Source: Chloroflexota bacterium (GTDB taxonomy: Bacteria; Chloroflexota; Limnocylindria; P2-11E). From it: 64,000 nucleotides of DNA. The stretch lies in contig JBBPIQ010000001.1 in NCBI GenBank assembly GCA_038040345.1, forward strand, positions 645,927 through 709,926, read 5' to 3'. Below the pieces are notes generated by a model that searched no databases, was not told the DNA's origin, and saw only the letters and a list, made by a program, of their open reading frames with translations. Of the stretch, positions 1 through 64,000 are shown piece by piece (positions within the stretch are counted from its first letter, which is position 1; each line of letters starts with the position of its first letter). Both the position numbers and the translations under genes were made by a program.

Positions 1-45
1 GCTGACGCACGCGATAGACGGCGCGGGCCACGCGCGACCAGTCGG

Positions 46-924
46 TCACTGCTTTGTCCGCGCGGCTGCCTCCTGGCGGTCCGCATCCTCTTCCGTCGGC
101 GGGCCGCCCGGCCGCTCGGCGGTGATCTCGTCGGACCAGACGACGAACTTCGCGAGCCGCGCGGCGCCGAATGCGGTCGAGAGCGCGCAGTCCACGGCGT
201 CGCGACCGCGGCCGATCACGACCCGGCCGACGCGCGGGGTGTTGTGGCGCGCGTCGAAGGTGTACCAGCGGCCACCGACATAGGCCTCGAACCAGGTGTG
301 GAAATCCATCGGCACGTCCGGCGGCTCTATCGCGATATCGGGGAGATATCCGAACGTATAGCGGGCGGGGATATTGAGCGCGCGGCAGAAGGCGACCGCG
401 AGCAGGGCGAAGTCGCGGCAAACTCCAGCGCGCTGCTTGTATATGTCGAGGGCGGTCGTGCTCGGGGTGGACGACCCGTTCTTGAACTCAATGTTGTGAT
501 GGACCCAATCACATACGGCCTGGATCCGTGCCCACGTCGGGGGCGTGTCACCGAAGAGCGTCCATGCCTCGTCGAGCAGCTGGTCGGACTCAACGTACCG
601 GCTCGGAAGCGTAAAGACGATCGCCTCGTCGGGAAGGTCCTCGACCGGCTGCAAGACCGCGTGCGGAACGACCGGGTCGGCGGTCTCAGGAATCTCGACC
701 ACGGCGTCGTAACGGACTGTCGTCAGCCCCGGCGGCGCGACGAAGCGCCAACAGATGTTGCCGAAAAGGTCGTGGTACTCGTGGAGCGGGATGTCCGAGG
801 GCTCGATCCACTTCGACTCGTAGACCGCGATGTGCTCGGCGTCCATCCGCGGGCGCACGAGCATGAACATAGGCACGGGAGCTTCTGTCTCCCAGCCGAA
901 CTCACAACCGACCCGTACCCGCAT
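46..924 (-). CDS. transglutaminase-like cysteine protease domain protein
   Basis: Has the transglutaminase-core Cys-His-Asp signature (GVCRDFALLAVAFCRAL...HTWFEAYVGGRWYTFDA). The 446-aa track ORF has a low-complexity Arg/Ser N-terminus that I judged junk; I started at the internal Met (MRVRVGCEF), and ATG at 922-924 (minus) was checked in the sequence. Confidence 0.65.
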   Translation of the reverse strand: MRVRVGCEFGWETEAPVPMFMLVRPRMDAEHIAVYESKWIEPSDIPLHEYHDLFGNICWRFVAPPGLTTVRYDAVVEIPETADPVVPHAVLQPVEDLPDEAIVFTLPSRYVESDQLLDEAWTLFGDTPPTWARIQAVCDWVHHNIEFKNGSSTPSTTALDIYKQRAGVCRDFALLAVAFCRALNIPARYTFGYLPDIAIEPPDVPMDFHTWFEAYVGGRWYTFDARHNTPRVGRVVIGRGRDAVDCALSTAFGAARLAKFVVWSDEITAERPGGPPTEEDADRQEAAARTKQ

Positions 925-967
925 ACGCCCCAAGTCTAGGGAGCCGCGTCGCGACCCCAGCGTCGCG

Positions 968-2122
968 TCACTTCTTGAGCGGAAGTGCGAGCGCGAACAC
1001 GCTGCCGGCGTCGGAGCTCGTTTCGAGCCAGAGCCGTCCACCATGACGCTTCGCCAGCTGCTGGCTGATGTGCAGACCGAGGCCGGTGCCGTGAACGTCG
1101 GACGTCCTCGATGTCCGATAGAACGGCGTGAAGAGCATGGAGCGTTCTGCTGCCGGCACGCCGACCCCGTGGTCCGCCACCCGAACGTGCGCCTCGGCAC
1201 CGTGCACCGAAAGCGAGATTTCGATGGGAGCCTTCTCGGCGCTGTACTTGATCGCGTTGTCCAACAGGTTGTCCAGGATCTCGGCGATCCGCTTGGGATC
1301 TCCGCGCACCGCGACGGCGGCGCGCGGCTGCTCGAACGTGATGCGCGCGGTCTCACCGTACTGGTGCCTGGCCATCGCCGCTGCAACGGCGCCGACGAAA
1401 TCGAAGGCCACGACGTTGAGGCTCAGCGCGTTTGAAGCGAGGCGCGACTGGTTCAGGAGCTCGGAGATCATCCGGGCCATGCGATCCATTTGCGCCAGGG
1501 CGCTGTCGATCGCCCCCCGCTCGCGCGCCGGATCCTGTCCGATGTAGCGGCGCGCCAGTTGTGTTTGCCCCCTCATGACGGTCAACGGCGCGCGCAGCTC
1601 GTGGACGACCGTTGCGAAGAGATCGGTAGCGGGCCAGTCGGCGACAAGGTGCTGAACGATGTCCGGAAACACTTTGATCCCCTCGTCACCCGGTTCGGTC
1701 CTGGTCTCCGCGCCCTGCTCTGCCGCCGGCCGCTCCACGACGCTCTTTACGGTCGCAAGGAACTCTTCGACGACGAACGGTTTGCCCACGATCCCCGCGA
1801 AGCTCGCGGCGCGGCTCCGTTCCGAAGTTCCAGCCCGCGCTTCGGCGAGGTCGTCGTTGTCCGCGCTGAACATCAAGACAGGGAGATCCGGGTGTGCGCG
1901 CCGGATCGCGACCGCGTCGTCCCACGAGCGGCCCTCGCCGCTGCTACGGACTTCGCCGTCGAGGATCACGAGGCGAGGTTGCCACCGCTCGACGGCGGCG
2001 CCGATTTGCGCGTGGTCGGCGATCGTCACCGGCCGATAGCCGGCCTCGTCCAGCAGCCCGCCCACGAGCTTGCTCAGATTGACGTCGTCCTCGACGACGA
2101 GCACGTTGTTCGGCGCATCCAT
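968..2122 (-). CDS. hybrid sensor histidine kinase with an N-terminal receiver domain, then HisKA and HATPase_c domains
   Basis: N-terminus is receiver-like (VLVVEDD...LVILDGEV...PVLMFSAD). This is followed by an H-box (VVHELRAPLTVM) and ATPase motifs (DNAIKYS, GTGLGLHISQQLAKRHGG). Confidence 0.85.
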   Translation of the reverse strand: MDAPNNVLVVEDDVNLSKLVGGLLDEAGYRPVTIADHAQIGAAVERWQPRLVILDGEVRSSGEGRSWDDAVAIRRAHPDLPVLMFSADNDDLAEARAGTSERSRAASFAGIVGKPFVVEEFLATVKSVVERPAAEQGAETRTEPGDEGIKVFPDIVQHLVADWPATDLFATVVHELRAPLTVMRGQTQLARRYIGQDPARERGAIDSALAQMDRMARMISELLNQSRLASNALSLNVVAFDFVGAVAAAMARHQYGETARITFEQPRAAVAVRGDPKRIAEILDNLLDNAIKYSAEKAPIEISLSVHGAEAHVRVADHGVGVPAAERSMLFTPFYRTSRTSDVHGTGLGLHISQQLAKRHGGRLWLETSSDAGSVFALALPLKK

Positions 2123-2304
2123 CTCGTCCTCCAGCCAGCCGTACGTCGGCCGGCCCTCCCAGAAGAGCGGCGGGTGTCGCCCCTCCCTCAGCGAGACCCC
2201 ATGCTCGGCTCAAGCGGCCGGGACCGCATGACGATTTCGTAACGTCGGAAAACTGGCCGGTTTTCGGGGACTTTTTGGGGGCCCAGAGGCGAGCGCTAGG
2301 GAGC

Positions 2305-3054
2305 CTAGGTGTCCTCGACGGCGGACGCGCTGACAAATCGATAGCCGGCGCCCGGGACGGTCTCGATGTACCGAGGCTTATGCCAGTCGTTCTGAAGCTT
2401 CGCGCGCAGGGCTCGCACGTGCCGGTCCACGACGTTGCTCTCGATCACGAAGTCGGTGCCCCAAAGCGCGTCGAGGATCTGCTCGCGCGTGAGGGTGCTC
2501 CCGGCGTTGGCGGCGAGAAGGTAGAGGAGTGCCTGCTCGAGCGAAGTCAGGTGCAGCTCGTGCTCTCCGGCGAGCACCTTTCGGTTGAGAACGTCGATCT
2601 CGAGGTCGCCGATGCGCAGCCGCGGGACGAGCTCTCCGGCACTGCCATGTGTCCGACGAATAACGGCGCGTGCGCGCGCGACCAGGTCGTCCGGAACGAA
2701 AGGGATCCCGATGTAATCGTCCGCGCCTCGCTCGAAGGCGTCGAGCTTCCCTCGGAGATCGCTGCGGCGGGTGAGCGCGATCACGCCCATGGGCCCGTGA
2801 TTTCGCGCCTCGTCGACGAGCTGGATCCCGGCGCCGGCCTCGGTGTCGATGTCGACCAGCAGGAGATGGGGCTTCCAGTTCACGATCGAAGCCTTAGCGT
2901 CGTTGACGGTCTCTGTGATTCGGCGGAGGTAATGACCGTGCCGCAGGGTCAGGTCAATCGTGTTCGCCAGTGGCCTGTCACTGATGACCAGGAGCACGCG
3001 GGCCGCTCGCTCAGACCCTTTTGCGGGCGGCGCGGCCGCCCCAGCCTCTGCCAT
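2305..3054 (-). CDS. OmpR/PhoB-family response regulator with a winged-helix domain
   Basis: Receiver domain (RVLLVISDRP...LLLVDID) plus a winged-helix C-terminus (LTSLEQALLYLL...RHVRALRAKL...ETVPGAGYRF). Same strand as the kinase gene next to it. Confidence 0.85.
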   Translation of the reverse strand: MAEAGAAAPPAKGSERAARVLLVISDRPLANTIDLTLRHGHYLRRITETVNDAKASIVNWKPHLLLVDIDTEAGAGIQLVDEARNHGPMGVIALTRRSDLRGKLDAFERGADDYIGIPFVPDDLVARARAVIRRTHGSAGELVPRLRIGDLEIDVLNRKVLAGEHELHLTSLEQALLYLLAANAGSTLTREQILDALWGTDFVIESNVVDRHVRALRAKLQNDWHKPRYIETVPGAGYRFVSASAVEDT

Positions 3055-3063
3055 AACCCCATG

Positions 3064-3636
3064 TTAGGCCCCGCTGTTCTCGTAAATACGCACGCCGAGG
3101 TCGGTGCTTAGCGGGAGCGGCCAGCCAAGGGGATCGCGCCCGACCGCCCGGGGATCGTCGCCATAGCTGCCAAGGAGCACCAGGAGACCCGCGTGAGTGC
3201 CGACCGGCGCCCCGATCCACACCAAACCGACCGGGCGGCTGGCCCCTTGGTCCTCGACGGACCCCTCCGAGAGAGGCGGTCGAGGACGGCCGCCAGCATT
3301 GATACCAGATTCGGTCACGGCGAGGCGGAAGGACGAAGGCGGGCTCTGCGAGCGCTCGGTGATCCTCGGCCCGTAGTGCTTCGGGACTGCCCAGCTGGAG
3401 ACCAATGGTTCGAGAGCCGCGTGTTGCGCCGCATCGGTCTCGGTCGTTTCTCCCACGTGGACTGCCCTGAGCATCGCTACGTCGCGTTGGTCGTCGACGC
3501 TAGTCAGCAGAGGGATGGCGGGTTCGATGCCGTGCGGCGACTCCGCGACGATTCGCGCGGCGGCGCCGTCCACGTCCGCGGCGAGCAGCCGGAACTCCTC
3601 GAGCACGAAGAGATGGATGGGGTTATCGGTAGACAT
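3064..3636 (-). CDS. hypothetical protein; first gene of the putative operon containing the response regulator and histidine kinase
   Basis: A coherent 190-aa ORF with no obvious sequence bias. I chose the start at the internal Met MSTDNPIHLFVLEE. I recognise no domain. Confidence 0.35.
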   Translation of the reverse strand: MSTDNPIHLFVLEEFRLLAADVDGAAARIVAESPHGIEPAIPLLTSVDDQRDVAMLRAVHVGETTETDAAQHAALEPLVSSWAVPKHYGPRITERSQSPPSSFRLAVTESGINAGGRPRPPLSEGSVEDQGASRPVGLVWIGAPVGTHAGLLVLLGSYGDDPRAVGRDPLGWPLPLSTDLGVRIYENSGA

Positions 3637-3667
3637 GTCCCAAACCTTGACCCTCGGCGGCGTCCTT

Positions 3668-3763
3668 GTCATGACCTTGCCGTCACGCCACCGCTAAATG
3701 ACCGATTCGTCATGACTCGAGGCGCTCGCCTTCGTGTATGGGGGGTGACCGAACGGTCATGAC
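3668..3763. promoter_or_regulatory. three copies of the self-complementary 8-mer GTCATGAC (3668-3675, 3709-3716, 3756-3763) in the divergent intergenic region upstream of the ice-binding-like gene
   Basis: Read directly in the sequence: tgtcatgacc, cgtcatgact, ggtcatgaca. The motif has 50% GC, which makes it unusual in this GC-rich DNA. Candidate operator sites. Confidence 0.45.
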
Positions 3764-3837
3764 ACGGGCGACCACACGGTCGACTATTCGGCGCAGACAG
3801 ACACGCCGCGCAGTGGGCGCGCAAGGGAGCATCAAGC

Positions 3838-4836
3838 ATGAACAACTCAAGGGCAATCGTCGCTACGATCGGCATCGCGTTCGTCATTGCGATCGGCGCG
3901 ATGGCAGGCACCGCAGCAAATGCGGCAAACCCGCCCGTCGGCCTCGGAAGCGCCGCAACATACTCGGTGCTCGCCGGCACGCCATCCATCACGAACACTG
4001 GCGCCACCACCATCGACAGAGACGTCGGCATCCACCCCGCAGACTCGATCATAGGATTCCCGCCCGGAATTATCGGCGGAACAGTTCACGCGGGCGACGC
4101 CGTCGCGCTTCAGGCCAAGTCCGACCTCACTGTTGCTTACTTAGATGCGGCGGGCAGACCTGTGACGGCTAACCACTCAGCGCTCGGCGGGCTCACCCTC
4201 GTCGGCGGCGTGTACAACGCCAACGGCGCCACGCTCGGCCTCACGGGCACGCTCACACTCAATGGCCAGGGCGATCCGAACTCCGTCTGGATCTTCCAGG
4301 CCACGTCTGATCTCGTGACGGCATCGACGAGCTCCGTCGTGTTCATCAACGGCGGGAGCCCCTGCAACGTCTTCTGGCAGGTCACGAGCTCAGCGACTCT
4401 GGGATCGGGCTCTCACTTCGTTGGAACGATCCTGGCCCTGGACTCCATCACATTGGCCAATGGCGTCACCGTCAACGGCAGAGCGCTGGCACGGAATGGC
4501 CTGGTCAGTTTGATCAACGACACCTTCATCACGTCCACGTGCAACGCTGCCGCGCCGGTGGTCGTCCCCCCGGGGACGCGGCCACCGTTCACGCCCGGCC
4601 CGACCGCGACACCTGTGCCGGCGCCGATCACCACGTTCACTCCCGCTCCCGTGGTCGCACCCACGGCTGCACCAGTTGCCGCCGTTCCGACCGCTAAGCC
4701 TGCAGCAGTCGCCGGTACGCAACGGCTGCCATCGACGAGCACAAATGACCCGGCAGGTCCGCTCACGATGCTCGGCGTCGCACTGACCGGCATCGGGATC
4801 CTCCTGCTGCGCGGTCGAACGACTCGGCACCTTTAG
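3838..4836 (+). CDS. secreted ice-binding-family (DUF3494) protein with a Pro/Thr/Ala-rich linker and a C-terminal LPSTST + transmembrane + basic-tail sorting signal
   Basis: Signal peptide (IVATIGIAFVIAIGAMAG). The DUF3494 ice-binding-family motifs are present in order: GLGSAATYSVLAG, AYLDAAGRP, GGLTLVGGVY, VWIFQA, NVFWQV, HFVGTILAL...NGRALA. A ribosome-binding site agggag lies 8 nt upstream of ATG 3838. The C-terminus is QRLPSTSTNDPAGPLTMLGVALTGIGILLLRGRTTRHL. Confidence 0.8.
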   Translation: MNNSRAIVATIGIAFVIAIGAMAGTAANAANPPVGLGSAATYSVLAGTPSITNTGATTIDRDVGIHPADSIIGFPPGIIGGTVHAGDAVALQAKSDLTVAYLDAAGRPVTANHSALGGLTLVGGVYNANGATLGLTGTLTLNGQGDPNSVWIFQATSDLVTASTSSVVFINGGSPCNVFWQVTSSATLGSGSHFVGTILALDSITLANGVTVNGRALARNGLVSLINDTFITSTCNAAAPVVVPPGTRPPFTPGPTATPVPAPITTFTPAPVVAPTAAPVAAVPTAKPAAVAGTQRLPSTSTNDPAGPLTMLGVALTGIGILLLRGRTTRHL

Positions 4837-4911
4837 CGAGCCACGCGCGACAGACCGCCAAGCAAAGTCCCGAATCCACGGACTTGCTTGGCGGTCTTGC
4901 ATGACCGTCTG

Positions 4912-4919
4912 GTCATGAC
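4912..4919. promoter_or_regulatory. GTCATGAC palindrome (with a GCATGACC near-copy at 4899-4906) about 30 bp upstream of the YggT gene start
   Basis: The sequence reads gcatgaccgtctggtcatgact. Same motif as upstream of the ice-binding-like gene. Confidence 0.4.
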
Positions 4920-4949
4920 TGGCCGGGGTCCTTGGCCCAGGATTCAGAC

Positions 4950-5342
4950 ATGACAACCTCCCAACCAACAAAGACACCCGCCCCGGCACCGCCTCGTAGC
5001 TCGACGAGCGTGAACGTCCCGGCCGCACCCGCGCGAAACGCTTCGATGTGGACCGCGAGCCGCGTTATCGCGCTGGTGTTCACCGTCATCGAAGTGCTCT
5101 TGCTTGTTCGATTCACGTTCAAGCTTCTGGGAGCGAACGCGGATCAGCCGTTCGTGTCGGCGATCTATGGAATCACCGAGCCGCTCGTCGGCCCGTTCCG
5201 CGGCATCTTCGCCCAGCCCGCGGGCACGCCGGTCGTCGAGATCGCCGCGCTTCTCTCAATCGTCTTCTTCGTACTCGTCGCAGCCCTCATCGTCGCGCTG
5301 GTTCGCGCCTATACCGGCCGACGCGCCGTATCGAACCCGTGA
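4950..5342 (+). CDS. YggT-family membrane protein
   Basis: YggT/Ycf19 signature LLLVRFTFKLLGAN..QPFVSAIYGITEPLVGPFRGIF, followed by a transmembrane helix. ATG 4950 is preferred; the track begins at TTG 4932. Confidence 0.7.
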   Translation: MTTSQPTKTPAPAPPRSSTSVNVPAAPARNASMWTASRVIALVFTVIEVLLLVRFTFKLLGANADQPFVSAIYGITEPLVGPFRGIFAQPAGTPVVEIAALLSIVFFVLVAALIVALVRAYTGRRAVSNP

Positions 5343-5512
5343 TGAGCGACTCGAAGACCGCGCGACCTCGTAACCAGCTCGGGGAGCCGGCGACTACAAC
5401 GCCTGAGGAGACGATCGCCCGGCTCAAGGAGAAGGTCTCCAAGAACCACGGCGCCGCGAATCGCGAACGGATCCAGGCGCAGATCTCACAGGAACGGGCG
5501 CCTTCGGTCTAG
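5342..5512 (+). CDS. small hypothetical protein (56 aa) whose start overlaps the YggT stop (ATGA-type overlap)
   Basis: ATG at 5342 overlaps the YggT TGA at 5340-5342. Hydrophilic product MSDSKTARPRNQ...ERIQAQISQERAPSV. Followed immediately by a strong terminator hairpin. Confidence 0.3.
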   Translation: MSDSKTARPRNQLGEPATTTPEETIARLKEKVSKNHGAANRERIQAQISQERAPSV

Positions 5513-5537
5513 GAACCCCTTAGTCCGGGCGTTAGAA

Positions 5538-5564
5538 AAGAGGGGCGGTCGTTCCGCCCCTCTT
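5538..5564 (+). terminator. rho-independent terminator hairpin
   Basis: Sequence aagaggggcgg-tcgtt-ccgcccctctt: a perfect 11-bp GC-rich stem with a 5-nt loop, followed by the T-rich stretch ccttta. Confidence 0.55.
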
Positions 5565-5795
5565 CCTTTACGCGATGACGAGGCGTCTCAGACGGATGCC
5601 GATGCCTTCACGGTGGATCTCCTTGAGCGAGAACTTTCGGCGTGGGTGTCTTCTCCAAACGGAACGGAATGAGGTCATGAAGGATCCCGAGGGACGTGAG
5701 CGCAAGGCCCACGAGGGCCGCGCCGATCAAGGTGAAGTCCGAACCGAGGAGCTCTGCCACGCTGCCAAAAGTGTGGATGTGCGACCAGCGCGTGC

Positions 5796-5813
5796 CATGA
5801 CGAAAGCGTCATG
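5796..5813. promoter_or_regulatory. palindrome CATGACG-aaag-CGTCATG, a spaced variant of the GTCATGAC motif
   Basis: The sequence reads gccatgacgaaagcgtcatgaaa. It lies in the 670-bp intergenic region upstream of the LPSTS small-protein gene. Confidence 0.35.
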
Positions 5814-6190
5814 AAACGCAGTGACTCCGAGCCTACTGTCGAGCGGTGCTAGATATCTGGTTCGTCGCCGGCATCGCGCTCGGCACCATCGTCACAGGCT
5901 TCTGCGCGATCGGCTCTTTCGATCGCGGTTCCGACAGCGTCCAGCGCCGGTCATGGAACCGCGAGCACGCCGCGCGCAAGCGCGCGCTCCTCGCCTCTCG
6001 CCCGACGATCCGCGCGACCGCTCAGCACACGCCTCCGGGAGCCATCCCCAAGGCGAGCTGACGCCCTTCGCAAGCAAGCGGTGCGTATGAGTTAGCGGCC
6101 CAATTCCGTATGACATCAGAGGAACGAAAGTGTGACGACGCACGCGGTAGTTCCGACGACGATGGACTCGGGAAGAGAAATGGAGTCGTC

Positions 6191-6646
6191 ATGAAATTCG
6201 CCGCGTTGATCGTCGCCGTCATCCTGATGGCGTTCGGTTCTAAACAAGTCGCTGCTGCTGACGTGAGCGTATGTGGCCAGCTCAATGCGTACCAGACCGC
6301 GACGTCGAAGGATGGCAAGCCGCAGAACACAATCCTGTCGCTCAAGACATCTTTGGGGTTCGTCGATTACCAGCTCGTGCTGAACGGAACGGTCCCCGCG
6401 GATCTGGCTCAGAATCCGGCGCTGCCGGAGATCCTCCAGCTAACGGGCCGCACCGTTGAGGGCATCAACACGGTCGCCGATTACACGGTCACGCGAGTCG
6501 CGTCATGTTCGTTGCCGAGCACGAGCACCGCCGCGGCGACGACGGACGCCGGTCTCTTTGGGTCGATCGCGAGCGCTCTAGCCGTCCTGTTCGCTTTCGC
6601 CGGCGCTCTCGTGACCGGCGTGAACCACCGGAAAGCCGCCTCGTAG
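6191..6646 (+). CDS. small secreted protein (151 aa) with a C-terminal LPSTST + transmembrane + basic-tail sorting signal
   Basis: Ribosome-binding site ggag 5 nt upstream of ATG 6191. Signal peptide MKFAALIVAVILMAFGSKQVAAA. The C-terminus is SCSLPSTSTAAATTDAGLFGSIASALAVLFAFAGALVTGVNHRKAAS, with the same LPSTST hexapeptide as the ice-binding-like protein. Confidence 0.6.
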   Translation: MKFAALIVAVILMAFGSKQVAAADVSVCGQLNAYQTATSKDGKPQNTILSLKTSLGFVDYQLVLNGTVPADLAQNPALPEILQLTGRTVEGINTVADYTVTRVASCSLPSTSTAAATTDAGLFGSIASALAVLFAFAGALVTGVNHRKAAS

Positions 6647-6733
6647 CGCGTCACGCATTCAACTAGTACCGCCGTACTGCCCTGTTCGGCTAGTACCCGA
6701 TGCCTTCCCAGCGACACGCCGTTAGTCAGGCGA

Positions 6734-8188
6734 GTGGAAAGCACGCAGACGCAGGCGCCGACGGGCGCCGACGGTCGGCACGAACGCCAGCTGATCGCCG
6801 GTCGCTACCGGCTTGCGTCCTTTCATCGAGGCGACGAGACCACCGAGGTCTGGCGTGCGCTCGACGAATCCACCACCCAGGTCGTCAGTCTCGAGTTCTT
6901 GCGCGACTCCGATCCGGCGGGCAAGGAGCGCTTTCTCGCGGGAGGGCGCCGCTTGGCGTCGGTCCAGCAGCCGTCTGTCATGCGAGTGGCCGCGATCCAC
7001 GACGACCACGACGGGACCTTCATCGTGTTCGAGCACCTTGTCCACATACCCGTACCGCTCGAATGGCTGAAGCCGGCCGTCGAAGCGCCGCTGCCTCTTT
7101 TGAAGGTCGCCGAGCCGACGGCGATAGAGACGCCGCCGGTCGCGTCAGAGGCGGCGGAGCTCGCGGTCGCCGCCCCACCCGATCCCACGGCGGCACCCGG
7201 CGACCATGGACTCAGCTTGTTGCTCTTCGCGCTCCGCTCGCGGGAGCTTTCGCTCATCGACCAGGCTCTTTTACAGGAATCGGCGATCGAGTTCCTCGAC
7301 GTCGTTCTCGCCGAGTTCAAGGCGGTGCGGCTGGACCCAGACTTGGTGCCCGACGCCCGCTCCTTCGTGGTCTCGCTGCTCACGTCGGGGCCGAGACGCG
7401 CCGCCTCCGTCGTCGGGCGGATCGCGACGATTCGCCCGCGTTTCCGAATCGGGACTCCCCGCATGTCACAGCCCAAGCAACCGAAGCAACCCAAACAACC
7501 GAAGGCGGTCGCTGGCCCGTGGCTCAAAGAGACGCCCGTGGCGGAGGCCAAGCCCCTCAAAGTGCCGAAGATGAAGGAACCGCGCGCTCCCCGTGCCGCA
7601 CGCGGACCTGGCATGCGAATCCGGTGGGGCCGCGTGCTCACACGTGGTCTGACGCTCGGTGTCCTCGCGGCCATCCTGGTCTCGCTGCCCCCGGCGATCG
7701 TCGGGAACCTCGGGGGCGTCGCCAACAACGTCGCGAACGTCGCCGGCAACATCGCGGGCCAGGTCAGCTCGACCATCAGCGAGAAGCTCGCGTCGGTCCA
7801 GTCCACACCGGGGCTCCAGCGCGCCAGCTTCGAGCTTCCGCCGCTGAGCGCGTACGGCGCCGCGTTCGAGTCACAGGCCCCGTATCCCCATGCGAGTCCG
7901 AACGGGACGGTCGAGTGGGTCGTCGCGCTCCGCAACACCGGCTCCGTGGGCTGGTACCGCGGGATCGATGGCGCGCAAGCCTCGCTTGCCCTCGCCGACG
8001 GAACCACCGCAGGCGTGCAAACGACGGACTTCGTCGGGCCGGGTCAGCTGGGCTGGTTCGTCGTCCACTTCCCAGCGCCGTCGCAGGCGGGCACCTCGAA
8101 AGTCCGGCTTCTTCCTCGGATCGACGGTCGCGGGTCCCTGCCCGACCTCGGCATCTACGCCACGGTCACGGTGTCGCCGAACCCGTAG
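6734..8188 (+). CDS. membrane protein with a degenerate kinase-like N-terminus lacking the Gly-rich loop, a PKQ repeat linker, one transmembrane helix, and an extracytoplasmic C-terminal domain
   Basis: The N-terminus resembles the N-lobe of Hanks-type Ser/Thr kinases (RYRL...VVSLEFLRD...VMRVAAIHDDHDGTFIVFEHL) but has no glycine loop or catalytic motifs. There is a (QPK)x4 repeat and a TM helix LTLGVLAAILVSLPPAIVG. The overlapping ORFs 6700-8196 (+) and 6823-8007 (-) I judged artefacts. Confidence 0.5.
   Translation: MESTQTQAPTGADGRHERQLIAGRYRLASFHRGDETTEVWRALDESTTQVVSLEFLRDSDPAGKERFLAGGRRLASVQQPSVMRVAAIHDDHDGTFIVFEHLVHIPVPLEWLKPAVEAPLPLLKVAEPTAIETPPVASEAAELAVAAPPDPTAAPGDHGLSLLLFALRSRELSLIDQALLQESAIEFLDVVLAEFKAVRLDPDLVPDARSFVVSLLTSGPRRAASVVGRIATIRPRFRIGTPRMSQPKQPKQPKQPKAVAGPWLKETPVAEAKPLKVPKMKEPRAPRAARGPGMRIRWGRVLTRGLTLGVLAAILVSLPPAIVGNLGGVANNVANVAGNIAGQVSSTISEKLASVQSTPGLQRASFELPPLSAYGAAFESQAPYPHASPNGTVEWVVALRNTGSVGWYRGIDGAQASLALADGTTAGVQTTDFVGPGQLGWFVVHFPAPSQAGTSKVRLLPRIDGRGSLPDLGIYATVTVSPNP
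7469..7504 (+). repeat. tandem 9-bp repeat encoding (PKQ)x4
   Basis: The sequence reads cagcccaagcaaccgaagcaacccaaacaaccgaag. Confidence 0.5.
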
Positions 8189-8228
8189 ACCCGTAGGCTA
8201 TCGCCCTTGACCGCCGCGGTCGGGGGAG

Positions 8229-8951
8229 GTGCTCATGCGAGTCCACGACTGCAACTGGCAGATGCTCGAGGAATACCTGAAGCGCGATGACCGCATCGTG
8301 TTGCCGATCGGATCCACGGAGCAACACGGCTATCTCTCCGTCGGGACCGACGCGATCCTCGCCGAACGCGTCGCGGTCGAAGCCGCCGAACCGCTCGGCG
8401 TTCCGGTCCTGCCGGCGCTCCCATTCGGCGTCACTCCGTACTTCGCCGCGTTCCCCGGCAGTCCTTCTCTTCGCACGAGCACGTACGTCACCGTGATTCA
8501 CGATCTGCTCGACTCACTTTTTGGCCAGGGGTTCCGACGAATCGCTGTGGTCAATGGCCACGGCGGCAACTCGTTCGCCGCCGGGGTGATGCGCGAGTGG
8601 CTGACCGAGCCGCGAAAAGAGCGCGTGCAGGTGCTCTTTCACGATTGGTGGAACGCGCCGCGAGCCTGGGCGGTCGTCCAGCGCTACGAGAAGGACTCCT
8701 CGCACGGCTCGTGGATGGAGAACTTCCCTTGGACGCGCCTTCCGGGCGTGACGATGCCCAAAGGCACCAAGTCGCTGATCCCGCAGCGCGTCATCCGGCA
8801 GGCGCCGCCCGCCGAGCTCCGCCGAATCACCGTCGACGGGAGTTTCGGCGGCTCCTACGAGCGGCCCGACGAGGAAGTGCTTGAGCTATGGCGTACCGGT
8901 GTCGAGGAAGTCCGCGATCTCATCGAGAACGGATGGAACAAGGATGGGTGA
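8229..8951 (+). CDS. creatininase-family amidohydrolase
   Basis: Motifs LPIGSTEQHG, ...D at the N-terminus and VVNGHGGN, characteristic of the creatinine amidohydrolase / MftE-like family. Confidence 0.75.
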   Translation: MLMRVHDCNWQMLEEYLKRDDRIVLPIGSTEQHGYLSVGTDAILAERVAVEAAEPLGVPVLPALPFGVTPYFAAFPGSPSLRTSTYVTVIHDLLDSLFGQGFRRIAVVNGHGGNSFAAGVMREWLTEPRKERVQVLFHDWWNAPRAWAVVQRYEKDSSHGSWMENFPWTRLPGVTMPKGTKSLIPQRVIRQAPPAELRRITVDGSFGGSYERPDEEVLELWRTGVEEVRDLIENGWNKDG

Positions 8952-9642
8952 GCTCACCGGCAAGGTCGCGCTCGTCACAGGAACGGCCCAGGGGATCGGC
9001 ACGGCGATCGCGAACGGTCTGGCAGAGGACGGCGCAAAGGTCCATCGCGTCGACCGCGACACGGCCGATCTCACGGACTCCGCGCAGGTGGCGAAGCTCA
9101 TCGCGCGGCTCGGACGCATCGACGTGCTCGTCAACTGCGCCGGCGGTGTCGTTGGCCAGGTCGGCAAACCACTCGATCAAGTCAGCGACGAAGACTGGCG
9201 AGCGATCGTCGACGCCAACCTGACGAGCGCGTTCCTCTGTACCCGCGCCGTCATCCCCGGGATGAAAGCAGCGCGCGCCGGATCGATCGTGAATATCTCA
9301 TCGGGCGCCGGGCGCAGCGTGAGCCTCACCGGCATCCAGGCCTACGCCAGCGCCAAGGCCGGTCAGATCGGGTTCACGCGTCAGATGGCGCACGAGCTCG
9401 GGCCATTCGGCATCACCGTCAACTGCATCGCCCCGGGCTTCGTGCGATCCAATCCAACGACCGAAAAGCAATGGGAAAGCTACGGTGAGGAAGGGCAGCG
9501 GCGTCTCATCGAAGGGATCGCGTTGCGGCGTCTCGGCCGTCCAGAAGACATCGCGAACGGCGTGCGGTTCTTCGTGTCGGCCAGAGCCTCGTGGGTCACG
9601 GGGCAGGTGCTGTCGATCGACGGTGGTCGCTCACTGTTTTGA
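8944..9642 (+). CDS. SDR-family oxidoreductase (FabG-like)
   Basis: Rossmann-fold motif TGxxxGIG (ALVTGTAQGIGTAIA), NCAG, and the catalytic triad S...YxxxK (SSGAG...YASAKAG). ATG 8944 overlaps the preceding gene's end by 8 nt. Confidence 0.85.
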   Translation: MGELTGKVALVTGTAQGIGTAIANGLAEDGAKVHRVDRDTADLTDSAQVAKLIARLGRIDVLVNCAGGVVGQVGKPLDQVSDEDWRAIVDANLTSAFLCTRAVIPGMKAARAGSIVNISSGAGRSVSLTGIQAYASAKAGQIGFTRQMAHELGPFGITVNCIAPGFVRSNPTTEKQWESYGEEGQRRLIEGIALRRLGRPEDIANGVRFFVSARASWVTGQVLSIDGGRSLF

Positions 9643-11007
9643 TCGTCGCGCGTAGCTCTCCCAGTACCGGGCCCACGCCTCGAGTCCCTCGTGCAGGCGA
9701 TGCACGCGGAAGAACTCGTTCGGCGAGTGGAAGTCCTCGTCGGCCGTTGAGAACGAGAAGAAGACCGTGTGTATCCCAAGTATTCGCTTGAAGAGCTCGC
9801 TCACCGGAAGCGTTGAGCCCATGCGGACGCGGAGCGCCTTCTTTCCGTAGACCTGCTCGAGAACGCGCTCCGCGGTCACAAGGCCCGGATGGTCCGACGG
9901 GATGCGGTACGGCCGCGCGGCGTGTCGCTCGCCGCCGATGGAGAGAGTCACGCCGGCCGGCACATGCGTTTCGAGATGTCGCGCAACGAGCGCGCGAACG
10001 ATGTCCGGGTCCTGATCGGGCACGAGGCGGCAGCTGATCTTTGCGTGCGCCTCATTCGGCGTCACGGTTTGGCTTCCCTGCCCTTGGTAGCCGCCCCACA
10101 TGCCGTTCACCTCGAGGGTCGGGCGTATCCATTGCCGTTCGAGCGTGCTGTATCCGGGCTCGCCGAACGGCGCGGGTGCGCCGACTTCCCCGAGGAAACG
10201 CGCTTCGTCGAACGGCAGCGCGCGGATCTCGCGCCGTTCGGCCTCCGGCAGCGCTGCCACGTCGTGGTAGAACCCAGCGATCGCGACGCGGCCGTCCGGC
10301 GCGTGCAGGCTCGCAACGAGCTCGGCCATCGCGTGCAACGCGTTCGGGATCGAGCCGCCGTAGCGCCCCGAGTGCAGGCTTCTGCTCGCGCCCTTCAGGC
10401 TGAACTCCAGGCCGGCGACGCCGCGACTGGCGACTGTGACCGAGGGCTCGTCGCTCCGCCACATCGCGCCGTCGGCCGACAGGACCGAGTCCGCTCGCAA
10501 CAGTTCACGGTTCGCGGTGAGGAACGGCTCGAGGTTCCGGCTCCCGATTTCCTCTTCGCCTTCGAAGATGAACTTCACGTTGAGCGGCAGCGCGCCGCGG
10601 GTCGCGAAGAAGGACTGCGCCACCTTGAGCGGGATCAGCATCGGTCCCTTGTTGTCCGAGACACCGCGGCCGTACAGCCGGCCGTCGCGGACCTCCGGCT
10701 CGAACGGTTTGCTGAGCCACCGCTCGAGCGGATCGGGAGGCTGCACGTCGTAGTGGCCGTAGACCAGGAGGGTCGGAGCGTTCGGCGTGCCGAGCCACTC
10801 GCCGTAGACGACCGGGTGTCCACCCGTTGGAAGGGTGCGGACGTCGATGGGGCCGGCCTCGCGCAGCGCCGCGGCGACCCATTCGGCCGCGCGCGTCATG
10901 TCCTCGCGGTGCCCCGGGTCGGTGCTCACGCTGGGGATGCGGGCGAACTCGATCAGCTCACCAAGGATTCGGTCGTGGTGGGTGGCGAGGTACTCGAGCG
11001 GCGTCAC
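9631..11007 (-). CDS. M20-family metallopeptidase (dipeptidase/carboxypeptidase-like)
   Basis: Motifs GHYDVQP, GRGVSDNKG and FEGEEEIGS, typical of the M20/ArgE/DapE family. Confidence 0.85.
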   Translation of the reverse strand: MTPLEYLATHHDRILGELIEFARIPSVSTDPGHREDMTRAAEWVAAALREAGPIDVRTLPTGGHPVVYGEWLGTPNAPTLLVYGHYDVQPPDPLERWLSKPFEPEVRDGRLYGRGVSDNKGPMLIPLKVAQSFFATRGALPLNVKFIFEGEEEIGSRNLEPFLTANRELLRADSVLSADGAMWRSDEPSVTVASRGVAGLEFSLKGASRSLHSGRYGGSIPNALHAMAELVASLHAPDGRVAIAGFYHDVAALPEAERREIRALPFDEARFLGEVGAPAPFGEPGYSTLERQWIRPTLEVNGMWGGYQGQGSQTVTPNEAHAKISCRLVPDQDPDIVRALVARHLETHVPAGVTLSIGGERHAARPYRIPSDHPGLVTAERVLEQVYGKKALRVRMGSTLPVSELFKRILGIHTVFFSFSTADEDFHSPNEFFRVHRLHEGLEAWARYWESYARRSKQ

Positions 11008-12020
11008 CCGGGGAGCGAGGCTTTGAGCAGGTCGAGCGTCTCGTGGCTTTGCGGGCGCCGGCCGTCCTCGACCTCATGCATCAACGCGATCAGTCGCGAG
11101 ACCATCGGCGTGGGAACGCCCGCCTCCGCGCCGAGCGTCACGATCGGCCCGAGCTGCGCGTCCGTCTCGGTGCGTCGCTTGCGTACGGCGATGTCGCGCC
11201 AGATCCCGCTGTGGGTCTTGGCCGACTTTCGGTTGAAGGCGACCATCTCGTCGAGGGAGCGTTCGGCCACTCCGCCGTCGGCGTCGGGCGCGAACGCGTG
11301 CGGGTCGAAGCCGTTGAACCCTTCAGGCGTGATGCCGCGGGCACGCGCGACGCGCATCACCTCGCGCGCGATCTCGACATAGAGCTCGCGGTACCTCGGA
11401 TCGGCGAGCGCGTCCGCGATGGAGTCGTTGGTGAGCGCGGTGGCGAACAGCTGGGCGCCGTATCCGAGCTTGCCCCACAGGTACCCCCAGATGTTCGCGG
11501 TCACGATCGCGCGGTCGTCGAAGTCCAGGAAGGCGCAGTGGAGCTCCTCGATACGCGACGTTCTGCGTCCGTCGATCTCGCCGAGCACGACGGCGCCCCG
11601 GCCGGCGTACTGGATCACACCCGGCTCGAGATAGTCCGCCCCGAAGTTGACGAAGCACCCGATCGTCCGCGCGTCGCCGACGATCGTTTTGATGACCAGC
11701 TCGTTCAAACCGTTCTGCGCCGACACGACGTAGCCGTTCGCGCTCAGGTGCGGGGCGAGCTCGCGCGTGGCGCCTTCGGTGTCCTGCGCCTTCACGGCCA
11801 GGACGATGTGCTCGAACTCTCCGCGGAGCTGATCGGGGGTCCACGCCGGAGCGCGGGAGACGAACTGCGCCAGCGGGCCTTCGATGCGGAGGCCGGCTCT
11901 GTTGATCGCGTCGACGTGCTCCGGCGCGCGGTCTACGAACGTGACGTCGTGGCCTGCGCGGGCCAGATGCGCACCGAGCGTTCCGCCGATCGCGCCGGCG
12001 CCCCAGACGAGCAGCTTCAT
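11004..12020 (-). CDS. 2-dehydropantoate 2-reductase family (PanE/ApbA-like) oxidoreductase
   Basis: N-terminal Rossmann fold (LLVWGAGAIGGTLGAHLARAGHDVTFV) plus the ApbA C-terminal domain. Its start overlaps the M20 peptidase gene stop. Confidence 0.75.
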   Translation of the reverse strand: MKLLVWGAGAIGGTLGAHLARAGHDVTFVDRAPEHVDAINRAGLRIEGPLAQFVSRAPAWTPDQLRGEFEHIVLAVKAQDTEGATRELAPHLSANGYVVSAQNGLNELVIKTIVGDARTIGCFVNFGADYLEPGVIQYAGRGAVVLGEIDGRRTSRIEELHCAFLDFDDRAIVTANIWGYLWGKLGYGAQLFATALTNDSIADALADPRYRELYVEIAREVMRVARARGITPEGFNGFDPHAFAPDADGGVAERSLDEMVAFNRKSAKTHSGIWRDIAVRKRRTETDAQLGPIVTLGAEAGVPTPMVSRLIALMHEVEDGRRPQSHETLDLLKASLPG

Positions 12021-12024
12021 ATCG

Positions 12025-12897
12025 TTAGCCCCCGCGGTTTTCGGCGAGTCCGTCGCCGATCAGGCTGAGCGCGACCCCTACCACCAAAAGCGCGAGGCCG
12101 GGAAGCGTCGTCATCCACCATGCGAGCAACAGATACTGGCGCCCCTCGGCGATCATCGCGCCCCACTCCGGGGTGGGCGGCTGCGGGCCGAGCCCGAGGA
12201 AGCTCAAGGTCGCGCCCGTGAGTATCGCCAGCACCATGCCGGTGAAGACGTAGATCAGTGCGGGCGCGATCACGTTCGGGAGGATGTGCCGGATCATGAT
12301 GCGCGCCGACGAGCAGCCGATCGTCCGCGCGGCCAGCACGTACTCGAGGTGCCGCGTCGCGAGCGTTTCGCCGCGAGTGATTCGCGCGTAGGGGATCCAG
12401 CCGACCGCACCGACGGCGATGTAGAGGTTGGTCAGGCCGGGTCCGAGGATGCTCATGATCGCGATCACCAGGATCAGGAATGGGAACGCCATCAGCACGT
12501 CGACGATGCGCATGAGGAACGTGTCCAACTTGCCGCCCAGGTAACCGGTCGCGATCCCCATCAGCCCGCCGAAGATGAATGGGAACAACACCGACAACAG
12601 GCCGATCTGCAGATCGAGTCGCGTGCTGAACGCGATGCGGCTCCAGATGTCGCGCCCGAAGTTGTCGGTCCCGAGGATGTGACCCGGGCTGAATGGGGGC
12701 AGGAACGACTCTTCGAACCGCTGCTCGATCGGGTCGTACGGCGTCAGGAGCGGAGCCGCGATGGCGACGAGGATCACGACGCCGATGAGCGCGAGGCCGG
12801 TCAGAAGCGTCGCGTTGAGCCGGATCCTCCGCGCCCGAATGACGGGTGTTACCAGCGTCAGCTGTGCGGGTCCGACGCCGAGGGCCTTCTCACTCAT
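12025..12897 (-). CDS. ABC transporter permease (DppC/OppC-like)
   Basis: EAA-loop region ARTIGCSSARIMIRHILPN, six transmembrane helices. I chose the internal start MSEKALG to reduce overlap with the upstream permease gene. Confidence 0.8.
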   Translation of the reverse strand: MSEKALGVGPAQLTLVTPVIRARRIRLNATLLTGLALIGVVILVAIAAPLLTPYDPIEQRFEESFLPPFSPGHILGTDNFGRDIWSRIAFSTRLDLQIGLLSVLFPFIFGGLMGIATGYLGGKLDTFLMRIVDVLMAFPFLILVIAIMSILGPGLTNLYIAVGAVGWIPYARITRGETLATRHLEYVLAARTIGCSSARIMIRHILPNVIAPALIYVFTGMVLAILTGATLSFLGLGPQPPTPEWGAMIAEGRQYLLLAWWMTTLPGLALLVVGVALSLIGDGLAENRGG

Positions 12898-13831
12898 AGG
12901 TGACTCGCGGATCGAGGAAGGAATAGGAGAGGTCGACAACGAGGTTGACGACGATCACCAGGACCGCACTGACCACGGTGATCGCCTGCACGACCGGATA
13001 GTCACGGGCCGTGATGGACTGGATCAGGAGCTGGCCCGTCCCGGGTAGGGCGAACACGGTTTCGATGACGATGGCGCCTCCCACGAGAAACCCGAACTGC
13101 AGGCCGAAGATGGTGACTGTCGAAAGCAGTGCGTTCCGCAGCACGTGGCGCAGAAGGATCAGCCTCTCGGAGAGGCCTTTTGCGTGCGCCGTGCGCACAT
13201 AGTCCGAGCGCAAGGTCTGGATGATCTGACCGCGCAGATTGCGGATGAGAACGGCCGAGAGCTGTAGGGCCAGCGTCAGCGCCGGGAGGAACAAATACCA
13301 GATGTGCTGCGGCAGTGTTTCCCCGAAGCCGGCCACCGGGAACCAATGCAGGGTGAGGCCGAACAGCAGGATGAGCAGGATGCCGAACCAGAAATTGGGC
13401 GTGGTGAGCGCGAAGAGGAACCCGATGCGGATCAACTGGTCCGGCCAGCGCCCTTTGTTGACCGCCGCCGTAATCCCGAAGATGAGTGTGATCACCGCGG
13501 CGAGACCCATGGCAAAACCCGCGAGTGCGAGCGTCACCGGCACCCGGGTCAGCACGAGATCGCCGACGGGCTGGCGATAGAGCAGCGACTGGCCCATGTC
13601 GCCGTGAGCGAACCCAGATACGAACATCCAGTACTGCTCCAGCACAGGTCGATTCAGACCGAGCTGTTCGCGAAGCTCCGCCGCCTTTTGGTCGGTCGCG
13701 CGGTCGCCGAGGATCAGGAACGCCGGATCGCCTGGCAGGATGCGCACCATGCCGAAGATGACGACAGTGACGCCGAACAATACGAAAGCCATCAGGACGA
13801 GGCGTCTGCGGATGTAGGCGGCGCGACCCAT
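12890..13831 (-). CDS. ABC transporter permease (DppB/OppB-like)
   Basis: Typical N-terminus RRLVLMAFVLFGVTVVIFGMVRILPGDPA and EAA loop AKGLSERLILLRHVLRNAL. Confidence 0.85.
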   Translation of the reverse strand: MGRAAYIRRRLVLMAFVLFGVTVVIFGMVRILPGDPAFLILGDRATDQKAAELREQLGLNRPVLEQYWMFVSGFAHGDMGQSLLYRQPVGDLVLTRVPVTLALAGFAMGLAAVITLIFGITAAVNKGRWPDQLIRIGFLFALTTPNFWFGILLILLFGLTLHWFPVAGFGETLPQHIWYLFLPALTLALQLSAVLIRNLRGQIIQTLRSDYVRTAHAKGLSERLILLRHVLRNALLSTVTIFGLQFGFLVGGAIVIETVFALPGTGQLLIQSITARDYPVVQAITVVSAVLVIVVNLVVDLSYSFLDPRVTYE

Positions 13832-13905
13832 ATCAGTCGGTCATCAGTAGATCACTGGCCGGATGGCTGATAGCCCGACGTGGGCCATCAGCCATCCGCC
13901 ATCAG

Positions 13906-15486
13906 CTACTTGTTGATCTTCACGTCTTCGAATCGGTAGTAGGACAGTCCGTCGATGAAGAATCCCTCGACGTTGCTGCGCCAGCCGGCCGTCGCGCCGA
14001 GGTAGGCGATCGACGCGATCGGAGCGGCATCCGAATAGATCTTCTGGATCTCGGAGTACAGCGCCGCGCGCTTCGTTGCGTCCTGCTCGAGGTCGGCCTT
14101 CGTGATCTTGTCGTTCAGGTCCGGACTGTTGTAGCGAGTCCAATACGAGAACGGGCTCGCCCCGCCACGCATGGCGTAATTCACGATCTCGGTCGGGTCG
14201 TTCATGTCATTTGTCCAGGCGGTCGGTGTCGACATGAAGTCCCCCGCTCGATAGTTCGTCCGGACGACGGCCGTATCCAGTGTCTGAATGTCCACCGTCA
14301 CGCCGAGCTTTGCCCACGCGTCCTTCAGGATGACGGCGGTGTTGGCGAAGTTGGTGTTGCCGGAGCGGACCTGCATGTCCATCTTGAATCCGGCCGCCCC
14401 GGACGATTGCGCCATCAAGGCCTTGGCCTTTTCGAGGTCGTACGGGTACCCGACCAGGTTCTTGTCGTAGTAGGTCCCCTGCGGAATCGGCGAGTTCATG
14501 ACCTTCGCCTGGCCGAAATAGACGTTCTTGATGATCGCTTCCTTGTCCGTCGCGTAGTTCAGGGCCTGCCGCACCTTCACGTCGTTCAGCGGCGGCTTCG
14601 AGGTGTTGAGGATGATGAACGCGGTCTGCTGGATCGAGAACGTCTGGGCCTTCAGATTGGGCTGCGTGTTCAATGCCGCGATCTGGCTGAAGGGCACGAA
14701 GTCGACCACGTCGGTCTCACCGCCCTGCAGCTTCAATACGCGGGTGTTGTCGTCCGGGATGTACTCGATGCGCACCTCGCTGATCGAGGGCGTGCTCCTC
14801 CAGTAGTTCGTGTTGCGCTTCAGGACGATCGGGTCGCCCTTCTTCCAGCCTTCGCTGTAGTAGGCGCCGGTGCCCTTCGTCTTCCACGCGAGAGCGTTGT
14901 CGTAGTCCTTCGCGTCCGTGGCCTTCGCCATGTCCGCCGGCAGGACGCCGCCCGAGAACATCGCGAGCACCGAAAGAAGCGGTGCGTACGGTTGCGAGAG
15001 CACGATCTTCACGGTCTTGTCGTCCGAGGCCGTGATGTCTTTGATCGCCTTGTAGACGTCCTTCCACGCGCTCTTCTCGCCGCCCCGAGCCATGTCGAGC
15101 GAGGCTTTGACGTCGCTCGCCTTCATCGCCGAGCCGTCCGAGAACTTCACGCCATCTTTCAGTGTGAAGGTCCAGGTGAGCCCGTCAGCGGTGGACTCCC
15201 ACTTGGTCGCGAGTCCGGGCTCGACGTTCGTGCCGTCCTTGGTGGTGCGGAGGAGCGTGTCGTAGACGTTGACCGAGATGAACAGCGCCGGATTGTCGTC
15301 GATCTGCCAGGGCACGAACGGGCTGAATGGTTCGGCGTTGCGCGCCATCCTCAGCACTTGCGGCGCGGCACTCGCACTCGCGCCGGGCGTCGGCGATTGC
15401 GTGCTGGTGCCGCTCTGCGTGCACGCGCTGACAAGCAGCGCCGCGACGACCGCCCACATGACCGGCCGTGTTTTGCCTGCAAACAT
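13906..15486 (-). CDS. ABC transporter substrate-binding lipoprotein, family 5 (peptide/nickel)
   Basis: Lipobox LLVSAC. The length and motifs match the SBP_bac_5 family (DppA/OppA-like). Confidence 0.85.
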   Translation of the reverse strand: MFAGKTRPVMWAVVAALLVSACTQSGTSTQSPTPGASASAAPQVLRMARNAEPFSPFVPWQIDDNPALFISVNVYDTLLRTTKDGTNVEPGLATKWESTADGLTWTFTLKDGVKFSDGSAMKASDVKASLDMARGGEKSAWKDVYKAIKDITASDDKTVKIVLSQPYAPLLSVLAMFSGGVLPADMAKATDAKDYDNALAWKTKGTGAYYSEGWKKGDPIVLKRNTNYWRSTPSISEVRIEYIPDDNTRVLKLQGGETDVVDFVPFSQIAALNTQPNLKAQTFSIQQTAFIILNTSKPPLNDVKVRQALNYATDKEAIIKNVYFGQAKVMNSPIPQGTYYDKNLVGYPYDLEKAKALMAQSSGAAGFKMDMQVRSGNTNFANTAVILKDAWAKLGVTVDIQTLDTAVVRTNYRAGDFMSTPTAWTNDMNDPTEIVNYAMRGGASPFSYWTRYNSPDLNDKITKADLEQDATKRAALYSEIQKIYSDAAPIASIAYLGATAGWRSNVEGFFIDGLSYYRFEDVKINK

Positions 15487-15684
15487 GAACCTCTCCCTCC
15501 AAGCGAAACCTGATGCGGACGATCGTGATGAGTTCGCGTCGGCCTCCCCCCGCGCGTGCGCTTGCGCCGACTGGCGCCAGCGCCCGCATTATCCCCGTTC
15601 GGCGGCTCGCTGGCCTCTATACGCGTACCTCAAACTCTTGTTCGGCGTTAAGTCGAGGGCTAAGGTGAGGAACCCGGAGGTGCT

Positions 15685-16326
15685 GTGAGCCGGATGGAGA
15701 AGCTCCTCGCGAGGATCAAGGCCATTTTCGCGCCCAGTCACCCAGTCGCACCCCCATCAGAGGTCGAGGTAACAGCGACCCCGCCCGCCACCCTTGCCGA
15801 AGCCGCCGAAACGCATCTCGCCGAGCCCATCGTCGCGGTCGAAGAGCCCCTGCCTGCCGATGAGGCCCCGGCCTGGGCCGAACAGGCTTCGCTCTTCACG
15901 GCAGAGGTCCCCACCTCCGTCGAAGACGCAACGACGGAAGCCGTAACCGAAGAAGCTCCGGCCGACCTCGAGCCCGCGCCCGCGGATGGGCTCACGCTCC
16001 GGCTCGAGACCGAGCGCGGGTCACGGTCGACGTTCCAGGTAACGAAGTCCGGCGCGACGATCGGTCGCGGGCCCGAAAGCACGATCCAGCTCGCCGACCT
16101 TTCAGTTTCGCGCAAGCACGCGCGGATCGCCTACAAGCAGGGCGCCTACTGGTTGAGCGACCTGGGAAGCATGGGCGGCACGTGGGTCGACGGGACGAAG
16201 CTCGCCGCGCCACGGCGCGTCGCGACCGGCCAGACCATCGACATCGGCTTGTGCCGCCTCGTAGTCGTGGCCGCAGCCGAAGGCGAAAAGGCAGGAGCGG
16301 CGAAGGGGCCATCGAACGCGGCCTAG
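15685..16326 (+). CDS. FHA-domain protein
   Basis: GTG start with ribosome-binding site ggagg 4 nt upstream. C-terminal FHA domain (ATIGRGPESTIQLADLSVSRKHARIAYKQGAYWLSDLGSMGGTWVDG). N-terminal region is acidic and Ala/Pro-rich. Confidence 0.75.
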   Translation: MSRMEKLLARIKAIFAPSHPVAPPSEVEVTATPPATLAEAAETHLAEPIVAVEEPLPADEAPAWAEQASLFTAEVPTSVEDATTEAVTEEAPADLEPAPADGLTLRLETERGSRSTFQVTKSGATIGRGPESTIQLADLSVSRKHARIAYKQGAYWLSDLGSMGGTWVDGTKLAAPRRVATGQTIDIGLCRLVVVAAAEGEKAGAAKGPSNAA

Positions 16327-16438
16327 GGTCGCGATCGGCGGCATCCACATCGAGTCGAGCACGTTCTCGCCCCACCGCAGCGGACACGCCGATTTCACGG
16401 TCGTCCGCGGCGACGAGCTCCTTGCGCGATACGACGGG

Positions 16439-17773
16439 TTGCCGCGCGATGTCGAGGGGATCCCACTCGTCCACGCGCGCGCGCTCCCGGGTGGCCCCGT
16501 CGAGCGCGACTTCTATGAAACGATCAAGGCCGAGATCCTCGAACGGCTCCGCGCCGCGGTGCCGCTCGATGGGGTCTTCCTCGACATTCACGGAGCGATG
16601 AGCGTCGTCGGCATGACCGACGCTGAAGGCGATCTCGCAGCAGCGGTGCGCGAAGTCATCGGAATGGATGCGCTCGTCTCCGCGGCAATGGATCCTCACG
16701 GGAACATGTCGCGCCGCCTCATTGGCGCGCTCGATCTCGCGACATCGCATCGCATGTCTCCCCACGATGACGCGCCGCTCACCAGGACGCGGGCGGTCGC
16801 GAATCTCGTCCGCTGCTTGCGCGAGGGCGTTCGTCCACACAGAGCGTGGGTGCGCGTACCGATCTTGCTGGCGGGCGAGCGCGCCAGCACGCGCGACGAG
16901 CCGGCGCGCGGGATCTACGGAAGTCTCGCGGGGATCGAGGCGCGGCCGGGGATCATCGACGCCGCCGTGTGGATCGGATACGCCTGGGCCGACGAGCCAC
17001 GTTGCAGTGCCGCGGTCGTCGTGACCGGGACCGATCCGGAGGTCATCCAGCGCGAAGCGCTCTCTCTCGCCGAGCGCTACTGGAATGCGCGCGCCGATTT
17101 CAGCTTCAGCGTCCCCGCGGGCGACGCCGACTGGTGTATCGCGACAGGACTCGCCGCGACCGAACGTCCCTATTTCATCAGCGACTCGGGCGACAACCCC
17201 ACCGCGGGCGGAGCGGGCGACGTTGCCTACGTGCTCCAGCGGCTCCTCGCGCACCCGAACCTCGCTGCGGGGCGCGCCACAGCGATCTGGGCGAGCGTCG
17301 TCGACCCTATTGCGGTCGCGCGGTGCGTCGCGGCCGGAGAAGGCGCCGACGTGGACGTGACCGTCGGCGGTGCGTTCGGCTCGGCCCACGGCAAAGTGGC
17401 CCTTCGAGGAAAGGTCGGTCGCGTCCTCGAAGGTGACCCGGTCGGCGGCGATGTCGCGGTCGTGGAGTCAGGCGGAGTTCGGGCGATCCTCACGACCCGC
17501 CGCAAGCCGTACCACTTCGTCCGCGATCTTCACGCGCTCGGTCTCGATCCGGCGCGGCATGACCTCACCGTCGTGAAGATCGGCTACCTCGTCCCCGATC
17601 TCTTCGGCGCCGCGAAAGGCTGGATCCTGGCGTTGACGCCGGGCGGCGTCGATCAGGACATCGTGCGACTCGGCCACCGCCATCTCGAGCGTCCGATCTA
17701 TCCATTGGATCCGCGCATGCCCTCGCCCGATCTCGCGCCGGAGCTCTTGAGCCGGTCGGTCAGCTCCGCGTGA
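16439..17773 (+). CDS. M81-family (MlrC/microcystinase-C-like) metallopeptidase; the true N-terminus is probably encoded from about 16328
   Basis: DUF1485 and DUF1446 regions are present (FISDSGDNPTAGGAGD). The conserved MlrC N-terminus RVAIGGIHIESSTFSP is encoded in-frame at 16325-16375, 2 nt after the FHA gene stop. I found no ATG, GTG or TTG between the in-frame stop at 16262 and the TTG at 16439. Confidence 0.75.
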   Translation: MPRDVEGIPLVHARALPGGPVERDFYETIKAEILERLRAAVPLDGVFLDIHGAMSVVGMTDAEGDLAAAVREVIGMDALVSAAMDPHGNMSRRLIGALDLATSHRMSPHDDAPLTRTRAVANLVRCLREGVRPHRAWVRVPILLAGERASTRDEPARGIYGSLAGIEARPGIIDAAVWIGYAWADEPRCSAAVVVTGTDPEVIQREALSLAERYWNARADFSFSVPAGDADWCIATGLAATERPYFISDSGDNPTAGGAGDVAYVLQRLLAHPNLAAGRATAIWASVVDPIAVARCVAAGEGADVDVTVGGAFGSAHGKVALRGKVGRVLEGDPVGGDVAVVESGGVRAILTTRRKPYHFVRDLHALGLDPARHDLTVVKIGYLVPDLFGAAKGWILALTPGGVDQDIVRLGHRHLERPIYPLDPRMPSPDLAPELLSRSVSSA

Positions 17774-18836
17774 GCTCTGGCTCGTCCGCCCATTCGCGAT
17801 CGGATGCGGGCGCGACCGGCTCGATCCGCTCCGTGATCTCGCGATCGAGCATCGCTTTCACCACGAGACGGCTCACGAACCGTCCAATGACGCTGGCAAG
17901 CTCCTCGTCCGCTTCCTCATAGCGCTGCCGCGCTCGGCCGAGCACGAGGGCGCCGAGGCTTCGCGTGCGATCGGCGAGCGGCACGACGATGAGCTCCCGC
18001 GTCTCCGCCGGGACCCACGGACGAAGTGCGCCGTGTCCGATCCGGACGAGTCGCTGCTGATGGAGCGCCTGCGCGAGCGCGTCGTGCTCCAACGCGTCCA
18101 TCTGCTCGAAGCGAAGGTTCTCGCGTGGCCTCGCCGCGGAGAGCTCGAGAGCACCGTCGGGTGCGAACAACCAGACTTGCGCGAGGTCGTGATCGAGCGC
18201 GCTGGTGAGCAGGACGGTCACGTCCTGCAGCGTCTCGAGAAGACCCTCACCGAATAGAGAGAGGCGCGCGAGCTCGTACAGCGCGAACGCCTGGCGACGA
18301 TGCGCCTCGTCGCGCTCCGCTGCGGTCTCGCGAGCGAGCTCGAGAGAGACGAGCTCGGACACGCCCGCTGCGGTGAGCGCGTCCGCCGCGGCGAAGGAAC
18401 GCCCAACCCGCAGCGCGACGAGCACGCCGCTCTGGCCTTCGGTCGCGACGAGTGGAGCGATCATCGCCGTGGCCGCCACGCGGTCATCGGCCAGGCGGAC
18501 CGTCGTCTGCGTCTGAACCGTCGCGCCGTTCCGCCGTGTCTCTTCAACGGCCGCGCGTGTCGCATCGTCAGCGAGAGGATCGTCGACGAGGTTGTATCCC
18601 TTGCGGCGCGCCGTGCTGTCGACGATGAACATCAGCGCGTCGTACTGACCGATCGTCGCGAGTGCCGCGAGCCTGATGGACCATTCGTCGGCGTCGCTTG
18701 CGATCTCGCGCCTTGTAGCGATCGACGGACTGAGCAAACGGCTGACGACCGATGGCATCGCTGATTCCTGCCGAACGATGCGGTCGCCGGCGGCGCGGAA
18801 GGACTTGGCCGCCCTTGGCTCCCTGATCGCACTCAC
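17760..18836 (-). CDS. GAF-domain protein (putative signalling/regulatory)
   Basis: Two GAF-like segments. No output domain is recognisable. The start may be the internal Met at 18758. The product is noticeably Ala/Arg/Leu-rich. Confidence 0.5.
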   Translation of the reverse strand: MSAIREPRAAKSFRAAGDRIVRQESAMPSVVSRLLSPSIATRREIASDADEWSIRLAALATIGQYDALMFIVDSTARRKGYNLVDDPLADDATRAAVEETRRNGATVQTQTTVRLADDRVAATAMIAPLVATEGQSGVLVALRVGRSFAAADALTAAGVSELVSLELARETAAERDEAHRRQAFALYELARLSLFGEGLLETLQDVTVLLTSALDHDLAQVWLFAPDGALELSAARPRENLRFEQMDALEHDALAQALHQQRLVRIGHGALRPWVPAETRELIVVPLADRTRSLGALVLGRARQRYEEADEELASVIGRFVSRLVVKAMLDREITERIEPVAPASDREWADEPELTRS

Positions 18837-18979
18837 CTCGATCTTTGTTGCGCGCGAGATGTCACCGACGCGTGCTGGGGAGCATCAGCATCGGGGCGCG
18901 CGGGGTCGGTCGTCAAACGACGGTTATGTCTCTGCATCGTCTTTGCGCGAGGTTTGATGCCGCCGATCGGACGTGCTCG

Positions 18980-19972
18980 ATGAAAATGCGACCCATGGCA
19001 CGCGGGACGCTCTTCGCGGTCGCGCCGTTCGCACTCGTCGCCGCACTCGCGATGGGTGTGGCGCTCGTAGGATTCGTCGTGAGCCCGCGTGCTCCATCCG
19101 AACCGGCCGGATTGGCGACAACGGCATCCCCGACCGAAGTCGCGATCTCGGCGACTCCCGAGGCGACGGCGTCACCGAGCTCTGCTCCATCAACCGCTGC
19201 GGCGACGATGGGTCCGAAGTCGAACGACTCGGCCGAGATGCTCCGTGTGCACAACGAGCTTCGCGCCGCGATCGGCGCGCCGGCGGTGCGCGGCGACGAC
19301 CGCGTGACGGCAGCGGCGCAGCGCCACGCGGAGTACCTCGCGCGCGCCGGCGCCATCGGGCACGACGAGACAGCGGGGCAGCCCGGGTTCACAGGCGCGT
19401 CCGTTCGCGATCGCCTGGCCGCTCAGGGCTACGCCGACGCGACAGCGAGCGAGGTGGCGGCATCGTCCGACTCCGGGACCGAGGACGTGCACTTTCTCTG
19501 GGATCTTCCGTACCACCGCCTCGGGCTCATGCATCCGCACGCGGCGATCGCGGGATGGGGCCACGCCGAGATCGGTGGCCACACCGCGACGGTCGGCGTC
19601 CTCGTGTTCGACTTCGGGGCCGCCGCACCCGAACGCGTGCGGTCGCCCGCGGCGGGCCAGCGCGTGACGGGATCGTGGGCCGGCGACGAGACCCCCGATG
19701 CGCTCCCCACGGGCGCGGCCCGCCCGGTCGGATACCCGGTGATGATCGTGTACTCGCGCGCGCCGTCCGTCGATCTGAAGAGCGCGAAGCTGACCGATGC
19801 GAGCGGACGCGACGTCGCGGTGTCGGTCGTCCCGCAGATCTACGAGCGCGACTACGCCGGCATCGTGCCGACGGCCCCTCTGGCCGCTGGCGGGCGTTAT
19901 CGCGTGCGGTTCGAGCTCACGGTCGCGGGGAGCGATGTCGTGGACGAGTGGGAGTTCGAGACCGAGCCCTAG
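18980..19972 (+). CDS. secreted CAP-domain (SCP/PR-1-like) protein
   Basis: N-terminal TM/signal segment, a Ser/Thr/Ala-rich linker, then a CAP core (MLRVHNELRAA...AAAQRHAEYLARAGAIGHDE...HRLGLMHP). Confidence 0.65.
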   Translation: MKMRPMARGTLFAVAPFALVAALAMGVALVGFVVSPRAPSEPAGLATTASPTEVAISATPEATASPSSAPSTAAATMGPKSNDSAEMLRVHNELRAAIGAPAVRGDDRVTAAAQRHAEYLARAGAIGHDETAGQPGFTGASVRDRLAAQGYADATASEVAASSDSGTEDVHFLWDLPYHRLGLMHPHAAIAGWGHAEIGGHTATVGVLVFDFGAAAPERVRSPAAGQRVTGSWAGDETPDALPTGAARPVGYPVMIVYSRAPSVDLKSAKLTDASGRDVAVSVVPQIYERDYAGIVPTAPLAAGGRYRVRFELTVAGSDVVDEWEFETEP

Positions 19973-20631
19973 CGGGTAGGGAGCGTCGCGGGACGACCGA
20001 TGTACGGCAGCTTTTCCCCGACCGCGAGGATCACGGGAACGATTCGACTCTGGAGCAGCTCGGGCCGCACCTTCTGCTCGTAGAAGCCGAGTGCGCTATC
20101 GGCCTGCGACAGCTGATCGCCAGACAGGGGCCCCTTTGCGGCCGCGCTCTCCAGGAGGGCCTGGAGCATGGTCGGACTGGCGAATACGGAGAGGGTCGGG
20201 TTCGCTTTGGCCATCGTCTGAAGCGCGACGATCTCCTGTGTGCCGATGGCCGCCTTGCCGTGCAGCGGGTCGAGCCAGGCGTCCAGGGTGAGCGTTCCCA
20301 GCAACGCGACGTAGAGGGCGACCGCCGCCGTCGCCATGCCGATGGGTATGCCGAGCACCTTGTCGATCTTCTGCAATAGACCGAAACGGTGGATCAGACC
20401 GGCAATGAACATCCCGATGCGGGCGAACAGCGTCGCGCCAAGCCCGAGCGCGATCGCGCCGGCCCCGAGCCCCACCGAACCGGACGGAACCGATCCATTG
20501 AAGGGACCGGCGAAGAGGAAGGCGATCGAGAAGAGCGCGCCACCGGCAGCCACCAGCGGTAGGACGAAGCCCTTGGAGAATCCGATGAGAGCGCCAAGGA
20601 GGATGAAGCCCACGATCGCGATGTCTGCCAC
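19969..20631 (-). CDS. CvpA-family membrane protein
   Basis: Four N-terminal transmembrane helices plus a C-terminal soluble region; this layout resembles colicin V production protein CvpA. Confidence 0.65.
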   Translation of the reverse strand: MADIAIVGFILLGALIGFSKGFVLPLVAAGGALFSIAFLFAGPFNGSVPSGSVGLGAGAIALGLGATLFARIGMFIAGLIHRFGLLQKIDKVLGIPIGMATAAVALYVALLGTLTLDAWLDPLHGKAAIGTQEIVALQTMAKANPTLSVFASPTMLQALLESAAAKGPLSGDQLSQADSALGFYEQKVRPELLQSRIVPVILAVGEKLPYIGRPATLPTR

Positions 20632-20660
20632 GGCCGGAGTTTAGGCGGCCGATTCAGCGC

Positions 20661-21587
20661 TCAGGTGCCGGATAGCTCCTTGACGACCGGTGCGAGCTCC
20701 TCAACGTGCGGCCCGCGTACGCAGAAGTAGGTGATGCCGGTCTCGCGCCGCACGCGAAGGATGTGTTCGCGTACCTGGTCGAGCGTCCCAATAGGGCGAT
20801 AGACGGACGACCCGACCACCGCCGGATCGGCCTTCGCCTTCTCGGCGAACTCGGCGATCGTCTTGTCCCGGTCATCGGTGAGCGCGACGTCGAGGAAGCA
20901 GCTCAGCTCGATCTCTTCGAAGCGTCGGCCGGCGGCCTGGCGAACGATGTCGAGCTGCCTGCGCACGCCCGCGGCCGCGACGTCGTCGGGCGCGGGCGGC
21001 CGAACTCCCGCACCGGGCGGGATGACCGCGACGATCTCGGCCTCGCGTCCGGCGAGCTCGAGTATTTGCGGACCGCCGGCCGCGATGAGGATCGGAGGCC
21101 GCGGCTGTTGCACGGTCTTTGGCCGGCACTCCGACTTCACCGTCCGGTAGTACGTCCCCTCGAAGCTCACCTCATCCTCGGTGAAGACGCGCTTCATCAG
21201 CGTCACCGCTTCGGCGAGACGCGCGACGCGGACGCGGCCCCGCTCGAACGGAATGCCCGTGCTCTGGTAATCGCGGTCGAACCAGCCCGCTCCGAGCCCG
21301 ATCTCGACGCGTCCGTTCGAGATGATGTCGAGCGTCGCGAACTCGCGCGCAAGCACGACGGGGTTGCGGAAGTCGTTGTCCAGCACGAGGTTGCCGAGGC
21401 GGAGCGTGGTCGTGACCGCTGCCGCCGCGCCGAGCGCCGGCATGTTGCTCCACGCGCCGCCCACCATGTGATCGGGCATTGAGAGCGTTGCGTAACCCAT
21501 GCCTTCGATGCGCTTCGCGCGCGCCAGCCAATCCGCACCCGTCGGCTGCCCGCCGCTCTGTGTCGAGAATCGGATCTTTCGTGTCAC
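20661..21587 (-). CDS. luciferase-like monooxygenase (LLM) class flavin/F420-dependent oxidoreductase
   Basis: TIM-barrel LLM motifs (GRVEIGLGAGW, ILIAAGGPQ). Confidence 0.75.
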   Translation of the reverse strand: MTRKIRFSTQSGGQPTGADWLARAKRIEGMGYATLSMPDHMVGGAWSNMPALGAAAAVTTTLRLGNLVLDNDFRNPVVLAREFATLDIISNGRVEIGLGAGWFDRDYQSTGIPFERGRVRVARLAEAVTLMKRVFTEDEVSFEGTYYRTVKSECRPKTVQQPRPPILIAAGGPQILELAGREAEIVAVIPPGAGVRPPAPDDVAAAGVRRQLDIVRQAAGRRFEEIELSCFLDVALTDDRDKTIAEFAEKAKADPAVVGSSVYRPIGTLDQVREHILRVRRETGITYFCVRGPHVEELAPVVKELSGT

Positions 21588-21597
21588 GACGCCGAGC

Positions 21598-22689
21598 CTA
21601 CGTTCTCATGAATTCCGCGAGGAGTCGGTGGAAATGGTGCACGCCGCCTTCGCGGGCTGGGGAGTATCGGCCGCGGTCGTAGAGGCGCGAGCGCACGCCG
21701 CGCTGGACCGACTCGACGACCGCCTCGTCCTCGCGCTCCACGCGATCGAGACCAGCGCCCGCGCCGGTCTCGCGCTTTGTCGCGTCCCACACGAACGGGA
21801 GGAACGAGACACGCGTGCGGTCGACGGCCAGGGGCGTGACGACGTTCACTGACACGCCCCACGGGTAGACGTTGAACATCGTCGTCGGGAAGAGCCAGTA
21901 GTAGTAGGCAGCGACGGCGCGCCCGCGATCGGGGTGGGACTGCGGAAGCGCGAACGCGGGCTCGCCGGGCTTCGCGATCCCGAGCTGCACGACCGAATAG
22001 CGCTCTAGCTCGACGGCGTACTCGCCGTAGTCGAGGGTCGTCGCGAGACTCGAGTGCACGTACGGGATGTGGAAGCCCTCGAGGTAGTTGTCGAGGTACA
22101 GAGCCCAGTTCGCGTTCACGAAGTAATCGCGCGCGCCGCCGGCGTCATAGACGAGCTCAGCGAACGGCAGCGTCTCGAGCCGCGTGCGCATCGGTGAGAC
22201 GAGGTCGTCGAACGGCATCGCGGGAGCGAGCGACACCATGAGGAAGCGCGTCCACGTCCCGAGCGACACCGGCGGCAAGTCGTCCGACGGCGATGGAAAG
22301 TTCGCCGTCTGCTCGAACTCGGGCATCGAGTGAAAGCGGCCGTCGAGCGTGAAGCGGCGGCCGTGGTACCGGCAGCGCAGCTGCTGCTCGTGACCCGGGC
22401 CCTCGACGACGAGCGTCCCGCGATGCGTGCACACGTTCGAAACGCAGTGGACCTGATCCGTCTGATCTCGCGTGAGCAGAAGCGGCTCGTCGAGCGCGCC
22501 GGGGAGCAGCGTGAACGGATGGACCTGGCCGGCGACCTTCACGAGGTCGTCGTGACCGGCGTAGTGCCACGTGCGCGCGAAGAGACGATCGCGCTGGAGC
22601 CGGAAGATCTCGGGATCGGAGTAGACGCGCGCTGGAAGCGTGCGCGCCACGCGGATGTCGGGGTCGATCTCGAACAGCGCATCGCCCAT
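21598..22689 (-). CDS. Rieske [2Fe-2S] non-heme-iron oxygenase alpha-subunit-like protein
   Basis: Rieske motif CSNVCTHRG...CRYHGRRF, followed by a catalytic-domain-like C-terminus. Confidence 0.8.
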   Translation of the reverse strand: MGDALFEIDPDIRVARTLPARVYSDPEIFRLQRDRLFARTWHYAGHDDLVKVAGQVHPFTLLPGALDEPLLLTRDQTDQVHCVSNVCTHRGTLVVEGPGHEQQLRCRYHGRRFTLDGRFHSMPEFEQTANFPSPSDDLPPVSLGTWTRFLMVSLAPAMPFDDLVSPMRTRLETLPFAELVYDAGGARDYFVNANWALYLDNYLEGFHIPYVHSSLATTLDYGEYAVELERYSVVQLGIAKPGEPAFALPQSHPDRGRAVAAYYYWLFPTTMFNVYPWGVSVNVVTPLAVDRTRVSFLPFVWDATKRETGAGAGLDRVEREDEAVVESVQRGVRSRLYDRGRYSPAREGGVHHFHRLLAEFMRT

Positions 22690-22700
22690 CGCGGGCGATG

Positions 22701-23951
22701 CTAGCTATTGGCTCTGGCCACCCTCGCGAGCGTCGACACGAGCTCGAGCTGATCGCGAAGATCGCGAGTGATCAGGAAGTTCTCGCGCACGTGCTCGCGT
22801 CCCGCGGCGGCCATGCGCTTACGGAGCGCGGGATCGCGCAAGAGGTCGAGGCACCGTGCGGCGCACTCCTGGGGGCTCGTCACGAGATACCCGGAGACGC
22901 CGTCCTGGATCTGGATGACGATGCCGCCGACCTTGCCCGCGACGACCGGTATTCCCTTCCAGAGCGCTTCGGCGACGACGAGGCCGAATCCTTCGCGCAG
23001 CGACTTCTGGATCACGATCTCCGACGCGCGCTGGAACGCGTTCACCTCGCGGTCCTTGACGCCGTCGAGATTCGTGAAGAGGAAGACATCGGGGTCCCCG
23101 CCCGCGTGCTTCTTCGTACGGTCGAAGTACTCCTGGCCCTCGGGATCGTCGTCGGCGAGCGAGCCGATCATCACGAGCTGGACGGCGGGCACCTCTTTCT
23201 TGACGAGGCGGTACGCGTCGATGACGCCGAGAGGGTCCTTCCATGGATCGAAGCGCGAGACCTGCAGAAGGATCGGCCGGGCCGGATCCACGCGGAACTT
23301 CCGGACGACCTCACGCGCTTCGTCGATCGGCATGTCGCGGTTCTTCTCGGAGAACGGGTCGATCGTCGGCGCCTGGATGAGCACCTTCTGCTTGAGGTCA
23401 GGTCGCACGAACCCCGGCATCGTCCAGATCGACGCGTCGTGCTCTTCCACGAACGGCTTGAGGAAAGACCACACCGGTTGATGCGCGGCCGTGAGATCGA
23501 TGTGGCAGCGCCATACCCATCCGGCCCGGTCGGGATCCTTTGCGAAGTGGCGGAGCGCCACCGCTTGCGGGTCGTGCGCGAGGACGACGTCGGCGTCGGT
23601 GAGCTGCGCTGCGTTCTCTCGCGCGACGTCGAGGAAGAGCTTCTTCTCCGTGTCCGAGAGGTCGAGCTTCATTCCCTGGAGCGCGTTATGGATCTTCTTG
23701 GTGATGTCGTAGAACGCGGCCGGCGCGTCGAGGACGGCCCAGTGCGCGTCCACGCCCGCATCCCTGAGGAGCGGGACGAGGTTTTGTAAAATCTCCGCGA
23801 CTCCACCGCCGTATGCGGTCGCGTTGATGTGGAGCATGCTGCGGCCCTTCGCGGCCTTCGCGAGCGTTCGCAGCTGCTCGTACCGCTCGTCGCCGATGAC
23901 CTTGGCGTAGTCGGCAAGGCGCTTGTTGGCGGTAATCGGTACCGCGTGCAC
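22701..23951 (-). CDS. GT4 glycosyltransferase, TreT-like (NDP-glucose-dependent trehalose synthase family)
   Basis: N-terminus HINATAYGGGVAEILQNLVPLLRDAGVDAHWAV, and C-terminal GT-B motifs EGFGLVVAEALWKGIPVVAGKVGG. These match trehalose glycosyltransferring synthase-type GT4 enzymes. Confidence 0.7.
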   Translation of the reverse strand: MHAVPITANKRLADYAKVIGDERYEQLRTLAKAAKGRSMLHINATAYGGGVAEILQNLVPLLRDAGVDAHWAVLDAPAAFYDITKKIHNALQGMKLDLSDTEKKLFLDVARENAAQLTDADVVLAHDPQAVALRHFAKDPDRAGWVWRCHIDLTAAHQPVWSFLKPFVEEHDASIWTMPGFVRPDLKQKVLIQAPTIDPFSEKNRDMPIDEAREVVRKFRVDPARPILLQVSRFDPWKDPLGVIDAYRLVKKEVPAVQLVMIGSLADDDPEGQEYFDRTKKHAGGDPDVFLFTNLDGVKDREVNAFQRASEIVIQKSLREGFGLVVAEALWKGIPVVAGKVGGIVIQIQDGVSGYLVTSPQECAARCLDLLRDPALRKRMAAAGREHVRENFLITRDLRDQLELVSTLARVARANS

Positions 23952-24827
23952 CTATTTGATCGAGCCGGCGAGGAGGCCCTGCACGAAGTAGCGCTGCAGG
24001 CTGAAGAACACGATCAGCGGGACGATCATCAAGAGGAAGGCGCCCGCCGCGAGGAGGTGCCACTCGGTGCCGTACTGGCTGAGCAGGTTCTGGATCGCTC
24101 GGGTCATCGGGTACTTCTCCGAGTCCTGCACGAAGACGAGGGCCATGAGCAGATCGTTCCAGACCCACAGGAACTGGAAGATTCCGTAGGCGGCGATGGC
24201 TGGGACCGACACCGGCACCACGATCTGGCTGAAGACTCGGAAATCCGAGGCGCCATCGATGCGCGCGGCTTCGATCATGTCCGGTGGCAACGTGATGAAG
24301 AAGTTGCGCAGCAGGAAAATGCCGAAGGGCAACGCGAAGGCGGTGTGCGCGAGCCACACGGCGACATAGCCCCGTGTGAGCTGGAGGTCGGGCACCAGGT
24401 TTGTCGCCGTCGTGAGCAACGGGATGAAGGCGACCTGCACCGGCACCAGCAGGAACGCGATCACGATGAGGAAGAGGGTGTCACGGAATGGGAACCGGAC
24501 CCACGAGAAGGCGAATGCGGCGAGAGCGCAGATGGCGATGGGAAGCACGGTCGACGGCACCGCGATGAAGACGGTGTTCACGAAGGCTTGGAGCATCCCC
24601 TGCGCTTCGAGCACCTGTCTGTAGTTGTCGAGCGTGAGGTGCAAGTTGAAGATGTCCCACCACCCGGTCGCCTGGATGTCGGACCGCGGCCGGAACGAAG
24701 TCACCAGGAGTCCGAGCGTCGGGACCAGCCAGAAGACCCCGACGAGCCCGAGGACGACGTGGATCACCGATCGGTTGAGAGCCGCGACCGCGCGCCCGGC
24801 GGGTGTCCGCGGGCGCGAGCCGGCCAT
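23952..24827 (-). CDS. carbohydrate ABC transporter permease (MalG-like)
   Basis: EAA loop AARIDGASDFRVFSQIVVPVS. ATG 24825-24827 (minus) was checked in the sequence. The N-terminal half of the 549-aa track ORF is antisense junk. Confidence 0.85.
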   Translation of the reverse strand: MAGSRPRTPAGRAVAALNRSVIHVVLGLVGVFWLVPTLGLLVTSFRPRSDIQATGWWDIFNLHLTLDNYRQVLEAQGMLQAFVNTVFIAVPSTVLPIAICALAAFAFSWVRFPFRDTLFLIVIAFLLVPVQVAFIPLLTTATNLVPDLQLTRGYVAVWLAHTAFALPFGIFLLRNFFITLPPDMIEAARIDGASDFRVFSQIVVPVSVPAIAAYGIFQFLWVWNDLLMALVFVQDSEKYPMTRAIQNLLSQYGTEWHLLAAGAFLLMIVPLIVFFSLQRYFVQGLLAGSIK

Positions 24828-24844
24828 GGCTTCGGCGAGGACGC

Positions 24845-25822
24845 TCACGTTACGTTTGCCGTTCGGAAGCGCCGAACGTTGTAGATCATGATCGGGATCA
24901 GCACGACGAGCATGACGACCGCGACCGCCGAGCCGTAGCCATATTGCCCGGCCTGGAACGCCTGCTGGTACATCGTGAACGCGATCACCCGGCTGGCCTT
25001 GCCGGGTCCGCCCGCAGTCATCACGTAGATGAGGTCGAAAAGTTTGATGACGTTGACGACGAGCGTGACGCCCAGCACCGAGATGGGGAGGCTGACCATC
25101 GGCAGGATCATCCGGAAGAAGATCTGCCGCTCGTTCGCCCCTTCGACCCGGGCTGACTCGATGACCTCCGCCGGGATGCTCTTCACGGCCGCCGAGAGGA
25201 TGACGGTCGCGAATCCGACCGATCCCCAGATGCCCACGGCGATGAGCGCGAAGTTCACGAGATTCTCGTCGCCCAGCCAGGCGACCGGCGACACGCCGAA
25301 GTTCCCGAGTACCGCGTTGAGGAGGCCGATGTTCGCGTCGGGCGAATACACGAACTTCCAGATCACAGCGAGGGCCGTCGCCGAGATCGCCATCGGGATG
25401 AAGACGATCGCTTTGATGACCGACTCGTAGCGGACCCGCGCCGCCACGACCGCGATGATCAGCCCCAGAAAGATGACGATGCTCGTGTAGAAGACGATCC
25501 AGAGGACGTTGTTCCAGAGCGCTCCTGACGGCGGGAACGTCGACAAGTTGATGAAGTCCGGATCGGTGAACAGGCGGACGTAGTTGTCCAGACCGACCCA
25601 CTCCGAGAAGACACCACCACGCCCGCGGTTGAAGCTCAGCAGGATCGTGTAGAGGGACGGGTACAAGAGGAAGACGACGAGGAGGATCGCGGCGGGGAGA
25701 AGGAACAGGACGGCGGCTACATAGTTCGGTCCCTCAGGTGTGCGCGCACGACGCACCGCCGTGCGGTCTCGAGCCGGTACCGCGGTGCGCACGAGATCCA
25801 GTGGTGTTGGCGCGATCCCCAT
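24845..25822 (-). CDS. carbohydrate ABC transporter permease (MalF-like)
   Basis: EAA loop SARVEGANERQIFFRMILP, six transmembrane helices. Confidence 0.85.
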   Translation of the reverse strand: MGIAPTPLDLVRTAVPARDRTAVRRARTPEGPNYVAAVLFLLPAAILLVVFLLYPSLYTILLSFNRGRGGVFSEWVGLDNYVRLFTDPDFINLSTFPPSGALWNNVLWIVFYTSIVIFLGLIIAVVAARVRYESVIKAIVFIPMAISATALAVIWKFVYSPDANIGLLNAVLGNFGVSPVAWLGDENLVNFALIAVGIWGSVGFATVILSAAVKSIPAEVIESARVEGANERQIFFRMILPMVSLPISVLGVTLVVNVIKLFDLIYVMTAGGPGKASRVIAFTMYQQAFQAGQYGYGSAVAVVMLVVLIPIMIYNVRRFRTANVT

Positions 25823-25901
25823 CTATCTCCGTCCGTAGTGGAGCGGATGGGCCATGTCTTGAGGCCCACCCGCTCCGTTGATTTCTAGGTCACGCGCCTG
25901 G

Positions 25902-27197
25902 TCATTTCTCCGCTTTCCACTTTGCCTGCATTCGCGTTTCGAAACCCGCCCAGTCGACGGTTTTGCCGCGGAGCGCGTCCTGTAGCGCGGCGCCCATGTC
26001 GTCGCCGCCGCCAGATGGAAGCAGGTCGGAACCGTCGAAGCGGACCGCGGAGGCATTCGCTACCTGAGCCGCCTCGCGCTTGGCGAGATCGTTCGGATAC
26101 GCGGTGGCTGGAACGGACTTGACGGGCGAGATGATCGCGCCGGTTCCGGCCCAGACCCCGCCGGCCTCAGCCGTTGTCATGTACTGGAGGAATTCCTTGA
26201 CGCCGGGCTTGGTCGTGAAGGCGGCGATCACGTCGCCTCCGATGGTCACCGACTTGTTGCTGTTGATCGACGGGAAGTCGAACCAGTCGATCGTGTCGCC
26301 GACCTTCAACGCGGTGTTGGTCTGCCCGGTGGCGATGCCGCCCACGAATCCGCCTTCGTAGTAGACGACCGCCTGGGGGTTCGTGCTGAACACCTGGCCG
26401 ATCCCGTCCGTGAAGGTGCGTCCCAGGGCGGCTGTGACGCCGCCTGCGACGTACTGGTCCGAGAGGGCTTGCTTCATCGTGTCGATGGCCGTCGCGACGG
26501 ACGCGTCGGTCCACGGAAGCGTGCCGCTGAAGAGCTTGTCGTATTTGTCCGGGCCGGCCTGCCGGACGTAGATGCTCTCGAACCAGTCGGTGAGCGTCCA
26601 CGAGTCACCCGCACCGAGTCCGAGCGGCGTCTGGCCTTTGGCCTTGATGTCGGCGAGGAGCTTCGTGAAACCGGCGAAGTCCGTCGGCGCCGTGACGCCG
26701 AATGTCTTGAACTTATCCGGTCGGAACCACACCGTGCTCTTGCTGTTGAACTTCACCATGATCGCGTACTGGGTCCCGTCGACCTGACCGATCTCAAGAA
26801 TTCCCGGTGGGTAGTTCGACTTGAGGGCGTTCACGTCGACGCCGAGGTCGGCCACCTTCTTGAGCGACCCTTGACGCGCGAACTGCCGGAGGAAGCCAAT
26901 CCCCGGGATGATGGCGACGTCAGGCGGATTGCCGCCCGAGATGCGCGTCTGAAGGGTCGTTGCGTAGTCCGCGCGGATCGATTCGTATTTCGCGGTCACG
27001 CCCGTCTTCGTCTTGAAGGCGTCGAGCACTTTCTGGAAGTTGTCCTGCTCGCTGGCGCCCCAGAGCGACATGACGTTGATCGTGCTGCCGGATGCCCCTG
27101 TCCCGGGCGCGTTCCCGCCCGACGAACAGGCGGTCGCCACCAGTAGGGCGACAAAGGCAAGGATGGCTAGAGGTCTCATAGATCGCGCCATTGACAC
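25902..27197 (-). CDS. carbohydrate ABC transporter substrate-binding lipoprotein (maltose/trehalose-type family 1 SBP)
   Basis: Lipobox LLVATAC. The fold resembles MalE-like SBPs. Confidence 0.85.
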   Translation of the reverse strand: MSMARSMRPLAILAFVALLVATACSSGGNAPGTGASGSTINVMSLWGASEQDNFQKVLDAFKTKTGVTAKYESIRADYATTLQTRISGGNPPDVAIIPGIGFLRQFARQGSLKKVADLGVDVNALKSNYPPGILEIGQVDGTQYAIMVKFNSKSTVWFRPDKFKTFGVTAPTDFAGFTKLLADIKAKGQTPLGLGAGDSWTLTDWFESIYVRQAGPDKYDKLFSGTLPWTDASVATAIDTMKQALSDQYVAGGVTAALGRTFTDGIGQVFSTNPQAVVYYEGGFVGGIATGQTNTALKVGDTIDWFDFPSINSNKSVTIGGDVIAAFTTKPGVKEFLQYMTTAEAGGVWAGTGAIISPVKSVPATAYPNDLAKREAAQVANASAVRFDGSDLLPSGGGDDMGAALQDALRGKTVDWAGFETRMQAKWKAEK

Positions 27198-27265
27198 ACC
27201 TCCCCGTGCGGTTGGGTAACAGTATCGCTCCGCGTGGGACCGCGTTTTCGGCGACAGTACGCGCG

Positions 27266-28888
27266 ATGGGGACCTTCGTCCTCGCCCTCCATTCGCATCT
27301 CCCGTATTGCCGCGGCGCGGGCCGGTGGCCGCACGGTGAGGAGTGGATCCACGAGGCGGTGCTCGGCACGTATCTGCCGTTGCTTGTGCTCCTCCACGAT
27401 CTTCGCGACGCGAAGGTCGCGTATCGCATAGTCATCGGGCTCACGCCGATCCTCATCGAGCAGCTCGCCGACCGTGACATCAACGTCCGCACGCTCGAGT
27501 ACATCGACGATCAGGTCCTGCGCGCCGAGAAGGACGTTCGGCGCTTCAGCGACGCACCGGACCAGGGTCGTGCCGAGCTCGCCAATTTCTATGTCGGTTC
27601 CTATCGTCGCTTGCGCGAGGCGTACCGAACGCGCTTCGGTCGCGACCTCGTCGGCGCGTTCGCGGATCTCGCGAAGACGGGTCACGTCGAGATCCTCACC
27701 TCAGCTGCGACGCACGGTTATTTGCCGCTCCTTGACCGGCCATCGGTCGAGGCGCAGCTAGGAATCGGCCGTCGTTCATCGCGCCGACTCACCAGCCTTG
27801 ATCCCACCGGCATCTGGTTGCCGGAGTGCGCGTACACACCTGGCCTAGAGAAGGCACTCGCCGCGCATGGCATCACGCACTTCTTCACCGACGCCGCGCT
27901 TCTGCCCGGACACGCGCGTCCCGCCGGCGATGTCCGGCGCCGTCGCGGGCAGAGCGAGCTCGGTCGTTGGGCGCCCCACGAAGAACGAGTCCAGGTCATG
28001 GAGGCGTCAACAACATCGAGTGACGTCGATCTCCTGCGTCCCTATTACGTGGGCGATTCCGATGTCGCCGCGATCGCGCGGCACGATCGCGTCTCGAGTC
28101 AGGTGTGGTCGGCGGTCACCGGTTATCCCGGCGATGCGCATTACCGCGAGTTCCATCGCAAGGACACGATGAGCGGGCTGCGTTATTGGCGCGTGACCTC
28201 GGTCCACACGGGACTCGGCGAAAAAGAGGTGTACTCGCCAAACCGGGCGGCCGAGCGCGTGCGCGATCACGCGCGTCACTTCGTGGACGTCGTCCGGAAC
28301 GAGATGGCGGGTCGGAGCGCGGACGGCCGCGACCCGCTGCTCGCGGTGACATTCGACAGCGAGCTCTTCGGTCACTGGTGGTTCGAGGGCGTGGATTGGC
28401 TCGGACTCGTCCTGCGCGAGCTCACCGAGTCCGACATTCGCGTTGCCACAGCGGCTGAGTACCTCGACCGCGAGCCGCCGAAGGAGCGCATCGCGCTCTC
28501 GGAAGGATCCTGGGGAAAGAACAACGATCACTCGACTTGGCTGAACGAGGGAACCGCGTGGATGTGGGACGAGCTCGGCCGTCTCGCGCGCGAGATGGAC
28601 GGTCTTCGCGCTTCACCCCCTCGGGACGATCCCTTTCGCGACCGCGCCGCGCGCCAGGCGGTGCGCGAGCTCCTGCTCGCGCAATCGAGCGACTGGCCGT
28701 TCCTCGTCACGACGGGGCAGGCCGCCGACTACGCGGTCGAGCGCTTCCGCTCGCACGTTCATCGCTTCCGCCGCGCAGTCGCGCTGGCGCACTCCGGCGA
28801 TTCCACCGAAGACGAGACCGAGCTGCGAAGCCTCGAGCATGCGGACAACCCGTTCCCGGATGCCTCGCTGAAGGACTTCGAGACCTAA
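27266..28888 (+). CDS. GH57-family 1,4-alpha-glucan branching enzyme-like protein
   Basis: GH57 N-terminal signature FVLALHSHLPY. It has the length and motifs of GH57 branching enzymes (Thermus/Mycobacterium type). ATG 27266 was checked. Confidence 0.75.
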   Translation: MGTFVLALHSHLPYCRGAGRWPHGEEWIHEAVLGTYLPLLVLLHDLRDAKVAYRIVIGLTPILIEQLADRDINVRTLEYIDDQVLRAEKDVRRFSDAPDQGRAELANFYVGSYRRLREAYRTRFGRDLVGAFADLAKTGHVEILTSAATHGYLPLLDRPSVEAQLGIGRRSSRRLTSLDPTGIWLPECAYTPGLEKALAAHGITHFFTDAALLPGHARPAGDVRRRRGQSELGRWAPHEERVQVMEASTTSSDVDLLRPYYVGDSDVAAIARHDRVSSQVWSAVTGYPGDAHYREFHRKDTMSGLRYWRVTSVHTGLGEKEVYSPNRAAERVRDHARHFVDVVRNEMAGRSADGRDPLLAVTFDSELFGHWWFEGVDWLGLVLRELTESDIRVATAAEYLDREPPKERIALSEGSWGKNNDHSTWLNEGTAWMWDELGRLAREMDGLRASPPRDDPFRDRAARQAVRELLLAQSSDWPFLVTTGQAADYAVERFRSHVHRFRRAVALAHSGDSTEDETELRSLEHADNPFPDASLKDFET

Positions 28889-28935
28889 GAACCTCCGCCT
28901 GCCAGCGACGTCGGGTGAATGGCGGCGAGTGGGGG

Positions 28936-28959
28936 CCGGCGACCCTACGTGGTCGCCGG
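28936..28959. terminator. bidirectional terminator hairpin between the convergent GH57 and L25 genes
   Basis: Sequence ccggcgacc-ctacgt-ggtcgccgg: a 9-bp perfect stem. Confidence 0.45.
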
Positions 28960-29008
28960 AGGGACCCGCGAGACCGCCGGTCGCCCGGCGGCGCTGGCCA
29001 GCAACGCG

Positions 29009-29797
29009 TTAGCCCTTCTTCGGCGCTCCACCAGCAGGCGCCTTCGGTGCGGCGCCCTTCGCAGCGTCCGCAGCTGCGGGCTTCGCGCCGGCTGCGGCAG
29101 GCTTCGCGCCCGCGGCTGCAGGCTTCGCGCCCTCGGCGCCAGCGGCCGGTGCGGCGGCTTCGCCCTCTTCACCTGCCGCGGCGGCCTCGCCCTCGACGGG
29201 TGCGGCAACCTCGGCTGGCGTCGGCTCCGCTTCGACCTTCACCGGGACCGCCTTGACCACAAGCTCGTCTGGGTCGTTCTCGACCTTGATCAAGGTCGCG
29301 TCGACCACGAGGTCGCGGACGAAGATCGCGTCGTCGATCTCCAGCAGTCCTGAGAGGTCGACCTCGATCGCGCGGGGCATGTCCTGCGGGAATGCTTCGA
29401 CGGTGACCTCGCTCCGCGCATGGAGCAGTACGGCGCCTAGCGTCTTTACGGCGGGTGATTCGTTCACGAAGTGGAGCGGCACGTCCGCGTGCGTCTTCTC
29501 GGTGAGCGAAACGCGGGCGAAGTCCACGTGGAGCATCTTGCCGCTGACGGGGTCGCGGCTCACGTCGTAGATCAGGGCCGGCACGTCGCCGCCATCGAGC
29601 CCGGTGAGCGAGAGAAGGGTCGTGTTGCCCCAACGGCGATAGGAGAGCTCGAAGGCGTGCTGATCCGTCTCGACCGGCGTCGAATCGGCGTGCCCGCCGG
29701 AGACAACACCCGGGAGCAGACCCTGGCGGCGAAGGGTGTTCACCTTCTTACCGAGGACCTGGCGCGGACGGACGCTGAGCTTTTGTGCTTCGGCCAC
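29009..29797 (-). CDS. rplY: 50S ribosomal protein L25 / general stress protein Ctc, with a long Ala/Lys/Pro/Glu-rich C-terminal extension
   Basis: L25/Ctc domain (RQGLLPGVV...HADVPLH...). The roughly 70-aa C-terminal tail contains GAKPAAA tandem repeats. Confidence 0.85.
   Translation of the reverse strand: MAEAQKLSVRPRQVLGKKVNTLRRQGLLPGVVSGGHADSTPVETDQHAFELSYRRWGNTTLLSLTGLDGGDVPALIYDVSRDPVSGKMLHVDFARVSLTEKTHADVPLHFVNESPAVKTLGAVLLHARSEVTVEAFPQDMPRAIEVDLSGLLEIDDAIFVRDLVVDATLIKVENDPDELVVKAVPVKVEAEPTPAEVAAPVEGEAAAAGEEGEAAAPAAGAEGAKPAAAGAKPAAAGAKPAAADAAKGAAPKAPAGGAPKKG
29078..29140 (-). repeat. about 21-bp tandem repeat (3 copies) encoding the GAKPAAA repeats of the L25 tail
   Basis: Three successive gcttcgcgcc-N10 units are seen on the plus strand. 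Confidence 0.5.
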
Positions 29798-29842
29798 GAT
29801 GGAGCGCTCCCCTGAAAGTTCTTGCGGAGACCTAATTATGGG

Positions 29843-30535
29843 TCAAGGCGGGGTTGGGAAATCGAGGACGACCCGGAAGGGTCCGGCGAGCTCGGTCACC
29901 TTCGGGCACGCGAGGTGGTCGAGGCCGACGCCCCAGAGCAGCACTCGCTCGAAGTCCTCGACGATCTTGACCTCTTTGATGAGCGGCGTCGTCGGCTTTA
30001 TGTCGTTGCTCCCGGTGTAGCTCGGCGTGCCATTCGGGTTTTGGGTCGAGGCGTTCTGGAACCGCGTCCCGAAGAGCGCGTTGCCGACGATCGTGACCGG
30101 CTGCCCGCTCGGCCCGGAGAGCGAGGTCGCGGTCTCGACGGTGTAGGCCGGCATGCCGAAAGGCCCGGGCGCGGTGCTCTGACCGAACTCGAAGACGAGG
30201 CGATCGAAGCCGGGCTGGTGCGCCACCCGCACCGCGACCAGCTGGGCCTGGTTGCTCGCGTTCCCGCCGGTCGTCCGAGGGCACGCCGCAGCGGGCGTGG
30301 ATCCCGGGCTTGCGGTTGCGGTCGGGACGGTCGTCGGAGAGCTGGTCGGTCGAGCAGTCGCCGTCGCGATCGGCGGGACCGAGGCCGTCGCCGTGGGGCT
30401 CGCTGACCGGGAAGCGGACGCAGTCGGGGTCGCCGTCGGCGACGAGGCCACGTCCGGTTGGGGCCCACACGCGCTCACGACCACTATGCCGAGGGCCAGG
30501 GCCAGCGCCCCGTAGATAATCAAGCGTCCAAACAT
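29843..30535 (-). CDS. hypothetical lipoprotein with a Ser/Thr/Pro/Ala-rich linker
   Basis: Internal start MFGRL was checked (cat at 30533-30535). Lipobox VVVSAC. The C-terminal domain of about 130 aa is of unknown function. Confidence 0.5.
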   Translation of the reverse strand: MFGRLIIYGALALALGIVVVSACGPQPDVASSPTATPTASASRSASPTATASVPPIATATARPTSSPTTVPTATASPGSTPAAACPRTTGGNASNQAQLVAVRVAHQPGFDRLVFEFGQSTAPGPFGMPAYTVETATSLSGPSGQPVTIVGNALFGTRFQNASTQNPNGTPSYTGSNDIKPTTPLIKEVKIVEDFERVLLWGVGLDHLACPKVTELAGPFRVVLDFPTPP

Positions 30536-30646
30536 CTGACCCAAAGCCTGCGGGACTAACGCAACGCTGTCGAGTTCGTCGACAAGCAGCCGAGCGTTCT
30601 GTACGAAGTCCGTCCGGGACACCATTTTTGGTAAAATGCATCTCGA

Positions 30647-32812
30647 GTGGCCGATCGCCTGCGATTGGCGCTGGTGTTTCACCAGCACCAGCCGGCCGGG
30701 AATTTCCCGTCAGTCTTCCAGGATGTGACCGAGCGGGCGTACGCCCCCCTCGTGGCCACCCTCTATCGGCACCCCGAAGTAAAGGCCAGCCTTCACTTCT
30801 CGGGGCCGCTCCTCGATTGGCTGGAAGCCAACCGCCCAGACGTCATCGGGGACCTCTCCGACCTGGTCCGAAGGGGTCAGATAGAGCTCCTCTCCGGGGG
30901 CTATTACGAGCCGGTTCTGGTCGGTGTGCCTCGGCGCGACGGCGTCGCCCAGATTCGGGCGCTTTCCGATCGGGTTCACGCGATCTTCGGACAGCGCCCG
31001 TTGGGCGCATGGCTGACCGAGCGGGTGTGGGAGCCCCACCTCCCGTCTCTCCTCGCCGAAGCGGGAGTCGCGTACACGGTCCTCGATGACGAGCACTTCC
31101 TCCAGGCGGGACTCCGCCCGCAGGAGCTCGGCGAGTCGTACGTCACGGAAGACCAGGGCCTTCCGGTCATCGTCTTCCCCGGAAGCGTGAAGCTCCGCTA
31201 CCTCATCCCGTTCCGCGACGTGAGCGCAACGATGAAGGAGCTCCGCGCCCGAGCCGACGAGGGCGCGCGTCTCGTCGTCTATGCGGATGACGGCGAGAAG
31301 TTCGGCGGCTGGCCGGGCACCTACCAGCGCGTGCACAAGGACGGCTGGCTCGAGCAGTTCTTCTCGGCGATCGCGCAGGCCGACTTCATCCAGACGACGA
31401 CGCTCGAAGACGCCTGGGTCTTCCAGAAGCCCGCGCGGCGTATCTACATCCCATCCGGGTCGTATCCCGAGATGGCTGAGTGGGCACTTGAGCCGAACGC
31501 TGCGAAGCGGTACCAGCAGGCGCGGAACAAGCTCGGCGACGAGTCTTCAGCGCTCGTTGCCGCTCCGCTCTGGCGGAACTTCCTCGCGAAATACCCTGAA
31601 TCCAACGCCCTCCACAAGCGGATGCTCATCGTCAGCGAGGAGCTCGCGCGCCGCAGCATCCTCGACGCATCGGCCGAGGTCCGTCAGGCGCAGCAGAACC
31701 TGTGGCGCGCACAGGGCAACGACGTGTACTGGCATGGCGTCTTCGGCGGCATCTACTTCCCGCACCTTCGTGCCGACGCGTACGCCTCCCTGCTGAAGGC
31801 AGAACGGATCCTGTCGGAGCGGCGCACCGCGGCCGGCGAGCAGCGCGACTACGACGTCGACGGCTACGACGAATACATCTTCCGTGGGAACGCGGGTGCC
31901 GTGTTCGTGCACGTCCAGGGCGGCGCCGTCATCGAGTGGGACATCTACGCGTCGGCGACCAACCTCGTCGACACCCTCGCGCGCCGGCCGGAGGCCGAGC
32001 ACGAAGCGCTGCGTCGCGCCGAAAAACTCGGCAAGGTCCTCGTCGGCAAGGCAGCAGAAAAAGAGTCGAAGTCCATCCACGAGGCCGTGCGCGCACGGGA
32101 GCGCGGCCTCTCGAAGCTTCTCGAATACGACGTCGCGCGCCGCGCGTTCTTCCAGGACAGCTTCCGCGTCGGAAAGGCCGAGCCGGTCGTGCTGCACGCG
32201 TACTACTACCAGCTCACCCCGCAGCGCGAGGCGCGCACCGTGAGCCTCATCCTCGAGCCGCCGCCGCGCTCTCTCGCGAGCGTTCCCGGCCTCGGGATCC
32301 GCAAGGACATCCGCATCGCCGACGAAGGGCTCGCCGCTGGCGTCCGCTACCGCCTTCGCAACGACGGCGAGGAAGCGATAAGTCTCCAGTTCACCAGCAC
32401 GTCGAACATCGGTCTGCTTTCCGAGCAGAACCCGGCCGACGTGATCACGGTCGGCACGCGGAAGACGACCGCGGGAAAGCCGATCGACGCGCGGCATGTG
32501 TCAGAAATCGCCGTTCACTCGGAATCGAAGCACTTTGACATCGCAATTGCTATCGATCCGCCGTGCGAGGTGACGACACGGCCGATCTACTCGATCACCA
32601 ACTCCGAGCAGGGCTTCGAACGCGTCTATCAGCAGTTGGAGATCGCCTCGATGTGGAACGTCACCATCGAGCCCGACGCCCATGTCGACCTCGAGGTGCG
32701 CGCGACCGCGGTCGGCCAGATGGTCGAGCCGGACGCCGTTCGTCCGACGGCTCGGCGCCGCAAGGCCGCGGCTGGCGCGAGCGCGGAAACGGCGAGGGCT
32801 CCGCGGAGGTAA
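30647..32812 (+). CDS. GH57-family alpha-glucan-active enzyme (4-alpha-glucanotransferase / amylopullulanase-like)
   Basis: Classic GH57 start LALVFHQHQP. The catalytic region and 721-aa size fit GH57 glucanotransferase-like enzymes. Confidence 0.75.
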   Translation: MADRLRLALVFHQHQPAGNFPSVFQDVTERAYAPLVATLYRHPEVKASLHFSGPLLDWLEANRPDVIGDLSDLVRRGQIELLSGGYYEPVLVGVPRRDGVAQIRALSDRVHAIFGQRPLGAWLTERVWEPHLPSLLAEAGVAYTVLDDEHFLQAGLRPQELGESYVTEDQGLPVIVFPGSVKLRYLIPFRDVSATMKELRARADEGARLVVYADDGEKFGGWPGTYQRVHKDGWLEQFFSAIAQADFIQTTTLEDAWVFQKPARRIYIPSGSYPEMAEWALEPNAAKRYQQARNKLGDESSALVAAPLWRNFLAKYPESNALHKRMLIVSEELARRSILDASAEVRQAQQNLWRAQGNDVYWHGVFGGIYFPHLRADAYASLLKAERILSERRTAAGEQRDYDVDGYDEYIFRGNAGAVFVHVQGGAVIEWDIYASATNLVDTLARRPEAEHEALRRAEKLGKVLVGKAAEKESKSIHEAVRARERGLSKLLEYDVARRAFFQDSFRVGKAEPVVLHAYYYQLTPQREARTVSLILEPPPRSLASVPGLGIRKDIRIADEGLAAGVRYRLRNDGEEAISLQFTSTSNIGLLSEQNPADVITVGTRKTTAGKPIDARHVSEIAVHSESKHFDIAIAIDPPCEVTTRPIYSITNSEQGFERVYQQLEIASMWNVTIEPDAHVDLEVRATAVGQMVEPDAVRPTARRRKAAAGASAETARAPRR

Positions 32813-34091
32813 GTCTGGGCGTGACCGGCGTACGCGCGGCAGGCGACCTTCCATAGCGACGACGCTCGGACGGCGCGACGCCGTCCTCTACCTCATCGCG
32901 GCGGGTCTGGGGAGCTTCGGCCTCGGCGTCGCGCAGTTCTACCTGAACTTCCTATACCGCTCACTCGGCTTCGACGCGTTCGCGATCGGACTCCTGGCCG
33001 GGGCGGAAGCTCTCGGCGTCGTCGCCGGAGCGATCCCGGCGGCGATCTTCACACGCGGGCGATCGCGCCGTGCGGCGATCCTTCTCGGGGGCACGCTCAC
33101 CGGGATCGGCATCTTCGGGATCCTCATCTTCAACGCGCTTGGCGCGGTCTTCCTCTCGGCGATGCTCGTCGGCTTCGGGGGGATCATCGCGAGCTCCTCT
33201 GGCGCCGCGCTCCTTGCGGATGCGACCGACGCCGCGCGGCGCGCGACGCGTTTCGGCCAGCAGGTCGCGCTCGGCACGACGGCCGCGTTCCTTTCGAGCG
33301 TGATCGCGGGCGCGCTCGCGACGCCGGTGGCGTCGCTACTCGGCGCTCGACCGGACGACGCGCTCGTGTTGCGAGCTCTCGTCGGGAGCGGCGGCATCAT
33401 CGCGGCCGCGTCGATCGTTCCCATCCTCGCGATCCGTGCTGTGCCTGTCGCCCAGCACACCCTCGCGGCGCCGACGCGCAACGACCTCGTGCGGCGCTTT
33501 CTCGCCATCGAGATCCTCTTCGGTTTCGGCGCGGGCAGCTTCCTCCCGTTCGTGAACCTCTTCTTCGCCGACCGCTACGGAGTGCCGTTCTCAGCCCTCG
33601 GCCTCGTCCTCGGCGTCCTCGCGGTCGCCGGCAGCATCGGCGCGCTGCTCCACGGCCGCTTTGTCGCGGCGCGCCTCGGGGCGATCCCGTCGATCGTTCT
33701 CGTGGAGGCACTGTCCTTGCCTTTCGCGCTCGTCGCCGCGTTCACCGGCGCACTACCGATCGCCGTCGGCGCGCTCGCGACGCGCCATTTCCTGATGTTC
33801 GGCGCGAGCGGGACCGTGAACGCCTTCCAGCTCTCGTCCTTCACGCCGGCGGAGCGCGCCGGGGCGAACGCCGTCTTCGCGCTCGCCTGGAGCGCCGCGA
33901 ACGCGGTCGGCGCGATCCTCTCGGGCGCGATACGCGCGCGGCTCGGGCCCGAGGGGTTCACGGCCAACCTCGTCACGCTCGTCGTCGCGTACGGGCTCGC
34001 GGCGGTCCTCACCTGGCGACTCTTCGCGACGCATAGGCCCAGTGGCGATGTTGGCGTGCGCACCCTCGCTGTCCCAGACTCGCGCGGGTGA
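32682..34091 (+). CDS. MFS transporter (start uncertain)
   Basis: Twelve transmembrane helices. The only canonical start is ATG 32682, which overlaps the GH57 gene by 131 nt and adds an Arg-rich 60-aa N-terminus. No ATG/GTG/TTG lies between the GH57 stop (32812) and the first transmembrane helix; ATA (32853) and CTG (32898) are the only alternatives I found. Confidence 0.7.
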   Translation: MSTSRCARPRSARWSSRTPFVRRLGAARPRLARARKRRGLRGGKSGRDRRTRGRRPSIATTLGRRDAVLYLIAAGLGSFGLGVAQFYLNFLYRSLGFDAFAIGLLAGAEALGVVAGAIPAAIFTRGRSRRAAILLGGTLTGIGIFGILIFNALGAVFLSAMLVGFGGIIASSSGAALLADATDAARRATRFGQQVALGTTAAFLSSVIAGALATPVASLLGARPDDALVLRALVGSGGIIAAASIVPILAIRAVPVAQHTLAAPTRNDLVRRFLAIEILFGFGAGSFLPFVNLFFADRYGVPFSALGLVLGVLAVAGSIGALLHGRFVAARLGAIPSIVLVEALSLPFALVAAFTGALPIAVGALATRHFLMFGASGTVNAFQLSSFTPAERAGANAVFALAWSAANAVGAILSGAIRARLGPEGFTANLVTLVVAYGLAAVLTWRLFATHRPSGDVGVRTLAVPDSRG

Positions 34092-35755
34092 CGACGCTCC
34101 TCCGCGACCAGGTCGCCGCCGCGATCAAAGATGCCCTCGCGCGCGCGTCGAAGGAGCTCGGGTGGCCTGACCTCGACGGCGTACCTGTCGACGTGGAGCG
34201 TCCCGCCAATCCGGAGCACGGCGATTACGCTTCGAACGTCGCGCTCAAGCTGGCGAAGCAAGTGCGCAAGCCCCCGCGTGATATCGCAAAAGCCATTGGC
34301 GAGCGGGTTCGCATCGCTTCCCCGATCGCCGCGGTCGAAGACCTGAGCGGTTTCGTGAACGTGCGCCTGGATGAGAAGTGGCTCGCCGCGCAGGTCGACG
34401 AGATCGTGCGCGCGGGCACCGACTTCGGCCGCTCGAAGACCCTTGCCGGCAAGCGCATGCAGGTCGAATTCGTCTCCGCGAATCCGACGGGGCCGCTCAC
34501 CGTAGCGAACGCGCGCGGCGGGCCGCTCGGCGACGCGCTTTCGTCGGTGCTCGAGTTCTCGGGCGCGAGGGTCGAGCGCGAGTACTACGTCGAGGACACC
34601 GGAACCCAGTTCGACACGTTCGGCCGCTCCATCGCCATCCGCTACCGGCAGCTCCACGGCGAGGACATCGAGATCCCCGCCGATGCGTATCCCGCCGAGT
34701 ACGTGAAGGACATCGCCGCCGGGATCAAGACGCGTGATGGCGACAACTGGATGAAGCTCCCGCTCGAAGAGCAGGCGAAGAAGTTCGCGCCCGAGGGCGT
34801 GGAGTGGGTCCTGGGTGAAGCGAAGCGCGTGACGGCCATGCTCGGAATCCGGTACGACACGTGGTTCTCGCAGGCCGAGATGATGCGGTCGGGCTACTTC
34901 GAAAGGACGCTCGCCGAGCTGCGCAAGCTCGGCAAGGTCTACGACAAGGACGGCGCCGTCTGGTTCGAGGCGAGCGAGTCGGTCGACGACAAAGAGGGCT
35001 GGGTCCTCGTTCGCTCGAACGGCGAGCCGGGTTATCTCGGGAAGGACATCGCGTACCACGTTCAGTCACTGCGCGATCGGCGCTTCGACAAGAAGATCGA
35101 CATCTGGGGATCGAACACGCACTACCACCTCATCCAGATGCGCGCCGCGATGGAGGCGCTCGGTCTGCTCGAGAAGTTCGAGGTCGTTCTCTATCAGTAC
35201 GTGCGCTTCCTGCACGAGGGCGTGCTCAAGCGCATGCAGAGACGAACGAACCAGTTCCTCCTGCTCGAGGAGGTCATCGAGGCCGTCGGCAAGGACGCGA
35301 CGCGCTACTTCTTTCTCCAATCCAGCGCGGACCGCCAGCTCGACTTCGATCTCGAGCTCGCGGTCCAGCAGTCGAACGAGAACCCCGTCTATTACGTGCA
35401 GTACGCGCACGCGCGCATCGCGAGCATCCTGCGGACCGCCTCCGAGCGTGGGATCGACACGAACGGCGCCGATACCGCGCTGCTCACCGACAAGGGCGAG
35501 CTCGACCTCGTGCGGCTCGTTCTTCGTTTTCCCGAGCTCGTCGACGACGTCCGCCAGCACTACGGCGTGCATCAGCTCACGACCTATGCGCTCGAGCTCG
35601 CCGGTGCGTTCCACGGGTTCTATCGCGACCACCGCGTGGTCGACGAAGCGGATGTCGCGCGGTCCAAAGCGCGCTTACGCCTGGTTCAGGCGGTGCAGGT
35701 CGCGCTTCGTCAGACGCTCGGACTGCTTGGAGTCAGCGCTCCCGAAAAGATGTAG
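34088..35755 (+). CDS. argS: arginine--tRNA ligase
   Basis: Class I aminoacyl-tRNA synthetase motifs (VEFVSANPTGPLTV; HIGH-type region) and a C-terminal DALR anticodon-binding domain. GTGA overlap with the upstream MFS gene. Confidence 0.9.
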   Translation: MTTLLRDQVAAAIKDALARASKELGWPDLDGVPVDVERPANPEHGDYASNVALKLAKQVRKPPRDIAKAIGERVRIASPIAAVEDLSGFVNVRLDEKWLAAQVDEIVRAGTDFGRSKTLAGKRMQVEFVSANPTGPLTVANARGGPLGDALSSVLEFSGARVEREYYVEDTGTQFDTFGRSIAIRYRQLHGEDIEIPADAYPAEYVKDIAAGIKTRDGDNWMKLPLEEQAKKFAPEGVEWVLGEAKRVTAMLGIRYDTWFSQAEMMRSGYFERTLAELRKLGKVYDKDGAVWFEASESVDDKEGWVLVRSNGEPGYLGKDIAYHVQSLRDRRFDKKIDIWGSNTHYHLIQMRAAMEALGLLEKFEVVLYQYVRFLHEGVLKRMQRRTNQFLLLEEVIEAVGKDATRYFFLQSSADRQLDFDLELAVQQSNENPVYYVQYAHARIASILRTASERGIDTNGADTALLTDKGELDLVRLVLRFPELVDDVRQHYGVHQLTTYALELAGAFHGFYRDHRVVDEADVARSKARLRLVQAVQVALRQTLGLLGVSAPEKM

Positions 35756-35788
35756 CTCGCTTGACGCGCTTTCCCTATTTCACTAGTG

Positions 35789-35809
35789 TAGTAGTGAAAG
35801 TGGCTACTA
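35789..35809. promoter_or_regulatory. inverted repeat TAGTAG-N9-CTACTA overlapping the start of the gntR/ytrA-like gene; candidate autoregulatory operator
   Basis: The sequence reads tagtagtgaaagtggctacta. This is an AT-rich island in GC-rich DNA. Confidence 0.35.
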
Positions 35810-36219
35810 TCCGTTTCCGCCTCGATCCGAGCTCAGGCGTGCCGACCTATTTACAGCTCGTCCATCAGGTCAAGCACGCGGTGCAGTACGCGATGCTGAA
35901 ACCCGGCGATCGGCTACCCACCGCCCGCGAGGTCGTCGAAGACCTGGCCATAAACCCGAACACCGTCCTCAAGGCGTACCGCGAGCTCGAACGTGAAGGA
36001 TTCGTGTACAGCCGGCCGGGCGCGGGAACCTTTGTCGCGGACGATGCGCCAGCTCCGCTCGCGCGCACGGTCCATCAACCGCTGCGCCGGTCGCTGGATC
36101 GTTTGCTCGCGAGCGCTCTTGCGGCGGGCCTCGATCGCGAGAGCGTCGTCGCCCTGATGACCCTCGCACTGAACGACGCATTCCCCGAGAAGGAGGCTGC
36201 TCATGGACGTCGTGCTTGA
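35794..36219 (+). CDS. GntR-family transcriptional regulator, YtrA subfamily
   Basis: Winged HTH (VPTYLQLVHQVKHAVQYAMLKPGDRLPTAREVVEDLAINPNTVLKAYRELEREGF) with a short C-terminal region. Followed by ABC ATPase and ABC-2 permease genes. GTG starts at 35794 or 35800. Confidence 0.7.
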   Translation: MKVATIRFRLDPSSGVPTYLQLVHQVKHAVQYAMLKPGDRLPTAREVVEDLAINPNTVLKAYRELEREGFVYSRPGAGTFVADDAPAPLARTVHQPLRRSLDRLLASALAAGLDRESVVALMTLALNDAFPEKEAAHGRRA

Positions 36220-37072
36220 GACATCCGGCCTGACGAAGCGGTATGGAAGGACCGAAGCCCTGCGCGGGTGCGACCTCTCGCTCGCAGGCGGGAAGGTGAC
36301 CGGTCTCGTCGGGCCGAACGGCGCCGGGAAGACCACCCTTTTGAACATCGCGGTCGGTCTCCACCGGCCGAGTTCGGGACGGATCCGCGTCCTCGGGCTT
36401 GACCCTTCCCGTGATGCTGTGGCGCTTCTCGCGCGCGTCGGCTTCGTTGCGCAGGACCCGCTTCACCAAGGCTTCACGGTCGCCGAGACCCTTGAGATCG
36501 GCCGCCGGCTGAATCCGCGATGGGACCACGCCTACGCGCTTGCGCGTGTGAAGCATTTTGCTCTGCCGCTCGACCGTCCGGTGCGATCCCTCTCCACCGG
36601 GCAGCGCGCTCAGCTGGCGCTCACGCTCGCGCTCGGGAAGCGCCCCGATGTGCTTCTGCTGGATGAACCCGTCGCGAATCTCGACCCGGTCGCTCGCCTC
36701 GAGCTCCTCGAGGAGCTCATGGGCGTTGTCGCCGAGAACGGCCCGAGCGTGATCCTCTCATCGAACGTCCTCGCCGATGTCGAACGCGTATGCGAATACG
36801 TCGTGATCCTGGTCGACGGGCGGGTGCGCATTTCGGGCGACGCGGACCAGCTTGTGCGGTCCCACGTTGTTGTGAGCGGTCCGCGCCGCAGCGCGGGCGA
36901 GCCCGTTGACGACGGCGAGGTAATCGAGGTCCGGCACGCGGAGCGGCAAACGACGCGCCTGCTTCGCGGTCACGCCGCTGCGTCCCAGGACGGGACCGAG
37001 GTCCGCCAGGCGACGCTCGAGGAGATCGTCGTCGGTTATCTGCGATCGGAGCGCGAGGAGGTGTCCAAATGA
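36203..37072 (+). CDS. ABC transporter ATP-binding protein
   Basis: Walker A GPNGAGKTT, ABC signature LSTGQRAQ, Walker B LLLDEP. Confidence 0.85.
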   Translation: MDVVLETSGLTKRYGRTEALRGCDLSLAGGKVTGLVGPNGAGKTTLLNIAVGLHRPSSGRIRVLGLDPSRDAVALLARVGFVAQDPLHQGFTVAETLEIGRRLNPRWDHAYALARVKHFALPLDRPVRSLSTGQRAQLALTLALGKRPDVLLLDEPVANLDPVARLELLEELMGVVAENGPSVILSSNVLADVERVCEYVVILVDGRVRISGDADQLVRSHVVVSGPRRSAGEPVDDGEVIEVRHAERQTTRLLRGHAAASQDGTEVRQATLEEIVVGYLRSEREEVSK

Positions 37073-38043
37073 TCTGGCTCACGCTGCGCGAACACCGCGC
37101 TCAGCTTGTCGCGATGGCGATCGCCGCGGCGTTGCTCGCGATCGGACTAGCGGTAATGGGAAGCTACGCGGCAGCCCAACGCGCCGCTCTCGGTGTCGAC
37201 ACCTGTGTTCCGCTCCCCAACACGAACGTGAACTGCGTCGACCTCAGTGTGGAGTGGATGCGGCGGATCGGTCCGGCGCCGTACCTAGTCGGCGCGTTGC
37301 TTCTCGTTCCCGCCCTGGCCGCTTCGTTTGTCGGCGGACCGCTCTTCGGCGGAGATTTCGAGCGCGGGACCCACCGCCTTGCCCTCACTCAAGCAATAAG
37401 TCGCGTTCGGTGGAGCGCCACGAAGATCGGTTTGGTCCTCGCGACAGCCTTCGTGTGCGCGCTGGTCCTCGCGCAGCTTGGATGGGCGGCACGCGTTCTG
37501 AACGGGCTCCCCGGAGGTATCAAGACCCCATTTGATGGGTTCGATATCGACGGGCCGCCCATGGTCGGGTACTGGCTGTTCGGCATCGCCGTAGGTGGAC
37601 TCGTCGGTGCCTTCTCACGGCGGGCGCTCACCGGCATGTTCCTTGGCCTGCTCCTCTTCACGGGGGCGCGGGCGCTCGTCGCGGCCGAGCTTCGTCCGAA
37701 TTACGAGCCGCCGCTCGTGGCGTATGGAAACGCGTATTCATCGGAAGTAACGGCGCCGGCGAAGGCCTGGGTCCTAGGGCAGACGACGGTCGACGCAGAG
37801 GACCGACCGGTCGATTTCAGGGATATCGATAAGCTCATGCAGGGCTTCGGGAGGTCGGCGACGGCCGGCGGTCCCACGGATATGGGAACGTACCTCGCAA
37901 CATTTGGTGTGCGACAGCGGTTCGTCTATCAACCCGCGGAGCGCTACGCAAAGTTCCAGTGGATCGAGTTCGGACTCTTCACTGCTCTCGCGGCCGGCTG
38001 CGCGCTGCTCACGGTCGTGCTAATCCGCCGGCGGGACGCGTGA
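37069..38043 (+). CDS. ABC-2-type transporter permease
   Basis: Six-transmembrane membrane protein whose start overlaps the ATPase gene stop. Confidence 0.65.
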   Translation: MIWLTLREHRAQLVAMAIAAALLAIGLAVMGSYAAAQRAALGVDTCVPLPNTNVNCVDLSVEWMRRIGPAPYLVGALLLVPALAASFVGGPLFGGDFERGTHRLALTQAISRVRWSATKIGLVLATAFVCALVLAQLGWAARVLNGLPGGIKTPFDGFDIDGPPMVGYWLFGIAVGGLVGAFSRRALTGMFLGLLLFTGARALVAAELRPNYEPPLVAYGNAYSSEVTAPAKAWVLGQTTVDAEDRPVDFRDIDKLMQGFGRSATAGGPTDMGTYLATFGVRQRFVYQPAERYAKFQWIEFGLFTALAAGCALLTVVLIRRRDA

Positions 38044-38050
38044 CCTGCCG

Positions 38051-38938
38051 CTAGAGCTCCAGCCAGCCGGTCCGATTTCGCCAGTGCTTTCCCACGCGCA
38101 AATGCGTGACGATTGCGCGCTCGAGAGTCGTGCGCTGCGGGAGCTCATCGAAGTTCGGCGCGATGCGATGGAAGACGAAGCGCAGCACGTCCGCGTCGCC
38201 GTCGTAGCCGTCACCGACGAGTTTGAAGCGGCGCTGAAACCGCATGATGTTCGAGTCCGGCGCGACGTACTCGGCGAGCTGCGGATCGAGCAGCCACGAC
38301 GTGCAGATCCCAAGGCGTGTCGGCGTCTCCGGGAAATGGCCCGCGAAGAACGGATGCGCTTGGCCGAGTGAGTCGTCGCACGCCTCGGGTGTGAGCGGAC
38401 CGCTCTCGGGTATGTGGATGCCGAGCGCGGGGTCACCCTCGCGAAACGCGTCGGCGACACGCGCGGCGAGCACGTTCATCCGATTGAACTGCAGACGGCC
38501 GAGCTCATAGAGCGACCCGCGGAAATGCAGCGTCAGCCAGCCGCTCGTCCGTAGACCTCCGTCGCCGAGCAGAAGGCGGTCGCGGTTGAGGTTGCGCCCG
38601 AGGTCCGCGAGCGTCGCCCACGAGATCTCGTCTGGAACCCTGCGCTGTACGTGGAATCGGCGCACGTCCGCCAGCGCCGCCAGGTACACGTAAACAAAGA
38701 AGTAACGTCCGAGCGGTGTGGACTCGACCGCAGGTCGGGGAAGCTCGAGCGGCGCGAACCCACCGAGCTCGTTCACGAGCGCCTCGTACGCGCGCTCGAG
38801 GGACCTCCAGATCTCCGAGTCCATATCGGGTGAGGGCCACGCGGCGAGGATCTCCTGCTGGTCCTCCAGAGCGATCGCGAGGTGCTCGAAGATCGCGGGC
38901 AGGTAGGTCCGGTCCGGAAGCCGAAATCCGCGCGTCAC
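38051..38938 (-). CDS. hypothetical protein
   Basis: A 295-aa ORF of ordinary composition with no family I can recognise from the sequence alone. Confidence 0.45.
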   Translation of the reverse strand: MTRGFRLPDRTYLPAIFEHLAIALEDQQEILAAWPSPDMDSEIWRSLERAYEALVNELGGFAPLELPRPAVESTPLGRYFFVYVYLAALADVRRFHVQRRVPDEISWATLADLGRNLNRDRLLLGDGGLRTSGWLTLHFRGSLYELGRLQFNRMNVLAARVADAFREGDPALGIHIPESGPLTPEACDDSLGQAHPFFAGHFPETPTRLGICTSWLLDPQLAEYVAPDSNIMRFQRRFKLVGDGYDGDADVLRFVFHRIAPNFDELPQRTTLERAIVTHLRVGKHWRNRTGWLEL

Positions 38939-38961
38939 GCCATGAAGCTAATCGAGTGGAG

Positions 38962-39525
38962 TTACGGCGCCTTTGTCGGGCTCGCGCTCGGTCGCGCGCC
39001 GCCGCCGAGGCCGGCGCCTCCGGTCTGCGAGCCGAAGAGCTGCCCCAGGATGTTCGTGGAGCCGACGACGATCGCGGTCGCCGAAACCATCCCCGTCGCG
39101 TCGGTGGTCCCGACGACGGTGATCTGATCGTTGACCTTGAGGTCGCTGAGCTTCACATCAGCCTCGGTCGTCTTCACGATCCGCGTACTCGCACCGACGA
39201 GCACGATTTCGGATGTCGTCGCGGGCGAGGCCGACGCCTGCGCGTTCTGTCCCGCACCACGGTCGACCGCGGCGATTGTGATCGAGCCATCGTTCACAGC
39301 GAGGATGCGTCCGGTGATTGGTTGCTGCCCGGTGGCCGCGCCGGTCCCGCCGCCGCCGAAGCCGCCGCGTGCGCCGGTCCCGCCGCGCGCTCCGGTCGCT
39401 CCGGTCGCGCCCGCCGTGTTCGTGCTCGGGGTCTGCGCCTTGTCGAACGTCATGCCAGCCGCGAAGCCGCCGCCCGCGAGGGCGAGCGCCGCGACCACTC
39501 CGATCACGATCTGTGGTGCCTTCAT
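38962..39525 (-). CDS. secreted Gly-rich hypothetical protein, last gene of the efflux operon
   Basis: Signal peptide MKAPQIVIGVVAALALAGGGFAAG, then a Gly/Thr/Ala-rich region and a beta-rich C-terminus (ITGRILAVNDGSITIAAV...ITVVGTTDATGMVSATAIVV). Confidence 0.45.
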   Translation of the reverse strand: MKAPQIVIGVVAALALAGGGFAAGMTFDKAQTPSTNTAGATGATGARGGTGARGGFGGGGTGAATGQQPITGRILAVNDGSITIAAVDRGAGQNAQASASPATTSEIVLVGASTRIVKTTEADVKLSDLKVNDQITVVGTTDATGMVSATAIVVGSTNILGQLFGSQTGGAGLGGGARPSASPTKAP

Positions 39526-39544
39526 TTCAAACCCCTTTGTTTCG

Positions 39545-40825
39545 CTATTCATATCTGAGTGCCTGTATCGGATGGAGCCGCGCCGCGCGCATCGCCGGGT
39601 AGAGCCCGAAGACGACGCCGATCGCGACCGAAACGCCCACGGCGATGATCACAGTGCCGCTCGTGATGAGGAGCGGCAGGCTCGCTGCTTGCGGGATGCG
39701 ATGGACGACCTCGGTGATCGCCCATCCGAGCAGGATGCCGATCACGCCGCCGAGACCGGTGAGCGCCACCGCTTCGATGAGGAATTGGTTGAGGATGTCG
39801 CCGCGCCGCGCGCCGACGGCCTTACGAATGCCGATCTCGCGCGTCCGCTCGTTCACGGACACGAGCATGATGTTCATGATCCCGATGCCGCCGACGAGCA
39901 GCGAGATCCCGCCGATCGCGCCGAGCAGAAGCGTGAACGTGCCTGTGACGGACGAGAGCGCGGCGAGCGTGTCGTTCTGGTTGGTGACCGCAAAGTCCGC
40001 GCTCGCCGGATCCGCGATGTTGTGGCGTACGAGGAGGATGTTGCTCACGTCGCTCGTCGTGCGATCCATCGTTTCGCTCGACGTCGCCTTGATCACGATC
40101 TGATTCACGCGATTCAGCTGGCCGGTCAGCACGTGCTGCGAAGTGGTGAGCGGCACGAGGATCTGGTCGTCGCGGATCTGTCCGAACGTGCTGCCCTTCG
40201 TACCGAGCACGCCGACGACGCGGAAGTTCAGGATCCGCGCCCGCTGCGCCGCCGCGCCCTGGCCGCCACCACCGAATGCCTGCCGTAGCTGGATCGTCTG
40301 CCCGACAGGGTCGATGTCACCGAACAGGTTCGCCGCGGTCGTCGATCCGAGCACGGCGACCTGCGCGTTCACGTTGATGTCGGATGCCGTGAAGAAATCG
40401 CCGCTGTCGAGGCCCCAGTCGCGCACGATCGGATAGTCCTCGGTCACACCGGTCACGGTCGTGTTGGTGTTCTGTCCTGCGGCTGTGACCTGCCAGCGGC
40501 CGGCCTGCTGTTCCGCTTCAGCAGCTGAGATCGAATCGCCCAGCTGGTCTTGGATCGATCGCATGTCGTCGATCGTCAAGGTCTGCGCCTGTGCCCCGGC
40601 TCCGCGAAGGCCCTGGTCCGTCCCGTTCTGCGGCGTCACCGTCACGAGATTCGAACCGAGGTTGAGGATCGTGTTCTGCACGCTTTGCGACGCGCCATTG
40701 CCGACGCTGACCATCGCGATCACCGCGGCGACGCCGATGATCACGCCGAGCATCGTCAAAGCCGAGCGCAGCTTGTTGACGACGAGCGACTGCAGCGCCG
40801 ATCGGAACGAGTCGTAGAGCTTCAT
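39545..40825 (-). CDS. ABC transporter permease, MacB/FtsX-like
   Basis: MacB-like N-terminal transmembrane helix followed by a periplasmic domain, and a C-terminal FtsX four-TM domain. ATG 40823-40825 overlaps the ATPase gene stop (ATGA). Confidence 0.85.
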   Translation of the reverse strand: MKLYDSFRSALQSLVVNKLRSALTMLGVIIGVAAVIAMVSVGNGASQSVQNTILNLGSNLVTVTPQNGTDQGLRGAGAQAQTLTIDDMRSIQDQLGDSISAAEAEQQAGRWQVTAAGQNTNTTVTGVTEDYPIVRDWGLDSGDFFTASDINVNAQVAVLGSTTAANLFGDIDPVGQTIQLRQAFGGGGQGAAAQRARILNFRVVGVLGTKGSTFGQIRDDQILVPLTTSQHVLTGQLNRVNQIVIKATSSETMDRTTSDVSNILLVRHNIADPASADFAVTNQNDTLAALSSVTGTFTLLLGAIGGISLLVGGIGIMNIMLVSVNERTREIGIRKAVGARRGDILNQFLIEAVALTGLGGVIGILLGWAITEVVHRIPQAASLPLLITSGTVIIAVGVSVAIGVVFGLYPAMRAARLHPIQALRYE

Positions 40826-41562
40826 TCGGCGGCCCCGATGCCCACCGCAAGCTCCTCTTCGGCGCGGCGCGGGCGCGGGACGAGCTCGTCGCGGGCGATG
40901 AGACCGTCGCGCATGCGCACGACGCGTTTGCAATGCGCGGCGACGTCAGGCTCGTGCGTGACCATGACGACGGTCTTACCCAGGTCGTTGAGCCGCTGGA
41001 AGATCGACAGGATCTCCGCGCTCGAGCGCGAGTCGAGATTCCCTGTCGGCTCGTCCGCGAGGATCATCGAGGGGTCGTTGAGGAGCGCGCGAGCGATCGC
41101 GACGCGCTGCTGCTGACCGCCGGAGAGCTCGCTGGGCCGGTGATGGATCCGGTCGCCGAGGCCGACCTGCTCGAGCGCGGCCAGCGCGCGCTGGCGCCGC
41201 TCTTTGCGATCGCCGCCGTAGATGAGTGGAAGCTCGACATTCTCGATCGCGTTCAGTCGCGAGAGCAGGTTGTACGTCTGAAATACGAAGCCGACGTGCT
41301 TATTGCGGATCGAGGCGAGCTGATCGTCGGAGAGCTTGTTGACGTTCTCGCCGGCGAGGATGTACGTGCCGCCGTCGGCGACGTCGAGGCAGCCGAGGAC
41401 ATTCATGAGCGTCGACTTCCCCGACCCCGACGGGCCCATGATCGCCAGGAACTCCGCGGGCCGGACGTCCAGGTCCACTCCGCGCAGCGCGTTCACGGTG
41501 ATGTCCCGCCCGATGCGGTACGTCTTGGTGATCCCGCGGAGCTGGACGACGCTTTGGATCAT
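40822..41562 (-). CDS. ABC transporter ATP-binding protein (MacB/LolD family)
   Basis: Walker A GPSGSGKST, signature LSGGQQQRVAIARAL, Walker B ILADEPTGNLD. Confidence 0.9.
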   Translation of the reverse strand: MIQSVVQLRGITKTYRIGRDITVNALRGVDLDVRPAEFLAIMGPSGSGKSTLMNVLGCLDVADGGTYILAGENVNKLSDDQLASIRNKHVGFVFQTYNLLSRLNAIENVELPLIYGGDRKERRQRALAALEQVGLGDRIHHRPSELSGGQQQRVAIARALLNDPSMILADEPTGNLDSRSSAEILSIFQRLNDLGKTVVMVTHEPDVAAHCKRVVRMRDGLIARDELVPRPRRAEEELAVGIGAAE

Positions 41563-43457
41563 CGGCCGATGATCACGGGGGCTCCGCCACCGCCGCCGCC
41601 GAACCCACCGCCGCCCGCGCCCGGCCGCGCCGTCGCGGTCGCGCGCGCCGCGGGCAGGACCACGAGGTCGCCCTCGGCCACGCCAGTCACCACTTCGGTC
41701 GTCGTGTCGTTCGCGATCCCGAAGGTCACGTCCGTGTCGACGGCCTCGCCATCTTTCAACACCTGCAGGTAGCGCCGGCCGGCAGTGGTGCGGATCGCGA
41801 GATTCGGCACCGTGAGCACGCCCTGCTTGCTCGCGATGATCACGGTCGCTGTGCCGGTCATGCCCGGCTTCACTTGATTGTTCGGAAGATCGATGGTGAC
41901 GTCGATCCCGTAGACCGGGACGCCGGACTGGATCGTCGCGAGCGGATCGAGCGAGGTCACGCGGCCGGTCATGCGCCCGGCGGCGGAAACCGCGTCGACG
42001 GCTATGTTGGCGACGAGGCCGAGCTTCACCTTCGCGACGTCGCTCTCGCCGATGGTCCCGTGAAGGACCAGCGCGGTCGTGTTCGCGAGGACCATGAACG
42101 GATTCGCGGCGGTCTCGCCGACCTGAGACGCGACCGAGGCGACCACGCCGGCGGTCGGCGCGGTGATCGTCGCGTTCGTCAGGTTGTTCTGCGCCGTGTC
42201 CACGGCCGAGGCCGCGTTGTCGACGCTCGCCTGGGAACTCGCGAGGTCATAGGGCTTCGAGCTCAGCGAGGTCGTTGCCGCGTCGATCGACTGCTGTCCC
42301 CGCTGTGCGGTGTTCGTCACGTTCTGCGTCGCGGTCGCGATCGAACCGCCGACGGCGTCGTTGACGGTCCCGAGGTACGTCGTCGCCTGCGTGATCTTCA
42401 GCTTCACCGTCGAAACGTTCTGCTGCTGGCCGCCGACCAGCGTGTACAGCGTGGCCAGATCGGCTCGCCACTGGTCGAACGGTGTGTGCAGGTCCTTCGT
42501 GGCCTGGGTGTTCAGAGAGGATTGGGCGGTGGTCACGCTGCTCTGGACCGTCGTGAGCACTGCGGAGGTCGTGTCGAGCGCGCTGGTCAGTCGCGAGGTC
42601 GCGATCGTGTAGTTGGTCAGCGCGAGCTGGAGACTGCTCGCGATGCTGGTCGTGTCGCTGCCCGCGGCCGACGCGGCGTCGAAGTCGGCCACGACCGACA
42701 GCAACGCGCTTCGGGCGCTCCGGTAGTCGGCGAGCGCCGGCGAGAGCAGTGTCAGGGAATTCGCCTGAGCGTTCTGCAACGCAGGAGACTTCGCACTGCT
42801 AATTGCGTTCAGTGCGTTGCGGAGATCGCCGGTATCGCCGCCGCCGACGATCGTGCTCATCTCGGCGATGAGTCCGTCGATCTGCGACTGGATCGTGTTG
42901 AGGCTGTCCTGGAAGCTCGAAATTCCGCTCGTGGCGTTGTCGGTGTACGAGCTGAAATTCGATTTCGCTGACGCGTAGTTGGTGGTGATCTTGTTGAGCG
43001 CGGCCTGCGCCGTCGCGAGGTCCTGCGCGGCTTGCTGGCGAGCCTGGTTCAGAGCCTTCTGCGAGTCATTCGTGGTGGACGCTGTTCGGTTGTAGTTGTT
43101 CTGCGCGGTCACCAGATTCGCCTGCGCTTGCGCGAGCGCAGCCTCGAGATCCGTCGTGTCGAGCTTGGCGAGCGGCTGACCCGCGGTCACCTGCTGTCCG
43201 ACGGAGACGTAGAGCGCCGCGATCTTGCCCGCGGTCTTGAAGCTCATCTTCGTTTGATTCGACGCGGCGACGGATCCGGACACGGCGACGCTCTGGATGA
43301 CCGAGCCCTTTGTGACGGCCTGCGTGCGGATCTCCGCCTTCGCGGCGGGGGCGTTCGCGCGCGAGACGAAAACCGCACCGCCCGCGATCAACCCGATGAG
43401 GGCGACGGCGAAGATCCGACCCGGCCAGGTCATCAGGATTCCTCTGAACACCGTCAT
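41559..43457 (-). CDS. efflux transporter periplasmic adaptor (HlyD/MFP family) with an extended coiled coil and a Gly-rich C-terminal tail
   Basis: N-terminal transmembrane anchor, biotinyl/lipoyl-like hairpin, an alpha-helical region of about 300 aa, beta-barrel motifs, and a C-terminus of GAGGGGFGGGGGGAPVIIGR. Confidence 0.8.
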   Translation of the reverse strand: MTVFRGILMTWPGRIFAVALIGLIAGGAVFVSRANAPAAKAEIRTQAVTKGSVIQSVAVSGSVAASNQTKMSFKTAGKIAALYVSVGQQVTAGQPLAKLDTTDLEAALAQAQANLVTAQNNYNRTASTTNDSQKALNQARQQAAQDLATAQAALNKITTNYASAKSNFSSYTDNATSGISSFQDSLNTIQSQIDGLIAEMSTIVGGGDTGDLRNALNAISSAKSPALQNAQANSLTLLSPALADYRSARSALLSVVADFDAASAAGSDTTSIASSLQLALTNYTIATSRLTSALDTTSAVLTTVQSSVTTAQSSLNTQATKDLHTPFDQWRADLATLYTLVGGQQQNVSTVKLKITQATTYLGTVNDAVGGSIATATQNVTNTAQRGQQSIDAATTSLSSKPYDLASSQASVDNAASAVDTAQNNLTNATITAPTAGVVASVASQVGETAANPFMVLANTTALVLHGTIGESDVAKVKLGLVANIAVDAVSAAGRMTGRVTSLDPLATIQSGVPVYGIDVTIDLPNNQVKPGMTGTATVIIASKQGVLTVPNLAIRTTAGRRYLQVLKDGEAVDTDVTFGIANDTTTEVVTGVAEGDLVVLPAARATATARPGAGGGGFGGGGGGAPVIIGR

Positions 43458-43577
43458 CGCTCCGTCCCCTCCGCCCAGGAATTTCGGCCTGTCACGCCCT
43501 ATAGATAAGGGTCACGTCTAAGAGGGCGATGAGAGGCACCGCCCCGCGCCCTATTTCGCGTATTCTCGGCCCGCTCC

Positions 43578-44222
43578 ATGGACCTGACCTGGCTCGGTCA
43601 CGCTTGTTTTCGCATGCGCGGGCGCGAAGGCGTCGTGCTGGCGGACCCGCCCGACCCCAAATCTGGGCACGCCATCTCCAAGACCGAGGCCGCCATCGTG
43701 ACCATCTCCCACGAGCACCTCGGCCACTCGAGTCTCAAGTCCGTCGGCGGCGAGCCCGTGGTGCTCCGCGGCCCGGGCGAGTACGAGGTCCACGAGGTGC
43801 TCGTGACCGGCATCGCGACCTTCCATGACGATTCCAAGGGATCTGTCAGGGGACGGAACACCGTGTTCGCGATCCGGTTGGACGATCTCGTCATCTGCCA
43901 CCTCGGAGACCTCGGCCACGAGCTTCCCGCCGCCGATCTCGAACGTCTCGGCGACGTCGACATCGTCCTCGTCCCCATCTCCGGCGGCGACATCAACCTC
44001 ACCGCGGCGAAGGCCGCCGAGGTCATCCATCAGCTCGAGCCCAAGGTCGTCGTGCCGATGTCGTACGACCCCGACGCGAAGAAGGACGCGCACGCCCCGT
44101 TCGACCGGCTCTTGCACGAGCTCGGCGTGAAGGAGCTCACGCCCGTTCCGAAGCTCTCGGTCACACGGGGTTCACTCCCAGAGAACGTGCAGGTCGTCGC
44201 GCTCGACTCCCGGGCGCGTTAA
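43578..44222 (+). CDS. MBL-fold metallo-hydrolase
   Basis: HxHxDH-type motif ISHEHLGH plus downstream His/Asp ligands. Confidence 0.75.
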   Translation: MDLTWLGHACFRMRGREGVVLADPPDPKSGHAISKTEAAIVTISHEHLGHSSLKSVGGEPVVLRGPGEYEVHEVLVTGIATFHDDSKGSVRGRNTVFAIRLDDLVICHLGDLGHELPAADLERLGDVDIVLVPISGGDINLTAAKAAEVIHQLEPKVVVPMSYDPDAKKDAHAPFDRLLHELGVKELTPVPKLSVTRGSLPENVQVVALDSRAR

Positions 44223-44247
44223 CCTGCCGCCGCGGGAGGAGGGTTTT

Positions 44248-45480
44248 ATGGGCTATCCAGCAGCTACGGCACGCGCATTCCAGTACGGACTCATCATCTT
44301 CACGCTCACCGCGCTTCTCGGGTTGGCGAACGCGACGCAGCTCTTCGGAGCGCTCGATCGCAACACGCTGCTCACGCACCTCCACTCCGGCACGCTCGGG
44401 TGGATCACGATGGGCGTGATCGGTCTCTCGATCTGGATCTTCGGCGCCTCCGGACCGACGCTCGCGCGGAACGTGATGCTGAGTGCCATTGCGACCGCGG
44501 CGTACGTGCTCGCGTTCTGGTCCGGGAACTTTCAGGCGCGCGCGATCTTCGGCACGATCGAGCTTCTCGTCGTTCTCTACTGGTGGTGGTTTGCAGTATC
44601 GCGCGGCATGGCTGAAGGCTTCGGTCGTCTCGACATCCCGAAGCTCTCCGTCATCTTTGGTCTGACGACCCTCGTCATCGGCTCCACGCTCGGCGTGATC
44701 GTCCAGATCATCCTTGGGACCGGCAATCAGCTCCCAACGAATGACCTCGTCGGCGCGCACGCCTCCGCGCAGACCGGCGGCTACCTCGTGCTCGTCGCGG
44801 CAGGGTTCATCGAGTGGCAGCTAACCGGAGGCGGCAGACGCACCGTCGCCGGGCTCGTTCAGATCGGGCTTCTTTTCGTCAGCGGACTGCTCCTCGCGTT
44901 CAGCCTGCTTCTCGCACCGCAGCTCGGGCCGCAGATGGCGCAGGCGCTGCCTGGCATCGCGACGGTCCTGTCGCTCATCGGTGCAGTCGTTGTCGCTGTC
45001 AGGCTCGGACGCGCGGCGCTCGGCGTGTCCTGGGGCGCAGGCTGGAAGCGCCACCTCGCGCTGGCTGTCGGCTTCCTCGTGCTCGCCAAGATCCTCGAGG
45101 CCGTCCTCGTCCAGCAGTTCATCGCATCGCAGGGCGACATCAACAAGGTCTCGATCGGTCTGCTCCACGCGCTCGATCATTCGTACTTCATCGGCCTCAT
45201 GACCAACGTGGCGTTCGGCGCGATCCTGGTGCTCAGCGCCGACCGGCCGCGCGCCTGGCCGTGGGCCGATCAGCTCATCTTCTGGGGACTGAACATCGGT
45301 GCCACCGGGTTCGTGGCCGTCCTGCTCATCGCCGGTTCGGGCGAGGGGGCGAAGCCGTTCACGCATCCGGTCTCCTTCATCGCGCCGATCATGGGTCTGG
45401 CCGCCCTGCTCGGCATCGCTACCTTCTCGATGCGCCTTTCGAACGCACCGGCGGCCATGCGCGCGCCAGCACCGGCCTAG
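44248..45480 (+). CDS. polytopic integral membrane protein (hypothetical)
   Basis: Ribosome-binding site ggaggagg upstream. About 12 predicted transmembrane helices. No family recognised. The opposite-strand ORF 44821-46011 is an artefact. Confidence 0.55.
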   Translation: MGYPAATARAFQYGLIIFTLTALLGLANATQLFGALDRNTLLTHLHSGTLGWITMGVIGLSIWIFGASGPTLARNVMLSAIATAAYVLAFWSGNFQARAIFGTIELLVVLYWWWFAVSRGMAEGFGRLDIPKLSVIFGLTTLVIGSTLGVIVQIILGTGNQLPTNDLVGAHASAQTGGYLVLVAAGFIEWQLTGGGRRTVAGLVQIGLLFVSGLLLAFSLLLAPQLGPQMAQALPGIATVLSLIGAVVVAVRLGRAALGVSWGAGWKRHLALAVGFLVLAKILEAVLVQQFIASQGDINKVSIGLLHALDHSYFIGLMTNVAFGAILVLSADRPRAWPWADQLIFWGLNIGATGFVAVLLIAGSGEGAKPFTHPVSFIAPIMGLAALLGIATFSMRLSNAPAAMRAPAPA

Positions 45481-45491
45481 TGGGCGTCGAA

Positions 45492-45521
45492 CCGGACGGC
45501 CGTCGCGGGACGGCCGTCCGG
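45492..45521 (+). terminator. rho-independent terminator hairpin, or leader element of the rplU-rpmA operon
   Basis: Sequence ccggacggccgtc-gcgg-gacggccgtccgg: a 13-bp perfect stem followed by tatacttttcatt. Confidence 0.55.
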
Positions 45522-45585
45522 TATACTTTTCATTACGTCGCGCACGGAGCGCGGCGACTTTTTCTGTTCGGAGAGGTTCACATCC

Positions 45586-45897
45586 GTGTATGCGGTCGTC
45601 CGTAGCGGCGCCCGGAGCTACCGGGTTGAAGAGGGGGGCACCATCACCGTCGATCGCCGTGCGGGCGACGCCGGCGAGACGGTCATCCTCGACCAGGTTC
45701 TGCTGTTCGCCGACGGCGTTCGCGTGCGTGCCGGGACCCCCTTCGTGACCGACGCCATCGTTACGGCCCAGATCGTCGGGCATGGAAGAGGGCCCAAGAT
45801 CCGCGTGTTCAAGTACAAGAACAAGACGCGGTCGCGGAAGACCCGCGGTCACCGGCAGGAAGAAACGACACTCCGAATCACGAAGATCGAGGCTTAA
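45586..45897 (+). CDS. rplU: 50S ribosomal protein L21
   Basis: Begins [17 protein letters not shown] and ends [24 protein letters not shown]. Confidence 0.9.
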
Positions 45898-45901
45898 GGA
45901 A

Positions 45902-46156
45902 ATGGCACACAAGAAGGGCGCGGGTTCCACCCGCAACGGACGAGACAGCGCCGGGCAGCGGCTCGGCGTCAAGGAATACGCGGGCGCCCGCGTCCAAGCG
46001 GGGGCGATCATCGTCCGTCAGCGCGGCACGAAGGTACTTCCCGGCAGCAACGTCGGTGTCGGCAAGGACCACACGCTCTTCGCGCTCATCGCGGGGACCG
46101 TGGAATTCAAAGCGGCACGAGACGATCGCCGGCGCGTGAGCGTCGTCGCGGTATAG
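45902..46156 (+). CDS. rpmA: 50S ribosomal protein L27
   Basis: Begins [24 protein letters not shown]. Confidence 0.9.
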
Positions 46157-46166
46157 AGGTCAGTCC

Positions 46167-46409
46167 ATGAAAGAAAAGATTCACCCCAACTACATGCAGG
46201 CGAAGATCATCTGCGCCTGCGGTCGCAGCTACACGACCGGGTCGACGAAGCCGGAGCTCCACGTGGAGGTCTGCGCCGGGTGCCATCCGTTCTATACGGG
46301 GACGCAGCACATCCTCGACATCCAGGGTCGCGTAGAGCGGTTTACCAAGCGGTACGCGAAGAAAGCGGCCGACGCACCCGCCTCCGCGGAGGCCGCCCCG
46401 CACCGTTAG
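46167..46409 (+). CDS. rpmE: 50S ribosomal protein L31
   Basis: Begins MKEKIHPNY and has a CxxC...CxxCH zinc-ribbon motif. Confidence 0.9.
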
Positions 46410-46432
46410 GTGCTGACCGCCCGCGGCCCCGC

Positions 46433-47329
46433 ATGACCGAAAAGAAGCAGCAGCCGGCCCTGTACGGCGGTCAGGCCGTGATCGAAGGCGTCATGATCCG
46501 CGGCCGTCGCACGGTCGCGCTCGCGTGCCGGAAGCCGAACGGCGAGATCTACCGCTACCGCGAGCCGCTGCGCTCCCCTTTGGTCCGATCGCGCATCGCG
46601 CGGCTTCCGTTCGTGCGCGGCGTCGTCGTGCTCTGGGAGTCTCTCGACTACGGCATCCGCATGCTGATGCGCTCGGCCGACGTTCAGCTCGAGCACGAAG
46701 AGCAGCTCGGCAAGGGCGGGAACACGCTGATCATGGGCGTGGCCCTCGTGGGCGCGCTCCTTCTTTTCATCGGCGTCCCGTATCTCGCCACGAGCCTCGC
46801 GCGCGCCGTGATCCCGAGCTCGGTCGTCCTCAACGTGACCGAGGGGCTGATCCGGCTTGCGCTGCTTATCGGCTACCTCATCGCGATCTCGTTCCTGCCC
46901 GACGTGCGCCGCGTGTTCGCGTATCACGGCGCCGAGCACATGACGATCCACGCGTTCGAGCACGGCGACCCGCTCACGCCGGCGCGCATCGAGCCCTATC
47001 CGACTGCGCACCCGCGATGCGGCACAGCGTTCCTGCTGCTCGTGGTTGTCGTGTCGATCGTGATCTTCGCGTTCCTGCCGCGTGTGAACCTGTTGGTCGA
47101 TCTCATCGTCCGCCTCGCGCTGGTCATCCCCGTCGCATCGATCTCGTACGAGGCGCTTCGGCTCGGCGCGGCGCACGAGCGATCGCCCGTCATGCGCCTG
47201 TTGGTCGCGCCCGGTCTTCTGCTTCAGCGCGTGACCACACGGCGCCCCGACGCGCGGATGATCGAGGTCGCGATCGCGTCGCTCGAGGAAGCGATCGCCG
47301 GCGACCGCGAAGCGGAGGCCGCGGCATGA
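46433..47329 (+). CDS. DUF1385-domain membrane protein (YqhQ-like)
   Basis: Motifs YGGQAVIEGVMIRG and AYHGAEHM. Conserved genomic partner of prfA. Confidence 0.8.
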   Translation: MTEKKQQPALYGGQAVIEGVMIRGRRTVALACRKPNGEIYRYREPLRSPLVRSRIARLPFVRGVVVLWESLDYGIRMLMRSADVQLEHEEQLGKGGNTLIMGVALVGALLLFIGVPYLATSLARAVIPSSVVLNVTEGLIRLALLIGYLIAISFLPDVRRVFAYHGAEHMTIHAFEHGDPLTPARIEPYPTAHPRCGTAFLLLVVVVSIVIFAFLPRVNLLVDLIVRLALVIPVASISYEALRLGAAHERSPVMRLLVAPGLLLQRVTTRRPDARMIEVAIASLEEAIAGDREAEAAA

Positions 47330-48426
47330 CCGACGTGCTCACGCCTGGACTGCGCCGCCGGCTCGAGGGAGTCGAGGGCCGCTACGAGGAGCTCGAACGC
47401 GCGGTCAGCGCGCCCGAGACCACCTCCGATCGCAACCGCATCCGCGAGGTCGGACAGGAGCTCTCGTCGCTCGCCCCGATCGTGGAGACGATCCGCTCGC
47501 TCCGCGACGTCGAAAAGCGGCTCGGCGAGGCGCAGCAGCTCTCGGAAGGCGACGACGCCGACATGCGTGACCTCGCGCTGCAGGAGGTCACCGACCTCAC
47601 GGCCAAGGCGGGTGAGCTCACGACACGCCTTCGCGCGCAGCTTGTGCCGCGCGACCCGCTCGACGAGAAGAACGTGATCGTGGAGATACGCGCCGGGGAG
47701 GGTGGGGAAGAGGCGGCCCTGTTTGCCGGCGATCTCTACCAGATGTACCTCCGCTACGCCGAGCGGCATCGTTGGAGCACTGAGGAGCTATCCGCCAGCC
47801 GATCAGACAAGGGCGGCTTCAAAGAGGTCATCTTCAAGGTTGTCGGCCGAGGCGCGTACTCGAAACTGAAGTTCGAGTCTGGCGTCCATCGCGTTCAGCG
47901 CGTCCCCAAAACCGAGGCCCAGGGTCGCATCCACACGTCGACCGCGACCGTCGCTGTCCTCCCCGAAGCCGAAGAGACCGACCTCGTCATAAACGACGAC
48001 GATCTGAAGATCGACGTCTACCGCGCCGGCGGCAAAGGCGGCCAGGGCGTGAACACGACGGACTCCGCCGTTCGCATCACGCATCTCCCCACCGGCGAGG
48101 TGGTCACCTGCCAGGACGAGCGAAGCCAGCTGAAGAACAAGGCGAAGGCGATGGACGTGCTTCGCTCGCGGCTTCTCGCACGCGCCGCCGAGGAACGCAA
48201 CGCTCGCGAGTCGCTGGCGCGCAATGCGCAGATCGGCCACGGCGAGCGCTCCGAGAAGATGCGCACGTACAACTTCCCGCAGGACCGCCTGACCGATCGG
48301 CGCCTCGGCCACAACCTCTCGAACCTGGATCGCCGCATGGACGGCGACATCGACGATCTCGTCGAAGCCCTGTCGGAGGAGGACGAGGCCGACCGCCTGT
48401 CCCGACTCGAAGAGGACGGCGACTGA
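47326..48426 (+). CDS. prfA: peptide chain release factor 1
   Basis: GGQ motif (RAGGKGGQGVNTTDSAVRITHLPTG) and RF1-type domain 2. ATGA overlap with the DUF1385 gene. Confidence 0.9.
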   Translation: MTDVLTPGLRRRLEGVEGRYEELERAVSAPETTSDRNRIREVGQELSSLAPIVETIRSLRDVEKRLGEAQQLSEGDDADMRDLALQEVTDLTAKAGELTTRLRAQLVPRDPLDEKNVIVEIRAGEGGEEAALFAGDLYQMYLRYAERHRWSTEELSASRSDKGGFKEVIFKVVGRGAYSKLKFESGVHRVQRVPKTEAQGRIHTSTATVAVLPEAEETDLVINDDDLKIDVYRAGGKGGQGVNTTDSAVRITHLPTGEVVTCQDERSQLKNKAKAMDVLRSRLLARAAEERNARESLARNAQIGHGERSEKMRTYNFPQDRLTDRRLGHNLSNLDRRMDGDIDDLVEALSEEDEADRLSRLEEDGD

Positions 48427-49775
48427 CCGATCTGGTCATACGCGGCGGCACGCTCGTCACGCCGGAGGGCGAGCGCCGCGCGGACATCGCGATCGATGGC
48501 GAGCGCATCGGCGCGATCGGCGACGTGGGTCCAGCCTCACGCGAGATCGACGCGCGCGGCAAGCTCGTGCTCCCGGGATGCGTCGACCTGCACACGCATC
48601 TTGCGTCCACGCCGACGTTCACACCACTCGACGATTTCGAGCACGGCACGCGCGCGGCGATCGCCGGCGGCGTCACGACCGTTGTCTCGATGGTCTACCA
48701 GGAGGACGGCTCTCTTCGTCGCGGCGTCGAGCGCGCGATGCGCGACGCGGAGCGCTCGCTCGCAGACTTCGCCTTTCACGTTGTCGTGACCGACCCGAGC
48801 GACGCAGCGCTTGCGGAAGTCCCCGGCCTCGTGCGCGACGGTCATGCCGGGCTCAAGGTCTTCATGGTCACGCCGCGGTTCGTCGAGCGTCGCGACGATT
48901 ACCGCCTCCTCCTGCGAGCGGCGGCTGAGGCGGGCGCGGTCGTCGCGATCCACGCGGAGGACCACGAGATCGTGGCGGCCCGAACCGCGGAGCTGCGCGC
49001 GTCCGGCCGAAACGGCGTCGAGCACTTCCCGGAGAGTCGCCCGGTCGAGGCCGAGGTGAAGGCCGTCGCCGAGGCGATCGACCTCGCGGCAGCGACGAAG
49101 GCGGCGATCTATCTCGTCCATCTCAGCTCGCGCGCCGCACTGGATGCGATGCGCGTGGGCAAGCGACGCGCGCGCGTGTTCGGCGAGACGCGCCCGCTCT
49201 ACCTCTATCTCACGCGCGCCCAATTCGATCGTCCGGACGCCGCCCTGTGGGTCGGACAACCGCCGCTCCGCGAGGCGGACGACGTCGACGCGGTTTGGTC
49301 CGCGCTCGCTGATGGGACGCTCGACACCGTGGGCACCGATCACATCCCCCACACGCGCGCCGCGAAGCTCGCACCCGGCCTCACGTTCGATCGCATCCCG
49401 CCCGGCGTTTCGAACCTGGAGACGCTTCTGCCGATGCTCTATTCGGAGGGCGTGCGCAAAGGTCGTCTCACGCTCGCGCGGCTCGTCGAGGTCCTCGCGA
49501 CCGCGCCGGCGCGCATCGCCGGGATGTATCCGCGGAAGGGCGTGATCGCGGTGGGATCCGACGCGGATCTCGTGGTATTTGATCCGGACGCGCATCGCAC
49601 GATCCGCGCGGCCGACCTGCATTCGGCTTGCGATTACGACCCATATGAAGGCTGGGAGGTCACCGGCTGGCCCGAGGCCGTGATCTCGCGCGGGGAGATC
49701 GTCTTCGAGCGTGGCGACATGCGCGCGAAGTCCGGTCGTGGCCGGCGCGTGCCGCGGTCGGCCATGAAGTGGTAG
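48423..49775 (+). CDS. cyclic amidohydrolase (dihydropyrimidinase / D-hydantoinase / dihydroorotase-like), probably starting at a CTG
   Basis: Metal-binding motif DLHTHL. The conserved N-terminal beta-sandwich TDLVIRGGTLVTPEG...DIAIDGERIGAIG is encoded from 48423, whereas the first ATG (48525) would cut it off. No ATG/GTG/TTG is in-frame for at least 120 nt upstream. CTG 48423 overlaps the prfA stop TGA at 48424-48426. Confidence 0.7.
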   Translation: MTDLVIRGGTLVTPEGERRADIAIDGERIGAIGDVGPASREIDARGKLVLPGCVDLHTHLASTPTFTPLDDFEHGTRAAIAGGVTTVVSMVYQEDGSLRRGVERAMRDAERSLADFAFHVVVTDPSDAALAEVPGLVRDGHAGLKVFMVTPRFVERRDDYRLLLRAAAEAGAVVAIHAEDHEIVAARTAELRASGRNGVEHFPESRPVEAEVKAVAEAIDLAAATKAAIYLVHLSSRAALDAMRVGKRRARVFGETRPLYLYLTRAQFDRPDAALWVGQPPLREADDVDAVWSALADGTLDTVGTDHIPHTRAAKLAPGLTFDRIPPGVSNLETLLPMLYSEGVRKGRLTLARLVEVLATAPARIAGMYPRKGVIAVGSDADLVVFDPDAHRTIRAADLHSACDYDPYEGWEVTGWPEAVISRGEIVFERGDMRAKSGRGRRVPRSAMKW

Positions 49776-49784
49776 AAGAAGGAC

Positions 49785-50252
49785 GTGGGAAAGCTCAGGT
49801 ACGACGAAGACAAGGCGTTCTTCCTGGCCGACGATGCCTCGACGATCGCGCGGATCGTTCGGACGGTCCCGGCGGACCGCCTGCGGGCCACGAAGTTCGA
49901 CGAATGGACCGCCGTCGAGATCATCGGCCACGTGGCCGACGCGGCCGAGATCTTCGCCGACCGAGTGCAGCGGTGCATCGACGAGGAGCGGCCCGCGGTC
50001 GCGTCATACGACCAGGACGCGATCGCCGCGGAGCGCCGGAACAACGAGCGCGACCCGATGGAGCTTTCGCGGCGGCTCTCCGCCGCCCATTCGCGCATCG
50101 TGCAGCTCCTCCAACGGCCCGGCGCCGCCGCGCGGCCCGGTACGCACAGCGACTGGGGCGAGGTCGACGCCGGCCATTTCGCCGCCTATCAGGCCGACCA
50201 TTCCCATGGGCATACAGGCGAGCTGGCGAGGGCTTTCCCGCCTTCCTTCTGA
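49785..50252 (+). CDS. DinB-family / mycothiol-maleylpyruvate-isomerase N-terminal-domain-like protein
   Basis: GTG start with ribosome-binding site gaagga upstream. Conserved His (EIIGHV) and the four-helix-bundle pattern of the family. Confidence 0.6.
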   Translation: MGKLRYDEDKAFFLADDASTIARIVRTVPADRLRATKFDEWTAVEIIGHVADAAEIFADRVQRCIDEERPAVASYDQDAIAAERRNNERDPMELSRRLSAAHSRIVQLLQRPGAAARPGTHSDWGEVDAGHFAAYQADHSHGHTGELARAFPPSF

Positions 50253-50296
50253 CGCCCGCGCAAGAACTTAACTCCTAGTCATGGCGTAATACATGT

Positions 50297-51808
50297 GTGC
50301 CGACCCTGCGGGAGCAGGCGCTTGCGCCTCTCTCGCGCGCCGACGCGGAACGGCTCCTTCCTTTGCTTTCGAGCGGACGTCAGACGCTCGAGCGCCGGGT
50401 CTTGCGTGCGCGGTGTCTCAAATACTTCGAGTCGTTCGATCTCGCGTGGGCCGAGCTGAATGAAGTCCTCCCGCACGTCAAGGATCCCTTGCTCGAGGCC
50501 CGCGTCGCGGTCGACCTGCTACAGCTTTCCTATTACCTCGTCCGCCGCGAGGAGACCCCGAAGCTCGCGAAGATCGCCGAGAAGCACGCCGCCGGCGACC
50601 TGCTGATGCTCGCCGAGTTCTATCTCGGCAACTCCACCGTCCTCACGGCGCAGAACGAGATCACCAACGCGTTGCAGAGCGCGCGACGCGCCGAGGACGC
50701 GCTCCTCACCGCGCCGAAGGGACGATCGCGCGACCTGGTCGTCACGCGCGTGCAGCGCCAGCTCGCCCATCTTCTCTCGCACTCGGGCGACTACGTGGAT
50801 GCGACCGCCGCGGCGGAGGCGACCGTGCGCCACGCGGCGCGCGTCGGCGATCCGTGGGAAGCGGCGTGGGCCGTCTACACGACGGGCTTCGTCGATTGGG
50901 CGGCGGGCCGCATCGATCAGGCGGTCGACCAGTTCACAAAGGCCGAGGCGAGCCTCCGCACATACGGATCGTCGGTCTGGCGCTACACGTGCCTCTGCCT
51001 CGCCCGCGCGCGAATGGAGCGCGGCGAGATCGCCGACGGCGACCGTCTCGCAAGGCAGAGCGCGACCGGCGCGGCGGAGGATCACGCGCACCTCGCGCTG
51101 CTGCGTGGTGAGACCGACGTGGCGGATCGCATCCTGACGCGAGCGCCCACCGGCTTTCCGGAGGACGAGCAATTCCGCAACAACGTTCGCGCGATCGTGC
51201 GCGCTGAGAAGGGCGACCCGCGCGGCGGCGTGCGCATGCTCGACGAGGCGGCGAAGGAATACGAGGCGCGCGGAATGGCGCACTGGGCCCTCGGTGCCTC
51301 GGTGCATGCCGCGTACTGGCGCGAGTCGTTGGTGCGCGGCGGCGGCGCCTCGCGCGCCGCGGGCCTGGTGCGTGACATCGGGGCGCGTGGCGGCGAGGGA
51401 TTCGCGTATTACCTGCCGGAGGTCGCGTCGTGGCTCGGGCGCGCGGCCGAGCGGGATCCCGCGGCGCGGGAGCTCGCGCGAAAGATCAGCGCGCATGCCG
51501 ACGCGGCATTGCGGCGTGCGAAGTCCGACAGCGCGGCACCCGTGGGCGCGTCGGCGCTCGACGAGGCGACGTTCTACCTCCGGACGGTCGGGCTCACCTG
51601 GCGCGAGCTCGGCATCCTCCGCGAGATGGAGCTGCTGTCGCGCGAAGGGAAGCGCCTCGATCGCGCATCGCTCGCGGATCGGCTCGGCGTCTCACCGAAC
51701 ACGCTGCGCGTTCATCTCACTCGGATCCGCGCGAAGCTCGACGTTGGCGACAAGCGCGGCGACGAAGTGCTGCTCTCGGCCGCCCTCACGCAGCGGCCGG
51801 TCGCCTAG
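50297..51808 (+). CDS. LuxR-family transcriptional regulator with an N-terminal TPR-like helical domain
   Basis: C-terminal LuxR-type HTH (LTWRELGILREMELLSREGKRLDRASLADRLGVSPNTLRVHLTRIRAKL). Confidence 0.75.
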   Translation: MPTLREQALAPLSRADAERLLPLLSSGRQTLERRVLRARCLKYFESFDLAWAELNEVLPHVKDPLLEARVAVDLLQLSYYLVRREETPKLAKIAEKHAAGDLLMLAEFYLGNSTVLTAQNEITNALQSARRAEDALLTAPKGRSRDLVVTRVQRQLAHLLSHSGDYVDATAAAEATVRHAARVGDPWEAAWAVYTTGFVDWAAGRIDQAVDQFTKAEASLRTYGSSVWRYTCLCLARARMERGEIADGDRLARQSATGAAEDHAHLALLRGETDVADRILTRAPTGFPEDEQFRNNVRAIVRAEKGDPRGGVRMLDEAAKEYEARGMAHWALGASVHAAYWRESLVRGGGASRAAGLVRDIGARGGEGFAYYLPEVASWLGRAAERDPAARELARKISAHADAALRRAKSDSAAPVGASALDEATFYLRTVGLTWRELGILREMELLSREGKRLDRASLADRLGVSPNTLRVHLTRIRAKLDVGDKRGDEVLLSAALTQRPVA

Positions 51809-51868
51809 TCCAGCGTCACGGCCTCACGCGACGTCGGGACTGCATGCGCGGCTATTCTGGCCGCTTCC

Positions 51869-52408
51869 ATGTTCGGACCGTTGCTCCAAGGCGAGAAGGT
51901 CACGCTTCGCCCCGCGCGTGAAAACGATGCGGAGCATTTCGTGCGCTGGTTCGCAGACATGGAGGTCACGCGCTTTCTGGCGACGCGCATGGCGATCACG
52001 CTCCAGCAGGAGCAGGAGTTCCTGAAGAAGATCGGCGAATCGAAGGACGACGTCTGGTGGGTCATCGAAGCGGAAGGCAAGGCGATCGGCGCGACCGGGA
52101 TCCACGGCATCAACTGGCTTGACGCGAACGGGACCACGGGGATCGTGATCGGCGACAAAGCGTCGTGGGGCAAGGGCTATGCGACCGAGGCGATGGAGCT
52201 TCGCACCCGCTACGCGTTCCGCGAGCTCAACCTCCACAAGCTCATCACCGAGGTCGACATTGAAAACGAAGCAAGCAGAAAAGCGCTCGAACGCAACCAG
52301 TACCGGACCGTCGGCGTTCGACGCGAGCAGACCTTTCGCGAAGGAAAGTGGAAGGACCGTTGGCTCGGCGAGATCCTTCGCGACGATTGGGAGAAAAGGC
52401 AGGCCTGA
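51869..52408 (+). CDS. GNAT-family N-acetyltransferase (RimJ/RimL-like)
   Basis: Acetyl-CoA-binding motifs IGDKASWGKGYATEAM. Confidence 0.8.
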   Translation: MFGPLLQGEKVTLRPARENDAEHFVRWFADMEVTRFLATRMAITLQQEQEFLKKIGESKDDVWWVIEAEGKAIGATGIHGINWLDANGTTGIVIGDKASWGKGYATEAMELRTRYAFRELNLHKLITEVDIENEASRKALERNQYRTVGVRREQTFREGKWKDRWLGEILRDDWEKRQA

Positions 52409-52471
52409 TACCCGCCTGCGACCTTTCAAACGAGCGGTGCACTGATAGCCTCCCCCTGCGGAAGGGGCGCG

Positions 52472-53920
52472 TTGAAGAAAGTATTTGTCGTTCTTCTCTT
52501 GATCGTTGCGGGAGTAGCGGCGTTCCTCTATTTCCCTCGCGGCGGTGCCAACACATCCGCACAGAACGCGGCGACCCTCGCGATCCTCAACACCGCGATC
52601 GAAGGCGCGCGCGCCGGCGCCGCGTTCGCACCCGCGCTCGATGGTGAGATCTACGCGACGGGGGACCTCGTCCGCGCGAACGTCGACGGACGCGCGGTCC
52701 TCACGTTCTTCGACGGATCCTCGCTCTCGGTCGATCCAGGCTCGCAGGTGAAAGTCGTCGCTTTGAATCGTGTGTCGACCGACGGCATCCAGGTGACCAT
52801 CGAGCAGTCGCTCGGGCGGTCCTGGCAGTCGGTGCAGAAACTGAAGACGCCTGACTCGCGCTACGAAGTGCGGACTCCAAGCACGAGCGCGGTCGTCCGC
52901 GGCACCGGGTTCCTCACCTTCGTTCAGCAGCTCACGACGGGCGGGACCCAGACGACCTATCAGGTCGACGAAGGCACGCTGCAGGTGAACGCGACGGCGG
53001 GCGGCACCGTGAGCGTGCCGGCCGGGACGCAGGTCACCATCGCCGAGGGTGCGCAGGCTCCCGCGAGCGCGACGCCGATCCCCCCGTCGCCGCGCCTTGA
53101 GATCACGAGCATCGGCGGGCTCGGCTTCCTCGTCGTCGCGCCGACCGGTCAGGCGTGCGGGCCAACGGGCAACAAGGCCGAGATCTTCGGCTGCGTGGTG
53201 AGCGCCGACAAGGTCACCATCCGCGAGCCCGCGGCGGGCCGGTGGGGACTCTTCATGACCTCCACGGGCGCGGTGCCGCTCGGGACGCTCAGCGTCGACG
53301 GGTTCATTGGCACGACGCGGAACGCCGGGCGCACGTCAGGCCGACCCTACGCCGCCGGCGACATGGTCCGGACCGGCCTGACCTTTACGCCTGGTCCGCC
53401 GCTCGCGCTCACCGCGTTCGAGCCGCCGACGCTCGTCACGAGCGTGTGCGCCGCCGCGGCAGCGGGCCGCGTGTTCGCAACCGGTCCGGTCGACGGCCGC
53501 GCCGACTCGATCAGGACGTTCGCCCGCGACAACAAGGCGACCCCGGTCTCGCTCGTGTTCACCGAGGCGGAGCTGAACGATGCCGTGAACAAGAACGCGC
53601 CGTCCCCGACGCAGGGCGTGACGCTCAGCGACGCGAAGATCACGATCGACGCGGGAGGCATTCACGGGACCGCGAAGGCCGCGACCCAGTTCATCACAGT
53701 CAACGCGAGCGCGGACGTCGTGGGCGGGCCGGTCGGCGACAAGTTCACGCTCAAGGTGTCGCGCCTTGCGGCCGACCCACTGCCGCCGGGCCTCATCGAC
53801 GCGATGAAAGGCCTGGTCGATTCGAGCACCGCGGACATCTCGGGAACGGTCCCGTTCCTCGTGAAACAGGTCGCGTTCCGTAACGGCTGCTTCTGGGTCA
53901 GCGGGGTGACGCCGAACTAG
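52472..53920 (+). CDS. secreted or membrane-anchored FecR-domain-like protein
   Basis: TTG start with ribosome-binding site ggaagggg upstream. N-terminal TM/signal segment, then a FecR-like beta region (GDLVRANVDGRAVLTFFDGSSLSVDPGSQVKVV), and a long beta-rich C-terminus. Confidence 0.55.
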   Translation: MKKVFVVLLLIVAGVAAFLYFPRGGANTSAQNAATLAILNTAIEGARAGAAFAPALDGEIYATGDLVRANVDGRAVLTFFDGSSLSVDPGSQVKVVALNRVSTDGIQVTIEQSLGRSWQSVQKLKTPDSRYEVRTPSTSAVVRGTGFLTFVQQLTTGGTQTTYQVDEGTLQVNATAGGTVSVPAGTQVTIAEGAQAPASATPIPPSPRLEITSIGGLGFLVVAPTGQACGPTGNKAEIFGCVVSADKVTIREPAAGRWGLFMTSTGAVPLGTLSVDGFIGTTRNAGRTSGRPYAAGDMVRTGLTFTPGPPLALTAFEPPTLVTSVCAAAAAGRVFATGPVDGRADSIRTFARDNKATPVSLVFTEAELNDAVNKNAPSPTQGVTLSDAKITIDAGGIHGTAKAATQFITVNASADVVGGPVGDKFTLKVSRLAADPLPPGLIDAMKGLVDSSTADISGTVPFLVKQVAFRNGCFWVSGVTPN

Positions 53921-53941
53921 ACGCGCGCGCACAATTCGGGC

Positions 53942-55288
53942 GTGCGGCCTGAGCTCGAGAAGCTGGTGCGGGAAGGGATGTCCCGCTATCACGTCCCCGG
54001 GGTCGCGATCGGACTTCTCCACGACGGCGACGAGGACATCGCCGCGTACGGAGTGACCAATCTCGAGCACCCGCTTCCGGTCGACGGCGACACGCTGTTC
54101 CAGATCGCGTCGATCACGAAGACGATCACGGCGACGGTCGTCATGCGCCTCGTCGAGCGCGGCGCGCTCGATCTGGACGCGCCGATCCGCCGCTACCTCC
54201 CGGAGTTCAAGCTGCGCGACGACGACGCCGCGAAACGCGCGACGCTCCGGCACCTCGTCACCCACACCGGCGGGTGGCTCGGCGACTGCTTCGCCGACTT
54301 CGGCAAGGGGGACGACGCGCTCGCACGCTACGTCGCGGCGATGGCCGAGCTCGAGCAGCTGACTCCGATCGGCGAGATCTGGCATTACTCGAACTCGAGC
54401 TTCGCGGTCCTCGGCCGGCTCATCGAGGTCGTCACCGGGAAGACGTACGAAGCCGCGGTGCGCGAGCTTCTCTTTATCCCGCTCGGCATGGCGAAGAGCT
54501 GCTTCAACGCGGACGAGGCGATCACCCATCGGGTCGCCGCGGGGCATTCGATCGTCGACGAGCAGCCACGGGTCGTGCGCCCATATGCGTTCCCGCGCGC
54601 CACCACCCCGGTCGGCGGTGTGATCTCCAGCGTGCGCGACCTCCTGGCCTATGCGCGATTCCACCTCGGGGACGGGCGCACGCCGGACGGCGGCCGCCTC
54701 CTGTCGGTGGGGTCGCTCGAGCTCATGCGCACGCGCCTCGCGCCGGCTGACAACGACCGCGGGGTCGGCGTCGCGTGGTTCCTGCGCGAGGTCGGCGGCG
54801 TGACGCTCCAGTACCACGGCGGATCGGCGATCGGCCAGCAGGGCGTTCTGATGCTCGCGCCGGAGCGCGGCTTCGCGATCGCGGTGCAGACGAACTCGAC
54901 GCGCGGCGCTCTGCTGCATCAGTCGATCACCAAGTGGGCGCTCAAGACGTTCGTCGGTGTCGAGGAGCCGGCGCCGGAGCACGTCCGTATGACGAAGACG
55001 CGCCGCGACGAGCTCGTCGCCCGCTACACCGCCGCGCTTGACGACGTCGAGCTGCGCGCCGGGGGCGACGGCGTGCTGCTCTACCGGTCGATCTACCACA
55101 ACCTGCTCGGGATCAGTCCCGCGCCGACGGATCCTCCGCCGTCTCCGGTGGCGTTCACCGCTGACGATCGTTTCGTGTGCCTCGAAGGGCCCTTGAAGGA
55201 TGTCCGCGGCGAGGTCATCCGCGACGAGACCGGGGCGGTTCGCTGGCTACGCGCCGGCGGCCGCGTCCACCGGCGCGTCGACACCTAG
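53942..55288 (+). CDS. serine hydrolase (beta-lactamase / transpeptidase superfamily)
   Basis: SxxK motif (QIASITKTIT), YSN motif (HYSNSSF), and HGG/KTG-like (QYHGGSAIG). Confidence 0.8.
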   Translation: MRPELEKLVREGMSRYHVPGVAIGLLHDGDEDIAAYGVTNLEHPLPVDGDTLFQIASITKTITATVVMRLVERGALDLDAPIRRYLPEFKLRDDDAAKRATLRHLVTHTGGWLGDCFADFGKGDDALARYVAAMAELEQLTPIGEIWHYSNSSFAVLGRLIEVVTGKTYEAAVRELLFIPLGMAKSCFNADEAITHRVAAGHSIVDEQPRVVRPYAFPRATTPVGGVISSVRDLLAYARFHLGDGRTPDGGRLLSVGSLELMRTRLAPADNDRGVGVAWFLREVGGVTLQYHGGSAIGQQGVLMLAPERGFAIAVQTNSTRGALLHQSITKWALKTFVGVEEPAPEHVRMTKTRRDELVARYTAALDDVELRAGGDGVLLYRSIYHNLLGISPAPTDPPPSPVAFTADDRFVCLEGPLKDVRGEVIRDETGAVRWLRAGGRVHRRVDT

Positions 55289-55290
55289 CT

Positions 55291-56172
55291 TTGCGCCAGT
55301 ACCTCGACATCCTGCGGAAGGCGCTCGAGGAGGGCGACGACCGCGCCGATCGCACGGGCATCGGCACCCGTGCGGTGTTCGGCGAGATGATGCGCTTCGA
55401 TTTGTCCCGCGGATTCCCCGCGGTGACGACGAAGCGGCTCGCGTTCCGGTCCGTCGTGGCGGAGCTGCTCTGGTTCCTCGCGGGAAGCTCCGACGTGAAC
55501 GACCTGCACGCCCTGGGCGTGCACATCTGGGACGGCAACGCGTTCGCCGACTACTGGCAGAGCCGCGCGCGTTTTCCGGGCGATGCGGGCCGCAATTACG
55601 GACAGCAGTGGCGCGACTGGATCGCCCCCGACGGCCGGCACATCGACCAGCTGCGCGACACGATCAGGCTGATTCGCGAGCAGCCCGCGAGCCGGCGGAT
55701 GATCGTGAACGCCTGGAACCCTGGCGAGCTCGAGCAGACCTCGCTTCCGGCATGTCACGCGCTTTTCCAATTCTTCGTGGCCGACGGGAAGCTCTCGCTG
55801 ATGATGTACCAGCGCTCCTGCGATCTCGTGCTCGGCGTCCCGTTCAACATGGCCGAGTACGCGCTCCTGCTGCATCTCGTCGCTCGCGAGGTCGAGCTCG
55901 AGCCGCATGAGTTCGTGCACGTGCTCGCCGACGCGCACGTCTATCGCGATCACGTGGACGCGGCGCGCGAGCAGTTAGAACGCGAGCCGTATCCCGCACC
56001 GGCGCTGTGGCTCGATCCTGACCTCCGCGGTGTCGACGACGCGGTCGCGCGCTACCGCGAGATCGTCGCGCGCGCCAGGCGTGGCGAGGCGCCGGGTCCA
56101 CTGCTCGACGGGTTCGCGAAGCTTCAGAACTACCAGTACCACCCGCCGATCAAAGCGAAGATGGCGGTGTGA
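55291..56172 (+). CDS. thyA: thymidylate synthase
   Basis: Conserved N-terminus RQYLDILRKALEEGDDRADRTGIGTRAVFG and active-site motifs. In-frame TTG 55291 lies 3 nt after the upstream gene's stop; the track start 55177 overlaps that gene. Confidence 0.9.
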   Translation: MRQYLDILRKALEEGDDRADRTGIGTRAVFGEMMRFDLSRGFPAVTTKRLAFRSVVAELLWFLAGSSDVNDLHALGVHIWDGNAFADYWQSRARFPGDAGRNYGQQWRDWIAPDGRHIDQLRDTIRLIREQPASRRMIVNAWNPGELEQTSLPACHALFQFFVADGKLSLMMYQRSCDLVLGVPFNMAEYALLLHLVAREVELEPHEFVHVLADAHVYRDHVDAAREQLEREPYPAPALWLDPDLRGVDDAVARYREIVARARRGEAPGPLLDGFAKLQNYQYHPPIKAKMAV

Positions 56173-56666
56173 CCAGGCGCATCTCGTTCGTTGTCGCGTT
56201 CGACCGCAACAAGGTGATCGGCAGGGACGGCACTCTGCCTTGGCGGCTACCCGACGACATGAAGCACGTGCGTGAGATCACCACAGGCAAGCCTCTCATC
56301 ATGGGTCGCCGGACCTACGCTTCGATCGGCCGACCGCTGAAGGGACGCACGAGCATCGTCCTAACGCGCGACCCAACATTCAATCAGGAGGGCGTCCTTA
56401 CCGCGCAGACGCCGGACGAGGCGCTCACGCTCGCGGGCGATGTGCCCGAGGTGATCATCTTCGGCGGCGCTGAAGTGTTCCGCCACTACCTACCGATCGC
56501 GGACCGCATCTACCTGACGCAGGTCGATGCGGATGTCGGCGGCGATACGTACTTCGACTTCGGCGGCACCGACTGGCTGGTCGTCGAGAACACTCGGCAT
56601 GAGGCCGACGAGCGTCACCCCTATCCGTTCAACTTCCTCACGCTCGACCGCATCCGCAAGTCATGA
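56169..56666 (+). CDS. folA: dihydrofolate reductase
   Basis: Motifs ISFVVAFDRNKVIGRDGTLPWRLPDDMKHV and LIMGRRTY. GTGA overlap with thyA. Confidence 0.9.
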   Translation: MTRRISFVVAFDRNKVIGRDGTLPWRLPDDMKHVREITTGKPLIMGRRTYASIGRPLKGRTSIVLTRDPTFNQEGVLTAQTPDEALTLAGDVPEVIIFGGAEVFRHYLPIADRIYLTQVDADVGGDTYFDFGGTDWLVVENTRHEADERHPYPFNFLTLDRIRKS

Positions 56667-57754
56667 GCGCCGCTGCCGCCGGGTTCGTCTGGGATCCGCG
56701 TCTCGCGTCGCACGTCTATCGATCGGACCATCCGTTGAAGCCGTGGCGGCTCTTGGGCGTCCACGACACGCTCGAGCGCCTGGGCGCATTCACGCTTCCG
56801 AACGCGCGTCTCCTGGCGCCGCGACTAGCGACGCGCGCCGAGCTCGAGCGCATCCACGACCCCGCGTACGTGGACGCGATCGCGCAGGCCTCCGCCGACC
56901 CGGAGCTCGACTACTCCGCGTGGGGGCTCTCGGCGTGGGGCGATACTCCGCCGTTCGCCGGGATGCACGAGGCGTCGCTTCTGACGACCGGCGCGTCGCT
57001 CGCCGCGATGGAGGACGTGCTCGCCGGTCGTGCCCGCGTCGCGTTCAATGGCGCGGGTGGACTGCATCACGCGATGCGGCGGAATGCATCCGGGTTCTGC
57101 ATCTACAACGACCCCGCGATCGTCTGCGGCCTCCTCGCCGATCGCGGCATGAGGGTCGCGTACGTCGACATCGACGCGCACCACGGCGACGGCGTGCAGG
57201 CCGCGTTCTACGACACTGCCCAAGTGCTCACGATCTCGCTGCACGAGTTCGGGATGATCCCGCGACTCGGCCGGCCTTTCTTCCCGGGCACCGGCAGCGC
57301 CGACGAGCGCGGCACCGGGAAAGGCGCCGGATACAGCGTCAACGTCGCGCTCCCGGCCTACACCGACGATCTCGCGTACATGCGCGCGTTCGACGCGGTC
57401 GTTCCGCCGCTCCTCGAGCGCTTCCGCCCCGACATCCTCGTGACCCAGCAGGGCATCGATTCACACTTCACCGATCCGCTCACCGATCTCCAGCTATCGA
57501 CGCACGCGCGAGAGCACGTGGTGAGCTGGTTCGCGTCCACGCCGTATCCCTGGGTCGCCATGGGAGGCGGCGGCTACGACCTCGACGCGGTGCGGCGAAC
57601 CTGGTCGATGGAGTACCTCATCATGCTCGGCGCTCCCGTGCCCGAAGCGCTCCACGACGATGATCCGCCCGTTCTCGGCGGCCGCGCGCGGATCGAGGTG
57701 GACACCGCGACCGACCAGGCCACGCACGAAGCGCTCGCCGCCGCCTTCAAATGA
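56663..57754 (+). CDS. histone-deacetylase-family protein (AcuC / acetoin-utilisation-type deacetylase)
   Basis: Active-site region FNGAGGLHHAMRRNASGFCIYND...VDIDAHHGDG...ISLHEF. Confidence 0.85.
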   Translation: MSAAAAGFVWDPRLASHVYRSDHPLKPWRLLGVHDTLERLGAFTLPNARLLAPRLATRAELERIHDPAYVDAIAQASADPELDYSAWGLSAWGDTPPFAGMHEASLLTTGASLAAMEDVLAGRARVAFNGAGGLHHAMRRNASGFCIYNDPAIVCGLLADRGMRVAYVDIDAHHGDGVQAAFYDTAQVLTISLHEFGMIPRLGRPFFPGTGSADERGTGKGAGYSVNVALPAYTDDLAYMRAFDAVVPPLLERFRPDILVTQQGIDSHFTDPLTDLQLSTHAREHVVSWFASTPYPWVAMGGGGYDLDAVRRTWSMEYLIMLGAPVPEALHDDDPPVLGGRARIEVDTATDQATHEALAAAFK

Positions 57755-58419
57755 TCGCGACGGTCGGCGAGCGCTGGCGACCGAAGGCTTTCGCCGGCTG
57801 GGCCCTGCACGCGAGCACCTTCTGGGGCCTCGCGTGCGTCCCGATCGCGATGATCTTCTCGACGCTCAGCGCCTACCGCCTCTCGCAGACCGTCCACGTC
57901 GACGACATCGTCTTCGGCCCGACGCGCAGCGCGATCGTCGACACGCTCCTTCTGGCGATCGGCGTCGAGCGGACCGCGGTCCTCGTCTACGTGCTGCAGC
58001 GATCGTTTGACGCACTCGTCGTCGCGGCGGCGCTCACGCCGATCTTTCTCTGGCTTCTCGGCTCGAGCGCGATCCACGCCGCCGCGCGATTCCGCGGCGT
58101 GCGCGGCCGTCCCTACCGGCCGCTGCTCGTGCTCTTCGGGTACGCCGAGCTCGTCTATCAGCTGCCGACATCGCTCGCCGGGATCGTATTTGCCGGCGGA
58201 CCGTTCACCCCCATCGCCGACGTCGTCAGCGTCGTCATGCTGGTGTGGCTCGCGTTCGTTGTTCATCGCGCCATCGAGCTGCATTACGGCGTGCCGGGCG
58301 ATCAGGCCACCGCGATCTTCATCCTCGGCGGCCTTGCGTTCTATCTCTTGCCCCTGATCCTCATCGGGATTCTGCTCGTCGCGATCGTGGTCGCGGCGGC
58401 CATCCTGCAGTACTTCTAG
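57751..58419 (+). CDS. Yip1-family membrane protein
   Basis: Five-transmembrane Yip1-like topology, with an ATGA overlap with the upstream gene. Confidence 0.6.
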   Translation: MIATVGERWRPKAFAGWALHASTFWGLACVPIAMIFSTLSAYRLSQTVHVDDIVFGPTRSAIVDTLLLAIGVERTAVLVYVLQRSFDALVVAAALTPIFLWLLGSSAIHAAARFRGVRGRPYRPLLVLFGYAELVYQLPTSLAGIVFAGGPFTPIADVVSVVMLVWLAFVVHRAIELHYGVPGDQATAIFILGGLAFYLLPLILIGILLVAIVVAAAILQYF

Positions 58420-58421
58420 CG

Positions 58422-58769
58422 ATGCGCCGCGTGTGGGCGATCCTCCGCAGCCGTTGCCCGCGGTGCCTCTCCGGGCGAGTCTGGCGCGGCATGTTCTCGA
58501 TCAACGAGTCGTGCCCGGTGTGCGGCCTGCGCTTCGAGCGCGAGAGCGGGTACTGGACCGGCGCGATGGTCGCGAGCTACGCCCTCGGCATTCCGGTGCT
58601 CGCACTTATGGTCCTGGTGCTCTGGCTCGCCACCGGGTGGGACATCCTCGTCGCCCTCGTCGTGGCGGACGTCCTCTTTCTCGCCGTCGTCCCCTTCATC
58701 TGGCGGTACTCGCGCGTGGTGTGGCTGCATCTCGACTGGCTGATCGACCCGGTCCCCGCGTCCCGATAA
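58422..58769 (+). CDS. DUF983-family membrane protein with a zinc ribbon
   Basis: CPRC...CPVCG zinc ribbon followed by two transmembrane helices. ATG 58422 was checked. Confidence 0.6.
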   Translation: MRRVWAILRSRCPRCLSGRVWRGMFSINESCPVCGLRFERESGYWTGAMVASYALGIPVLALMVLVLWLATGWDILVALVVADVLFLAVVPFIWRYSRVVWLHLDWLIDPVPASR

Positions 58770-58776
58770 CGCTAGG

Positions 58777-60717
58777 GTGACGCGCATGGCAGCAGCGTGG
58801 ACGCCCAGCGAGAAGTACATCGAGCGCAGCCGTCTCCGCGCGTTCGCGATGAAGAACGGCTGCGCCGACTACGCGGCGCTCCTGCGCTGGTCGACAGAAG
58901 ACCTCGAAGGATTCTGGGCAGCGACCGAGCGGGATCTGCATATCTCCTGGCGCACGCCGTACACGCACGTGCTCGACATGTCGCGTGGCATCCCATGGAC
59001 GACCTGGTGGACGGGGGGCCGGATGAACTATGTCTCGACCGCTCTGCGACACGAGGGCGATCGCGTCGCCGTCATCGCTGAAGGCGAGGAGGGAACGGTT
59101 CGCACCCTCACGTACCGCGAGCTCTCGGACCAGGTCGCGAGCTTCGCCTCCGGTCTGCGCTCGCTCGGCGTGAAGCCTGGCGACCGCGTCGCGGTCTACC
59201 TCCCGCTGACCGTGGAGTGCGCGGTCGCTGTCCTCGCGATCGGCGCGATCGGCGCGGTCCTCATCCCGATCTTCTCGGGGTACGGCGCGGAGGCGATCGC
59301 CGGTCGCTTACGCGATGCGCAGGCGAAGGTACTCATTTGCGCCGACGGCTTCTATCGCCGCGGGCAGATCGTCGCGATGAAAGAGACCGCGGACGCCGCG
59401 GCTGACGGGGCGCCATCGGTCGACGCGGTCGTCGTCGTCGATCGCGTCGGGCGCCCGTATCCCAAACGCGGCCGCGACGTTCCCTGGTCGGACGTCACGC
59501 ATGCGGGCGCGATGCTGGACATTGCCGACACGTCCGCCGAGGACCCGTTCATGATCATCTACACGTCGGGGACGACGGGCAAACCGAAGGGCGCGCAGCA
59601 CGTGCATGGCGGCTTCCCGGTGAAGGCGGCGCAGGACCTCGCGCACTGCTTCGACCTTCAAACAGGCGACGTGATCCTGTGGTCGACCGACATCGGTTGG
59701 ATGATGGGCCCCTGGCTCATCGCGGGCGGGCTGATGCTCGGCGCCACCATCGTCCTCTATGACGGAACGCCGGACTTTCCCGACGCGTCGCGCACGTGGT
59801 CTCTCGTCGAGCGCCACAAGGTCACGCACCTGGGCATCTCGCCTACCGCGATCCGCGGCCTCATGCGCTCCGGAGAGGATCCCGTCCGCGCGAAGGATCG
59901 CTCCTCGCTCTTCGTGCTCGGGTCGACCGGCGAGCCGTGGAATCCAGATCCCTGGTGGTGGTACTTCCGGAACGTTGGCGAGTCGCGCTGCCCGATCATC
60001 AACTACTCCGGCGGCACCGAGATCTCGGGCGGCATCCTCGGATGCACGACCTGGACGCCGATCCAGCCGAGCTCGTTCGTCGGGCCCTGTCCGGGAATGG
60101 ATGCCGACGTCGTGGACGAGAACGGACGACCGGTGCGCGGCGCGGTCGGCGAGCTCGTCATTCGCAAGCCCTGGCCGGGCATGACCCGCGGGTTCTGGGG
60201 AGATCGGCAGACAAAGGATGGCCGCTACTTCCAGACGTACTGGGCTCGCTTCGAGAACACCTGGGTCCACGGAGACTGGGCGCGCATCGACGACGAGGGC
60301 TACTGGTACATCGAGGGCCGCAGCGACGACACGCTGAAGATCGCGGGCAAGCGCGTCGGGCCCGCGGAGGTCGAGTCGGCGGCGGTCGCCCACCCCGCGG
60401 TGTCCGAGGCGGCCGCGATCGGCGTGCCGCACGAGATCAAAGGAGAGGCGATCGTCGTGTTCGTGGTGCCGCGCCCGCTGCACCATCCGACCGAAGAGCT
60501 CGCGCGGTCGGTGCAGGACAAGATCGCGGAAATACTTGGCAAGCCGCTGCGGCCCGAGGCGGTGCGCTTCGTCACGCAGCTTCCGAAGACGCGAAACGCA
60601 AAGATCCTGCGTCGGGTCATCCGCGGCGCCTACCTTGGCAAGACCGACCTAGGCGATCTGAGCTCGCTCGAAAATCCCGCCGCGATCGAGGAGCTGCGGA
60701 ATCTCACCCCTCGGTGA
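58777..60717 (+). CDS. AMP-forming acetyl-CoA synthetase-family ligase (acetate/propionate/acetoacetate--CoA ligase-like)
   Basis: Acs-type N-terminus (WWTGGRMNYVSTALRH), AMP-binding motif YTSGTTGKPKG, and a C-terminal PKTRNAKILRR motif containing the conserved regulatory Lys. Confidence 0.85.
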   Translation: MTRMAAAWTPSEKYIERSRLRAFAMKNGCADYAALLRWSTEDLEGFWAATERDLHISWRTPYTHVLDMSRGIPWTTWWTGGRMNYVSTALRHEGDRVAVIAEGEEGTVRTLTYRELSDQVASFASGLRSLGVKPGDRVAVYLPLTVECAVAVLAIGAIGAVLIPIFSGYGAEAIAGRLRDAQAKVLICADGFYRRGQIVAMKETADAAADGAPSVDAVVVVDRVGRPYPKRGRDVPWSDVTHAGAMLDIADTSAEDPFMIIYTSGTTGKPKGAQHVHGGFPVKAAQDLAHCFDLQTGDVILWSTDIGWMMGPWLIAGGLMLGATIVLYDGTPDFPDASRTWSLVERHKVTHLGISPTAIRGLMRSGEDPVRAKDRSSLFVLGSTGEPWNPDPWWWYFRNVGESRCPIINYSGGTEISGGILGCTTWTPIQPSSFVGPCPGMDADVVDENGRPVRGAVGELVIRKPWPGMTRGFWGDRQTKDGRYFQTYWARFENTWVHGDWARIDDEGYWYIEGRSDDTLKIAGKRVGPAEVESAAVAHPAVSEAAAIGVPHEIKGEAIVVFVVPRPLHHPTEELARSVQDKIAEILGKPLRPEAVRFVTQLPKTRNAKILRRVIRGAYLGKTDLGDLSSLENPAAIEELRNLTPR

Positions 60718-60730
60718 TCCGCGCAGGAAC

Positions 60731-60749
60731 GGCCGCCCGAGGGCGGCCG
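60731..60749. terminator. bidirectional terminator hairpin between convergent genes
   Basis: Sequence ggccgccc-gag-gggcggcc: an 8-bp perfect GC stem. Confidence 0.45.
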
Positions 60750-60762
60750 CTCCACAGCAGCG

Positions 60763-61227
60763 CTAGGTGGTGCGGGGTGATGTGATCGCGCGCACCAGCG
60801 CGACGATCAGAGCTGCGATGAGGAAGAAGAACGCGACCGCGAGGAGCGCGGCGAGGTCAAGCGCCGGCGGACCGGACGGCTCCGGGAAGATGCCCTGGAA
60901 CGGACGGACCAGAGGCTCGGTGATCCGGTACAGGCCGGAGACGAGTGGCTGGTTCGCGTTCGCGCCGAAGAGCTTCAGTACGAACCGGAGCAGCAGCAGG
61001 ACCTCGAGTACGGTGAACAGGAGCGTGACGACGCGCGTAACCGTCCAGACCCCGTCGTTCCGCGCGACCGTCGCGGTCGTCGGTCCGACGTTCACGTTCG
61101 ATGCAGCCGGCGGCGTGTACGCGGGACGAACGATGCGCTCGCGCTCGTAGCGGTCGATGCGCTCGGTCGTGTCGTGATCGGGGCGTGGTGCTGATGTAGC
61201 CATGCCCGACGAGGGAGCAGGTGGCAT
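60763..61227 (-). CDS. YggT-family membrane protein (paralog of the 4950-5342 gene)
   Basis: Motif LLLLRFVLKLFGANANQPLVSGLYRITEPLVRPFQGIFP. About 60% identical to the first copy over the C-terminal ~100 aa, including the N-terminal SNVNV segment. Confidence 0.7.
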   Translation of the reverse strand: MPPAPSSGMATSAPRPDHDTTERIDRYERERIVRPAYTPPAASNVNVGPTTATVARNDGVWTVTRVVTLLFTVLEVLLLLRFVLKLFGANANQPLVSGLYRITEPLVRPFQGIFPEPSGPPALDLAALLAVAFFFLIAALIVALVRAITSPRTT

Positions 61228-61254
61228 GCCAAATGGTTAACCTGCCAAGCGGCC

Positions 61255-61671
61255 ATGGATTTTCCCTTCGCGCATCGCCAGCGAGTGCGTTTTGGCGAGA
61301 CGGACCTCCAAGGGGTCGTTTACTACGCGAACTATTTACTGTTCGCGGAGATCGGTCGCATCGCTTTCTTGCGGCAGCTTGGCGTCGTCTACGAGCGCGA
61401 TCTGCTCGCGCGCGGCGTCGACTTCACGATCGGCGAGGCGCGCGTGCGCTATCAGGCGCCCCTACGCTTCGACGACGAGTACGACATCAAAGTCCGCGTC
61501 GGTGAGATCCGACACTCGTCGTGGACGCTGGAGTACGCGATCGATCGCGCCGACGGCATGCATTGCGCCGACGCTTCGACGATCCAGGTGATGATCGACC
61601 GCAAGACCGGCCGGGCGACCCGGATCCCAGCCGACTTGCGTCAAATACTTGAGCGCGCGAAGGGCGCCTGA
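61255..61671 (+). CDS. acyl-CoA thioesterase (hotdog fold, YbgC/4HBT family)
   Basis: Motifs RVRFGETDLQGVVYYANYL, within a hotdog-fold protein. Confidence 0.8.
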   Translation: MDFPFAHRQRVRFGETDLQGVVYYANYLLFAEIGRIAFLRQLGVVYERDLLARGVDFTIGEARVRYQAPLRFDDEYDIKVRVGEIRHSSWTLEYAIDRADGMHCADASTIQVMIDRKTGRATRIPADLRQILERAKGA

Positions 61672-62816
61672 TGGACCCCGTTCTTCCCGAAGATCTCGTC
61701 ATGCTCCAGCGTTCGGTCCGCGAGTTCGTCGAGGAGAAGCTCGCGCCTCTCGAGCGCGAGATCGAAGAGAAGGATGAAATACCGAGGCATGTGATCGACG
61801 CGATGGCCGGCATGGGCCTCTTTGGCCTGGGCTTCAGCGAAAACGTCGGCGGTCAGGGTTTCGGCAAGCTCGGCTACTGCGTCGCGGTCGAGCAGCTCGC
61901 TCGCGCGAACGCGTCGCTCTGGAACGTCATCGGGGGATCGGCCGGACTCTGCGGCACCGCGATCGACATCGGCGGGCCCGACGCGCTGCGCTCCCAGTAC
62001 CTGCCGGACCTCCTATCGGCGCGAAAGATCGGCGCGTACGGTCTCTCCGAGCCGGGCGCGGGCAGCGACGCGGGTGGACTCAAGACCACCGCCCGCCGCG
62101 ATGGCGACGCATACGTGATCGATGGCGCGAAGACGTTCATCACGAACGCGCCGATCGCCGACGTGTTCGTGATTTTCACAACGCTCGATCCGAAGCTCGG
62201 CTCGAAAGCGATCACGGCGTTCGTCGTCGACCGCGCGACCCCGGGCCTCGAGGTCGGACGGAACGACGCGAAGATGGGCCTGCACGGCTCCACGACCGCG
62301 CAGCTCTACTTCCGCGAGATGCGTGTGCCGGCATCGCAGCGCGTCGGCGACGAGGGCAAAGGCTTCGCGGTAGCCCTCGCGACGCTCGATTACGGCCGCA
62401 TGGGACTCGCGGCGCACGCGGTCGGCGCGGCGCAGCGGCTGCTCGAGGCCTGCGTTGCGCACGCCAAGACGCGCACCCAGTTCGGACGACCGATCGGCAC
62501 GAATCAGGCGATCCAATGGCCCCTGGCCGACGCCGCGATCGACATCCACGCGGCCCGCCTGATGGTGTACGACGCGGCGTCGCGGGCCGACCGCGGCGAG
62601 CGCGTCACCGACCGCGCGTCGAAGGCGAAGCTGTTCGCCACGGAGGCACTCGGACGGATCGCCGACGCCGCGGTTCAGATCCACGGCGGCATGGGATACA
62701 TGCGCGAGCTCTGGATCGAGCGGGCGTACCGGGACGCTCGTATCTACCGGATTTACGAGGGCACGAGCGAGATCCAGCGGCTCGTTATTGCGCAGGGGCT
62801 ACTTGCGGACGGCTAA
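61671..62816 (+). CDS. acyl-CoA dehydrogenase
   Basis: Motifs YGLSEPGAGSDAG and a C-terminal catalytic Glu region (YEGTSEIQRLVIA). ATGA overlap with the thioesterase gene. Confidence 0.9.
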   Translation: MDPVLPEDLVMLQRSVREFVEEKLAPLEREIEEKDEIPRHVIDAMAGMGLFGLGFSENVGGQGFGKLGYCVAVEQLARANASLWNVIGGSAGLCGTAIDIGGPDALRSQYLPDLLSARKIGAYGLSEPGAGSDAGGLKTTARRDGDAYVIDGAKTFITNAPIADVFVIFTTLDPKLGSKAITAFVVDRATPGLEVGRNDAKMGLHGSTTAQLYFREMRVPASQRVGDEGKGFAVALATLDYGRMGLAAHAVGAAQRLLEACVAHAKTRTQFGRPIGTNQAIQWPLADAAIDIHAARLMVYDAASRADRGERVTDRASKAKLFATEALGRIADAAVQIHGGMGYMRELWIERAYRDARIYRIYEGTSEIQRLVIAQGLLADG

Positions 62817-62835
62817 CACCATTTCTGGAGTCAGT

Positions 62836-62895
62836 TGTGGATAACCCCATGAATACGGTGGATAAGCGCCCTCCCGGGACCGTTTCTGTGGACAA
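62836..62895. promoter_or_regulatory. cluster of three DnaA-box-like 9-mers: TGTGGATAA (perfect, 62836-62844), GTGGATAAG (62858-62866), TGTGGACAA (62887-62895)
   Basis: Read directly in the sequence. They are the reverse complement of the TTATCCACA consensus. They overlap the ribosome-binding site and start and the first 20 codons of the downstream TPR-like gene. Confidence 0.4.
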
Positions 62896-63619
62896 CCCCC
62901 CTGTACAGCGAGCGTCCATCGCTGACGTTTGGGGTGTTCCGGTGGCCGTTTGGCGCGCTCGGAGAGCCCTGGACCGCGGTGATTTGGAGGTCGCTCGGAC
63001 GCTCGTGGCGCCCCTTTTGGGAGCCTTCGGCACAGTCACCTTCATCCGGAAAATCGCGGCGGAGATCCTCTACGCCTCGGGGGACCCCTTGTCCGCGGCT
63101 GCCCTCTTCGAGCAGGCTGCCAAGCGGCTCCCGCACGACCGCGCCGTGGTGGTCGGGCTCGTCGCGTCGTACGCCGCACTGAACCGCGCCGGTGACGCCC
63201 GTCGGAGCGCCGCCCTATTGCCCGAGCACGTCGATGTGCGTCTCGCGCTCGCCTGGGCCGAGCTCGTCGCGCTCGGCGGCGACCCCGATCGCGGGGCGGG
63301 CCTCGTCACATTGATCGCGACGGATCCGGAGCTCTCGCGATCGGCCGAGCGCGTCGCGATGCATCGCGCACTCGAGGCGATCGTCGCCGCGCGGTCACGC
63401 GATCGCGAAGGCGTTCGCTCGAAGTTGCGCGCGGCGGAGCTCGGCGCGCCGAAGCTGCGGGCCGGCGACCGCGCGTTCCTCGGTTACCTGGGCGGGGTCG
63501 CGCTGCGCGAGGCCGGTCTCATCGACGACGCGCGAGCGACATTCGCGCTCGCAATGGAAGCCTCGACGGACTCGATCGGCGCGGCCCTCGCGCGACGCGA
63601 GCGCGCGAACCTTGGCTAG
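62837..63619 (+). CDS. TPR-like helical repeat protein (hypothetical)
   Basis: Ribosome-binding site ggag 6 nt upstream of GTG 62837. N-terminus MDNPMNTVDKRPPGTVSVDNPP, then Ala/Leu-rich helical repeats. The track ORF starting at 62516 overlaps the acyl-CoA dehydrogenase gene. Confidence 0.5.
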   Translation: MDNPMNTVDKRPPGTVSVDNPPVQRASIADVWGVPVAVWRARRALDRGDLEVARTLVAPLLGAFGTVTFIRKIAAEILYASGDPLSAAALFEQAAKRLPHDRAVVVGLVASYAALNRAGDARRSAALLPEHVDVRLALAWAELVALGGDPDRGAGLVTLIATDPELSRSAERVAMHRALEAIVAARSRDREGVRSKLRAAELGAPKLRAGDRAFLGYLGGVALREAGLIDDARATFALAMEASTDSIGAALARRERANLG

Positions 63620-63634
63620 ATTCGGCGAAGGTGC

Positions 63635-64000
63635 CTACGTGCCGACGACAACACCGCCGTCGACCGAAAGAACGACGCCGTTGATGAATGAAGCCTCGTC
63701 CGAAGCGAGGAAGAGATACGCGTATGCAACGTCCTTTGGCTCGCCGAGCCGCCGGATCGGGGTGCGCTCGACCATCGTCGCGAGGATCTTCTCCGGCATC
63801 TGACGCACCATCTCGGTCCCGATGAATCCCGGGGCGACCGCGTTCACGGTGATGCCCTTCGGCCCAAGCTCGCGAGCCCAGACCTTTGTCATGCCGATGA
63901 CCGCGGCCTTCGTCGCGACGTAGTTCGTCTGCCCGAAGTTTCCGTAGAGACCGACGACGGACGACGCGTTCAGTATTCGGCCGGAGTGCTGTCGGATCAT
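63635..64000 (-). CDS. SDR-family 3-oxoacyl-ACP reductase (FabG-like); N-terminus truncated by the window edge
   Basis: Motifs NASSVVG...YVATKAA...PGFIGT. The gene runs off the window end. Confidence 0.8.

Follow-up and report, generated by a model that had tools for sequence, protein, structure and literature searches.

Four consecutive genes in the window, as we call the whole 64,000-nucleotide stretch of DNA analysed here, encode a substrate-binding protein (SBP), two permeases and a trehalose glycosyltransferring synthase (TreT), and the conserved unit is this four-gene operon only. We think it most likely that the operon imports trehalose or a similar alpha-glucoside for TreT, with the transporter ATPase supplied in trans, an explanation to which we give about even confidence. 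An importer-TreT layout has already been described in Thermococcus and Thermotoga, and what we report is ordinary annotation, not a new system.

Table 1. Positions and family matches of the features discussed
Feature	Positions	Strand	Remarks
SBP	25902-27191	-	first operon gene; ORF reaches GTG at 27197
Permease 1, MalF/UgpA/GlcT-like	24845-25822	-	PF00528
Permease 2, MalG/UgpE/GlcU-like	23952-24848	-	298 aa; PF00528
TreT, GT4 trehalose glycosyltransferring synthase	22701-23951	-	PF21269 + Glycos_transf_1
Rieske-type oxygenase alpha subunit	21598-22689	-	Rieske + Ring_hydroxyl_A
Divergent intergenic region, SBP operon/GH57 branching-enzyme gene	27192-27265		74 bp
GH57 alpha-1,4-glucan branching-enzyme homologue	27266-28888	+	GH57 + BE_C
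Ribosomal protein L25/Ctc	29009-29797
AMIN-like gene	29843-30688
GH57 4-alpha-glucanotransferase/alpha-amylase homologue	30647-32812	+	GH57 + AmyA-A_glucT_m + AmyA-gluTrfs_C
ABC ATPase, DrrA-like exporter type	36203-37072
ABC ATPase, MacB/LolD-like exporter type	40822-41562
Ice-binding-like gene (DUF3494)	3838-4836		PF11999, 189 bits

The operon and its conservation

An earlier note, made from the sequence, had placed these genes and assigned them to families, and our profile searches agree with it: all named genes are present on the strands given, with GC3 of 0.79-0.88 and strong family matches. The order on the minus strand is SBP, permease, permease, TreT. Since the permease genes overlap by 4 nt and the TAG stop of permease 2 directly abuts the GTG start of TreT (0-nt gap), the four genes make up one operon, and our preferred explanation proposes that TreT is translationally coupled to permease 2. 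The SBP gene probably starts at ATG 27191, with GGAGG 7 nt before it. A 549-aa ORF (23952-25601) was considered for permease 2 and rejected as an over-extension; the length in Table 1 agrees with the genes called in relatives.

Limnocylindria relatives whose TreT is 79-95% identical still have the operon. In four of them (L169-L172, 79-80% TreT identity) every flanking gene is different, with no GH57, L25 or Rieske neighbours beside the operon. We found the same one-strand order in Thermoflexus (L030), Anaerolineales (L079), a Bacillota MAG (L010) and three further loci (L088, L089 and L092), while Bathyarchaeia and Thermofilaceae have divergent versions with a MalK-sized ATPase. Across these phyla the order makes use of two different SBP subfamilies. 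Because the core is kept amid unrelated flanks and recurs in other phyla, the arrangement is more than chance. A same-strand permease lies directly upstream of TreT in 3 of the 69 loci with adequate flanks outside the window's clade, against a chance rate roughly estimated at about 0.25%. It might still be argued that a stand-alone biosynthetic TreT came to lie behind an unrelated sugar importer by chance, since a CUT1 permease is missing within 5 kb in 63 of the same 69 loci, and these genomes have many CUT1 importers (three in 21 kb of L089, for example). However, the gapless stop/start junction, the retention of the block while its flanks change, the recurrence with two SBP subfamilies and the experimental precedents (PMC3750489, PMC4158304) make such an absence of coupling very improbable.

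The 74-bp divergent region must hold the operon promoter, and no sigma-70 consensus match was found in it. Judging by blastn breakpoints, in relatives this place is taken up by about 1.1-1.3 kb that includes another gene; the tight spacing in the window is therefore a derived state. The window has lost the conserved promoter and leader of its closest relatives and has no LacI-type regulator, and we counted both observations against our preferred explanation. On the other side, the Rieske-type gene starts 11 nt downstream of TreT and may be co-transcribed with it, but its predicted function is not tied to the operon (best NCBIfam match GbcA, 86 bits against a 670-bit cut-off). It follows TreT in L005, L086, L087 and L173, is truncated in L003 and is absent from L169-L172.

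The proteins and the missing ATPase

TreT catalyses NDP-glucose + glucose <-> trehalose + NDP. The window's GT4 matches the TreT N-domain (PF21269, 171 bits) and, over its full length, NF041139 (441 bits, under the equivalog cut-off of 775). Among PDB entries it scores 420 bits with 2x6q, the TreT of P. horikoshii, and 359 bits with 6zj4, whereas the next GT4 reaches 47 bits. It is 47.9% identical to the crystallised P. horikoshii enzyme and keeps all 77 of the 77 family positions conserved at 97% or more. Judged by its sequence, then, the GT4 that the earlier note called TreT-like is a bona fide TreT-family protein. The label 'thermophile-type' did not survive: there are more than 7,995 TreT homologues at E<=1e-30, thousands of them from soil, and TreT loci in the genome collection belong largely to uncultured Actinomycetota and Chloroflexota.

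The binding protein, with its PF01547 (SBP_bac_1) domain (84 bits), signal peptide and invariant Cys22, is the lipoprotein that binds the substrate for a sugar ABC importer of CUT1 type; the earlier note had called it a sugar SBP. Its close homologues carry the automatic JGI name 'alpha-glucoside transport system substrate-binding protein'. The structures closest to its AF2 model (pLDDT 85.6) are NagB2, the Thermus glucose/galactose-binding protein and AcbH. Among the relatives of the SBP with a solved structure, the nearest are binders of glucose/galactose (Thermus GBP, AcbH, P. putida GBP) or of beta-disaccharides (chitobiose, xylobiose) and include no trehalose binder, but at 17-22% identity the resemblance to glucose binders says nothing about specificity. 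Orthology to the Thermococcus trehalose/maltose-binding protein (TMBP) can be ruled out, as 1eu8 had no match at E<1e-3, profile search included.

Permease 1 (PF00528, 62 bits; about six TM segments; EAA loop at residue 222) scores 94 bits with UgpA, 90 with GlcT and 48 with MalF. For permease 2 (EAA loop at residue 193) the scores are 147 bits with GlcU, 124 with UgpE and 82 with MalG, and the Sulfolobus glucose transporter GlcTU is the best-scoring match reported for the permeases. The cluster has no ATPase, as the earlier note had observed, and no MalK/MsiK-type ATPase is found anywhere in the 64 kb, whose sole two ABC ATPases are exporter types. Since both permeases keep the EAA loop, which docks an ATPase, the suggestion that one is encoded elsewhere is a fair inference. 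Its absence from the cluster is no peculiarity but the norm here: neither any of the bacterial homologous operons examined nor the Opp/Dpp-type importer of the window has its own ATPase. It is established that type I sugar importers can share a 'multitask' ATPase (PMC7658222), and the importer operons served by MsiK in Streptomyces or MsmX in Bacillus likewise encode only an SBP and two permeases, the permeases having EAA loops (PMC7658222, PMC5730181); the partner ATPase of the window's importer is a presumed one, not found in the 64 kb.

GH57 neighbours and the ice-binding-like gene

The two flanking GH57 enzymes of the earlier note are both present, with catalytic residues that by their motifs are intact. 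The branching-enzyme homologue, with HSHLPY after its ATG, matches NF041133 (436 bits) and NF041566 (427 bits), both under cut-off (436 against 1000), and in the PDB 3n8t from T. kodakarensis (387 bits) and 1ufa from Thermus (339 bits); it keeps WLPECAY and D-ELFGHWWFEG. The best PDB match of the second protein is 1k1w, the T. litoralis 4-alpha-glucanotransferase (380 bits), and TERVW (Glu123) and DDGEKFG (Asp214) are kept. Both resemble characterised enzymes (TK1436 of T. kodakarensis and TTHA1902 of Thermus thermophilus; the T. litoralis glucanotransferase) in full-length homology, domain sets and catalytic Glu/Asp motifs. However, the former lies under the NCBIfam equivalog cut-offs, and the latter (721 aa) extends further at its C-terminus than 1k1w and aligns well only to residue 507; for each the activity is a predicted one.

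That these genes make up a single island was a part of the claim that did not stand. The order glucanotransferase, AMIN, L25, branching enzyme and, further on, SBP-permease-permease-TreT is kept in L001-L006 and L086, whereas among about 160 TreT loci no other has GH57 neighbours; the GH57 genes are neighbours by lineage-specific synteny, in this sublineage only. The shared gene order continues for another 15 kb through unrelated genes, the pattern that vertical inheritance would leave. The host, a member of the Chloroflexota, is a soil bacterium of high GC content, and GC is 0.63-0.69 both in the region and over the whole window.

An integrated thermophile- or archaeal-type trehalose/alpha-glucan island, cryoprotective together with an ice-binding protein, could appeal to the intact GH57 genes, the branching-enzyme gene divergent from the SBP at 74 bp, the order kept in L001-L006 and L086 and the position of the window's TreT clade beside the archaeal clade (in an NJ tree without support). 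NDP-glucose made by TreT would also be the substrate of glycogen synthase, and the ice-binding-like gene of the earlier note is there. Nevertheless, the relatives with a 79-80% identical TreT have the operon without nearby GH57 genes, the L25 and AMIN-like genes interrupt the set, the tight spacing is derived, no compositional island was seen in the window, and the shared order extends well past any such island. Soil metagenomes are rich in homologues of TreT and GH57. The DUF3494 gene, the sole basis of the cryoprotective reading, lies 18 kb from the operon, with unrelated genes between, and scores 72 bits against the 400-bit cut-off of the NCBIfam ice-binding equivalog. We therefore consider this explanation very improbable.

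Known systems and the direction of the reaction

In the cluster of T. litoralis and P. furiosus (malE-malF-malG-treT-trmB-malK; PMC4158304), as in the window, a binding protein, two permeases and a truly homologous TreT (48% identical to that of P. horikoshii) lie on one strand, and T. litoralis also has a GH57 4-alpha-glucanotransferase. The likeness noted earlier thus holds for gene order but not for transporter orthology: the window has neither trmB nor malK, its binding protein is not a TMBP orthologue, its permeases resemble GlcTU/UgpAE more than MalFG, its host is not a hyperthermophilic archaeon, and its operon is not on a mobile 16-kb element. T. maritima offers a bacterial TreT with a CUT1 importer, treEFG, whose genes include no ATPase; the organism grows on trehalose, the sugar that induces treTR and to which TreR responds, and TreT is treated as a trehalose-utilisation enzyme (PMC3553997, PMC3750489). 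There, however, treTR and treEFG are separate loci under a ROK repressor, whereas here TreT is inside the importer operon and has no adjacent regulator gene. In Sinorhizobium meliloti, AglEFGAK imports trehalose, maltose and sucrose (PMC3518184). JGI automatically names the window's SBP and the L089-type SBPs as the AglE orthologue group, and in both systems an enzyme acting on alpha-glucosides inside the cell follows the permeases, but the S. meliloti operon includes the ATPase AglK, and AglA is a GH13 hydrolase while TreT is a GT4 transferase.

TreT might also work in the synthetic direction, with imported glucose, or a beta-glucoside hydrolysed to it, joined to NDP-glucose to give trehalose as a compatible solute against drying, salt or freezing. 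The acceptor that TreT requires is free glucose, and an ABC importer delivers it unphosphorylated (EC 2.4.1.245, PMC11046441). We counted against our preferred explanation, and in favour of import-coupled synthesis, the non-trehalose ligands of the SBP's sequence and structure neighbours, the best scores of the permeases with GlcTU, a GH1 beta-glucosidase gene that in L003 interrupts the operon between permease 2 and TreT, the biosynthetic-looking sucrose-phosphate-synthase-like GT4 and PfkB kinase that adjoin TreT in L089, and the Thermoproteus tenax TreT, cited in PMC7688234 as unidirectional and synthetic. In five relatives the gene immediately upstream of the operon is mechanosensitive-channel-like, which points the same way. 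However, disaccharide binders also occur in the SBP clade, the identity to glucose binders is uninformative, GH1 is found in one relative only, and a glucose importer dedicated to TreT is without precedent, whereas the two TreT-importer pairs known from experiment each bind trehalose or respond to it (PMC4158304, PMC3553997, PMC3750489). In addition, the operons of L030 and L089 begin with a LacI repressor gene, and LacI control with GH65/beta-PGM partners, as seen in relatives, is typical of catabolism. We see import-coupled synthesis as possible, at perhaps one chance in four.

In other Chloroflexota the importer family of L089 (61-71% identity to its SBP) comes with a HAD-GH65 disaccharide phosphorylase fusion instead of TreT, which points to TreT and GH65 as alternative enzymes that act inside the cell on an imported alpha-glucoside. 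We counted this pairing, the LacI-headed operons and the AglE-type name of both SBP groups for the catabolic reading.

What follows on the substrate, on the in vivo direction of TreT and on the ATPase in trans is inferred, under uptake coupled to TreT. The membrane-anchored lipoprotein would bind the sugar, most likely trehalose and possibly other alpha-glucosides, outside the cell, and the two permeases would bring it across the membrane, powered by a MalK/MsiK-type ATPase encoded elsewhere and common to other sugar importers. Cytoplasmic TreT would then convert imported trehalose and NDP to NDP-glucose and glucose. In other words, external trehalose would be salvaged or catabolised with one glucosyl bond conserved as a sugar nucleotide, which could enter glycogen synthesis or glycolysis, and under stress TreT might run in reverse, so that trehalose is made.

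Gene layout and identity of the TreT enzyme

All of the genes named in the earlier note were found, on the strands it had stated, with strong family matches and a GC3 of 0.79-0.88; the GC content of the window is ~67%. The operon genes are tightly packed, permease 1 and permease 2 overlapping by 4 nt and the GTG start of TreT directly abutting the TAG stop codon of permease 2.

Features of the importer-TreT operon and the neighbouring GH57 region (window coordinates; SBP, sugar-binding lipoprotein)
Feature	Coordinates	Strand	Domains or remarks
TreT	22701-23951	-	PF21269 + PF00534
Permease 2	23952-24848	-	BPD_transp_1
Permease 1	24845-25822	-	BPD_transp_1
SBP	25902-27191	-	ATG start 7 nt after GGAGG
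GH57 branching-enzyme homologue	27266-28888	+	GH57 + BE_C
Ribosomal protein L25/Ctc	29009-29797		between the two GH57 genes
AMIN-like gene	29843-30688		between the two GH57 genes
GH57 4-alpha-glucanotransferase homologue	30647-32812	+	GH57 + AmyA middle/C domains

No sigma-70 promoter or terminator signal exceeding shuffled expectation was found between 21000 and 33500, nor did Rfam give a match at gathering thresholds in the whole window. Several open reading frames were discarded: 28919-29353(+) is a shadow ORF opposite L25, has no family match and is not called as a gene in relatives, while 29832-30641(-) and 6700-8196(+) are in the wrong frame (the coding frames are 29843-30688 and 6734-8188, respectively). 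Long antisense ORFs of 225-363 aa opposite the operon genes (22698-23789, 23829-24884 and 26469-27146, all on the plus strand) are taken to be high-GC artefacts and not genes. Downstream, a Rieske oxygenase alpha subunit starts 11 nt past TreT (within 19969-22689, minus strand) and is followed after 10 nt by an F420-dependent LLM oxidoreductase (TIGR03621, 268 bits) and then by an ORF of 220 aa that matches no family; all three may prolong the operon transcript. In several relatives, too, TreT is followed by the Rieske gene, which is absent from this position in the loci L169-L172. Its reading as a betaine monooxygenase, a link to compatible solutes, was dropped (86 bits against a cut-off of 670).

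The GT4 protein belongs, by its sequence, to the TreT family (EC 2.4.1.245), with the predicted activity NDP-glucose + glucose <-> trehalose + NDP. The TreT-specific N-domain PF21269 is matched over the whole profile (171 bits, residues 41-182), together with PF00534 (Glycos_transf_1, 96 bits). Alignment with Pyrococcus horikoshii TreT (2x6q) gives 420 bits and 47.9% identity (residues 9-408 against 13-414) and that with T. uzoniensis TreT (6zj4) 359 bits end to end, compared to just 47 bits for the best non-TreT GT4 in PDB, a BshA-like enzyme. The Thermococcales TreT equivalog of NCBIfam is matched over its whole length at 441 bits. This is below the cut-off of 775, as expected for a host in another phylum; here and for both branching-enzyme models, such matches are counted as family membership and not as equivalogs. 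Furthermore, the protein agrees with the consensus in each of the 77 columns that are >=97% conserved among 164 TreT sequences, and the family residues (GGGVxE loop, HDPQ, WRCHID, R233/K238 and E320-x7-E328) are all present; their roles, assigned from general GT4 knowledge, are presumed here. The PDB alignment, the PF21269 domain and the 77 conserved positions thus argue against grouping with other glycosyltransferases, and the earlier identification as TreT stands.

With 813 clusters at the 50% identity level (E<=1e-30), the TreT family is large. Close sequences number >7,995, with metagenomes as the main source, and genome matches come mainly from Solirubrobacterales, Thermoleophilia, Acidimicrobiia, Chloroflexota and Bathyarchaeia MAGs. 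TreT thus does not mark thermophily, and the thermophile-type view of the earlier note is not supported. Homologues 79-100% identical to the window TreT or SBP carry the NCBI labels 'Chloroflexi/Chloroflexota bacterium' or 'Candidatus Limnocylindria bacterium'. The Limnocylindria MAG contig L028 (4682-5947) bears a second TreT, more divergent at 55% identity and with no importer alongside. In a neighbor-joining tree of the 164 TreT sequences, which has no support values and is used only descriptively, this second TreT is sister to the clade of the window; Limnocylindria may thus possess two paralogous TreT enzymes.

Conservation of the four-gene operon and its surroundings

At the loci L001-L006, L085-L087 and L173, the whole stretch from the GH57 glucanotransferase through AMIN, L25 and the GH57 branching enzyme to the SBP, both permeases, TreT and Rieske is syntenic. 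In close relatives the synteny runs on into unrelated genes (CAP, GAF, the Opp-type importer), which is the pattern of vertical inheritance. The loci L169-L172, with TreT 79-80% identical, retain only SBP, both permeases and TreT, with overlapping junctions; the flanks are wholly different and lack GH57 genes. Nor did any other TreT locus compared have GH57 neighbours. It is therefore the four-gene operon, and not a trehalose/alpha-glucan island, that is conserved as a functional unit, and the tie between the GH57 genes and the operon is sublineage synteny, nothing further. The earlier proposal of a single island is also at odds with the uniform GC content. We found no integrase, tRNA or deviant composition as signs of an island; what moves as a block is the four-gene core alone, and synteny reaching far past the region argues against a horizontally acquired one.

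Beyond the clade of the window, proximity of TreT to an importer is infrequent. Among 69 such TreT loci flanked by 4 kb or more on either side, a CUT1 permease lies within 5 kb of TreT in six and directly upstream on the same strand in three. Shorter contigs add further cases: L030 (Thermoflexus), L079 (Anaerolineales), L092 and the archaeal L017 and L108. The TreT-linked SBPs form two subfamilies only ~25% identical to each other, so the linkage, as far as these sequences indicate, is either ancient or arose more than once. Two of the compared loci deserve separate mention. L003 alone has a GH1 glycosidase gene (8757-9980) between permease 2 and TreT, and the downstream Rieske gene is truncated there. 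L005 (DASPWX010000075.1), the contig most similar to the window, was filed as 'Candidatus Bathyarchaeia archaeon' but has probably been mis-binned; its TreT is 95% identical, its DNA is 85-87% identical to the window over ~10 kb and its L25 is bacterial.

Both GH57 proteins probably act on glycogen or maltodextrin, judging from their domains and motifs. The branching-enzyme homologue keeps the catalytic Glu (WLPECAY) and Asp (D-ELFGHWW) motifs along with the GH57 and BE_C domains, and matches both branching-enzyme models of NCBIfam over the whole length but under the cut-off. The glucanotransferase homologue, of the AmyA type and by family a 4-alpha-glucanotransferase or an alpha-amylase, keeps the Glu123/Asp214 equivalents and has a GH57 domain followed by AmyA middle and C domains. 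Glycogen synthesis might draw on NDP-glucose supplied by TreT. The ice-binding-like DUF3494 gene, which the earlier note had tied to trehalose in cryoprotection, lies 18 kb from the operon with unrelated genes between (3838-4836, plus strand; PF11999 189 bits; NCBIfam IBP_CFB equivalog 72 bits against a cut-off of 400). None of the present results speaks for this conjectured link. The DUF3494 product has a Pro/Thr/Ala-rich stalk and, like a 178-aa protein encoded nearby (6110-6646, plus strand), ends in LPSTST, a hydrophobic helix and a basic tail, an ending that resembles a sortase-type signal for sorting to the cell surface.

The start codons of the branching enzyme and the SBP are separated by just 74 bp in the window (27192-27265) and by 1.1-1.3 kb in relatives, where the gap holds a mechanosensitive-channel-like gene (PF05552; L003, L005, L006, L085 and L086) or a DUF4760 gene (L001 and L002). 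No copy of the channel-like gene was found anywhere in the window, and the 74-bp spacing is, on this comparison, the derived state. Just 5' of the SBP in L003 (~5160-5345), L005 (~6400-6570), L006, L085 and L086, there is a conserved promoter-like TTGACC-17-TA(G/C)GCT site and beside it a conserved GC-rich leader of ~105 nt. Nested hairpins are predicted for this leader (RNAalifold, -42 kcal/mol), with 33 pairs, 4 of them compensatory among only 5 sequences; Rfam gave no credible match to it. Both site and leader are absent from the window and L001.

An importer without its own ATPase

The SBP is a CUT1 sugar-binding lipoprotein: it matches PF01547 (SBP_bac_1, 84 bits), and at its N-terminus a hydrophobic segment precedes Cys22, which is invariant. 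Discarding a first AF2 model built from 16 near-identical sequences (pLDDT 49.8), we used a second from 46 sequences (pLDDT 85.6, pTM 0.84), for which the best structural matches are sugar SBPs. Together with the family match and the lipoprotein signal, this upholds the assignment to a sugar family. The nearest solved relatives by sequence are AcbH, BxlE, the Thermus glucose/galactose-binding protein and NagB1/2 (76-99 bits). Structural neighbours found by Foldseek (TM ~0.7-0.8) are a mixture of glucose, galactose, chitobiose and xylobiose binders. Because they are only 17-22% identical and their ligands are mixed, the specificity of the SBP is not readable from them. Neither TMBP (the binding protein of the Thermococcus trehalose/maltose system), LpqY nor other trehalose binders were found by PDB sequence or profile searches with the SBP. 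TMBP (1eu8) was not detected at E<1e-3 with the single sequence or the 46-sequence profile and was absent among the 50 Foldseek matches listed; group-A TreT-linked SBPs reach only 33 bits against it.

Each permease has ~6 TM segments and an EAA coupling loop, and both score higher with GlcU/GlcT and UgpE/UgpA than with MalG/MalF. The gene order malE-malF-malG-treT and TreT homology are indeed shared with the Thermococcus cluster (PMC4158304), as the earlier note had pointed out, but the likeness does not extend to the binding protein, TrmB or MalK. Where Thermococcus has TrmB and MalK, the window has Rieske and F420-dependent LLM oxidoreductase genes 3' of TreT, and the SBP is not an orthologue of TMBP. 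With TMBP undetected and the permeases nearer to other families, the importer is, as judged by these similarities, not orthologous to the Thermococcus system.

The EAA loops in both permeases mean that an ATPase partner is required. No MalK/MsiK-type ATPase is encoded in the operon, as noted earlier, or in the entire 64-kb window; the two ABC ATPases that the window does encode are both of exporter type. Nor is an ATPase gene present in any of the homologous bacterial operons that were inspected, in contrast to the branched-chain amino-acid system in L169/L171, which has its own. Considering that shared ATPases encoded elsewhere are well established for type I sugar importers (PMC7658222), an ATPase-less operon is the expected state. 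The window holds a second importer, of the Opp/Dpp type (SBP_bac_5 at 13906-15486, permeases at 12890-13831 and 12025-12939, all on the minus strand), followed by ApbA and an M20 peptidase (9631-12020) with no ATPase genes; the layout is the same in L003. Opp/Dpp-type transporters usually encode two ATPases in the operon.

Proposed function: trehalose uptake or glucose import

The simplest account has the operon take up trehalose or a related alpha-glucoside, which TreT would then process in the cytoplasm. It draws on the alternation of TreT and GH65 in relatives and on two precedents. TreT and GH65 phosphorylase both interconvert an alpha-glucosyl disaccharide with glucose and activated glucose. 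In the Anaerolineae-type contig L089 (5409-18483), the genes after TreT encode a sucrose-phosphate-synthase-like (SPS-like) GT4, a PfkB kinase, another LacI and a HAD-GH65 fusion; as in L030, the first gene of the operon is for a LacI-family repressor. Four homologues of the L089 SBP (61-71% identical to it, ~33% to the window SBP) all lie in LacI-SBP-permease-permease operons with neither ATPase nor TreT, and in two of the four (L167 and L168) a PRK-family kinase and a HAD-GH65 fusion of ~1,060 aa follow. As the same importer family is paired with either enzyme across contigs, TreT and GH65 phosphorylase appear to be its alternative partners. JGI names for the SBP groups of the window and L089 are alpha-glucoside (AglE) binding proteins. 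As for the precedents, T. litoralis has malEFG-treT-trmB-malK (PMC4158304), and T. maritima grows on trehalose, has trehalose-induced treTR and a treEFG without an ATPase (PMC3553997, PMC3750489).

Glucose import coupled to trehalose synthesis by TreT is an alternative that we consider less likely. In its favour are the nearest solved neighbours of the SBP, the GlcTU-like permeases, the GH1 insertion in L003, the pair of SPS-like GT4 and PfkB kinase genes in L089, and the unidirectional TreT of T. tenax (PMC7688234). It is tempting to speculate, though we find it rather improbable, that the Limnocylindria TreT is hard-wired to a glucose-branch importer, turning free glucose and NDP-glucose into trehalose at once, with the mechanosensitive-channel-like gene of relatives as a release valve. 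If true, a desiccation and freeze protectant would here be made by a route coupled to uptake, a logic described for no TreT system.

The locus is an added example of a layout characterised in Thermococcus and Thermotoga and opens no new question. It is this known layout, a TreT-coupled, ATPase-less CUT1 importer operon, now in mesophilic soil Chloroflexota. The analysis also corrects the view of TreT and GH57 enzymes as markers of thermophily. Trehalose is the main sugar protectant against drying. Limnocylindria (Ellin6529-type), a class of Chloroflexota, are apparently common in soils, for which the numbers of metagenome matches are indirect support; to our knowledge, few if any have been cultured. 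No paper on Limnocylindria and trehalose turned up in a full-text literature search. The conserved, translationally coupled importer-TreT operon offers a testable handle on how these bacteria acquire or recycle trehalose.
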